From Opitutales bacterium (GTDB taxonomy: Bacteria; Verrucomicrobiota; Verrucomicrobiia; Opitutales; PNEW01): 32,000 bases of DNA. The translations under genes were made by a program, and so were the position numbers. The notes under the pieces are model-generated. The model was not told the origin of the DNA, made no database searches, and saw only the letters and a list, made by a program, of their open reading frames with translations. Where the stretch lies: NCBI GenBank assembly GCA_965219535.1, contig CBDCNV010000001.1, positions 660,001-692,000 on the forward strand, written 5' to 3'. Below, one piece after another: positions 1 through 32,000 of this stretch (positions are counted from its first letter, which is position 1; every line of letters begins with the position of its first letter).

Positions 1-375
1 GAATGTCTGACGTTTCGCCTTACCATTATTACGCGGGACGCCAAAAGCCTCGATTACATTTCCTTCATAATCAGCAAGCAAGGTGAAAGGAAGCTGAAAC
101 TTATCTTTAAATGCCTTTTGTTCTTCAGGTGTATCCGCGCTAACCCCTATAACTCTTATCCCTGCAGTCTGTAGCTTTTCGTAGGCGTCACGCAGGTTGC
201 ACGATTGAGCGGTGCAACCTGGAGTATCTGCTTTGGGGTAAAAATATACGAGCGTGGGTCCTTCACTGTAAACTTCAGAAAGGTTAAGCGGATCGCCGGT
301 CTCTGTTATTGTTGCAATCCCCGGTGCATTATCGCCAACGGCGAGTGGGCCTGCGTCTTCATTAGCGGATGACAT
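1..375 (-). CDS. bcp: Thiol peroxidase / peroxiredoxin Bcp (PrxQ-type), N-terminal 125 aa. The gene runs off the left edge of the window.
   Basis: Absent from the supplied ORF track because no stop codon lies inside the window. Manual minus-strand translation from the ATG at 375-373 is open to position 1. It reads MSSANEDAGPLAVGDNAPGIATITETGDPLNLSEVYSEGPTLVYFYPKADTPGCTAQSCNLRDAYEKLQTAGIRVIGVSADTPEEQKAFKDKFQLPFTLLADYEGNVIEAFGVPRNNGKAKRQTF. The FYPKADTPGCT-x2-C motif (peroxidatic Cys plus a second Cys five residues later) and the GVS.D....KAF....LPF.LL.D pattern are typical of Bcp/PrxQ. Confidence 0.85.
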   Translation of the reverse strand, partial: MSSANEDAGPLAVGDNAPGIATITETGDPLNLSEVYSEGPTLVYFYPKADTPGCTAQSCNLRDAYEKLQTAGIRVIGVSADTPEEQKAFKDKFQLPFTLLADYEGNVIEAFGVPRNNGKAKRQTF

Positions 376-427
376 CGGTAAGATTATAAATAGAAGAATT
401 TTATGTAGAACAAGCATTAAAATATAA

Positions 428-841
428 TCATTTACGCACTGTCCACAAAGGAGATTCCCTCGTAGTATCAGTCAATTTTTGGGTGGTTCGATCAAGTCGG
501 CTGGCGAGCGTTTTAATTATCTTCATCCCAATACGTGGATTATTCTGAATGAATTCAGTCATGTCCCCTGCGTGAATATGGGTGATCTTGCTCGCCTTTT
601 TTGCCTTAACGGTGCAAGTGCGTGCTTTTCCCAGAATATCACTCATTTCACCAAAGATTGTCCCTGGGTACATCAGTACGCTAAGTAGGATTTCATCTTT
701 GATTACTTCCAGTGATCCAGATTGAAGAATATAAAAACCGCTGCCTTGCTCTCCTTGTTCAAGGATCGTCTGCCCGTGTGCGACTTCAATGTTTTCTTCA
801 TCCATGACCTTTAACCTATTTTCTAATGTACTTATTGTCAT
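428..841 (-). CDS. Stand-alone cyclic-nucleotide-binding (cNMP/CAP-effector) domain protein, 137 aa, with no DNA-binding domain
   Basis: ORF track entry. The sequence has a beta-roll signature (GQTILEQGEQGSGFYILQSGSLEV) and a phosphate-binding cassette-like stretch (FGEMSDILGKARTCTVKA). At 137 aa it is too short to include an HTH or other output domain. It lies 52 nt upstream of bcp on the same strand. Confidence 0.75.
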   Translation of the reverse strand: MTISTLENRLKVMDEENIEVAHGQTILEQGEQGSGFYILQSGSLEVIKDEILLSVLMYPGTIFGEMSDILGKARTCTVKAKKASKITHIHAGDMTEFIQNNPRIGMKIIKTLASRLDRTTQKLTDTTRESPLWTVRK

Positions 842-1041
842 AGCTTTTGTGTAATGTATGTCGTTTATTAACAGCTGCCCAACTATAATAAAGACTATTC
901 AATTTAGTTTAAACAATCAAGATCAATTGAAATGCCATGCTTTGCATCAAGTACAAAAATGGGCTGTTAAATATTAGTAAAATGAAATGAAGTGACTCGT
1001 TCTAAGATGAGCATCTGTGCACTTAAAAACTTACCAGCACA

Positions 1042-2547
1042 CTATATTTGCTTTAAAAACATGAAAAGTTCATGTGACAGTTTGGGGCCGATTCCATCTA
1101 CTTGCCGCAATAATTCAGGTGTTGCGTTTCTCAGTTTATTTATGTTTTTAAATTTTTTTAACAATGCTTTGCGGCGAACCGGTCCCAGTCCATAATAATC
1201 ATCGAGGATAGTTTCTTTCATTCTTCGACTCCGGATCTCAGCATTAAATGTATTAGCAAAACGATGCGCTTCGTTACGCAAACGCTGTAAGAGTCGAAGT
1301 GCGTCACTTTTAAGACTAAGATTTAGAGACGGATGATCGTCAGTAAAATAGACGGTTTCGCGTTTTTTTGCTAATCCAATGAGTGGTGGTGGCTCCAGTC
1401 CCTGACCTAGAAATGCGCGCAGAGCAGATCCGAGCTGGCCCTTACCTCCATCTATGACAATAAGATCAGGGAAAGCTTTATTTTCTTTATGGAGCCTTAA
1501 ATAGCGTCGAGTTACCACTTCTTCCATCGCCCGGTAATCGTCATTGCCGATAAAGCTTTTAATTTTGTAACGACGATACTGGTCAGTGTCAGGCTTACCG
1601 TTTTTGAATCGGACCATTGAAGCGACAACGAATGTACCGGAAATATGACTTATATCAAAGCATTCTATATGATGTGGTAATTTCGATAATTTGAGAGCTG
1701 ATTGTAATTCTTTGAGGACCGTATGAGATTCGGTTCTTTTTATCGCACCGTGAGCATGCGCAAACTTTCTGGTCTTAATAATTGTTTTTTCAAGTGCGGA
1801 GCAAATGTCCCGTAATTCCGCGGCTCTTTCGTAATCGCGATTAGAAGCTGCCGAGTTCATTTCATCTTTGAGATCATTCAGCCACTCTTTTGATTTACCG
1901 CTAAGAAATTCACAGGCCTCTTCTACTTTTCGTCGATATTCATCTTCAGTAACCTGGTTGGCATGCCCATAAATCTCTGACCGTACATCATCGTAAAGTT
2001 TCCATCTACCATCAGGTAGTTGAGTCGGACGGGCGTCACCTAGGAGTATTCCGAAACGCCGCCTCATTTCATCGAGGGTTTTGCGCAGTAATTTAGCGTG
2101 GGCAAAGGGGCCAAAGTATTCAGACAAATCGTCTTTTTTGAAACGACAGAGCCGAAATCTGGAAATGGCGTTCTGGATGTCTACCCGAACTAAGAGAAAG
2201 CGCTTGTCATCTGTGAAGTCAGTATTGTATTTGGGTTTCCATTGTTTAAGCAAACGCCCCTCTAGAAGTAAGGCTTCAGGTTCAGACTTTACTTCAACGA
2301 CTTCAAAATCATGAATCATGGGGACCATCGCGTGTAATTTTGGCTGCTGGGCTGCCATTTTACGGGAGGGCTGGAAATAGGTCGAAACACGCTTTTTAAG
2401 ATCCTTGGCTTTACCAACGTAAATAATATGTCCTAAACGGTCCCTCATAATATATACACCCGGGCTATGGGGTAACCTTCGTACTTTTTCTTTAATTTTA
2501 CTGGTATCCTGACTTGGCATATTCTGACTTACGTGCTTATAGTACAC
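1042..2547 (-). CDS. uvrC: Excinuclease ABC subunit C (UvrC), an unusually compact 501-aa form
   Basis: It has a GIY-YIG N-terminus (GVYIMRDRLGHIIYVGKAKDLKKRVSTYF) and a UVR-domain-like helix (NRDYERAAELRDICSALEKT). It also has the endonuclease-domain motifs IECFDISHISG and LIVIDGGKGQL, and a C-terminal HhH (LRQVDGIGPKLSHELF). An alternative start at Met10 (position 2520) is possible. Confidence 0.85.
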   Translation of the reverse strand: MYYKHVSQNMPSQDTSKIKEKVRRLPHSPGVYIMRDRLGHIIYVGKAKDLKKRVSTYFQPSRKMAAQQPKLHAMVPMIHDFEVVEVKSEPEALLLEGRLLKQWKPKYNTDFTDDKRFLLVRVDIQNAISRFRLCRFKKDDLSEYFGPFAHAKLLRKTLDEMRRRFGILLGDARPTQLPDGRWKLYDDVRSEIYGHANQVTEDEYRRKVEEACEFLSGKSKEWLNDLKDEMNSAASNRDYERAAELRDICSALEKTIIKTRKFAHAHGAIKRTESHTVLKELQSALKLSKLPHHIECFDISHISGTFVVASMVRFKNGKPDTDQYRRYKIKSFIGNDDYRAMEEVVTRRYLRLHKENKAFPDLIVIDGGKGQLGSALRAFLGQGLEPPPLIGLAKKRETVYFTDDHPSLNLSLKSDALRLLQRLRNEAHRFANTFNAEIRSRRMKETILDDYYGLGPVRRKALLKKFKNINKLRNATPELLRQVDGIGPKLSHELFMFLKQI

Positions 2548-2602
2548 TATATTTTAGTTCTCACAAGGATCACACTTTTTATATCATCTATTTTTAAGAG
2601 CA

Positions 2603-3886
2603 ATGTCAGATAATACGCGTCTGGAAATAATAACTCTCGGTGACGAGCTACTTCTCGGAATTAGAGAAAACACTCATCTTACTTATTTCGGTAAACAGTT
2701 TACCCGCTACGGGCATTCAATCCAACGAAACATAGTAATTCGCGACGATCCTGATCATATCGAGCGCTATTTTCGCGATGCAATGGATAATTCGGATATT
2801 GTCATCACTACAGGTGGGCTTGGCCCGACGACCGATGATATTACCCGCGAAACAGTGGCCCAAGTGCTTGAGCTTAATCTTATCCATGATGATGAAACCG
2901 AGGAGGCGATACGCGCGCGCTTTAAAAGCATGGGTCGAGGGGTTACGGAGAATAATCTGCGCCAGGCGAAAAAACCCGATGGCGCTGAGATAATTACCAA
3001 TCATCATGGGACAGCACCTGGCTTGTGGTTGCAACACAGAGGTAAAATCATCATCATGTTACCTGGGCCGCCACATGAACTTTATCCGATGTTCGAAAAT
3101 CAAGTGCTGCCTCGGCTCCAGTCTGAAAATGTCATTGCTGAAAGTGAATCTTACTTGCAACTTCGCACGATAGGGGTGGGGGAATCATTATTGGAGAATA
3201 ATCTGCAACCTATCTTTGACCGCTATGCGGATCAGTTGCTCGTCTCTTATTGCGCCCATTCGGGCCTCGTAGATCTACGTTTGAGTCCTATAAACAATTC
3301 ATTAAGCTGGAAAGAGATTGAAGCGATTGGTGATGAATGTAAGGGATTACTTGGGGATGACTTTATCTGTTATGGTGATGAATCCCTTGCCAGGCTTGTT
3401 TTCAATCAGCTTCGCTCGCTAAATAAAACATTGGCCTTAGCAGAATCCTGCACGGGCGGTCTTCTGGCCAATGCTTTTACAGATATACCAGGATCCTCAA
3501 AAGTATTTGTCGGTGGAGTTGTCTGTTATACGAACGATGCTAAAGTACAAATGCTCGATCTTCCTGACGCCATTATCCAACAGCATGGAGCTGTCAGCGC
3601 AGAATGTGCGGTCGCCATGGCTACGGGTGCTGCGGAACGCTTATCCGCAGATTACGCATTAAGTGTCACCGGGTTTGCCGGTCCCGATGGTGGCAACAGG
3701 GAAAACCCGGTAGGGACTATTTATCTCGGCTATCATTCCCCGGTTGGAGTGTGGTCAAACAAGCTTGTCTTTTCCGGCAATCGTCTCATGATAAAATCAC
3801 GTGCGGTAAGTGCCGCACTTGACTGGATGCGCCGAAAACTAAAAAAATATGAAACTGAAGACTTGCTCGTAAGTATGAGCAGTTAA
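2603..3886 (+). CDS. cinA: CinA-family competence/damage-inducible protein (MoCF-binding N-domain plus PncC-like nicotinamide-nucleotide amidase C-domain)
   Basis: N-terminal motifs are LEIITLGDELLLG ... ITTGGLGPTTDDITRE ... PGPPHE. The C-domain carries LALAESCTGGLLA ... GGVVCYTNDAKVQMLDLP ... SVTGFAGPDGG ... GTIYLG. The 427-aa length is typical of CinA. Confidence 0.85.
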   Translation: MSDNTRLEIITLGDELLLGIRENTHLTYFGKQFTRYGHSIQRNIVIRDDPDHIERYFRDAMDNSDIVITTGGLGPTTDDITRETVAQVLELNLIHDDETEEAIRARFKSMGRGVTENNLRQAKKPDGAEIITNHHGTAPGLWLQHRGKIIIMLPGPPHELYPMFENQVLPRLQSENVIAESESYLQLRTIGVGESLLENNLQPIFDRYADQLLVSYCAHSGLVDLRLSPINNSLSWKEIEAIGDECKGLLGDDFICYGDESLARLVFNQLRSLNKTLALAESCTGGLLANAFTDIPGSSKVFVGGVVCYTNDAKVQMLDLPDAIIQQHGAVSAECAVAMATGAAERLSADYALSVTGFAGPDGGNRENPVGTIYLGYHSPVGVWSNKLVFSGNRLMIKSRAVSAALDWMRRKLKKYETEDLLVSMSS

Positions 3887-4018
3887 TAAAGTAGGATGCT
3901 TATCACGCTGAACTCGATAAATTAAATGGACCGCGGTATCAATTTTTTTTTAAGTATAAGCATTTTTCTCTTGCTGATTACTAAGGTTAGATTCAATAAG
4001 TTTCTCTGAGATTAATAG

Positions 4019-7000
4019 ATGTATCTCAAAGAACTTACTTTAAATGGTTTTAAAAGTTTTGCTGAGCGGACCAGATTGGACCTCGGTAAGGGAATTTCGG
4101 CGATAGTCGGTCCCAACGGTTGCGGTAAAAGTAACATCGCTGATGCTATCCGTTGGGTCCTGGGAGAACAGAGCGCCAAGTCACTTCGCGCTGGAATAAT
4201 GCAGGATGTCATTTTCCAGGGTTCAGACAGCCGTAAGCCTATTAATCTTTGCGAAATAACCCTGGTTTTTACCGAATGTGAAAAAGAATTAGGGACTGCT
4301 TTCCATGAAGTTGAAATTACAAGACGGGTACATCGCGATGGGCCAAGCGATTATTTTCTTAATGGTAAGCATTGCCGCCTGAAAGACTTGCAGCAGCTTT
4401 TTTTGGATACAGGAATTGGGCAAGTCTCCTACTCATTCATGGTTCAGGGGCAGGTCGACCAAATACTCTCTTCAAATCCTGCTGAAAGAAGGACCATTTT
4501 TGAAGAGGCCGCGGGTATTTCAAAATATAAAGCGCAGCGGAAAGAAGCATTTAACAAGCTTGCACTCGTTGACGCTAACCTGGCACGCGTTACCGATGTT
4601 ATAGAGGAAGTTACCCGGCAGATAAATTCTCTTCGTCGCCAGGCGAGTAAAGCCTTGCGTTACAAACGTGTTAATCACCGGCTCACCCATCTCAGTCTCG
4701 CATCAAGTGCCTTCCGCTATACAGGCAGCAAGGAGAAAATATCCAAACTTGAAAGTGAGGCAGATGTTTTCAAAAATGAGATTGGATCGATACAAGAGAT
4801 AATTGGGGGTAAAGATGCGGATATTTCATCCCGCCGGCAGAAGAGGACTGAGTTATATGAAAACCTTCAGGATTCTCAGCAATCGGTATTCGATCTTCGC
4901 TCTGAAAAAGAACAGGCGGATAATAAAGCAGAATTCTCTGCGCTTAGGGCAGAAGATTTAAAAGGGCGCATCTCAGAGATCGAAAAGGAATTGATCGAGA
5001 TTAGCGGTCAAAAGAAAGCTTTATCTGATCGAGCGACGGGCGACTCCCTTCATAAGCAGGAACAACTCGATCTGATGGGCAGCTCAGATAAAACTTACCA
5101 GGAAAGAAACGATGCTTTTTCAAGTATACAGGATATACTCCTTGAGGCAGAAGACGATTTGGAAGAAAAGAAGCGCCTCCTCTTAATGACAGAAAGCAGT
5201 ATTACTCGATTTAGATCTAATGCTACTACCTTGGAAGTAGATTTGAAGTCTTATCAGATAAATCATTCTAACTTGAGCGAAGAATTATTTAAGTTGAAGA
5301 ACAACAGGTCACTTCTTGAATCCAACTTAAATGAAATATCTTCAGCACTCCAACAACGCCTTACACGAAAAGAGCAGTTGGAAAAAGAGATGGATGAACT
5401 CGGTATACTGCGTACGCGCGTCCTTGATGAATTCCGTCAAAAGCAAAGTGAAATTCAAGATGCTGATCGAAGTTTAGCGCAATTAGGCGCTGAATTAGGC
5501 GTGCTTCAAGGATTGCAGGAAAAGTTTGAAGGATTCAGTGAAGGGGCAAAAGCCATTATGCAAGGCCAGCTTGGTAGTCTCCTCGATAATGATGCTTATA
5601 GTGTTCTGACAAAGAGCATTAAAGTTGATCCGGCATACACGCTCGCCATAGATGCCCTTCTAGGTCCGGCAATAGACTCCATTGCACTTAAAGATGCTTC
5701 TCGAATTGTTCCCGTAGCCAGCGTCCTTGAGAACAAAAAACTTGGGCGCGCGTGCTTGCAATTCAGCGTTCCCCCGGTGGGAAAAGCTAAAAATAATAAT
5801 GTCCCTGATTGGCTGCGACCCGCAGTTGAAAAGGTGGATAGCAGGCAAAGCGATATAAGTACAATGTTAGATAATTTGCTTACGGATTGTTATTTTTGCG
5901 GCAACCTCGAAAAATTCCTGGCTTACTGGGAGGAACATCCCGATTTTAATTTCCTTCTTGTGGCGACGACTAAAGGTGAACTAGTTGATCGGCGAGGCTT
6001 GATCTATGGTGGACATGGCGGTGGTCAATCTGAGTCTTACTTGCTTCGCGAGGCCGAAATTAAAAAACTGAATAGCAATCAATCGAAGGTCACAGAGAAT
6101 TATGACATTCTACAGGATGCAGTAATGACGCTTCAACGTTCCTTTGATGAGAATGAAAATACGATTGAGGAAAAACGTCAGCTTCTGATGGAGGTTGCGC
6201 AGGAAGTATCAACTCTCAAGGCGCAGAAAAAAGGAACAGAAGAGAGTATTAGCCAGAATGAGGAGCGTGCAACGCAAGTGGATAATGAAGTTCAGTCTCT
6301 AGAGAATGAAAGAGAAGAGTCATTGAATAAGTTGGAACTTGCTAAAAGGCAACTTGCTGATGCGGAGGCTGAAATTAATAAACTGCGTGAAAATATTACA
6401 GCTGCGGAGAACAAAGTTCAGGAAGAGAGAGCGAATAAGGAAAATGAATTTGAAAGTCTTTCAGAAGTTCGACTCGATCTCGCAGAGAAACGCCAGCGTC
6501 TTCAATTACTGGATCATGGACTAAGTGAAATTGACAATCAGGTCCGTGAACTTAACCAACTTCAACTTAAAAGAGAGCAGGAAATCGATATTCATAACGA
6601 ACAGATTGCCGCTTTTTTGAGTGAATCTCAGGATGCGAGAATCCAATCAACGGAATTGGAAAAAACATTGAAAATTTTAATGGAATCGTTGGATCGTGAC
6701 CATAAGGCACTGCTTGAAGCTGAAAATAAAATTAAGGGTATCGAAGAAAGCGTGGCCGTAGATCGAAGTAATCTTCATGAAAATGAAGTTGATCATAATG
6801 ACCTCGAGGTGCAATTGGCTGAACAACGCTCCGAATTAAATTATCTGATCGAAGAAGTTCGCCGTGAGTATGATCTTGAGCTTTCAGCCGTAAATTGGAA
6901 AAGCCAGCTTTGGGAAGCCGGAGATACCTTGTCCGAATATGTGAAGGTAGATTTTGATGAGGGAAAGTTAGAGGAAGACACATCTTATGAAAAGCGTGAA

Positions 7001-7738
7001 GAACCGTCACGCGAAGACCTTGAAGCGCTCAATGGTGCTGACTGGGATGGCGTAAAGGATGAAATCAATAAATTGCGCGATCGTCTTCATGCGATGGGTC
7101 CGGTCAATTTAGTGGCGATTGAAGAGTACGCTGAATTAAAAGAGCGCCATGAATTTTTAAAAACACAAAGCGATGATTTATGGAATTCTAAAGAACAGCT
7201 ATTAGCAGCAATTGACGACATCAATCAGACATCTCAGGAACTATTTCAGCAAACATTCGACCAGGTTCGGAAAAATTTTGAACACACTTTTTCCACCCTT
7301 TTTGGTGGAGGGCATTCCGATCTCAAGTTGATCGATACCGAAGATGTTCTGGAATCCGGTATCGATATTATTGCACGGCCTCCCGGCACCCGTATGAAAA
7401 ATTTAGCGTTGCTCAGTGGTGGTCAGAAAACGTTGACGGCCGTCGCCTTGCTTTTTGCTATTTATATGGTCAAACCGAGTCCGTTTTGCATGCTCGATGA
7501 ACTCGATGCGCCTCTGGACGACGCCAATGTGGAGCGGTTTGTTAAGATGGTGAAACAGTTCACCCAGTTTTCACAATTTCTTATTATTACCCACAATAAA
7601 AGAACGATTGCCAGTGCTAATACTATTTATGGTATCACAATGCAGGAGAAGGGTGTTTCTAATGTCTTTTCGATGCGCTTCAATAGGGAGACACAACGAA
7701 CTGAGACATTGGAAGCAGCGGCAACAACCAATGCATAG
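4019..7738 (+). CDS. smc: Chromosome segregation protein SMC (1239 aa)
   Basis: The N-terminus is MYLKELTLNGFKSFA with Walker A GPNGCGKSNIADAIRWVLGEQS. Long heptad-rich coiled-coil arms flank a central hinge (GFSEGAKAIMQG...). The C-terminus has the signature LSGGQKTLTAVALLFA and Walker B FCMLDELDAPLDDANV. Confidence 0.95.
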   Translation: MYLKELTLNGFKSFAERTRLDLGKGISAIVGPNGCGKSNIADAIRWVLGEQSAKSLRAGIMQDVIFQGSDSRKPINLCEITLVFTECEKELGTAFHEVEITRRVHRDGPSDYFLNGKHCRLKDLQQLFLDTGIGQVSYSFMVQGQVDQILSSNPAERRTIFEEAAGISKYKAQRKEAFNKLALVDANLARVTDVIEEVTRQINSLRRQASKALRYKRVNHRLTHLSLASSAFRYTGSKEKISKLESEADVFKNEIGSIQEIIGGKDADISSRRQKRTELYENLQDSQQSVFDLRSEKEQADNKAEFSALRAEDLKGRISEIEKELIEISGQKKALSDRATGDSLHKQEQLDLMGSSDKTYQERNDAFSSIQDILLEAEDDLEEKKRLLLMTESSITRFRSNATTLEVDLKSYQINHSNLSEELFKLKNNRSLLESNLNEISSALQQRLTRKEQLEKEMDELGILRTRVLDEFRQKQSEIQDADRSLAQLGAELGVLQGLQEKFEGFSEGAKAIMQGQLGSLLDNDAYSVLTKSIKVDPAYTLAIDALLGPAIDSIALKDASRIVPVASVLENKKLGRACLQFSVPPVGKAKNNNVPDWLRPAVEKVDSRQSDISTMLDNLLTDCYFCGNLEKFLAYWEEHPDFNFLLVATTKGELVDRRGLIYGGHGGGQSESYLLREAEIKKLNSNQSKVTENYDILQDAVMTLQRSFDENENTIEEKRQLLMEVAQEVSTLKAQKKGTEESISQNEERATQVDNEVQSLENEREESLNKLELAKRQLADAEAEINKLRENITAAENKVQEERANKENEFESLSEVRLDLAEKRQRLQLLDHGLSEIDNQVRELNQLQLKREQEIDIHNEQIAAFLSESQDARIQSTELEKTLKILMESLDRDHKALLEAENKIKGIEESVAVDRSNLHENEVDHNDLEVQLAEQRSELNYLIEEVRREYDLELSAVNWKSQLWEAGDTLSEYVKVDFDEGKLEEDTSYEKREEPSREDLEALNGADWDGVKDEINKLRDRLHAMGPVNLVAIEEYAELKERHEFLKTQSDDLWNSKEQLLAAIDDINQTSQELFQQTFDQVRKNFEHTFSTLFGGGHSDLKLIDTEDVLESGIDIIARPPGTRMKNLALLSGGQKTLTAVALLFAIYMVKPSPFCMLDELDAPLDDANVERFVKMVKQFTQFSQFLIITHNKRTIASANTIYGITMQEKGVSNVFSMRFNRETQRTETLEAAATTNA

Positions 7739-7799
7739 TTTCTGTTTCACTCATTAGTTTTTAGTCGGCTTAGGGTCACAAATATAAATCACCGGTTGC

Positions 7800-9209
7800 T
7801 TACATTTGTGTATTCCAGGGGCCGGTAATGGCCAGGGTAATACCCGGCCATTGAATGTTTACAAAAAGTGTGGGGTGGTTAGGGGCAAAACAAACACCAC
7901 ATAGTTCTGCATCACCAGCATAGTTATTATGGGCGAGGGTATAAATTTTTCCTTCTGGGGTGACACCGCGCAAGTATTGATCATTAGAACCATCTTCACA
8001 AACAATTAGATCTCCCCACGGTGCGACAGTGAGGTTATCACAGTGCTCCAGTAATTGATTGTCATTGGGTTCTAGAAAAAGCTCGAGTTGACCTGGGTAC
8101 TTAGCTTCTTTTTTTGTTCCTTCATAGGGGCTGGGAGTATAGCGCCATATCTGGCCACTGGAATTATTTCCACCGTTAGTTGAGACAAAATAAATCTCTC
8201 CCTTTCCATACCACATACCTTCGTTACGCGCAAATCGCGCGGCTCCCTTGTCGAATCCTTGATAACGGAGATCGTTATTAGGTGAGAGAATATCCTCTAG
8301 ATCAATCCATTCGACAGCCATCGGAGAGCCTATGGGAACAGTCGGACTGTTGAGTGTTGGCCAATTACGCGTGTCGAGTGATTTATTATTTTTTATCACT
8401 AATGCTTGTAGGCGTCCCCCATTTATCAATTTCCCATATTCATTTGGAATGAACCGATAGATGAGTCCATCCACAGCGTCTTCGGTTTGAAAAACGATGC
8501 CGCTTTTAGGATCAACTGCTACTGCCTCATGAATAAATCTACCCATCCCGACCAACGGTTTTGGGTCGGAGAGGTATATTTTTGAAGTCGCTAAAACTTC
8601 AAAATTAAAACCATGATCTTTAGATAAGGAATCATCGGCCCGAGCTGTCGTTTCTTCGCAAGTTATCCATGTGCCCCAGGGGGTGGGACCTCCCGCGCAA
8701 TTACGCGCCGTTCCAGCTAGACTGAGAAATTGTTTAGTAACTCGTTGTTTTTTATGATTATATAAGATTGTAGTTGTCCCACCTAGTAATGGCATGCCGC
8801 CACTTCCAATGTCATAAATCTTGCTCTGCCTGATTTTTTTAAGAAGTTCGTTTTCCAGGCCAAACGGACCAATATGAGTTCGATCAGCTAATAGTTCATG
8901 ATTGCGTACTATGATTGTGTTATCACCCGGTCCGGGAAATGCGGCCATTCCATCAGGGGCACCGGGAGTCCGGAATCCGTCATCCATTAAATCACCGGTA
9001 CGTGATAAGACCTTATACTGAAAGCCAGGGGGGAGATCGAGGATCAATTTTGGATCGACTGAGAGCGGTCCGTAACCCGGCACTTCGTTAAAGTAGGATT
9101 GTGCCTTTAATGCTGGTGAGGCAAAATGCCGAAGACCCAAGAAACCAACCGTAAAATATGTGGAGTTTTTTATAAAATTTCGGCGAGAGATATTTAACTG
9201 AGATGACAT
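7800..9209 (-). CDS. Tat-exported DUF839 / PhoX-like beta-propeller phosphoesterase family protein (469 aa)
   Basis: A twin-arginine signal is present (SRRNFIKNSTYFTVGFLGL). The hallmark DUF839/PhoX block GTARNCAGGPTPWGTWITCEE is present. Repeated beta-strand-rich segments follow. The protein is shorter than the classical PhoX alkaline phosphatases I remember, so the exact activity is left open. Confidence 0.7.
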   Translation of the reverse strand: MSSQLNISRRNFIKNSTYFTVGFLGLRHFASPALKAQSYFNEVPGYGPLSVDPKLILDLPPGFQYKVLSRTGDLMDDGFRTPGAPDGMAAFPGPGDNTIIVRNHELLADRTHIGPFGLENELLKKIRQSKIYDIGSGGMPLLGGTTTILYNHKKQRVTKQFLSLAGTARNCAGGPTPWGTWITCEETTARADDSLSKDHGFNFEVLATSKIYLSDPKPLVGMGRFIHEAVAVDPKSGIVFQTEDAVDGLIYRFIPNEYGKLINGGRLQALVIKNNKSLDTRNWPTLNSPTVPIGSPMAVEWIDLEDILSPNNDLRYQGFDKGAARFARNEGMWYGKGEIYFVSTNGGNNSSGQIWRYTPSPYEGTKKEAKYPGQLELFLEPNDNQLLEHCDNLTVAPWGDLIVCEDGSNDQYLRGVTPEGKIYTLAHNNYAGDAELCGVCFAPNHPTLFVNIQWPGITLAITGPWNTQM

Positions 9210-9233
9210 TATCCTTAATTTTAATATATATTC

Positions 9234-10178
9234 TTAGCGGAAAAGGGAGGTGATTTCATCCCTATGAGGCATCGATGGGGCTGCACCTGACTTCGTGACA
9301 GACAGACCGGCAACGAGGTTACCGTAGGTAGCAGATCTTATAATATCTTTATTAAACTGAACATATCCTGAAGCAAAAGCACCGACAAATGCGTCTCCGG
9401 CACCGGTTGTATCGACTACTTTGTTATGACTATTGGCGGGAAGCAATTTAAAATCATCAGTTGTTGAAACAAAACAGCCATGACTGCCAAGCGTAACTAT
9501 GATGGTATCAATTCCAATGTTACGGCATAATTGGTGAAGCTTTTCTTCGGATAATTGATGGATAGTGTCCTCAGTAAAATCCTCATCGAATTCTGGGTAG
9601 AGAGATTTCATAAGGGAGGTGAACTCGATTTCGTTGGGAATTAATATATCTACATTGTCGATAATTCCCGGATTAAAATCCAACCGCATGGGCGCAGGAT
9701 TAAGGATAGTCGTCACGCCGGCATTACGTGCAATTTTTAGAACATGAGCCGTAGTATCCATTTTAGATTCGAACTGACAGATGACGACCTTTGCTCCACG
9801 GATAAGGTTTTCGGGTATGTCTGCCGGTGACAATTTCTCATTCGCACCTGGCGAAACAATGATTTCATTTTGCCCGGCGTTATTGACGACGATGCCTGCG
9901 GTCCCGGTGGGTGTTTCCTCCTGTTCAGCAAGGAAATATTCAATTTCTTCATCCGCATAAAATTGTTTTACCGCTTTACCAAATGAATCGTTACCAACCG
10001 AGCCAACAAACGCAGTCTTAATACCCGTGCGAGAAGCAGCGACAGCCTGGTTTGATCCTTTTCCACCGGTGGCCATCCTAAAGTCACCAAGTATTGTTTC
10101 TCCCGGTTTTGGAAAATCGTCACAAATCCATGACAAGTCCTGGTTATAACTGCCAACAACGACAATTTCTACACTCAT
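9234..10178 (-). CDS. rbsK: Ribokinase (PfkB family)
   Basis: The motifs VVGSYNQDLSW, GGKGSNQAVAASRTG and the C-terminal DTTGAGDAFVGAFA are the two PfkB signatures in their ribokinase-like form. The length is 314 aa. Confidence 0.8.
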   Translation of the reverse strand: MSVEIVVVGSYNQDLSWICDDFPKPGETILGDFRMATGGKGSNQAVAASRTGIKTAFVGSVGNDSFGKAVKQFYADEEIEYFLAEQEETPTGTAGIVVNNAGQNEIIVSPGANEKLSPADIPENLIRGAKVVICQFESKMDTTAHVLKIARNAGVTTILNPAPMRLDFNPGIIDNVDILIPNEIEFTSLMKSLYPEFDEDFTEDTIHQLSEEKLHQLCRNIGIDTIIVTLGSHGCFVSTTDDFKLLPANSHNKVVDTTGAGDAFVGAFASGYVQFNKDIIRSATYGNLVAGLSVTKSGAAPSMPHRDEITSLFR

Positions 10179-10208
10179 GAGTCAATTATGTTACCAGGAA
10201 ATAAAATA

Positions 10209-10817
10209 TTAAAATTGCTGAGAGTTGCGAAGAGGATCGCGTAACCAAAGCCAGAATGCCGGTAATACGTGAAATAAGATAATCATCAATGAGAACCAGG
10301 CGAGAGCGTCGATATCTGGCTGGTAGAATAGTCCTATGGAACCAAGCCACCAGCCATAAGCCGAGAATTTGAAAACAATACGGTTGTCAATTACACCATG
10401 AATGAAAAAACCAATACCGAGGATGACGGAGAATATTGCGGGTAAGAGATGAAGGTTAAAATTCTGCATACCCCATCCCCCCATTCCGACAAGAGCTAAT
10501 GCCATCAGGCAACCTCCCCAGATGGCTGAAACAAACCGGCCTGTAAGTGGGCGACTATGAATTTTATTGAGCGTGACACCGGCATAAACCCAGGTACAGA
10601 TACAGCCAAAAAGAAAAGTAGGCATCCAAATGTATAAGGATAATATAGACCAATTAAATCTCTCGACGGCCCACTCGGAAAGTACACATTTTGCGGCAAT
10701 CAGCCCCCAGAATATATTAAGTAATCCGCTGAATCTTGAGATGTTACGCCCTTGTTCAAGTGCCATGCGCACTTGATTCATCTCTCGAGACTCAATTTCG
10801 ACTTGATACATTATCAA
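10209..10817 (-). CDS. Hypothetical multi-pass inner-membrane protein (202 aa, about 5-6 predicted TM segments)
   Basis: ORF track entry. Hydrophobic segments include LLNIFWGLIAAKCVL, ILSLYIWMPTFLFGCICTWVYAGV, FVSAIWGGCLMALALVGMGGWG, LLPAIFSVILGIGFFIHGV and WFSLMIILFHVLPAFWLWL. I recognised no family. It lies 30 nt upstream of rbsK on the same strand. Confidence 0.6.
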   Translation of the reverse strand: MIMYQVEIESREMNQVRMALEQGRNISRFSGLLNIFWGLIAAKCVLSEWAVERFNWSILSLYIWMPTFLFGCICTWVYAGVTLNKIHSRPLTGRFVSAIWGGCLMALALVGMGGWGMQNFNLHLLPAIFSVILGIGFFIHGVIDNRIVFKFSAYGWWLGSIGLFYQPDIDALAWFSLMIILFHVLPAFWLWLRDPLRNSQQF

Positions 10818-11126
10818 TGTAACGGTGAATCAATTGCAGCTATATTTCATGTTGATGAACGGGGCGAGCTTTTTAAAATAAAAATGATTGGTGGACTCAA
10901 GTTACGTAAACCCTTGAGCAGAATCTACGGACAATAAACGGGTAAAAAGATTGTTTTCGGGAACTATGAATAGATATCAGCGTCAAACTAAAGAGATAAA
11001 TAGATATATACTGAAGTCATATCTTGATCTCAATAATTGATTGTCCTAAGATTGTAAGATAAAAGCATGGCAACTGTATTCCCCATTCAAAATATTTAAT
11101 GTGTAATCCTAATTTATTTAAATCAG

Positions 11127-12089
11127 GTGTTCATCAATTCTAAAAAAATCTGGGAGTTGCCAGAATCGGCGGTAACACCTGAATCGGTCTATCAAAGTCG
11201 CCGGGCTTTTTTGAAATCATTAGGCTATGGTGTTGCCGGGGCCGCTCTTTCAGCAAGCTATCTGGATGGGGCAACCACAGGTTTTCCCACCGAACGCAAC
11301 CCTAAATATACCCTCAGAGAACTCGATCTTACCCCCTATGATTTGGTCACCAGCTACAATAATTTTTATGAGTTTTCGACCGATAAAGGGGGTCCGAAAA
11401 AACTGGCCAATAAAGGTTGGAATCCTGAACCGTGGACGGTTGAAGTAAGGGGGTTGGTGCGTAATCCGATAAAAATGGATGTCAATGACCTGATCAAAAA
11501 AGTGGGTGGTATTGAGCAGCGAGTATACCGTTTACGATGTGTCGAAGCGTGGTCTATGGTCGTCCCTTGGGATGGATTTCCCCTGCGCAAGCTGATTGAA
11601 CTGGTGGAACCTATAGCGGATGCAAAATTTGTGAAGTTCACTTCCTTCAATAATCCTGAGGAAGCACCCGGACAGCGGAGGAACAATATCGATTGGCCCT
11701 ATGTTGAAGGGCTTACCCTGAGTGAAGCGGCCAATGAACTAACATTTATGGGGACTGGTCTGTATGGGAAACCCATGCCTAATCAGAATGGAGCTCCGAT
11801 CCGCCTAGTTGTCCCATGGAAATATGGATTTAAAAGTATAAAATCGATTGTACACATTGATTTTACGAGTAAGGCGCCAATTAATACCTGGCAGGCGTTA
11901 CAACCTCGAGAATACGGGTTTTTTGCGAATGTTAATCCTAATGTAAGCCATCCGCGATGGTCTCAAGCTACGGAGCGAATAATTGGGGGTGGATTTTTTA
12001 ACTCACGAAAAGAGACGCTCATGTTTAATGGGTACGAAAAGGAAGTCGGACATCTTTATCGTGGACTCGATCTGCGGAAATTTTACTAG
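11127..12089 (+). CDS. msrP: Protein-methionine-sulfoxide reductase catalytic subunit MsrP (YedY), a molybdopterin enzyme with a Tat signal
   Basis: GTG start. The Tat motif is SRRAFLKSLGYGVAGAAL. The blocks YNNFYEFSTDKGGP, YRLRCVEAWSMVVPWDGFPL, NGAPIRLVVPWKYGFKSIKSIV and SHPRWSQATER match YedY/MsrP. The msrQ partner lies immediately downstream. Confidence 0.9.
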   Translation: MFINSKKIWELPESAVTPESVYQSRRAFLKSLGYGVAGAALSASYLDGATTGFPTERNPKYTLRELDLTPYDLVTSYNNFYEFSTDKGGPKKLANKGWNPEPWTVEVRGLVRNPIKMDVNDLIKKVGGIEQRVYRLRCVEAWSMVVPWDGFPLRKLIELVEPIADAKFVKFTSFNNPEEAPGQRRNNIDWPYVEGLTLSEAANELTFMGTGLYGKPMPNQNGAPIRLVVPWKYGFKSIKSIVHIDFTSKAPINTWQALQPREYGFFANVNPNVSHPRWSQATERIIGGGFFNSRKETLMFNGYEKEVGHLYRGLDLRKFY

Positions 12090-12136
12090 AATTTTCCCAT
12101 TCGAATTTAACGCCATTACTCGCGTTACGCTTAAAT

Positions 12137-12793
12137 ATGAAGGAGAAACTGGTTAATATATTTCGCTCCAAATTATTTATCTATACCGTGTTAGCGTTAC
12201 CGGGGCTGTATACACTTTACCCCATCCTATCACAGAATCCCACTTTTCTCGCTGATCCGGCTAAATACCTTCTCGAGTATGTCGGTAAGACAGCTACTTT
12301 GCTTTTTATCTTTGTTCTTTCTTTGAGCCCAATGCGGGCGCTCATACCTAATTCACAAATCATTGCTTCAATAAATCGACACCGACGTATATTCGGAGTA
12401 AGTGCATTTGTGTATGTGGTATTTCATTTTTCGTTTTATTTAATTTACGAGGGGATACTTTCACAAATTGTAGAGAATTTTCAAAAACCATTTATTTTAT
12501 CCGGAGCTTTTGCCTTCTTTATTCTGTTTATTCTCGCCTCAACCAGCACCGATTGGGCTGTTAGAAAATTTGGCTATACGCGTTGGAAACGCATTCACAG
12601 ACTAGCTTATTTAGCGGCATTACTAATATTCTATCATCAAGCGGTACAGGAAAAAACCGGAGCGGTTCAGACCGTCTACTTTTTTGCCCCACTCGCCATG
12701 TTGGAGTGCGCACGCGTGAGCAAAAATATCCTAAAAAAGAAAACTTTAAAAAATAACAGTTCTAAAACCCACGCTGCAGCTGATCGTAGATAG
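12137..12793 (+). CDS. msrQ: Protein-methionine-sulfoxide reductase heme-binding membrane subunit MsrQ (YedZ)
   Basis: It has a ferric-reductase-like TM topology with conserved His-containing helices (HRRIFGVSAFVYVVFHFSFYLIY; RWKRIHRLAYLAALLIFYH). It starts 47 nt after msrP. Confidence 0.85.
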   Translation: MKEKLVNIFRSKLFIYTVLALPGLYTLYPILSQNPTFLADPAKYLLEYVGKTATLLFIFVLSLSPMRALIPNSQIIASINRHRRIFGVSAFVYVVFHFSFYLIYEGILSQIVENFQKPFILSGAFAFFILFILASTSTDWAVRKFGYTRWKRIHRLAYLAALLIFYHQAVQEKTGAVQTVYFFAPLAMLECARVSKNILKKKTLKNNSSKTHAAADRR

Positions 12794-12924
12794 TAAATTA
12801 CTAGGGTATGATGAATTTACAGCATTAATAGATGGCCATTATGAAAGGCCCCTATTGCGACTATTAAAAGGATGCTGATTAACTTTATTTTCAAAGGGGA
12901 TGTCTTTAATTTAATAAATGAATT

Positions 12925-13590
12925 TTAACTAAATGCATTTTTAAATTTTTGGGCAAAGATTTTCTTGTCGTCCGCATTGAAAAATGCGGACCCGGCGACA
13001 AAAGTGTCACAACCTTTCTGACGGCATTTCAGCCCAGTATCCAGGTTAATCCCACCATCAACTTCGAGGCGAAAATCAAGATGTCTTTCATGGCGCCAGG
13101 AATCTATAACCCCTAATTTATCAAGCATATCTTCGCGAAAAGTCTGACCTCCAAACCCGGGTTGAACGGTCATCACCAACACAAGATCTACGTCTTCAAT
13201 ATAGGGGATCAGGGATTCGGCACTAGTATCAGGATTGATTACGAGACCATTCTTGCATCCTAAATCACGAATGTGTTTAAGTGTTTCTTTCACCGGGTAG
13301 TCGGGTTCGACATGGATACTGATAAGATCGGACCCAGCTTGAGCGAAGGATTCTACATAGTCCTGCGGTTGAGAAAGCATAAGGTGAGTATCGAAAAACA
13401 ATTGGCTGTTTTTACGCAGGTCAACGATAGTCTGGGGGCCGAAAGTCAGATTAGGAACAAAATTACCATCCATGATATCGAGATGGACCCAGCGCAACCC
13501 GGTTTCGGCTATGATACGGATACTTTTCTCGAGATTTGCATGGTCACCGGCTAGTATAGAGGGTGAGAGAATAATTTCTTTCTCGCTCAT
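12925..13590 (-). CDS. rpe: Ribulose-phosphate 3-epimerase
   Basis: The blocks SILAGDHANLE, HLDIMDGNFVPNLTFGP, DTHLM, ISIHVE, VLVMTVQPGFGGQTF, LEVDGGIN and VAGSAFF match Rpe over the full length of 221 aa. Confidence 0.92.
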   Translation of the reverse strand: MSEKEIILSPSILAGDHANLEKSIRIIAETGLRWVHLDIMDGNFVPNLTFGPQTIVDLRKNSQLFFDTHLMLSQPQDYVESFAQAGSDLISIHVEPDYPVKETLKHIRDLGCKNGLVINPDTSAESLIPYIEDVDLVLVMTVQPGFGGQTFREDMLDKLGVIDSWRHERHLDFRLEVDGGINLDTGLKCRQKGCDTFVAGSAFFNADDKKIFAQKFKNAFS

Positions 13591-13684
13591 TTCAAATCGA
13601 TCATTTTTTCAATTCAATCTTTTATCACCAGATGATGCGAAGTGCCTAACTTGCTTTCAAGTCAACAGACGATAAAAAGTGTAC

Positions 13685-14230
13685 CTACCAAACACTGACA
13701 ACGGTATTTTTTATTTTCTGTGCAAGACTGCGAGTAAGCACGGGCATTGTCTGGTACTCAGATTGAGGTAACCCATCGTCGATTAAGATATTGTCGTTGG
13801 CGGAGAGTGTTCTCCCAGCGAAATATAAGTTACCCGTAAGATTATCGAGAAGTGAAACTTGCGCTTCCAGCGTTACACCGAAAGTCCGCCCAAGAAAAGT
13901 ATCCTCTTCTTGCCTGGCAGCAATCTCACGGTCGTACCTGGTAAGGACCACACGTAAGGTGGCCTCTGCCTGGTTTTCATCAACAACACGCACCTGTCCA
14001 TCGCGTAAAAATGCTTCAATGAGATTTTCGTTGAGTAAGGCTTGTGCCTGAGGTGCGAATGACCGATTACTAACCGGTTCAATGTAGAGCGTTTTAAAAG
14101 GCGTATCTGCTGCTTGACCTAAATGATAGCTTGCACAACCGTTATTGATCCCAAGGACAAAAACGAAAGCTAGAAATATATAAGCGGAGCTTAGCTTCTT
14201 TTCTGCATTAATGAGCGGTGCCACTTTCAT
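13685..14230 (-). CDS. LptE-like outer-membrane lipoprotein (putative LPS-assembly lipoprotein), 181 aa
   Basis: The N-terminal signal ends in LGINNGC, followed by ASYHLG. This resembles the Cys-Gly-(F/Y)-His-Leu start of mature LptE/RlpB. The size and mixed alpha/beta character fit. It sits 25 nt downstream of the BamD-like gene. The family assignment is tentative. Confidence 0.5.
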   Translation of the reverse strand: MKVAPLINAEKKLSSAYIFLAFVFVLGINNGCASYHLGQAADTPFKTLYIEPVSNRSFAPQAQALLNENLIEAFLRDGQVRVVDENQAEATLRVVLTRYDREIAARQEEDTFLGRTFGVTLEAQVSLLDNLTGNLYFAGRTLSANDNILIDDGLPQSEYQTMPVLTRSLAQKIKNTVVSVW

Positions 14231-14255
14231 AGGGGGATTGAGAGGAACATTATCA

Positions 14256-15953
14256 TTAATTGTTTTCTTCGTTATTATGGGGATCGAGATGAATTTCGTT
14301 CTTGGGTGAAATTAAATTTTCCTCTAATTCCTGCGACCTGTTAAACAGCTTAAAACGTAGTGGTTTTTTCCCCTCTTTCGAAGCTAATTTTTCCTCTGTA
14401 TTTTCTGTTTTATCATTGTTATTAAACAGCCGGAAAAGTGCAGGTTTTCCCTCTTCATGCGTCGTAAGGTCCTCCACCGGGTCTCCACTATCCTGTAGTG
14501 ACTTAGAGCTATCCAGATTTTCTTCTGCCAGGGTTAGTGGATTCTCCTCTTCAACAGTAGCTGGTGTGCCTTCACTATTCCCGGATTTATTAAAAATACC
14601 TAAACGAAGCAGTTTTTTATCCTCTTTCGAAGTTACATTTTCCTCCGTATCTTCTGTTTTATCCTTGTTGTTGAACAGCCGAAAGCGTGCTGATTTTTCC
14701 TCTTCATTCGTCGTAAGGCCCTCTACCGGGTCTTCAATAGCCTGTAGGGACCTGGAGTTATCCAGATTTTCTTCTGCCAGGGTTATCGGGTTCTCCTCTA
14801 CAACGGCGGCTGCTTTGTCTTCACTATTCCCGAATTTATTAAAAATACCTAAACGAAGCAGCTTTTTTTCTTCATTCTCGATCGGCGTTTCATTGTTAAC
14901 ATTATCTGAATTTAATAACTTCAGGCGGGCGGGTTCTCCGTCCTCTTGAGCTACTAAAATTTCGTCTTCTATATCGATTTCAGGCTTTAGAGCATCTATT
15001 TTATTAAGGTAACCACGCGCCAGCTGAGCAGTTGGTGAATTGGGTGAAACCGTAATAGCGTCATTAAAGAAAACTTCCGCAGCCCGATAATTTGAACGAC
15101 GTTTAAAATAATATTCACCGATAATGAATTTGCTTTGCGCATGAATATCCTGCATGTCAGCTAATTTTTCTTCACCCTCGGTTATTAAATCGCTGTTGGG
15201 AAATAAAATTAAAAAGTCACGATAATAGCTGATAGCTTCACGTGTGGCACCTTGATCGTAATCGGGGCCCGCGACCATTGAACTGAAAGTGTCAGCCAAC
15301 TCCAGATAGGCGTCAGGAGCTATTTCACTGTTAGAATAAAAATTTATAAGTCGATCGAGCGCGTCAATAGCTTCAGGTTGATCGCCTTGAGTTCTGTGCA
15401 TGATAGCTACTCGCATGAGTGATTTAGGGGCGTACTCACTATACGGCGCGTTTCCGACAATAGTTTCAAAGTATTGAATGGCTGCGTCATAATTATGAAA
15501 CTTAAAGAGGAAAAAATATTGTCCACTTTTCGAATTCATCGTTCGCTCGGCGATGTTAAACTGCTTCTCGAGGACTTGATTAAATTTCGGGAAATCTGGA
15601 TGGCGGACTACCGCAAAATTATACGATTCGAATGCCTTTTTATAATCCTTTCGCAACACATGAATGTCACCGGTTTGATAGTAAGCTTCCGGCGCGTATG
15701 AACAAGTTGGATACTTCTTTATGATTTGCTTATAGGTTTCTATCGCATCCCCGTATTTCTTTTTCTCCTGTAATGCATATGCCTTTTCAATTAATTCCAG
15801 TGCGCGCTCATTCTGAATTTCTAAAGGTAAGTCACGGGATTTCACTTGATTTTTGCCAGATAAAAACCCATAGGTCTCTTGAAAAGAAAGTCCAAAGACC
15901 AGTATGATGAGGGTAGGTGAAGATAATAAAAGACGTATCGTTCTCATTGCCAT
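14256..15953 (-). CDS. BamD/YfiO-like TPR protein (residues about 40-320) with a 240-aa acidic, internally repeated C-terminal extension. It has a signal peptide but no lipobox Cys.
   Basis: TPR-like pairs with recurring YP-x-S-x-YAP strings (YPTCSYAPEAYY, APYSEYAPKSL, FPNSDLITEGEEKLADMQDIHAQSKFIIGEYYFKRRSNYRAAEVFFNDAI) follow the BamD pattern. The last block resembles the conserved BamD C-terminal region. The start overlaps the fabH stop by 10 nt, or by 4 nt (ATGA) if Met3 at 15947 is used. Confidence 0.6.
   Translation of the reverse strand: MAMRTIRLLLSSPTLIILVFGLSFQETYGFLSGKNQVKSRDLPLEIQNERALELIEKAYALQEKKKYGDAIETYKQIIKKYPTCSYAPEAYYQTGDIHVLRKDYKKAFESYNFAVVRHPDFPKFNQVLEKQFNIAERTMNSKSGQYFFLFKFHNYDAAIQYFETIVGNAPYSEYAPKSLMRVAIMHRTQGDQPEAIDALDRLINFYSNSEIAPDAYLELADTFSSMVAGPDYDQGATREAISYYRDFLILFPNSDLITEGEEKLADMQDIHAQSKFIIGEYYFKRRSNYRAAEVFFNDAITVSPNSPTAQLARGYLNKIDALKPEIDIEDEILVAQEDGEPARLKLLNSDNVNNETPIENEEKKLLRLGIFNKFGNSEDKAAAVVEENPITLAEENLDNSRSLQAIEDPVEGLTTNEEEKSARFRLFNNKDKTEDTEENVTSKEDKKLLRLGIFNKSGNSEGTPATVEEENPLTLAEENLDSSKSLQDSGDPVEDLTTHEEGKPALFRLFNNNDKTENTEEKLASKEGKKPLRFKLFNRSQELEENLISPKNEIHLDPHNNEENN
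14334..14867 (-). repeat. In-frame tandem repeat, 249-nt (83-aa) period, two full copies plus a partial third, inside the BamD-like gene
   Basis: Protein residues 363-445 and 446-528 align almost throughout. The first reads KKLLRLGIFNKFGNSEDKAAAVVEENPITLAEENLDNSRSLQAIEDPVEGLTTNEEEKSARFRLFNNKDKTEDTEENVTSKED. The second reads KKLLRLGIFNKSGNSEGTPATVEEENPLTLAEENLDSSKSLQDSGDPVEDLTTHEEGKPALFRLFNNNDKTENTEEKLASKEG. A third start, KKPLRFKLFNRS, follows. At DNA level aacagcc recurs at 14425 and 14674, and ttcttctgccagggtta recurs with the same offset. Confidence 0.9.
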
Positions 15954-16945
15954 TTGATCAGTGATGTTGCCCAGGTCAATCCTGCGCCGAAAGCCATGAG
16001 TAATACATAGTCACCACTTTTAATGCGACCACTTCTAAACGCTTCATCCAAGGCAAGAGGTACGGAAGCAGCTGAAGTGTTTCCATAACGATCGAGATTT
16101 ACAAAAAATTTATCCTTATTTATACCGAGGCGGGTTGATAGAAGATCGATGATGCGTAAGTTTGCTTGATGAGGAATAACACAGGCAATATCGTCTGCTG
16201 AGAGATCAAATTTTTCCAGAATTTCACGAGCGCTTTTATCCATTACGCTGACTGCTGCTTTAAACACTTCGCGTCCTGCCATTTTTAAATAATGCATGCG
16301 ATCATTCACTGAATCTATCGTTGCAGGGCAATTACTGCCGCCGCCTGGCATGTTCAAAATCGCGGCATCCGAACCATCGGCTTCCATGTATGTTCCCAGA
16401 ATACCTCTTCCCGGGGTATCATCTGAACGGCTGAGTACTGCAGCTCCGGCGCCATCTCCAAATAGAACGCAGGTTGAGCGGTCTTGCCAGTCCAGGATAC
16501 TGGATAATTTTTCTGCTCCAATAAGCAGTGCGTTACGATAAGAGTTTGCCTGGAGCATATCGCCTCCAATGCCAAGAATATAAATAAATCCAGTGCATGC
16601 AGCGCCAACATCGAAGCTTGGGATCTGCCGAAGTCCCAGTTTGTTTTGAACTAGACATGCCGTGGAGGGAGTAATGGTATCAGGCGTCATCGTAGCGACA
16701 ATTAGAAAATCGATATCTTCCGGTGAAAGATTGGCCATCTTAATGGCTTTGCGCGCGGCTTTTACCGCCATATCCGAACACGATTCATCCTCAGCAGCTA
16801 TACGTCGTTCGCTGATTCCAGAGCGCGAGCGAATCCATTCATCTGAGGTGTCAACAAACTGAGAAATTTCATCATTTGTGAGAACCCGAGAGGGTGTATA
16901 AGAGCCGATTCCCCGGATGATTAATGATGTGTTCGGCGCGCTCAT
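15944..16945 (-). CDS. fabH: 3-oxoacyl-ACP synthase III (FabH)
   Basis: The active-site Cys context is FDVGAACTGFIYIL. Other matching blocks are VIPHQANLRII, GNTSAASVPLALDEA and LMAFGAGLTWA. The length is 333 aa, and plsX lies directly upstream as in the classical rpmF-plsX-fabH arrangement. Confidence 0.93.
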   Translation of the reverse strand: MSAPNTSLIIRGIGSYTPSRVLTNDEISQFVDTSDEWIRSRSGISERRIAAEDESCSDMAVKAARKAIKMANLSPEDIDFLIVATMTPDTITPSTACLVQNKLGLRQIPSFDVGAACTGFIYILGIGGDMLQANSYRNALLIGAEKLSSILDWQDRSTCVLFGDGAGAAVLSRSDDTPGRGILGTYMEADGSDAAILNMPGGGSNCPATIDSVNDRMHYLKMAGREVFKAAVSVMDKSAREILEKFDLSADDIACVIPHQANLRIIDLLSTRLGINKDKFFVNLDRYGNTSAASVPLALDEAFRSGRIKSGDYVLLMAFGAGLTWATSLIKWQ

Positions 16946-17048
16946 AGAAGATAAAGTTACAAAAAAAAGAAAATTTCAGAAAGGCTTTAATGCGCTCTTA
17001 TGTCAAGGTGCTTTACTAGTATGACAAGTATACTATTCCAGGTGTTCC

Positions 17049-18128
17049 TCAACTCGTAACGAGAGCCTTGGCTTCATTCGGTCGTATGATCTGATTTGCC
17101 CATTCGATGTCGGCAAGGGCATGAGAAATTAAGTCGTGATGAACAATTTGCGAAGCGATACGAATTGCGCTCATTATATATCTGCTGTTGCTTGCTCCGT
17201 GAGCTTTGAGGACATGACCGCGAAGACCTAGTAAAGGCGCGCCCGCGTGTCTTTCGGGATCTAAACGTTTTTTTACTTTTTTGAATGCCCCTTGGGCAAG
17301 AATAGCTCCGGCTAATCGAATAGGATCTTTATTTATCTCTTCTTTAAGAAAGTTTTGAATCATATCAAAAAGCCCTTCGCATGTTTTCAGGAGTATGTTG
17401 CCAGTAAACCCATCACATACAATAACATCAACGCTGTTTTCAAATACTTGTAAGCCTTCGATCATGCCGCAGTAATTTAAATTGGGCCCATCCAGTTTTC
17501 TTAGAAGCTGATTGGTTTCGTAAGTAAGTTCATTCCCCTTGCTTTCTTCTGTTCCAATACTGAGCAATCCAATACGCGGTCTTTTCAGATCGAGGACAAC
17601 TTTACTGTAGTGATTTCCCAGGATCGCGTTGTGGACAAGGTGATCTGCTTTAGCTGTCGGGTTAGCTCCGGCATCGATCAAAATAAAGCTATGATCTTTA
17701 CTTGGAATAACCGTAGCGAGGGCCGGACGCTCTACCCCCGACATCGGGCGCAATTTCAATATACCACATGCAGTTAAACTTCCTGTATTACCACAACTTA
17801 CCACCGCCTGGCATTTTCCCTCTTTGACCAGTTCGACTGCGCGGACGAGGGAGGAGTCTTTTTTCTGCTTCAGGCTCTGAATAGGTTTTTCATCCATACC
17901 TATAATCTCAGATGCGGGATAAATACTTATACGCGGATCATCATTTATACCCCCGACTTTAATTAGACGCTCCAAACGTCTTTCATTTCCAACTAGAACA
18001 ATACCCTCTATATCCTGAAGTTTCTCCAAGGACAACCGCACTGCGCGTACTACCTCTGCCGGTCCAAGATCTCCACCCATGGCGTCGACTGCGATAGTGC
18101 CGAAGGCTTTTTCGGTTCCCATTTTCAT
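17049..18128 (-). CDS. plsX: Phosphate acyltransferase PlsX
   Basis: The blocks IAVDAMGGDLGPAEVV, VVSCGNTGSLTA, IDAGANP, LLSIGTEESKGNEL, GNILLKTCEG and GAPLLGLRGHVLKAHGAS are typical PlsX. The length is 359 aa. Confidence 0.93.
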   Translation of the reverse strand: MKMGTEKAFGTIAVDAMGGDLGPAEVVRAVRLSLEKLQDIEGIVLVGNERRLERLIKVGGINDDPRISIYPASEIIGMDEKPIQSLKQKKDSSLVRAVELVKEGKCQAVVSCGNTGSLTACGILKLRPMSGVERPALATVIPSKDHSFILIDAGANPTAKADHLVHNAILGNHYSKVVLDLKRPRIGLLSIGTEESKGNELTYETNQLLRKLDGPNLNYCGMIEGLQVFENSVDVIVCDGFTGNILLKTCEGLFDMIQNFLKEEINKDPIRLAGAILAQGAFKKVKKRLDPERHAGAPLLGLRGHVLKAHGASNSRYIMSAIRIASQIVHHDLISHALADIEWANQIIRPNEAKALVTS

Positions 18129-18177
18129 GAAGGCTACAGGCAGCCTCGAGTGTAATTATTCCAATTTGTAAGCAAAA

Positions 18178-18357
18178 TCAGACCGTTACATCGAGTACTT
18201 GACGGCCACGATACATGCCGTTGGCGGGATTCACACGATGTGGTCTGTAAACGGTGCCATCAGCCGAATCTTTTGCAAGGATCGGCGATTTAAATCGGTT
18301 CGCGCCGCGCCGCTTGCGGCTTCTTTGCTTAGAATGTTTGCGCTTTGGTGTAGCCAT
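18178..18357 (-). CDS. rpmF: 50S ribosomal protein L32
   Basis: Absent from the ORF track because it is only 59 aa. Manual minus-strand translation from the ATG at 18357-18355 to the TGA at 18180-18178 gives MATPKRKHSKQRSRKRRGANRFKSPILAKDSADGTVYRPHRVNPANGMYRGRQVLDVTV. The MA-x-PKRK-x-SK-x-R N-terminus is the L32 signature. It ends 49 nt upstream of plsX, which is the canonical position. A purine-rich stretch (aaagaaagag) precedes the ATG. Confidence 0.9.
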   Translation of the reverse strand: MATPKRKHSKQRSRKRRGANRFKSPILAKDSADGTVYRPHRVNPANGMYRGRQVLDVTV

Positions 18358-18449
18358 AAAAGTCTCTTTCTTTCAATACGCTTAGAAAAATCTTATCAGA
18401 TACAATAGTTTTGTGTAATAAATACCCAATTTATTACGACAATTTAAAT

Positions 18450-18478
18450 AATAAATGCCACTATTCTTTACGCGTCAA
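18450..18478 (-). promoter_or_regulatory. Candidate sigma70-type promoter for rpmF-plsX-fabH (minus strand: TTGACG-17 nt-TTTATT)
   Basis: Read on the minus strand, TTGACG (18478-18473) is followed by a 17-nt spacer and TTTATT (18455-18450), about 90 nt upstream of the rpmF ATG in an AT-rich intergenic region. This is a pattern match only, and other hexamer pairs are possible. Confidence 0.25.
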
Positions 18479-18725
18479 GTAATCAATTTCATGCACTTTT
18501 TACAAATCATAAATCAATGGGGCCAAATAATTTATACAGATACTTACTTTATTCACCTTTTGGAAGTGGGTTATATAAATGCCGGTTAATTATAGGTGGA
18601 TTTATTCGTGCTCTCTCGCTAAGAACCGAGTAATTGATTCATTCTGTGAAAGATTGTTATCTTATTACGACTTTCGATAAAAACTCCTTGCACCGGTTGA
18701 TACGCATTAATCGAATGTTTTTATT

Positions 18726-19205
18726 GTGCCAGATTGCCAACATCTTCTCATTGACGGTTATAATATTCTGCATACATGGCCTGCGCTAAAGGATTTTTTG
18801 CCTGGTAATATCGATATTGCAAGAGATCGGTTAGGTGACGCGGTTCGTATTATTCATGATTATGACGGAATCCGAACAACCCTTATATTTGATGGGCGTG
18901 GTCGAGAAATTGAGGTGGTCCGCCCTTCGAATGAAAGTACCTTTTCTTTTCTTTATACGCCCAGCGGCGAAACTGCGGATAAAATAATTGAGCAGCTGGT
19001 AGCCAAAGCAAATAAACCACAAGGTATATTTGTCGCGACCAGGGATAATATGATCCGTGAAACAGTGCATGCTCTGGGGGCTCAAACACTGAGTCCAGAG
19101 GCTTTAGTTGATTGGGTGCACGCCTGTGAGCGTGGGCAAACGGAGAAACTAAAAAGGATGAATAAAAGTTCGGATAGTCGTTGGAGAAATCGGCAAGATC
19201 AGTGA
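18726..19205 (+). CDS. NYN-domain ribonuclease-like protein, YacP/Rae1 family (159 aa)
   Basis: GTG start. The N-terminus LLIDGYNILH, then TLIFDG and FVATRDNMIRE, match the conserved acidic and Asp-containing blocks of the YacP-type NYN domain. The size also fits. Confidence 0.72.
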   Translation: MPDCQHLLIDGYNILHTWPALKDFLPGNIDIARDRLGDAVRIIHDYDGIRTTLIFDGRGREIEVVRPSNESTFSFLYTPSGETADKIIEQLVAKANKPQGIFVATRDNMIRETVHALGAQTLSPEALVDWVHACERGQTEKLKRMNKSSDSRWRNRQDQ

Positions 19206-20410
19206 TTTCTAATCATATAGCCGAGATACAGGGACTCTATGGTCCTGTATCTATATCTGAAGAGCTATTACAAAAAATATGGTTACGAGGTGATTTTTTT
19301 CATTATCATCTTAACACAGTAGAGGGGTCCTTACTTAATGTGAAATCTCCTGGAATATGGAATAAACAGGAAGGCCCGGACTTTAAGGGGGCTGAATTAG
19401 AGATCGATGGACAATCGATGCGGGGAGATGTGGAAATACACTTTTATGCAAGTGATTGGCTTCATCATCAACATGACAAAAACAATAATTATAATAATGT
19501 CGTTCTCCATGTAGTGTTATTTGAACCCTCTGATGAAGATCTACCTCTCCGGAATTTCAACGGGGATATCATTCCCACATTAGTCCTCTTGCCCGTTCTT
19601 CCCCAGGATATAGAGGAGTATGCTTTAGAGGAAGCATTATTGGCAAAAAGCGACCGTTACTATGATGATATTCTAAACATTTTACGAACTAAACCCGCAA
19701 GTGAGCAGCGGCGCATTCTTTTCGATAAGTCGATCGTGAGATGGGAACGAAAACTGGAACTCATAGAGAAGCGATTACAGAACTCCAGTTGGCAAGAGAC
19801 ATGCCACCAATTGTGTCTGGAAGTGTTGGGCTACCGGCGCAACCGCGCGGCGATGTATGATCTTGCGATTCGATTCCCTTTGGTGGAAATGTGTAAGAGT
19901 AATAGACGTGCCGAGTTCTATTATAATTTGGATAAACGCCGATGGAAACTCACCGGATTACGGCCAATCAACCACCCTCTGGTTCGCCTCAGGCAGTATC
20001 TGAAACTAATTGATAGAATGCCTCAGTGGCCGGATTTATTGGAAAGTAGATTTGTCCATTGGACCCTTCCTATTCGTGTTGACGATAATACATCGCGATT
20101 TCGCAAAAAATGTGACCTGAAATCGTTGCGGCTGAATTTTAAGCAGCAAGTATTAGCTGATTGCCTATCCTCAACTCGACTGGACACGTTGATTTGTGAT
20201 GCAATTTTACCCATGCTCGCCGTTCACAACATACAGCCCTTATTTTACTACTGGTTTCATTGGTATAGTGGTGACCTGCCTCATACCTTAAGCGATTTTT
20301 TGAAAAAAACTGAAATTACAGATGGAAAGAAATGGCCCGCTTGTAATGGATATAATCAGGGGATCCTACAGTTATACATAGAAAACGGTTTATTAAAATC
20401 TGCTGCGTAG
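19181..20410 (+). CDS. DUF2851-family protein (409 aa from a TTG at 19181; a GTG at 19202 is an alternative start)
   Basis: The N-terminal block is EELLQKIWLRGDFFHYHLNTVEGSLLNVKSPGIWNKQEGPDFKGAELEIDGQSMRGDVEIHFYASDWLHHQHDKNNNYNNVVLHVVLF. It matches my recollection of the DUF2851 N-terminus (IW...L.T.DG..L.I...G..N...GPDF..A.I.I.G....G.VEIH...SDW..H.H......YDNVILHVV). With the GTG start the gene overlaps the NYN gene stop as GTGA (19202-19205). Confidence 0.72.
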   Translation: MEKSARSVISNHIAEIQGLYGPVSISEELLQKIWLRGDFFHYHLNTVEGSLLNVKSPGIWNKQEGPDFKGAELEIDGQSMRGDVEIHFYASDWLHHQHDKNNNYNNVVLHVVLFEPSDEDLPLRNFNGDIIPTLVLLPVLPQDIEEYALEEALLAKSDRYYDDILNILRTKPASEQRRILFDKSIVRWERKLELIEKRLQNSSWQETCHQLCLEVLGYRRNRAAMYDLAIRFPLVEMCKSNRRAEFYYNLDKRRWKLTGLRPINHPLVRLRQYLKLIDRMPQWPDLLESRFVHWTLPIRVDDNTSRFRKKCDLKSLRLNFKQQVLADCLSSTRLDTLICDAILPMLAVHNIQPLFYYWFHWYSGDLPHTLSDFLKKTEITDGKKWPACNGYNQGILQLYIENGLLKSAA

Positions 20411-20415
20411 ATTAC

Positions 20416-20449
20416 AAAAAACCGGAGCAGAGATTTAACTCCGCTCCGG
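20416..20449 (-). terminator. Rho-independent terminator downstream of glnA, possibly also serving the convergent DUF2851 gene
   Basis: The stem ccggagc (20422-20428) pairs with gctccgg (20443-20449) across a 14-nt loop. It is flanked by AAAAAA (20416-20421), which reads as a U-tract on the minus strand, 30 nt after the glnA stop. The plus-strand tail is only cttt. Confidence 0.6.
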
Positions 20450-20479
20450 CTTTCGATAATTGTTCTAATCCTCGTTGTT

Positions 20480-21901
20480 TTATAAATCGTAGTACATATA
20501 AAACTCGTAAGGGTGAGGTCTTAAATTTAACTCTGCCAGTTCACGCGTCCGTTTATAATCGATCCAGGTATCAACAACATCAGAAGTGAATACGTCACCC
20601 CTGAACAGCCAATCGTGATCAGCTTCCAGGTTATCGAGGACATCTCCCAGGGAACCAGGCGTACTATTAATTTTTTCAGCTTCTTGGGGTTCCAAATCAT
20701 ATAAATTTCGGTCGTGTGGATCTCCGGGATCGATTTTATTCTGAATCCCATCCAACCCGGCCATGAGCATCGCAGATAAACAGAGATAGATGTTGCAGGA
20801 TGGATCTGGACATCTGAATTCTATTCGTTTTGCAGCCGCACTCTTAGAATAGAGTGGAATGCGAACGGCAGCGGAACGGTTGCGCTGGGAGTAAACGAGG
20901 TTTACCGGCGCTTCGTATCCTGGTACTAATCGCTTGTAGCTATTCGTGGTAGGATTGGTGAAAGCGAGAAGGGCAGGGGCGTGTTTTAAAAGACCGCCGA
21001 TATAATATTTCGCCATATCGCTAATCTGTGCGTATCCTTTTTCATCATAGAATAGATTGTTATCTCCTTTCCACAAACTTTGGTGCACATGCATACCGGA
21101 GCCGTTATCTTGAAAGATCGGCTTGGGCATAAAGGTGACTGTTTTATCATATTTTTTGCAAACATTGCGTACAATGTATTTATATTGCATGACTCTATCA
21201 GCCATCGTCGTTAAGGGCGCGTAGCGCATATCAATCTCAGCCTGTCCCGCGGTACCCACTTCATGATGGTGCACTTCCGTCTCAACACCTACATCCTTCA
21301 ACCTCAGAATTATTTCGGAACGGAGGTCTTGTAGCGAATCCGTTGGTGGAACAGGAAAATAGCCTTCTTTGTGGCGAGGTTTGTAACCAAGATTGGGATA
21401 TTCCTCACGGCCTGAGTTCCATATGCCCTCTTTTGAGTCGATAAAGTAGTAGGCAGAATGGGCATTTTGATCGAATCGAACATCGTCAAATATGTAAAAT
21501 TCAAGCTCAGGGCCCCAGTAGCTGACATCAGCGATTCCCTCGCTCTGGAGGAATTTTTCCGCTTTCTGTGCGATATAACGAGGGTCACGGCTATAAGGTT
21601 GCCTGGTGACGGGATCGAAAATATTGCAAGTTAAACTCAGGGTTGGTATCTGCAAGACAGGATCGACAACAGCCGAATCAGGATCAGCAACCAATATCAT
21701 GTCGCTTTCTTGAATCTCCTGAAAACCACGGACACTGGAGCCGTCGAACCCCATCCCTTCACCAAATAGGTCTTCCGTGAGATCTTCTACTGGGAGAGAA
21801 AAGTGCTGCCACACACCTGGCAGGTCACAGAATCTCATATCCACGATTTTCACCCCCCCATCTTTCGCAATTTTTTCTACATCATTTAAAGTCTTAGGCA
21901 T
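20480..21901 (-). CDS. glnA: Glutamine synthetase, type I
   Basis: The 473-aa protein has GSI blocks throughout: VDMRFCDLPGVWQHFS, GFDGSSVRGF, GPELEFYIFD, HHHEVGTAGQAEID, KPIFQDNGSGMHVHQSLW, NSYKRLVPGYEAPV, SQRNRSAAVRIP and RIEFRCPD. NLYDL resembles the adenylylation-site Tyr context of GSI-beta enzymes. Confidence 0.95.
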   Translation of the reverse strand: MPKTLNDVEKIAKDGGVKIVDMRFCDLPGVWQHFSLPVEDLTEDLFGEGMGFDGSSVRGFQEIQESDMILVADPDSAVVDPVLQIPTLSLTCNIFDPVTRQPYSRDPRYIAQKAEKFLQSEGIADVSYWGPELEFYIFDDVRFDQNAHSAYYFIDSKEGIWNSGREEYPNLGYKPRHKEGYFPVPPTDSLQDLRSEIILRLKDVGVETEVHHHEVGTAGQAEIDMRYAPLTTMADRVMQYKYIVRNVCKKYDKTVTFMPKPIFQDNGSGMHVHQSLWKGDNNLFYDEKGYAQISDMAKYYIGGLLKHAPALLAFTNPTTNSYKRLVPGYEAPVNLVYSQRNRSAAVRIPLYSKSAAAKRIEFRCPDPSCNIYLCLSAMLMAGLDGIQNKIDPGDPHDRNLYDLEPQEAEKINSTPGSLGDVLDNLEADHDWLFRGDVFTSDVVDTWIDYKRTRELAELNLRPHPYEFYMYYDL

Positions 21902-22091
21902 TTATATTCTCCTCTTAGATTTTGTTCTCTGGTTATTATTGAAGATTTGATTGTTGGAATTATCGTAAAAATAATGAATTTTCGTCATCCACCCTTTCTT
22001 CTGAAAAGGGTTTTGATACTTGCAAGATAATTGTGAAATCAGTCAAACATAAATAGGGATAATTTTACGTATAACCATAGTAGCACTTTAG

Positions 22092-24038
22092 ATGCCAAGA
22101 AATCCTGCAAGTTCTCGTTTGTATAAAATCGAACATTCAGGCTTTTACCAAGCCAGCGGTATCCTGGATTGGTTGATAACAATCTTCGCTGTATTCATCC
22201 TGGGCTACAATATCTGGCATTTGGGGGGATATCATCCCTATGCGCAAATGGTAAGTTCATGGATGACAGGGGGGTTGCTTGTCCTGCATGGTTTTTGGGG
22301 GTTATCGAGACACAATGACAATATTAGGATTAACCCACTGGGCCTGGTTTTTATCCCTTTCCTCCTTTATATTTACGTCAGTTATCTCTTCCTCACTCCT
22401 GTTCCATGGCTAGCCAAGCGAGAGTTAATTATGGGGTGTCAGGGCATGGTCGTTTTCTGGGTTATCCTGCATAATCTAAGGCGAAAAGAATGTTTATGGT
22501 TTTTTCTAATATCTCTGGTAGTGCTGGCTTTTATCTGTGTTTTAGTTGCTTACTACCAGTATTTCACCGAATCGGACTGGTTGCCGATGGGTCGTAAGCA
22601 AGTCGACACTTATGACGGTCGTGCATCAGGTACGTTTGGTATTCCCAATAGTTTGGCTGCTTTACTGATTTTAATTATCCCCCCCTTGATCGTTATTGGG
22701 TTTGCGCCAAAAAAATCCATCAACTTACGCATTGTATGCATCTATTTGGCCCTGATGTTTTCGGGCGGGATTATCATAACTGGCAGTCGGGGAGGGTCGA
22801 TTGGGTTTATTTGTGCTCTCTTAATATTGCCGTATTTTGTCACGAGACAAGTCATCGATCGATTGAAGTTTTTCTTTGCTATTATCATCACCGGGGTTGT
22901 GGTCTTTCTCGTTGTTTATATCTTCGTCGATACATATCGGCAGCGTGTGGATTACCTCGTTGACCAACGGGGTGAATCCTCACGAAAGATCCTTTGGCGA
23001 GCTTCATGGGATATATTTAAAAAGCAGCCGCTCACCGGTAGCGGTGCTGCCAGCTTTGATCATCAATTCGAATTTTACCGCCCGGAGTCTCTCCAGCTTC
23101 GTGCCCGACATACACATAATGATTACTTGAATACTTTAAGTGATTATGGGCTGTTAGGTTTTATACTGCTCTTTTTCCCCGCACTATACCTCCTCTGGCG
23201 CGGGTGGTCTGTCTGGAGAAATCTACCCTTCTTCGCTCGCTCGAGGGAGTCAAAAGTAAGAGTGACACCCACAACTAAATTAATCCTCGGTGGATTACTG
23301 CCGGGTGTTGTGGCCTTTTCTATTCATCTATTCGTTGACTTTCATTTAAAGATTCTCGCTCTTCTCTTGATTCTCGCCTCTATATTTGGACTGATTGTCA
23401 AATGTTCTTCAACTTCCGATTGGGGTCTACCGGGGAAACGTTGGGGGTCAGGTTTGTGGTTTGTTTTCATGCTCACACTTGGCCTGTGTCTGGGGTGGGA
23501 GGGAATGAAGTCATTTAAAAGCGCAGAGCGTTATTTTGAAGCGCGTGAGCGACTGGATGACTATTTCGATAATTTAGAAAGCATGCGAAGGGATGAAGCA
23601 TACATCAGCGAAACAATTCGCGTATTCGAGGAAAGCACAAGATGGGATCCAGACAATGCCTATGCCTGGGGTGACCTCGGAATGGCGACATTGCAGACTT
23701 ATTACTTGAATCCTGAGAATTATAAGAACATCGGCCAAGACGCTCAAATGAAAATAGAGAAAGCTTTGGCTATTACCGATCAAGTTTGGTCTTTTCATGC
23801 TTATAAAGGATTGGCTTTGAACTTACAGGGCAGAACCTTAGATGAGGTGCGACCCTCTTTTAAAAAAGCGATCACCTTTGGGGCTAATAATGCTGATGCT
23901 TGGTATTATTACGGCGCCGTTCTTGGGTATAATAAATCGGCGCGAAAGGAAGCTGTAGAGGCCTTAGAACGGGCGATTAAGCTTGACCACGGCCATGGTG
24001 ATGCTATAAGATTAAGGGACAAATTGAAATCACGGTAA
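22092..24038 (+). CDS. Wzy_C / O-antigen-ligase-like polytopic membrane protein fused to a C-terminal TPR domain (648 aa)
   Basis: It has about 10-12 TM segments. A large loop carries SRKILWRASWDIFKKQPLTGSGAASF and HTHNDYLNTLSDYGLLGF, which fit the Wzy_C pattern (G.G.G.F plus H-N-x-YL and a GxxG helix). Residues from about 470 to 648 are soluble TPR-like repeats (AYAWGDLGMATLQ, NADAWYYYGAVLGYNKSARKEAVEALERAIKLD). Confidence 0.7.
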   Translation: MPRNPASSRLYKIEHSGFYQASGILDWLITIFAVFILGYNIWHLGGYHPYAQMVSSWMTGGLLVLHGFWGLSRHNDNIRINPLGLVFIPFLLYIYVSYLFLTPVPWLAKRELIMGCQGMVVFWVILHNLRRKECLWFFLISLVVLAFICVLVAYYQYFTESDWLPMGRKQVDTYDGRASGTFGIPNSLAALLILIIPPLIVIGFAPKKSINLRIVCIYLALMFSGGIIITGSRGGSIGFICALLILPYFVTRQVIDRLKFFFAIIITGVVVFLVVYIFVDTYRQRVDYLVDQRGESSRKILWRASWDIFKKQPLTGSGAASFDHQFEFYRPESLQLRARHTHNDYLNTLSDYGLLGFILLFFPALYLLWRGWSVWRNLPFFARSRESKVRVTPTTKLILGGLLPGVVAFSIHLFVDFHLKILALLLILASIFGLIVKCSSTSDWGLPGKRWGSGLWFVFMLTLGLCLGWEGMKSFKSAERYFEARERLDDYFDNLESMRRDEAYISETIRVFEESTRWDPDNAYAWGDLGMATLQTYYLNPENYKNIGQDAQMKIEKALAITDQVWSFHAYKGLALNLQGRTLDEVRPSFKKAITFGANNADAWYYYGAVLGYNKSARKEAVEALERAIKLDHGHGDAIRLRDKLKSR

Positions 24039-24065
24039 CTTATTTAACCTCTGCCTGAACGCTGT

Positions 24066-24980
24066 ATGAATCGGTCATTATCTATCCTGTTTTTTGTCTC
24101 TATTTCTTCTCTTATTTTTTCACTTCAAGCATTCGGGCAGGAGGCGGGTATTATCATCCTGGCCAATGTTAAGGGTGAGGTTATATATAATACTACCTCA
24201 GACGCGCCGGCACAGGTTGCGAGTGAAGGTATACGGTTGGGCGAGGGAGCGGTGGTGGAAACGATGGAAAAATCATCCGCGATCTTAGTTTTCTCAAACG
24301 GTTCAACTGTTAATCTATCGGAAAAAACTAAAATTTCTGTTAAGCAATTTTTACAGGAACCTTTTGATTCAGATCCTGCTGATATTGCCGATGCTAAAAG
24401 GGAACCGAGTATGTCTCAAACTCGCCTCGCCCTGGATTATGGCGATATGGTGGGTAACATTAAAAAGCTCAGAAGAGGCAAAGGATCCCTATTTGAAATT
24501 GAAACACCTGCTGGCATAGCGGGTATCAGGGGAACAATTATATCTTTGACGGTAGTCTTAGGACCTTCTGGTAATATTTTGAGCTTTTCAGCTACCTTCG
24601 TCGATGGTAGCGGGCAATTAACTCAAGTTGATGGAACCATTTCTGTTATAAGCGACGGTATTGAGTTAACTACATCAGAAAGTGGGGAAACCGCGCTTAA
24701 TGAAGCTGATGCTGAGACAGTCGAAGGTATGCGAGCAGCAGCGGCCGAGGGTCAAGAAGCATTTGAAGCACATGTCGAAACTATAGTAGCTGAAATCGAG
24801 GCCGCAGCCGCAGCCGCTAGCAGCGGTGACGACGACGATAGTGGAGATGATGATGATAGCAGCGGTGACGATGACGATAGTAGCGGAGACGACGATGACA
24901 GTGGTGGCGATGGCGATGATGGAAATCTTCCCCAAGGTCAGTCTGAGCAACCCGACATTACTACCGGTACCGGGACTTAA
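24066..24980 (+). CDS. Secreted FecR-domain-like protein with a helical Ala/Glu segment and a poly-acidic (S)SGDDDD C-terminal tail (304 aa)
   Basis: The signal peptide is MNRSLSILFFVSISSLIFSLQAFGQ. The block ANVKGEVIYNTTSDAPAQVASEGIRLGEGAVVETMEKSSAILVFSNGSTVNLSEKTKISV fits the FecR beta-sandwich pattern (G.V......A..G..L..G..V.T...S.A.L.F..GS.V.L...T.). It starts 27 nt after the Wzy_C-TPR gene. Confidence 0.55.
   Translation: MNRSLSILFFVSISSLIFSLQAFGQEAGIIILANVKGEVIYNTTSDAPAQVASEGIRLGEGAVVETMEKSSAILVFSNGSTVNLSEKTKISVKQFLQEPFDSDPADIADAKREPSMSQTRLALDYGDMVGNIKKLRRGKGSLFEIETPAGIAGIRGTIISLTVVLGPSGNILSFSATFVDGSGQLTQVDGTISVISDGIELTTSESGETALNEADAETVEGMRAAAAEGQEAFEAHVETIVAEIEAAAAAASSGDDDDSGDDDDSSGDDDDSSGDDDDSGGDGDDGNLPQGQSEQPDITTGTGT
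24819..24926 (+). repeat. Short in-frame tandem repeat encoding SSGDDDD SGDDDD SSGDDDD SSGDDDD SGGDGDDGN
   Basis: The run agcggtgacgacgacgat / agtggagatgatgatgat / agcagcggtgacgatgacgat / agtagcggagacgacgatgac is read directly. The units are 18-21 nt and use varied Asp/Ser/Gly codons. Confidence 0.85.
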
Positions 24981-25069
24981 GACTGGATTAAATCGCCTTC
25001 CTTTTCGCAATAGAGCTAGCGATAGCAGCATCAGTTTTTATTTCTAGACTCAGCTAAATAATAACAGTT

Positions 25070-25128
25070 TACCGATTTTCAGGTTAATCGGTAGAAAGAA
25101 ATTTTTCACCCCTCGTTAAGTGAGGGGT
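25070..25128 (+). terminator. Two consecutive hairpins in the 201-nt gap after the FecR-like gene (possible terminator or attenuator)
   Basis: Hairpin 1 pairs taccgatt (25070-25077) with aatcggta (25086-25093), a perfect 8 bp stem with an 8-nt loop. Hairpin 2 pairs acccctc (25108-25114) with gaggggt (25122-25128), a 7 bp stem with a 7-nt loop. Hairpin 2 is preceded by attttt and followed by tattta. Neither has a clean U-tract. Confidence 0.35.
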
Positions 25129-25181
25129 TATTTAAGCCGTTATATAAGTGAGAACAGCGTTGTGTAACAGCGGTTTAATCC

Positions 25182-28151
25182 ATGGGCATGTTGTTAGGAT
25201 ACAGAGCTAAAATCCGAAATAAAGAATACGGCTTTGCTCTTATAATAATTTTATCCTTAACCGCCTTATTAACTTTCCTTCTGCTTAGTATGGCTACCTT
25301 CGTTCGGGTAGATACAAGCGTTGTAGAGACGAGAAATTACCAAAAACTGGCAAGAGATAACGCGATTTATGCTTTTCGTCTGGCTTTAAGTGAAATTCAA
25401 CTATATGCCGGTCCCGACCAACGGGTTACTGCTCGCGCCGATATATTTGACGAAAATATTGCCAATCCCTTTTGGACGGGAATTTGGAATGTAGATCCCA
25501 CTTCATCAGGTTATGGTGATGTAACCTGGCTCGTATCAGGGATGAATCCCAATCCTCGCTTGGCGATGGAGGATGAAGTTATTCTATTGGGAGATGGTTC
25601 TGCATCAGAGATCATTGCCCTGCCACGTGAGCCAATCTTCATTACACCATTTGAGAGACAGGAAAAATCCAGCCTCATCAGGCAGGGGCATTATGCTTAC
25701 TGGGTGTCTGATGAAGGAATAAAAGCAAGTATCGCAAAGATCGATCACACTGATGTAAGAATTAACTATCGCAATGACATAGAGCGCGATCTCATGAGGC
25801 AATTGAGTCCTCAGAAAATAGGAGGTGAAGTGTTTTATCCCGATTTGAGTCCTTTGAGTTTGGACTATGACTCGGTTAATTCGAATCTGCATAAAATACA
25901 TTCGCGATCACAATTACCATTAATAAGCGGATTAATTGGTAATGAAAAGTCGGCGCTCAATGCTATCGCGCATCAGCATTTTCATGATCTGACAACTGTG
26001 GCATATGGCGTTATTGCCAATACTTTGAGTGGTAAGGATGCCGGTTTGAAAAAAGACCTTTCTCTCTATCCATCACTTTTAGGCCCAGGTTTCGAAGCGT
26101 ATCTGGATTATCCGTCCTACATGGCAGGGATGAATGATAAAGCAGAAACGTCGCTTCCAACTCGGCATTATAATATAACCCCTTTTGATTCCACCTTTAC
26201 TCAACCCGGTCAGATTCAGCATACCATTGCTCCGATTCTCACTGAATCTTTATTTCAAATAAATATTCGAAGTAATGAGAAATCTCCTGAAATAAGGGTG
26301 AGGTTACGCAGTCTGTTTGAACTGTGGAATCCCTACACAAGTGAAATCCTCCTTGGCTCAAGCAACGCTGGTGAACTTGAAATGGCAGTAACTGGTTTAC
26401 CAACGATCTTAGTTGTCGATTCAAATGGTGGTACGGCCAGCATTGATCTGCAGAACCTCTTGGGTGATACCTCGCAACCTGATTCACCATTTATTATCCG
26501 CCTCCCTTTCCCCGCGGAAGAACATTGGTTGCCGGGGCGTATTTTTAACTGGGCGGGGGCTCCAATCGCTAACTTTGATTCGCGGAGATGGAATCTAAAT
26601 GCAATTACGATTGGGGGGGCAAACGGTTTGGAAACGGGTAAAATGGCACTCGAGCCAATTCGGAGCAAAACCAGTAATGATACGCGATTTGAAATTACAA
26701 GCGCTGAACTGACTTCTCTCAATCTGAAATTATATCTTGCTGTGTTTGGTAAGGAGAAGGCATTGCTCGCAGATTATCGCGATGTCCAATTTTCCGAAAT
26801 TGACGTTGCCCCCTACAAACACTGGCAGAAGACAATGAATTTTGGTTTCCATTTCCGCTTGAAAGAACCTATCGACAGCCATGCGCACCCTGAACATCGC
26901 AGGGGGCAATGGCTCGTCGATCATGATCCCCAATTAAATGCATCAGCCTTTACCAGTGTGCAAGGTGTTCTACCTGCCGAACCAGAGCTATTCGGTGGCG
27001 CTAATGTTAAAACTTCAGCTCCCTCACATATTTTTGACCGTCGATCTGGTAATAATTTTCGACATCCTTATGAGGATATCCCCATTTTTGAGTTACCACG
27101 ATTAGATGCTTATTCCCTGGGATCATTGCAGCACCTATTCATTGTTGGAGAAAGACCTTTCTCCATTGGGAATCGTTGGAGTTCCGAATCGTGGCGAAGT
27201 ATTTTTGACCGCTATTTTCTCTCTGCTCTTCCTCGCCATGGCGATCCTGCGGACTTTGACCCTAGGCTTCCATTGCCTAATCCCTGGCTTGTTTTACATC
27301 ACTCTCTTCCCACAGTCTCATTGGGAATGGAGGATATTCTCACTTCAGGAAATGAGTCCGCCCGTCACTTTTTCATACAGGGTGCTTTCAACATAAACTC
27401 CACTTCTGTCTCTGCGTGGGAAGCAGTTCTTAGTTCTTTAAAAATTAAAGATTGGAGATATCTTGATGTTGATAATAAAAAAGGTACTCCGCAAACGGTC
27501 TCTACCGTTGATTTAATGACTTCGTTTGCACGCTTCTCGCAAAGTGCTCAAGAGACTTTTGAAGCGCCGGACGTCAAGCAGGATCCTTATGATCCGGGCC
27601 CAACTGTATTTCCGACAAAATTGTACCGTCGAGGATTGAGAACCCTTAGTAAAGATGAAATCGACATTATGGCACAGGGGATAGTAGACCGGCTACGAAT
27701 AAATGCTGCCGATGGTATTCCTTTTCGATCACTGGGTGAATTTATTGGACCCTTGAGTGGAGAAGATCCTGAATCGATGAGTGTAGTTGAGGCTGCGATC
27801 GCTGATATTGATAATATAAATTTATGGCAGGCGGATGGAGAGGTTGTTGAAATCGATAAATTTTCATCCTATGATTTGACATCAGCAGATATCCTTACCG
27901 CTATCGCTCCTTTTATTTCCGTCCGTTCCGATACGTTTCTCGTTAGGGCTTACGGTGATGTCATCAATCCCCTCGTTCGTGATGACAAGGGTCTACCAGT
28001 GACTGAGGGACGAGCCTGGTGTGAAGCAATAGTTCAGCGTCTGCCTGAGTTGCTAAATACTGACGATAATATCTTCTCTCCTTCTCCCTACGGTTTTGGG
28101 CGTCGCTTTTACATCTTATCATTCAGATGGTTAGACACATTAGATATCTGA
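25182..28151 (+). CDS. Giant (989 aa) pseudopilin-like envelope protein with GspK/PilX-type N-terminal anchor and C-terminal block. It is reminiscent of the TIGRFAMs Verru_Chthon cassette protein A class.
   Basis: The N-terminus is basic, then Gly-Phe, then a 22-residue hydrophobic helix (RNKEYGFALIIILSLTALLTFLLLSMATF) with no Glu at +5, as in GspK-type minor pseudopilins. Next come RNYQKLARDNAIYAFRLALSEI and HYAYWVSDEGIKASI. The C-terminus is ISVRSDTFLVRAYGDV...GRAWCEAIVQRLPE. Together these are the bracketing motifs I associate with GspK-like and Verrucomicrobial large pseudopilin-like proteins. The family call is from memory and has not been searched. Confidence 0.55.
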   Translation: MGMLLGYRAKIRNKEYGFALIIILSLTALLTFLLLSMATFVRVDTSVVETRNYQKLARDNAIYAFRLALSEIQLYAGPDQRVTARADIFDENIANPFWTGIWNVDPTSSGYGDVTWLVSGMNPNPRLAMEDEVILLGDGSASEIIALPREPIFITPFERQEKSSLIRQGHYAYWVSDEGIKASIAKIDHTDVRINYRNDIERDLMRQLSPQKIGGEVFYPDLSPLSLDYDSVNSNLHKIHSRSQLPLISGLIGNEKSALNAIAHQHFHDLTTVAYGVIANTLSGKDAGLKKDLSLYPSLLGPGFEAYLDYPSYMAGMNDKAETSLPTRHYNITPFDSTFTQPGQIQHTIAPILTESLFQINIRSNEKSPEIRVRLRSLFELWNPYTSEILLGSSNAGELEMAVTGLPTILVVDSNGGTASIDLQNLLGDTSQPDSPFIIRLPFPAEEHWLPGRIFNWAGAPIANFDSRRWNLNAITIGGANGLETGKMALEPIRSKTSNDTRFEITSAELTSLNLKLYLAVFGKEKALLADYRDVQFSEIDVAPYKHWQKTMNFGFHFRLKEPIDSHAHPEHRRGQWLVDHDPQLNASAFTSVQGVLPAEPELFGGANVKTSAPSHIFDRRSGNNFRHPYEDIPIFELPRLDAYSLGSLQHLFIVGERPFSIGNRWSSESWRSIFDRYFLSALPRHGDPADFDPRLPLPNPWLVLHHSLPTVSLGMEDILTSGNESARHFFIQGAFNINSTSVSAWEAVLSSLKIKDWRYLDVDNKKGTPQTVSTVDLMTSFARFSQSAQETFEAPDVKQDPYDPGPTVFPTKLYRRGLRTLSKDEIDIMAQGIVDRLRINAADGIPFRSLGEFIGPLSGEDPESMSVVEAAIADIDNINLWQADGEVVEIDKFSSYDLTSADILTAIAPFISVRSDTFLVRAYGDVINPLVRDDKGLPVTEGRAWCEAIVQRLPELLNTDDNIFSPSPYGFGRRFYILSFRWLDTLDI

Positions 28152-28891
28152 TTCTTCTCTATTCATCACTTGTTTTATTTTTCTATGCCTCAGGACAAGA
28201 CGATGGGCCAATCACCCATAATTACACCTTTAGCGTGTATGCGTTCAAAAAGATTCAAGGTCTCTATTACGATACTTATTCTGTAGATTCATTAAGTCAG
28301 CGTGAGTGTTTGAAAACGGTTTCGATCCCCTTGCGTTTCTACACCGTTTCACGATCACCTTCCTACCACTATAGAGGTCCCAATCCGATTGTTTTTTATC
28401 GCTGGGAAACTGATCTCTCAGATTCAACAAATAAAATGAAAATCCCGGTAGGTTCTGTATCTCTATCTTATGTGAATCGAAATCTACTCTTCATCTTTCT
28501 CCCAGGCGTTGATTCACAAATTGAAAATCCTAAATTCAATATACAAACCTTTAATGACAGCTCTTCCCATCTGCCGATGAATAAGTTGATTGTTTACAAT
28601 CTTTCAGGGCGACTGTTGGAAGGAAATATTGGAGGGGAAAGCGTCAGCATTGGCACTGGTCCTACCGCTCCATTTTCAACACGTAATTCATTACCTGTCA
28701 CCCTATGGTATAAAATCAATGGAAATGTGGTACCAGGTTTTAACCTTTCTTTAACTCTAAAGCGCAATCACCGTTACCTGATTTTTTTCTTTCCTCCGGC
28801 TATTAAGGGGGCAATAGAGTTACAATACCGGATTTTGGATGAGGAAGTTGAAGTCCCTCGCGAATTAATATTTCAAGAATTAGAGGGTTAA
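28127..28891 (+). CDS. Secreted beta-rich hypothetical protein (254 aa), with its start inside the last 25 nt of the giant gene
   Basis: The signal peptide is MVRHIRYLILLYSSLVLFFYASGQ. The rest is rich in short alternating hydrophobic strands (YTFSVYAF, IPLRFYTV, IVFYRW, VSLSYV, LLFIFLPG, LIVYNL, VTLWYKI, YLIFFFP). I recognised no family. There is no alternative in-frame Met near the 5' end, so the 25-nt overlap with 25182..28151 appears real. Confidence 0.6.
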   Translation: MVRHIRYLILLYSSLVLFFYASGQDDGPITHNYTFSVYAFKKIQGLYYDTYSVDSLSQRECLKTVSIPLRFYTVSRSPSYHYRGPNPIVFYRWETDLSDSTNKMKIPVGSVSLSYVNRNLLFIFLPGVDSQIENPKFNIQTFNDSSSHLPMNKLIVYNLSGRLLEGNIGGESVSIGTGPTAPFSTRNSLPVTLWYKINGNVVPGFNLSLTLKRNHRYLIFFFPPAIKGAIELQYRILDEEVEVPRELIFQELEG

Positions 28892-28940
28892 TGAAATATG
28901 TCGGTTAGGAGTTGGGAGCGATCACCACACAATCATGGAT

Positions 28941-30830
28941 CTAGAATTGGTAGCCGAGATAGTTCCAGTGATTAAGCCCCCAGAGAAAAATTAAAATTCC
29001 AGTTAATAAAACAAAAACAAAGATTTTTTCGCATTTTTGAAAAACAGAACTCTTCCAGTTGATAGCAGTGTGATATATCAGTCCAACACTAGCGGCCATT
29101 GCAAAGAATGGAACGCTAAGCAGACCATAAAGTGCTATTGGCATTTCCTCGACCATCTTATATGAGCCGAGAGAAGTTAGAATAAAAATACCGATAAAAA
29201 AAACTAAGGGGGCGATAGCGACGAGAGATGCATATTTCCTTATGCTTCTTAGTGTGAGTAGTGATTCATTTTCATTATTTTTTTTCCGCGTTTTTATAAA
29301 TATTATTATACAAATCAGCGTTGAAAGCGTGAATGTGACGACTATGCCAGCGATTAATCCGCGGTGAAACCAAGCTGTTTTAAACCACTTGATTTTATTA
29401 TATACTTCTACACCTCCAAGATAGAGATGTGCGAATGCATTTTCATCATTACGTACAAACGCAACGATTTTATTATCAGTTGTCCGTGCAAAGAGATCCG
29501 CACCTATTGGTTGACTGAGAACACCGTCGATTAATAACACTTTGTTGTCGGTCGCCGTAACTCGAATTTCCTTACCCTGTATCCCTACTAAAGCACAGGC
29601 TTTTCCGGGAGAGGTTCGCGGATACCAATTATGACGGTATGTTCCCGTGTAGGATAAAGCATTGAATGCAGAGTGTGTTTCATTTGAAGTATCGGTCGCT
29701 GCTGTCTGCGCAGGGAAAAAACGTTGAAGAAAAGCACTTAGAAATGCGTTTAAAAATTTAGGGTCCGCATTGTAATTGAGAAAAATACCTAAACGGTGCT
29801 CAGGCATAATAATTAAAGCGCTTCTATGTCCCGGCATATGGCCCGTATGCCAGAGTAGATGTTGCTCGTTCTCTTCATATGCCCAGAAACCATAGGCGAT
29901 ACCGGGAAGTTTTGGGTTGAGTGTGTGGTGTTCTTCATGGACCAACTTTAATGACTCTGCATGCTGATATAATTTTGGCTCACTACCGTTTGTCTCGCTT
30001 GTCTCATAATCCAAATGAGCATTCATAAATAAGGCCATGTCCTGTGCTGTCGTAATGAGTGAGGAAGCGGGATAGGGTTTCCAATGGCCGCGCGGTAATT
30101 CGCGGTAATTCCGCATAAAATAGTTATAACCCAATGCCACTTCTGCATCCCAATCTTTAGGAGGGATGAAGCTCGTCTGTGACATGCCTAAAGGGCTGAA
30201 TATATTATTGTGAGCATATTCAGCAAAGGGTTGACCGCTGACTTCTTCGATAACATAACCGGCCAGGGAGATTCCGTAATTAGAATAATTGATTACTTCT
30301 CCCGGATTAGCGAGTGGCGGTGGCATCTCTTCGCGAAGAAATTGCCCGAGTGGAAGTAAATCCTTCGAATCTTTTACCGTCTGGCCAAAAAATCTTTCAC
30401 CTACTCCACCCGTATGGGTAAGTAATTGATGGAGAGTTATGGGTGCATTGTATTCTTCGAGTATATCAGGTTCGATATAATCGGTAATATCAGTTTCCAT
30501 ATCCAGTTGATTGCGGTCATAGAGTTGAATCACCGCGGTTGCGGTTATCAGTTTGGAAATTGATCCCACACGAATGCGTGTCTTCACTGGATCCATCAGC
30601 CGTTTCTTATTTAAGTCGGCGTAACCATAACCCTTTAAGATATGAATTGAGCCGTCCTTAACCACCGCAACAACAGCGCCCGGGACGTGTTCTTTTTCCA
30701 TCATCTCAACTAGCCACTCATCGAAAAAAGCTTCAACCTTACTTTTGTCATCAACATCACCTGCAACCAATTTGAGGGTAGCTATAAGCAGTTGAAGTAT
30801 TAGAAGCGTATTTAAATAAATCTGTTTCAT
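28941..30830 (-). CDS. Beta-lactamase-fold serine hydrolase (class C / PBP4*-like family) with signal peptide and a C-terminal four-TM membrane domain. The start is revised to the ATG at 30830.
   Basis: The motifs are S-x-x-K (VGSISKLITATAV), Y-S-N (VINYSNYGISLAGYVIE) and H-T-G (LLWHTGHMPGH). Four C-terminal hydrophobic helices are present (GLIAGIVVTFTLSTLICIIIFI, LVAIAPLVFFIGIFILTSL, IALYGLLSVPFFAMAASVGLIY, IFVFVLLTGILIFLWGL). The track ORF begins at a GTG at 30953 that directly abuts the upstream terminator hairpin. Met42 (MKQIYLNTLLILQLLIATLKLVAG) gives a proper signal peptide. Confidence 0.75.
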   Translation of the reverse strand: MKQIYLNTLLILQLLIATLKLVAGDVDDKSKVEAFFDEWLVEMMEKEHVPGAVVAVVKDGSIHILKGYGYADLNKKRLMDPVKTRIRVGSISKLITATAVIQLYDRNQLDMETDITDYIEPDILEEYNAPITLHQLLTHTGGVGERFFGQTVKDSKDLLPLGQFLREEMPPPLANPGEVINYSNYGISLAGYVIEEVSGQPFAEYAHNNIFSPLGMSQTSFIPPKDWDAEVALGYNYFMRNYRELPRGHWKPYPASSLITTAQDMALFMNAHLDYETSETNGSEPKLYQHAESLKLVHEEHHTLNPKLPGIAYGFWAYEENEQHLLWHTGHMPGHRSALIIMPEHRLGIFLNYNADPKFLNAFLSAFLQRFFPAQTAATDTSNETHSAFNALSYTGTYRHNWYPRTSPGKACALVGIQGKEIRVTATDNKVLLIDGVLSQPIGADLFARTTDNKIVAFVRNDENAFAHLYLGGVEVYNKIKWFKTAWFHRGLIAGIVVTFTLSTLICIIIFIKTRKKNNENESLLTLRSIRKYASLVAIAPLVFFIGIFILTSLGSYKMVEEMPIALYGLLSVPFFAMAASVGLIYHTAINWKSSVFQKCEKIFVFVLLTGILIFLWGLNHWNYLGYQF

Positions 30831-30953
30831 ATTGATGATATGCTTAGATTTATTGAAAACCTGAAAATACAAACAAATAAATTGGATTTTACTTATATAA
30901 TTACAGTCTCTACGCCGAAAATATATCTTCAGTTGGAGCCTTAATTTCCCCAC

Positions 30954-30984
30954 AAAAAAGCCTCCGATAATACGGAGGCTTTTT
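30954..30984. terminator. Symmetrical rho-independent terminator downstream of the acetolactate synthase gene
   Basis: The sequence is AAAAAA (30954-30959), gcctccg (30960-30966), ataata loop, cggaggc (30973-30979), TTTTT (30980-30984). It lies 19 nt after the ilvB-like stop on the minus strand. U-tracts are available in both orientations. Confidence 0.7.
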
Positions 30985-31002
30985 AAAAATGAAACTATTG
31001 GA

Positions 31003-32000
31003 TCAATCTGGATTAAGAAGAATCTCTTTAGCTGATTTCCCCTGTTGAATCATCGGAAGTACATGTTCCGCGTAAGGCACGATAACATCAAGGAGATATG
31101 CACCCTTATATTCGAGCATTTCCCTTATCGCGTCACGAAGCTCTTCTTTTTTGATGACGAGGCGTGCTTTAACTCCGAATCCTTCTGCTATTTTTACAAA
31201 ATTGGGATAGAGGCCGCTTACATTTTCAGGGCTTCCAATATTAGTTGGATCACCGAGTATAGTTTGTGCGCGGACACTTTCATAAAGTAAATCCTCCCAT
31301 TGGACAACCATGCCAAGATGCTGATTGTTTATAAGTAAAACTTTCATTGGGATTTTCTCTACTACCGCGGTGGCGAGTTCCTGAATATTCATTAAAAAAG
31401 ATCCATCCCCATCAACATCGATAACCTCCCGGTCGGGACACGCGACCTTGGCCCCTATTGCAGCGGGTAAACCGAATCCCATTGTTCCGAGCCCAAGTGA
31501 ACTGAGAAAACTTCGCGATTGATGGAATTGATAGAATTGGGCAGCCCACATTTGATGTTGGCCGACCCCGGTCGTTAATATAGCTTCGCCCTTTGTCTCT
31601 TCATAGAGCACTTTAATCGCCTCCTGCGCCAGGATATGTTTGCTCTTTTCATATTTAAATGGGTGTTTCTTTTGCCACTTTGCGAGAGTCGAGTACCATT
31701 TGCTCAGGTCCGGTTTTTTAAATTTATTTTCACTGGCAAGTTCTGTCAGCCGCTTGAAAGCATATTTAATATCCGAATGGATCGGGTATTTCACCCGTTT
31801 GTTTTTGTTGTGCTCGCTGCGATCGACGTCGATATGTACGACCGTGGCATCCGGTGCAAATTTGCTGACCGGGGCACCGGTTATGCGGTCGTCAAATCGA
31901 GCGCCCGCCACAATGAGCAAGTCGCTTTCGCAGACTGCCCAGTTCCCTGCCACGGTGCCATGCATCCCGAACCAGCGCAATGACTGTGGGTGTGATTCAG
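31003..32000 (-). CDS. ilvB: Acetolactate synthase (acetohydroxyacid synthase) large subunit, C-terminal about 330 aa. The gene continues beyond the right edge.
   Basis: The frame stays open upstream of the track start, which is an internal TTG: ...[41 protein letters not shown]. The ThDP-binding region reads [54 protein letters not shown] and [14 protein letters not shown]. These are typical AHAS catalytic-subunit blocks. Confidence 0.9.

Follow-up and report, generated by a model that had tools for sequence, protein, structure and literature searches.

Four adjacent, same-strand genes that all encode envelope proteins lie in a 32,000-nt stretch of Opitutales DNA (the window), and their arrangement raises the question of whether they serve one system or two. 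A first-pass annotation had joined all four as a single pseudopilin-anchored surface adhesin system, in which the gene 1 product would be a PglL/TfpO-like Wzy_C glycosyltransferase and the products of genes 2 and 4 periplasmic accessories. The explanation that we consider probable as a whole is one of two modules: genes 3 and 4 (module B) would encode a giant GspK-type cap and its partner from the distal end of an Opitutae pseudopilin operon, and genes 1 and 2 (module A) would belong to an envelope-sensing unit.

By their ORF coordinates, genes 1 and 2 are separated by 27 nt and genes 2 and 3 by 201 nt, and genes 3 and 4 overlap by 25 nt. ORF coordinates and folding bore out the four same-strand reading frames, the gaps, the overlap, and the two hairpins described in the first-pass annotation, and profile searches upheld its domain calls for gene 1 (Wzy_C and TPR) and gene 2 (FecR and poly-Asp). 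It had also noted that T2SS and type IV pilus assembly genes are absent from the window, and the window ORFs indeed include no ATPase, platform, secretin, peptidase, or major pilin; genes for G, H, I, or J pseudopilins, prepilin peptidase, or T2SS machinery were likewise not found within the window. Gene 3 was the sole genuine prepilin-motif ORF in a regex scan of the window ORFs. The one other match, a 73-aa ORF at 24826-25047, runs in a different frame across the 3' end of gene 2 and was not counted as genuine. The rest of the window ORFs are housekeeping genes, encoding cNMP-binding, CinA, PhoX, MsrPQ-like, LptE, YfiO-like, YacP, DUF2851, GlnA, beta-lactamase-like, and IlvB-like proteins.

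The giant pseudopilin-like protein and its coupled partner

Gene 3 (25182-28151, + strand) encodes a 989-aa protein having a basic leader (residues 1-16) followed by G17/F18 (G17/FALIII) without a Glu at +5. The hydrophobic alpha-1 helix (residues 18-76) is succeeded by a head of ~900 residues, whose N- and C-terminal modules are conserved and whose center is variable. More than 1250 homologs of ~1000 aa were identified, and members occur in the genomes of at least 580 species, essentially all of them Verrucomicrobiota/Opitutae. All 27 members compared have Gly at -1 and I, L, or V at +5, and 23 have Phe at +1. The earlier description of gene 3 as a GspK/PilX-type pseudopilin-like giant agrees with this motif lacking Glu5 and with a weak match to GspK; the matches of the window giant to GspK and Verru_Chthon_A are confined to residues 17-81, and those of the family, in 25 and 26 of 30 members, respectively, are all far under cutoff. 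No Pfam match was obtained in 30 members (E<=1). The AF2 model (pLDDT 79, pTM 0.83) has mixed alpha/beta secondary structure, and neither profile search nor Foldseek returned a significant PDB match; 3ci0_K stood at rank 43 in the Foldseek search with this model (E 0.46). One source labels a gene 3 homolog "Tfp pilus assembly protein PilX."

The giant shares with T2SS GspK (NF037980; PDB 3CI0) the basic leader, Gly at -1, the G/[FV]AL[LI][IV] start, which reads G/VALLIV in E. coli GspK, and the absence of Glu5, and the GspK model matches in family members extend over ~60 N-terminal residues. Also in keeping with GspK, the gene for the giant in relatives comes behind G-, H-, and J-like genes as the final one of pilin type, the window itself having no other pilin gene. 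Unlike GspK, the protein is three times larger (989 versus 327 aa), is followed by gene 4, a coupled gene without counterpart in canonical gsp operons, and is encoded often apart from other pilin genes and always apart from machinery genes. The Pfam T2SSK domain was found in none of 30 family members, the window giant scored 17.3 bits against NF037980 (cutoff 130) over residues 17-81 only, and hhalign of the giant with GspK aligned 26 N-terminal residues at 33% probability.

A likeness also exists to the uncharacterized Verru_Chthon cassette A-D of Verrucomicrobia (TIGR02600, TIGR02598, TIGR02599, TIGR02596), which we take to consist of a giant "A" and small prepilin-type proteins. It occurs in the same phylum, the pilin-like N-terminus is carried by a giant, and in one relative's locus (L007) the best non-Gsp matches of the upstream pilins are D, B, and C in order, with the giant matching A. 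However, the scores are far below the cutoffs (C, 25 versus 256 bits; D, 31 versus 70). Against TIGR02600 (cassette A, cutoff 332.3), the window giant reached 9.1 bits and the best family members 26-29 bits, with alignments to the giants reaching no further than the first ~60 of the model's 1296 positions. Our literature search found no published description of the cassette.

Gene 4 (28127-28891, + strand) encodes a 254-aa protein with a signal peptide (predicted Sec export), belonging to a beta-rich family of ~230-260 aa with the conserved motifs RSxxYxYxG, DDSxxxxPxGxLxxxNxSG, and LLxxPPxxxGS. No Pfam match was found in 29 members, and the AF2 model is of low confidence (pLDDT 33). The protein had been called an orphan, which was mistaken: in 59 of 67 species-level loci the gene 3 relative is immediately followed by a family member, and the genes found in that place in L001, L002, and L007 are homologous to gene 4 (E 1e-15 to 4e-22). 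The dual-coding overlap of genes 3 and 4 (28127-28151, + strand) places the gene 4 ATG within invariant Arg-Trp codons of gene 3 (cgATGGtt). In an alignment of the junction from 12 diverse loci, the ATGG core is kept (TTG in L008), and the stop follows 25 nt further on. The exact 25-nt overlap recurs in 36 loci; in seven loci the two genes overlap by 4 nt. This conserved overlap points to translational coupling of the two genes. Because stand-alone gene 3 and gene 4 pairs occur in unrelated neighborhoods (L002, L169, and L170), we regard the pair as the unit.

Operon context and proposed role of genes 3 and 4

Two to five Glu5-bearing prepilin genes lie directly 5' of the gene 3 relative in 39 of 70 loci with room, and in the other 31 the pair stands alone, with no pilin genes nearby. 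The order in Horticoccus luteus and Actomonas aquatica is five N_methyl genes, the giant, and the partner. The five upstream pilins of L007 carry the NCBIfam labels GspG, GspG, GspH/cassette-D, cassette-B/GspI, and cassette-C. When seven contiguous 5-gene chains were compared by hhalign with E. coli K-12 proteins, the gene at position -5 corresponded to GspG (130 columns, 98.5%, E 2e-15) and that at -1 to GspJ (67 columns, 93%), and none of the five matched GspK. In Opitutales, PulG-like genes have been described as numerous and scattered, alongside a single T2SS cluster (PMC13274419). The giant and its partner belong to an unstudied secretion-pilus operon present in at least 580 Opitutae species.

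From the synteny, the coupled junction, the conserved motifs, and the gene order that were observed, we propose that module B forms the distal part of a T2SS-type pseudopilin operon that is Opitutae-wide and has the order G-G'-H-I-J-K-X, and that the gene 3 product would be the subunit at the GspK, or cap, position. Prepilin peptidase would cleave it at G17/F18, and its alpha-1 helix would insert at the top of the pseudopilus, a location at which Glu5 would not be needed. The gene 4 product would be exported by Sec to the periplasm, produced in a fixed ratio to the giant by means of the 25-nt start/stop overlap, and could there bind the head of the giant as a chaperone or co-tip subunit. The pair of the window lineage, like that of about half of all lineages, would have been split from the G-J genes, so that these would be encoded elsewhere in the genome.

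A more far-reaching proposal, which we offer tentatively, is that genes 3 and 4 represent an undescribed, Opitutae-wide class of type IV-filament tip, made of a cap pseudopilin of ~100 kDa, the head of which has no relative of solved fold, and an obligate, coupled periplasmic partner. The pair would be a repeatedly detached and possibly exchangeable module, and the variable center of the head might determine the targets of the T2SS-type pseudopilus, for example, large polysaccharide-degrading enzymes or the glycans in which these bacteria are specialized. The textbook T2SS cap GspK is ~35 kDa, and the way in which the tip engages cargo and secretin remains a matter of debate. Opitutae are important degraders of polysaccharides in marine and soil environments. 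If the proposal is true, a class-wide cap three times larger, with a variable center and a coupled partner, would constitute a natural experiment on tip function, and the cultured species Horticoccus luteus, Actomonas aquatica, and Thalassobacterium sedimentorum offer potential for study. The giant and its partner are also two large families currently lacking a Pfam or NCBIfam model, and both can now be annotated.

Several points run counter to a cap function: homology of the giant to GspK is not detectable past the first ~60 residues, the window has neither G, H, I, or J genes nor prepilin peptidase or T2SS machinery genes, and with about half of the loci stand-alone, the pair might work without a filament. 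Alternatively, the giant would not be part of any filament, its N-terminus serving only as an inner-membrane signal-anchor, with the head and the gene 4 product forming a self-sufficient envelope complex, such as for binding or as a scaffold, and the linkage to pseudopilins reflecting co-regulation only. The stand-alone pairs in unrelated contexts and a head in which no GspK-like domain is detectable would fit this reading. A ~100-kDa head also seems large for the tip of a T2SS pseudopilus. We nonetheless think this unlikely. The peptidase-type motif (Gly at -1, Phe at +1, Ala at +2, Leu at +3, and the basic leader) does not vary, even among stand-alone members, and a plain anchor would not require it. 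Whenever pilin genes are present, the giant occupies the slot after the GspJ-like gene. The stand-alone state is derived and occurs scattered over the tree, a locus from the window's own clade (L049) retaining four pilin genes.

Another reading would assign the pair to a surface type IV pilus, with the giant as a PilY1-like or modular-pilin tip adhesin outside the cell and the gene 4 product as a PilY2-like accessory. The layout of several minor pilins beside a ~1000-aa protein and a small accessory gene resembles that of the type IVa PilY1 priming complex (fimU-pilVWXY1Y2E), which in M. xanthus is reportedly a minor-pilin/PilY1 complex presumed to prime and cap the fiber; the PilX name given to one homolog and the variable central region, which would fit a binding domain, are also consistent with this reading. 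PilY1, however, is not known to have a pilin N-terminus and carries a beta-propeller, whereas the giant is itself a pilin-like subunit, and the pilins accompanying it are T2SS-like. No PilY1/Neisseria_PilC domain was detected by Pfam in 30 members (E<=1), and the secondary structure of the AF2 model is not propeller-like; by domain content, the giant is thus no PilY1/PilC adhesin. The domains grafted onto the S. sanguinis pilins are recognizable as lectin and vWA domains, in contrast to the ~900-residue body of the giant, which has no recognizable domain. What the giant has in common with such modular minor pilins (S. sanguinis PilB and PilC, PMC9934059) is a pilin N-terminal module fused to a large extra domain; in those pilins this domain gives the tip a new function, as it would in the giant. 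With the first operon gene corresponding to GspG and the last small pilin to GspJ, with T2SS models as the best NCBIfam matches of the upstream pilins, and with no T4P machinery near the operon in Horticoccus luteus or Actomonas aquatica, we regard a surface pilus as improbable.

Genes 1 and 2 and their usual third partner

Gene 1 (22092-24038, + strand) encodes a polytopic membrane protein of 648 aa with a Pfam Wzy_C domain (PF04932) at residues 220-361 (81.5 bits versus a cutoff of 31.7, 7e-23). Its C-terminal TPR domain at approximately residues 478-640, to which Pfam TPR matches are weak, is placed in the periplasm by crude hydropathy. The full-length family comprises 195 cluster representatives (E<1e-30), and named relatives carry the annotation "O-antigen ligase family protein [Opitutae/Opitutales]." As in the Wzy_C superfamily (WaaL, PglL/TfpO, and IctB), the Wzy_C score is above cutoff and the large loop (residues 280-348) contains an invariant His motif, H342-N-D-Y-L. 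Unlike members of that superfamily, the protein has a C-terminal TPR domain, falls below the cutoffs of the IctB (TIGR00947, 63.5 versus 366.4 bits) and exosortase-ligase models, and is encoded without linkage to pilin genes across genomes.

Gene 2 (24066-24980, + strand) encodes a 304-aa protein with a Pfam FecR domain (PF04773) at residues 63-159 (31.5 bits versus a cutoff of 24, 2.4e-7). Its one hydrophobic segment (residues 5-23) lies in a signal peptide (predicted Sec export). A poly-Asp/Ser/Gly linker covers residues 252-285 (nt 24819-24920), and the extreme C-terminus is conserved (...PDITTGTGT). A role as a FecR-type anti-sigma factor was rejected, as only a cleavable-type signal peptide precedes FecR and no sigma-factor gene is found among the neighbors.

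In 62 of 63 loci with room, the gene 1 relative is directly followed by a gene 2-like ORF, mostly after gaps of 11-20 nt, and in 46-53 of these 62 loci the next gene encodes a protein with CHASE2 (114 bits) and Guanylate_cyc (62 bits) domains. In relatives, glnA lies 5' of the triad and ilvB 3' of it, and the window has the same flanking genes. Module A would thus correspond to the front part of a triad of a Wzy_C-TPR membrane protein, a periplasmic FecR protein, and a CHASE2-sensor adenylate/guanylate cyclase, which we infer to be an envelope-sensing signaling unit. The Wzy_C-TPR/FecR/CHASE2-cyclase set is a second uncharacterized, conserved triad brought to light here. A FecR-CHASE2 pairing has been described in the "BiofilmReg" operon of Burkholderia (PMC5192318), and relatives of module A similarly have the gene for an exported FecR protein directly 5' of that for a CHASE2 membrane sensor. 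They differ in having a class III nucleotide cyclase rather than a histidine kinase as output, in lacking a LysM domain, and in the Wzy_C-TPR protein that precedes the pair; the window locus, moreover, is without the CHASE2 gene.

That gene is absent at the locus from the window, L003, and L006, and its usual position in the window clade is occupied by the block of gene 3, gene 4, and the beta-lactamase gene. Codon 61 of gene 2 is an in-frame stop in L005, L006, and L008, and in L004 the gene carries a frameshift. The cyclase would thus have been lost from the module A locus in the window clade, with gene 2 decaying in close relatives, and module A of the window is a remnant of the putative envelope-signaling module.

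Synteny of the two pairs and the gap between them

Gene 1 and gene 2 relatives were found less than 10 kb from gene 3 or its relative only in the window, in same-species loci (L003 and L004), and in one species of 67% identity (L005, L006, and L008). No gene 1 or gene 2 relative lies within 10 kb of the gene 3 relative in the ~75 other gene 3 loci, and none of 80 loci centered on gene 1 relatives contains a gene 3 or gene 4 relative. The four-gene neighborhood is therefore not conserved across genomes, an outcome that the first-pass annotation had itself named as grounds for refutation. By the same counts, a role of the gene 1 product as a PglL/TfpO-type pilin O-oligosaccharyltransferase finds no support. 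Judged by synteny, genes 1 and 2 and genes 3 and 4 are two independent conserved modules, placed side by side by a lineage-specific rearrangement of a kind that can produce a misleading "four-gene cluster." The "two tightly coupled pairs" of the first-pass annotation stand, each with its own synteny, whereas a single system of all four, in which genes 1 and 2 serve the pseudopilin, is unsupported, the combination being absent outside a narrow clade and each pair being conserved in a different module. Retention of the four-gene order in same-species relatives and the 67%-identity species, together with the inclusion of pilin O-oligosaccharyltransferases in the Wzy_C superfamily, would be in keeping with one system, but this reading is largely refuted by the synteny, and we give it very little credence given the conserved cyclase as third partner of genes 1 and 2, the disruption of gene 2 in close relatives whose genes 3 and 4 are intact, the integrase region that replaces gene 1 beside intact genes 3 and 4 in L005, and a terminator-like hairpin between the pairs.

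The gap between genes 2 and 3 contains two hairpins on the + strand. Hairpin 1 (25068-25095; 10-bp stem, -11.2 kcal/mol, z -3.8) had no Rfam match and is kept only in same-species relatives. Hairpin 2 (25108-25128; 8-bp stem, -12.5 kcal/mol, z -3.3) is GC-rich and followed by UUAUUU; it was not called by a consensus terminator scan and is weakly conserved at best in L006, neither hairpin being otherwise kept at that distance (67% identity). Hairpin 2 is nonetheless terminator-like and could plausibly form the 3' end of a gene 1-gene 2 transcript. The TATATA box CCGTTATATA (25137-25146, + strand), ~35 nt 5' of the gene 3 ATG, is a candidate -10 element of a separate promoter for genes 3 and 4. 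We count the terminator-like hairpin and this conserved box as support for the separateness of modules A and B. The box is unchanged between the window and L003, L004, and L006 (the last at 67% identity), and the intergenic sequence flanking it diverges.

Two gene pairs in the window

The four genes described in the first-pass annotation were recovered as open reading frames on the + strand at exactly the coordinates it had given. Gene 1 (22092-24038) matched the Pfam Wzy_C (81.5 bits) and TPR models and gene 2 (24066-24980) the FecR model (31.5 bits), in agreement with the domains already assigned to them; gene 3, here termed the giant (25182-28151), and gene 4, its partner (28127-28891), had no Pfam match. 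As described there, a 27-nt gap separates genes 1 and 2, a 201-nt gap genes 2 and 3, and genes 3 and 4 overlap by 25 nt. The remaining genes of the window encode housekeeping functions, namely uvrC-, smc-, pfkB-, rpe-, fabH-, and plsX-like genes, glnA, CinA, PhoX, MsrPQ-like, LptE, YfiO-like, YacP, DUF2851, beta-lactamase-like, and ilvB. Scanned with a regular expression, the window contained gene 3 as its sole genuine prepilin-motif ORF; the only other match, a 73-aa ORF (24826-25047), was rejected, as it shares sequence with the 3' end of gene 2 in a different reading frame. In the YfiO/BamD-like TPR lipoprotein (14256-15953, - strand), two ~90-aa direct repeats (...KKLLRLGIFNK.GNSE...ENP.TLAEENLD.S.SLQ...RFRLFNN.DKTE...) make up a long, acidic extension at the C-terminus, and an antisense ORF of 215 aa (14302-14949) is probably a repeat artefact.

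More than 1250 homologs of gene 3 were found, each of about 1000 aa and all unnamed or "hypothetical," with most of the named ones from Opitutae. A scan of one genome per species detected relatives in at least 580 genomes, and the best 80 of these were essentially all Verrucomicrobiota/Opitutae. The sole non-Verrucomicrobiota title among the 80 loci belonged to a 5-kb contig binned as "Polaribacter sp." (L080), whose Bacteroidota label is most likely a binning error.

Gene 4 gave 6 close matches by direct search, and its profile retrieved 12 proteins; the locus analysis is a better gauge of family size. An AF2 model from 12 sequences was of low confidence (pLDDT 33). The protein was homologous (E 1e-15 to 4e-22) to that of a ~230-aa gene which in Horticoccus luteus, Actomonas aquatica, and a 2.3-Mb MAG contig lies 3' of the giant. 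An iterated HMM identified a family member directly 3' of the giant in 59 of the 67 species-level loci with room for one, and gene 4 is therefore not the orphan it had been taken for. In 36 loci the overlap of the two genes measured exactly 25 nt, and in 7 it was 4 nt. Aligned at nucleotide level, 12 diverse junctions placed the gene 4 ATG within the invariant Arg-Trp codons of gene 3 (cgATGGct), with the gene 3 stop 25 nt on. This dual coding is kept even between proteins just ~30% identical, which argues for translational coupling and co-function of genes 3 and 4. We weighed the convergent beta-lactamase-like gene as a possible third member of this unit and discarded it, since it adjoins the pair only in the window and in two comparison loci (L008 and L002).

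The giant and its place in a pilin operon

The N-terminus of the giant family comprises a basic leader with Gly at -1 (27/27 members), followed by Phe at +1 (23/27) and nearly invariant Ala +2 and Leu +3. Position +5 was I, L, or V in all 27 and Glu in none, whereas Glu5 was present in all five of the pilins encoded upstream. GspK of E. coli has the same kind of start (G/VALLIV). Over the first ~60 residues, the GspK model matched 25 of 30 members and the Verru_Chthon_A model, from the NCBIfam/TIGRFAM set describing a pilin-like cassette of Verrucomicrobia, matched 26 of 30. For gene 3 of the window, these NCBIfam matches were weak and confined to the N-terminus (GspK, 17 bits, residues 17-81; Verru_Chthon_A, 9 bits), and no family member scored even one tenth of the Verru_Chthon_A cutoff. 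From its residues, the N-terminus fits the GspK slot.

Likeness to known proteins was not detected beyond this segment. The ~900-residue body had no Pfam match in any of the 30 members, the family profile found no PDB sequence at E<=10, and hhalign against E. coli GspK aligned only 26 N-terminal residues, with a probability of 33%. For gene 3, AF2 gave a confident model (pLDDT 79, pTM 0.83), with a helix at residues 18-76, a beta-rich middle, and long C-terminal strands at 918-984; Foldseek returned no significant PDB neighbour for it (best E 0.025; 3CI0_K at rank 43, E 0.46). Equating the gene 3 motifs FNINSTS..AW and RSDTF.IRAYG with FNLNAL and the C-terminal SRYFTLS of GspK was supported by neither BLASTP nor hhalign against the E. 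coli protein. Conservation peaked at residues 51-100 and 901-989 and was lowest at 301-350 and 451-550, and in longer paralogs the centre is expanded while both terminal modules are retained. Since the N-terminus and slot are GspK-like and the body is not, the giant would lie outside the GspK family yet probably work like a cap pseudopilin. A literature search retrieved nothing for "Verru_Chthon," nor for "Verrucomicrobiota" with "GspK."

In H. luteus and A. aquatica, five small prepilin-type genes lie 5' of the giant; all ten encode the Glu5 prepilin motif, and Pfam N_methyl matched three of the H. luteus genes and the whole A. aquatica set. By NCBIfam, with every score below the model cutoff, the A. 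aquatica order reads GspG, GspG, GspH/cassette-D, cassette-B/GspI, cassette-C, the giant (cassette-A/GspK N-terminus), and the partner. On this locus (L007), the I-like gene spans 8824-9327, the J-like gene 9324-10004, the giant 10001-12889, and the partner 12865-13554. Profiles from seven fully contiguous operons were then compared with the gsp operon proteins of E. coli K-12. The gene at -5 matched GspG over its full length (130 columns, 98.5%, E 2e-15), that at -4 was GspG-like (97%), those at -3 (GspG/H-like) and -2 (ambiguous) matched in the N-terminal part only, and that at -1 matched GspJ (93%, 67 columns). None of the five matched GspK, and the giant therefore takes the GspK slot of the operon.

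Across the 70 loci with room, two to five Glu5-bearing prepilin ORFs were present within 6 kb upstream of the giant in 39, and none was found within that distance in 31, the state of the window likewise. That the giant instead forms an anchored periplasmic complex independent of any filament is an unlikely reading. We consider it still less probable that the pair belongs to a surface type IV pilus as an adhesin. The cap pseudopilin remains the reading we prefer. In Opitutales, PulG-like genes are known to number in the dozens and to lie scattered, together with a single T2SS cluster (PMC13274419).

Genes 1 and 2 and the origin of the juxtaposition

Gene 1 belongs to a full-length family of 195 representatives (E<1e-30), the named members being Opitutae proteins annotated as O-antigen ligase family. 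A scan with a 10-sequence alignment yielded 80 metagenomic loci, each with a gene 1 relative at its centre. A gene 2-like FecR protein was encoded directly 3' of the gene 1 relative in 62 of 63 loci with room, and the next gene, in 46-53 loci, encoded a ~750-aa protein with CHASE2 and class III cyclase domains; glnA was often upstream and ilvB often downstream, landmarks that the window has too. From this layout, the ancestral order would be glnA, Wzy_C-TPR, FecR, CHASE2-cyclase, ilvB. None of the 80 loci contained a gene 3 or gene 4 relative, and gene 1/2 relatives had a gene 3 relative no farther than 10 kb away only in the window, its same-species relatives L003 and L004, and one species of 67% identity (L005, L006, and L008). 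We regard the single four-gene system proposed in the first-pass annotation as highly improbable.

In the clade of the window, a block of gene 3, gene 4, and the beta-lactamase gene stands in the cyclase's place, and no CHASE2 cyclase was found in the window, L003, or L006 loci. In L002 (13874-21899), the same block directly adjoins an L32-plsX-fabH-bamD-lptE-rpe cluster; in the window (12925-30953), that cluster is inverted and lies beyond YacP, DUF2851, glnA, gene 1, and gene 2. These two orders fit an inversion or translocation as the event that brought the four genes together.

Both hairpins reported in the 201-nt gap proved real by computed folding. Hairpin 1 (25068-25095) had -11.2 kcal/mol and z -3.8; hairpin 2 (25108-25128; -12.5 kcal/mol, z -3.3) is followed by UUAUUU and is terminator-like. 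The hairpins were not conserved at 67% identity, an Rfam search of the gap found no family, and scans for sigma-70 and terminator consensus gave results at or below chance. An invariant CCGTTATATA box (25137-25146), ~35 nt 5' of the gene 3 start, is common to all four related intergenic regions and is kept while the sequence around it diverges, making it a candidate promoter element. Hairpin and box are consistent with separate transcripts for genes 1/2 and 3/4.

Constraint on gene 2 appears relaxed: the species of 67% identity has an in-frame stop at codon 61 of this gene (L006:6105-6107, two independent assemblies) and L004, a same-species Logan assembly, has a frameshift (~6300) that could be an assembly error. 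In L005, an integrase-containing segment takes the place of gene 1 beside intact genes 3 and 4. Over positions 1-5900, L005 and L006 differ upstream of an identical gene 2'-gene 3-gene 4 stretch, L006 carrying YacP, DUF2851, glnA, and gene 1, and L005 a phage-integrase-like gene, an HTH gene, and small ORFs; the contrast suggests a strain-level insertion or replacement removing gene 1.

The triad of Wzy_C-TPR, exported FecR, and CHASE2 plus class III adenylate/guanylate cyclase is conserved in L088-L167 (e.g. L127:5674-11054); in many Opitutae-like contigs from metagenomes it lies between glnA and ilvB, and the window keeps its first two genes only. The triad is apparently undescribed. A FecR-CHASE2 pairing is a described theme in Burkholderia (PMC5192318). 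The window (428-841, - strand) and L170 (19999-20382) each encode a small, free-standing cNMP-binding protein, which indicates that cyclic-nucleotide signalling is present in the window's organism although this locus lacks the CHASE2 cyclase. A crude topology prediction places the TPR domain of gene 1 in the periplasm, the compartment of the gene 2 product. In gene 2 relatives (window 24819-24980, L006:6600-6821, L088-L097), a hypervariable low-complexity linker, poly-Asp in the window, (GD)19 in L006, and Thr/Ser/Pro-rich in others, precedes a conserved extreme C-terminus (...PRTTPGDGK; window ...PDITTGTGT). This C-terminus may act as a peptide bound by the TPR domain, or else as a signal for sorting or glycosylation; both a TPR-peptide interaction and glycosylation of the linker are speculative possibilities.

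Proposed role of the pair and its stand-alone copies

We propose, with moderate confidence in the whole, that the giant is a cap pseudopilin with a bound partner and that genes 1 and 2 are remnants of an envelope-sensing cyclase module. The giant would be cleaved at G17/F18, take the GspK position, and rest on an I/J-like tip complex; the T2SS-type pseudopilus that carries this complex would have its remaining subunits encoded elsewhere. The gene 4 product would be Sec-exported, made in fixed ratio to the giant, and bind its head. As a specificity domain, the variable centre of this head is the strongest candidate. What is new is an unannotated, class-wide giant, plausibly a cap pseudopilin, with a coupled partner, brought beside an unrelated module through rearrangement. 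For the biology of T2SS and type IV filaments, the pair offers a tractable target that merits study.

Stand-alone gene 3/4 pairs occurred in unrelated housekeeping contexts (L002, L169, and L170). In a rough NJ tree they predominate in Puniceicoccaceae-like branches, including the position of the window, and L049, from the same clade as the window, retains four pilin genes 5' of the giant; the stand-alone state would thus be derived. Some MAGs hold two giant copies (L027 and L071, L064 and L074, L013 and L087, L069 and L082). In JBAZSJ01, a stand-alone pair was found alongside a full-operon copy of the giant, a hint that a single genome may carry alternative tip modules.

Follow-up and report, generated by a model that had tools for sequence, protein, structure and literature searches.

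The gene at positions 25,182..28,151 of the forward strand (stop codon included), in the 32-kb stretch of DNA that we call the window, encodes a giant protein of 989 amino acids, and we think it probable that this protein is the tip, or cap, minor pseudopilin of a T2SS-type pseudopilus, built from a GspK-class core and some 645 residues of inserted, family-specific domains. At the level of sequence profiles, the homology of its two ends to GspK is demonstrated; cleavage of the leader, a location at the tip, an interaction with a partner protein and any binding of cargo or surfaces by the insert are what we infer. The gene itself is real, as the original prediction had it: this is the only long open reading frame at that place, it translates into the expected 989 residues, and the sequence features that had been pointed out are there. 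The broader interpretation has lasted in part, in that an orphan, GspK-like protein with a large insert is what we still see, and membership of the GspK or TIGR02600 families is what has had to be given up.

What, then, makes a protein of this size look like a pilin? It begins with a putative leader peptide (residues 1-17, 25,182..25,232, + strand) ending in Gly17, where a prepilin-peptidase site is predicted between G and FALII, in line with a family consensus, taken from 56 homologues, of [KR][KR]G before the cut and FAL(L/I)(I/L/V) after it. The residue at -1 is Gly in 55 of these 56 matched leaders and Ala in the other, and the residue at +5 is I, L, V, M or A, and in none of them Glu. The window protein has Ile at +5 after Gly17, so that the earlier description of a prepilin-type signal lacking Glu5 was right; Ile for Glu at this position is as expected of the GspK class, unlike ordinary pilins. 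Judged by its sequence, the protein would be cleaved after Gly17, and a hydrophobic stretch of 23 residues follows directly. The segment KEYGFALIIILSLTALLTFLLLSMAT quoted for this signal does occur, though at residues 14-39 and not at 16-41. Neither TIGR02532 (IV_pilin_GFxxxE) nor Pfam PF07963 (N_methyl) matches the window protein. Beyond the leader lies a predicted alpha-1 helix (residues 18-76, 25,233..25,409, +), a transmembrane and assembly segment that runs on into an amphipathic pilin helix. AF2 draws residues 18-76 as a single continuous helix, the N-terminus aligns with a GspK profile by hhalign (residues 11-77, probability 92.9%, E 3.7e-7), and the NCBIfam GspK model finds residues 17-81 at 17.3 bits (E 0.0027). 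The AF2 model as a whole (pTM 0.80) includes this 59-residue N-terminal helix and, at the other end, long strands.

That other end carries the second half of the argument. A putative GspK-like C-terminal module (residues ~723-930, 27,348..27,971, +) aligns by hhalign with the alpha-domain and last strand of GspK: when the fragment alignment A2 was compared with the GspK alignment A3, 163 columns matched GspK positions 95-292 with a probability of 87.4% (E 3.7e-6), and the score of 49.4 stood above reversed controls (16-23) and 20 block-shuffles (at most 35.9). Recognizable counterparts are GAFNINSTS for CFNLNALA of GspK, GIPFRSLGEF for a motif of the GspK helical domain and RSDTFLVRAYG for the S-x-yF strand of GspK. 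These matches depend on a profile built from 35 diverse GspKs (the single E. coli GspK is too weak a query, giving 31% at the N-terminus and nothing at the C-terminus), and in the full-length context the probability of the C-terminal match falls to 39%. After the module come the last long beta-strands (residues 931-989, 27,972..28,148, +), which include the blocks WCEAxVQRxPE and GRRFxIxSFRWL, with AF2 strands at residues 918-933, 939-957 and 974-984 and with Q952, R953, R974 and W983 invariant in the homologue alignment; this part aligns with the GspK C-terminus at low confidence only. The two C-terminal blocks that had been singled out, ISVRSDTFLVRAYGDV (residues 912-927) and GRAWCEAIVQRLPE (residues 943-956), are both found in the translation. 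They are not there by chance, since R915, D917, T918, F919, R922, Q952 and R953 are invariant in 26 homologues that, save for one at 67%, are only 28-37% identical.

More direct tests did not bring the protein into a named family. The suggested HMM check against GspK, PilX and TIGR02600 gave only the 17-bit N-terminal GspK match and nothing from TIGR02600 or Pfam; other family members score 13-24 bits with NCBIfam GspK, and the cut-off of the GspK equivalog model (NF037980) is 130 bits. The Pfam T2SSK models (PF21687 T2SSK_1st, PF03934), PilX_N and N_methyl match 0 of 26 members, whereas nearly all of the true GspKs that we compared have PF21687 and most have PF03934 too; indeed no Pfam model of any kind matches any of the 26 full-length members at E<=1. 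Among 19 full-length members tested with NCBIfam, the pseudopilin-type matches, seen in 15, were to GspK (profile positions 2-70) and Verru_Chthon_A (1-60) only, apart from an extra weak PilV match in one (E 0.21); models for GspG, GspH, GspI, GspJ and the GFxxxE domain gave no match in the 19, and none of 19 C-terminal fragments matched GspK or TIGR02600, nor did these fragments rise above threshold with any other Pfam or NCBIfam model. Foldseek, which had also been proposed as a check, placed GspK (3ci0_K) only twelfth for the full model (E 0.26, TM 0.14), and with a model of residues 700-989 GspK was absent and nothing significant appeared. Against PDB and BFVD the full AF2 model had no match at E<0.09, with C2-like beta-sandwiches and leukocidins at the top, and the family profile returned only noise from all PDB sequences (Dps at E 0.7). 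By this structural route, as far as predicted models can speak to it, homology to GspK is not confirmed. Because these direct HMM and Foldseek tests fail, we speak of a relative, and not a member, of the GspK and TIGR02600 families.

How close a relative is best seen by setting the two side by side. GspK (XcpX/PulK/EpsK; NF037980; PF21687 and PF03934; PDB 3CI0 chain K) is the minor pseudopilin that sits on top of the T2SS pseudopilus. The giant protein resembles it in having Gly at -1, no Glu at +5 and a long alpha-1; in a collinear profile similarity that takes in the N-terminus and residues ~723-930 (helical domain and C-terminal strand); and, in relatives of the window gene, in closing a run of G-, H-, I- and J-like pseudopilin genes. 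It differs in being about three times larger (989 residues against ~300-350), in the ~645 residues inserted after alpha-1, in being followed by the gene of a dedicated secreted partner instead of gspL/M and, in the window, in being unlinked to any pseudopilin gene. The idea of a GspK-like protein with a large insertion thus stands on the hhalign matches at both ends, with their controls, and on the GspK position that relatives occupy in their operons.

The insert (residues 78-722, 25,413..27,347, +) has no Pfam, NCBIfam or PDB match, and from its sequence it would amount to an addition of about 70 kDa. The figure of about 900 unassigned residues given earlier was too high: some 645 remain, because residues ~723-930 align to GspK by profile-profile comparison. 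Its N-proximal part is conserved, with the motifs AGPDQRVTARAD, WTGxW, WLVSG and YAYWVxDEGxKAS; there is a further conserved block, FELPR...IGNxW...FDRYF, and beta-sandwich domains are modelled at about residues 330-560. This middle region does not match GspK by hhalign (E 0.33), Foldseek gives it only C2-like beta-sandwiches, none of them significant, and Pfam, NCBIfam and Foldseek reveal no recognizable adhesin, lectin or vWA domain in the protein. That the insert might bind a substrate is speculation.

A second family to which the protein had been linked is the Verru_Chthon cassette, and here the outcome is again divided: BLASTP relates it to proteins so named, and there is no TIGR02600 match and no membership. 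Against proteins named Verru_Chthon cassette protein A in UniProt, the C-terminal ~310 residues match at E 5e-33 and the N-terminal ~280 at E 4e-23, residues 17-294 being common to both. TIGR02600, a model of 1296 positions with a cut-off of 332.3 bits, does not match the window protein at E<=0.1, and relatives reach 10-30 bits over positions 1-63 only. Genes for the B, C and D members of the cassette are absent from the 32-kb window; in the Horticoccus operon, genes upstream of the homologue match D, B and C weakly and below threshold. What TIGR02600 (with B, C and D, that is, TIGR02598, TIGR02599 and TIGR02596) has in common with our family is a plan in which short prepilin-type proteins are followed by a large Verrucomicrobial protein whose N-terminus is GspK-like; our family is shorter (~1000 residues against 1296 positions) and its middle region is different. 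A literature search found no mention of the Verru_Chthon cassette and no relevant link between GspK and Verrucomicrobia.

Within Opitutales and Puniceicoccaceae, full-length homologues form at least 1250 protein clusters and occupy at least 594 species loci, and the company that they keep is informative. At 42 of 67 related loci, one to five GspG/H/I/J-like prepilin genes (two or more at 40 of those loci) stand immediately before the homologue on the same strand, and the stop codon of one gene often overlaps the start codon of the next. In Horticoccus luteus and Actomonas aquatica, it comes directly after four to five prepilin genes, whose best NCBIfam matches are GspG, GspG, GspH, a PilV/GspI-like and a GspJ/HpsC/Verru_Chthon-C-like model; the first gene of the operon matches GspG, the T2SS major pseudopilin, best (E 1.5e-14), not the PilA-type pilin models. 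In Horticoccus luteus, the I-like and J-like products upstream have 173 and 321 residues, and the partner has 231. At the other 25 of the 67 loci, the homologue is an orphan, a common arrangement that the original prediction had not noted, and the 8-10 kb to either side of every orphan locus are free of prepilin, peptidase and secretin genes. Could the orphans be one clade? We rejected this, since they are patchy on a neighbour-joining tree, though the clade of the window copy is uniformly orphan; in two genome assemblies operonic and orphan copies occur together (L018/L061 and L049/L077). A linkage to gspD/E/F/O was rejected as well: among 83 loci there is one GspF gene 5 kb away, with unrelated genes between, and one weak GspO-like match. 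A GspF-type platform gene does lie on one Puniceicoccaceae contig that has a family member. In Ruficoccus and Coraliomargarita, paralogous modules of a ~1200-residue giant and its partner have sulfatase and glycoside-hydrolase genes around them. In some sources, homologues go by the name "Tfp pilus assembly protein PilX."

The partner had been overlooked. Its gene (28,127..28,891, +) encodes 254 residues and starts within the last 25 nucleotides of the giant gene, and its product begins with what looks, by eye, like a hydrophobic Sec-type signal. A homologue is present in 61 of 84 sources (83 loci and the window), usually of about 230-250 residues and nearly always directly downstream; of the 76 full-length loci that we tabulated, 56 have its start no more than 300 nucleotides from where the giant gene ends. 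Clustered at 50%, the partner family comes to 258 representatives, every one a stand-alone protein of 190-290 residues, and it has no Pfam or PDB match. It looks obligate and is as unannotated as the giant family.

The window copy had been called an orphan, and for the window that word is correct, since a scan of both strands over the 32 kb for G-F-T-L-x-E followed by a hydrophobic run found no canonical prepilin reading frame; there is no peptidase or secretin gene in the window either. An intergenic region of 201 nucleotides (24,981..25,181, upstream on the + strand), in which we read hairpins at 25,070-25,093 and 25,108-25,128, is the probable boundary between the two-gene unit and the FecR-like gene upstream; a promoter and terminator scan of it gave nothing decisive. 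The Wzy_C/TPR and FecR-like genes upstream were considered as parts of the system and rejected, having no homologues beside the family in 80 genome loci; they do recur in the closest relatives. The surroundings are a stable housekeeping context and not one of polysaccharide utilisation: the 67%-identity orthologue has equal length and equal synteny, and the module keeps the same core-genome position at L002, L085, L089 and L091. Both genes are under purifying selection: in one genome pair, whose giant orthologues are 96.6% identical, dN/dS is 0.29 (giant gene), 0.16 (partner) and, for comparison, 0.10 (glnA).

If the protein is a cap, how might it work? Its N-terminal hydrophobic helix would insert it into the inner membrane, and prepilin peptidase would cut after Gly17 to make Phe18 the new N-terminus. 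Without Glu at +5, as in GspK, it would need no subunit above it and so, we propose, would sit at the top of the filament, where, by analogy with GspK-GspI-GspJ, it would prime assembly with I- and J-like minor pseudopilins. The extra ~70 kDa would then crown the tip, and the small secreted partner would probably bind or escort the giant protein. In most Opitutales, a G-(G)-H-I-J-like operon has the giant gene as its final pseudopilin gene. The lineage of the window, whose relatives bear the labels Puniceicoccaceae, Moanabacter and Lentimonas, keeps just the K-like gene and the partner side by side, and these would have to draw on pseudopilins and machinery from elsewhere.

Counting against a cap is that some 110 kDa would be hard to fit into the narrow periplasmic space of a classical T2SS pseudopilus, as noted for the main reading. 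An unlikely alternative is that the protein is the tip adhesin of a surface type IV pilus-like fibre, with an insert that lies outside the cell and binds polysaccharide, DNA or surfaces. The size and the beta-sandwich domains are closer to tip adhesins than to GspK, the Ruficoccus and Coraliomargarita modules have their sulfatase and glycoside-hydrolase neighbours, the PilX label points the same way, and context does not decide which kind of machine it is, because the pseudopilin operons are unlinked to gspD/E/F. The candidates for comparison, PilY1/PilC (not pilins), PilX-type minor pilins and Thermus ComZ, are alike in concept only, as bulky tip domains encoded with a minor-pilin set; PilY1 lacks a pilin N-terminus, unlike the giant protein, which in turn has no detected sequence or fold similarity to solved structures. 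Moreover, GspK is the only profile-level homology that we found, the first gene of the operon is GspG-like rather than PilA-like, none of the domains that one would look for in an adhesin is recognizable, and the window copy keeps its housekeeping neighbourhood.

One could also doubt that there is a filament at all. An uncleaved signal-anchor on a large periplasmic or surface protein, with a convergent or vestigial likeness to GspK, would explain why every direct family HMM and fold search stays below curated thresholds and why the window clade and about a third of loci lack linkage to pilin genes, and the window leader is atypical, reading ...NKEYG instead of KRG before the cleavage site. We hold this to be distinctly improbable given that the collinear similarity at both ends survives reversal and shuffling, that Gly at -1 and the consensus around it are conserved family-wide, that the linkage to prepilin genes at 42 of 67 loci is tight and that two assemblies hold operonic and orphan copies alike. 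Scarcely credible is that the window copy is the decaying remnant of a lost or rearranged pseudopilin operon: 32 kb without pilin genes and a dN/dS above that of glnA in the same genome pair would suit a remnant, but the frame of 989 codons is intact, the family-invariant residues are all present, the orthologue matches in length and synteny, the module has held its core-genome position, and both genes have a dN/dS far below 1.

What would this mean for the organisms? Nothing is overturned, because the TIGRFAMs Verru_Chthon cassette already embodies the idea that, in Verrucomicrobia, short prepilins are followed by a giant pilin-like protein. Opitutales and Puniceicoccaceae are major marine and soil degraders of polysaccharides and depend on exported enzymes; to our knowledge, the build of their secretion machines is essentially unstudied. 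One thought, which we offer as quite a doubtful one, is that the two-gene module (the giant GspK-like cap and its ~25-kDa secreted partner) serves as a "head" that can be exchanged on one common type IV filament or T2SS of Verrucomicrobia, with several paralogous heads per genome, be they operonic, orphan or among sulfatase and glycoside-hydrolase genes. If this were true, each head would fit one machine to a different set of cargo or polysaccharide surface, and the ~645-residue insert and the partner would be new folds that set the specificity of secretion or adhesion. What has been defined here is a large family, without a Pfam, NCBIfam or PDB match, that takes the GspK position in relatives; it gives a name to thousands of "hypothetical proteins" and makes a pseudopilus cap a target for the question of how specificity for cargo or surfaces may arise.

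The open reading frame at 25182..28151 (+), the single long one there, holds 989 codons plus a stop, and the giant protein that it encodes begins with a short, basic leader that ends at Gly17 and is followed by FALIIILSLTALLTFLLLSMATF. The N-terminal string quoted in the original prediction at residues 16-41 is present, at residues 14-39, and the prepilin-type signal without Glu5 that had been read there is borne out: the residue at +5 is Ile, not Glu. Across the family of homologues, the leader consensus is [KR][KR]G|FAL(L/I)(I/L/V), with Glu at +5 in 0/56 sequences; absence of this Glu is the hallmark that sets GspK/XcpX apart from other pseudopilins. The two C-terminal strings occupy residues 912-927 and 943-956. 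When the giant protein is aligned with 25 homologues, R915, D917, T918, F919, R922, Q952 and R953 are invariant, and because the homologues are mostly 28-37% identical, we take these blocks to be family signatures rather than chance.

The family is genuine and well conserved, and has so far gone without annotation. Its members, of ~900-1200 aa, form at least 1250 clusters in the protein database, all of them labeled “hypothetical” or loosely PilX, and they occupy at least 594 loci in species-representative genomes, almost all from Opitutales, Opitutaceae, Puniceicoccaceae or unclassified Verrucomicrobiota. The N-terminal part of one member lies on a 5-kb contig (CAXQRK010000003.1) in a Polaribacter sp. 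MAG bin, which is probably a binning error, since the family is otherwise seen only in Verrucomicrobiota.

What sort of protein is it? Pfam matched neither the window protein nor any of 26 family members; in NCBIfam, TIGR02600 (Verru_Chthon cassette protein A) did not match the window protein, and positions 1-67 of the model for GspK (the minor pseudopilin at the T2SS tip) matched residues 17-81 at 17 bits against a cut-off of 130, so the direct profile check proposed with the original prediction failed. The structural check went the same way. AlphaFold2, given the family alignment, produced a reasonably confident model (pLDDT 76, pTM 0.80) with an N-terminal helix at 18-76 (59 residues), beta-rich middle domains and three long C-terminal strands; Foldseek found nothing significant for it in the PDB, where C2-like sandwiches came out best (E ~0.1) and GspK 3ci0_K ranked 12 (E 0.26). 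A separate model of residues 700-989 did not find GspK, the full model matched nothing in a viral structure library, and the family profile matched no solved-structure sequence. The pseudopilin-type NCBIfam models that family members do match are essentially GspK and Verru_Chthon_A alone: PilV matched one member weakly (E 0.21), and the GspG, GspH, GspI, GspJ and GFxxxE domain models matched none tested.

The GspK-like character that fails at curated cut-offs is upheld at both ends of the protein by profile-profile comparison with an alignment of 35 true GspKs (21-100% identical to E. coli K-12 GspK). Family residues 11-77 align with GspK positions 5-71 (92.9% probability, E 3.7e-7), and the sub-alignment of 700-989 matches positions 95-292 over 163 columns, residues ~723-930 (87.4%, E 3.7e-6), a match that is weaker in full-length context (39% probability). 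Here the family GAFNINSTS meets the invariant GspK CFNLNALA, PFRSLxEF the corresponding motif of the GspK helical domain, and RSDTFxIRAYG the S-x-yF strand. The real score of 49.4 compares with 16-23 for reversed alignments and at most 35.9 for 20 block-shuffles of the GspK alignment, mostly through a single FNxN block. The middle of the giant protein did not match the GspK profile (E 0.33).

The proposed tie to the Verru_Chthon cassette likewise survives in part, as similarity to proteins named for it and not as a TIGR02600 match. Family members tested score at most 30 bits with that model (cut-off 332), over its first ~60 positions only. A divergent Akkermansiaceae member used as query leads to proteins of ~1150-1350 aa from Luteolibacter, Ruficoccus and Coraliomargarita, two of which UniProt names “Verru_Chthon cassette protein A.” The window protein aligns with the Ruficoccus one (P0494) over residues 17-294 (E 4e-23) and again over 673-984 (E 5e-33), the stretch between them being unalignable, and the Luteolibacter one (P0467) gives a similar two-part match; the superfamily core thus comprises ~300 aa at the N-terminus and ~320 aa at the C-terminus, and the center between them varies. 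Judging from sequence, the giant protein would descend from the same stock as GspK and TIGR02600 proteins and may work like both, and it should be filed under neither because the defining HMM tests of both failed.

Gene order speaks to the same question. In Horticoccus luteus and Actomonas aquatica, four or five short prepilin-type genes lie directly before the homologue, and stop and start codons often overlap; their best NCBIfam models, all sub-threshold, are in order GspG, GspG, GspH, PilV/GspI-like and GspJ/HpsC/Verru_Chthon-C-like. The order is the canonical G-H-I-J-K, and the giant protein takes the K position. Using a prepilin-motif regular expression on the 67 fetched loci with enough upstream sequence, we found same-strand upstream prepilin genes in 42 (two or more in 40 of these) and none in 25, the window among them. 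Orphan loci have no prepilin-motif genes within ±8 kb on either strand, and a canonical prepilin motif turns up in no ORF of the 32-kb window, whichever the strand, so its description as an orphan holds. The orphan state is patchy on a neighbor-joining tree: the window's clade is uniformly orphan (L002, L004, L005, L042 and L051, labeled Puniceicoccaceae, Lentimonas and Moanabacter), five prepilin genes are present in its sister, L040, and two assemblies carry an operonic and an orphan copy together (L018/L061, L049/L077). Among fetched loci, gspD/E/F/O machinery is not linked to these operons; on one Puniceicoccaceae contig, a GspF-type gene lies 5 kb off, with unrelated genes between.

A conserved companion is the partner gene at 28127..28891 (+), which overlaps the giant gene's 3′ end by 25 nt and encodes 254 aa with, judged by eye, a Sec-type signal-like N-terminus. 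Homologues occur in 61 of 84 sources searched and start within 300 nt of the giant gene's end in 56 of 76 tabulated full-length loci, operonic and orphan alike. The partner family (258 representatives at 50% clustering, all stand-alone, 190-290 aa) is likewise unannotated, and the partner has no Pfam or PDB match. Behind each of the orphan Ruficoccus and Coraliomargarita genes comes a member of the partner family (E 9e-22 and 1e-29), and L040, the Opitutales locus nearest the window's clade, has two tandem partner paralogues (11261-12046 and 12088-12942) downstream of its giant gene. Since the partner is conserved and the upstream Wzy_C/TPR and FecR-like genes, once candidates for the system, are not conserved neighbors, the conserved unit is giant plus partner.

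The surroundings deserve a word of their own. The FecR-domain protein (24066-24980, +) has a signal peptide and a highly acidic Asp/Ser-rich tail with short imperfect tandem repeats (24818-24917); its gene varies, encoding 231 aa in L085 and being called as a pair of ORFs (132 + 145 aa) in L089, which is 96%-related. The 201-nt spacer 5′ of the giant gene contains hairpins at 25070-25093 and 25108-25128, the second of which, ACCCCTC-7 nt-GAGGGGT followed by TATTTAA, resembles a weak terminator of the gene upstream, though it failed the scan's T-run rule. At 28941-30953 (-), a 670-aa beta-lactamase-fold (class C/AmpH-like) protein whose long C-terminal extension is hydrophobic and probably spans the membrane is a conserved convergent neighbor of the module in L002, L085, L089 and L091. 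Farther off, the gene at 14256..15953 (-) encodes a BamD/YfiO-like TPR protein whose C-terminal extension is long and contains an acidic stretch of ~83 aa in duplicate, from a 249-nt unit repeated 2.0x at 85% identity (14363-14868).

Might an orphan simply be a decaying remnant? We give that hardly any credence: an orthologue at 67% identity has equal length and identical gene order, comparison with a 96.6%-identical orthologue gives the giant gene a dN/dS of 0.29 and the partner 0.16, and the module keeps its core-genome position, beside the beta-lactamase-fold gene and acetolactate synthase, in L002, L085, L089 and L091. The window copy is a maintained gene. Against L089, its closest relative, synonymous divergence is very uneven over 20480-21901, 22092-24038 and 25182-28891 (dS 0.30 for glnA, 0.14 for the Wzy_C/TPR gene and just 0.05-0.06 for the giant gene and partner), a pattern that recombination, or a recent sweep of the module, may explain.

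The best-supported reading, and we think a probable one, takes the protein for a cap pseudopilin of the GspK class that carries an insertion of ~645 aa. Prepilin peptidase would cut it after Gly17, and together with I/J-like subunits it would occupy the tip of a T2SS-type pseudopilus; its dedicated partner, a secreted protein, would accompany it and may bind it. The main rival, still pilin-type, makes it an adhesin on a surface-exposed type IV pilus and is rather unlikely; a signal-anchored protein outside any filament, set beside the family's leader and the GspK matches at both ends, is less likely still.

Any ligand-binding role of the giant protein's insert would be a further step. Paralogous modules, each a ~1200-aa giant plus its partner, in Ruficoccus amylovorans (L087) and Coraliomargarita sp. 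(L088) sit amid sulfatase and glycoside hydrolase (cellulase-family, rhamnosidase) genes. The setting hints at a link to polysaccharide-degradation loci, one that the window copy lacks. It is a long shot, but polysaccharide-degrading Verrucomicrobia could use giant-plus-partner modules as interchangeable heads that lend specificity to a shared filament machine.
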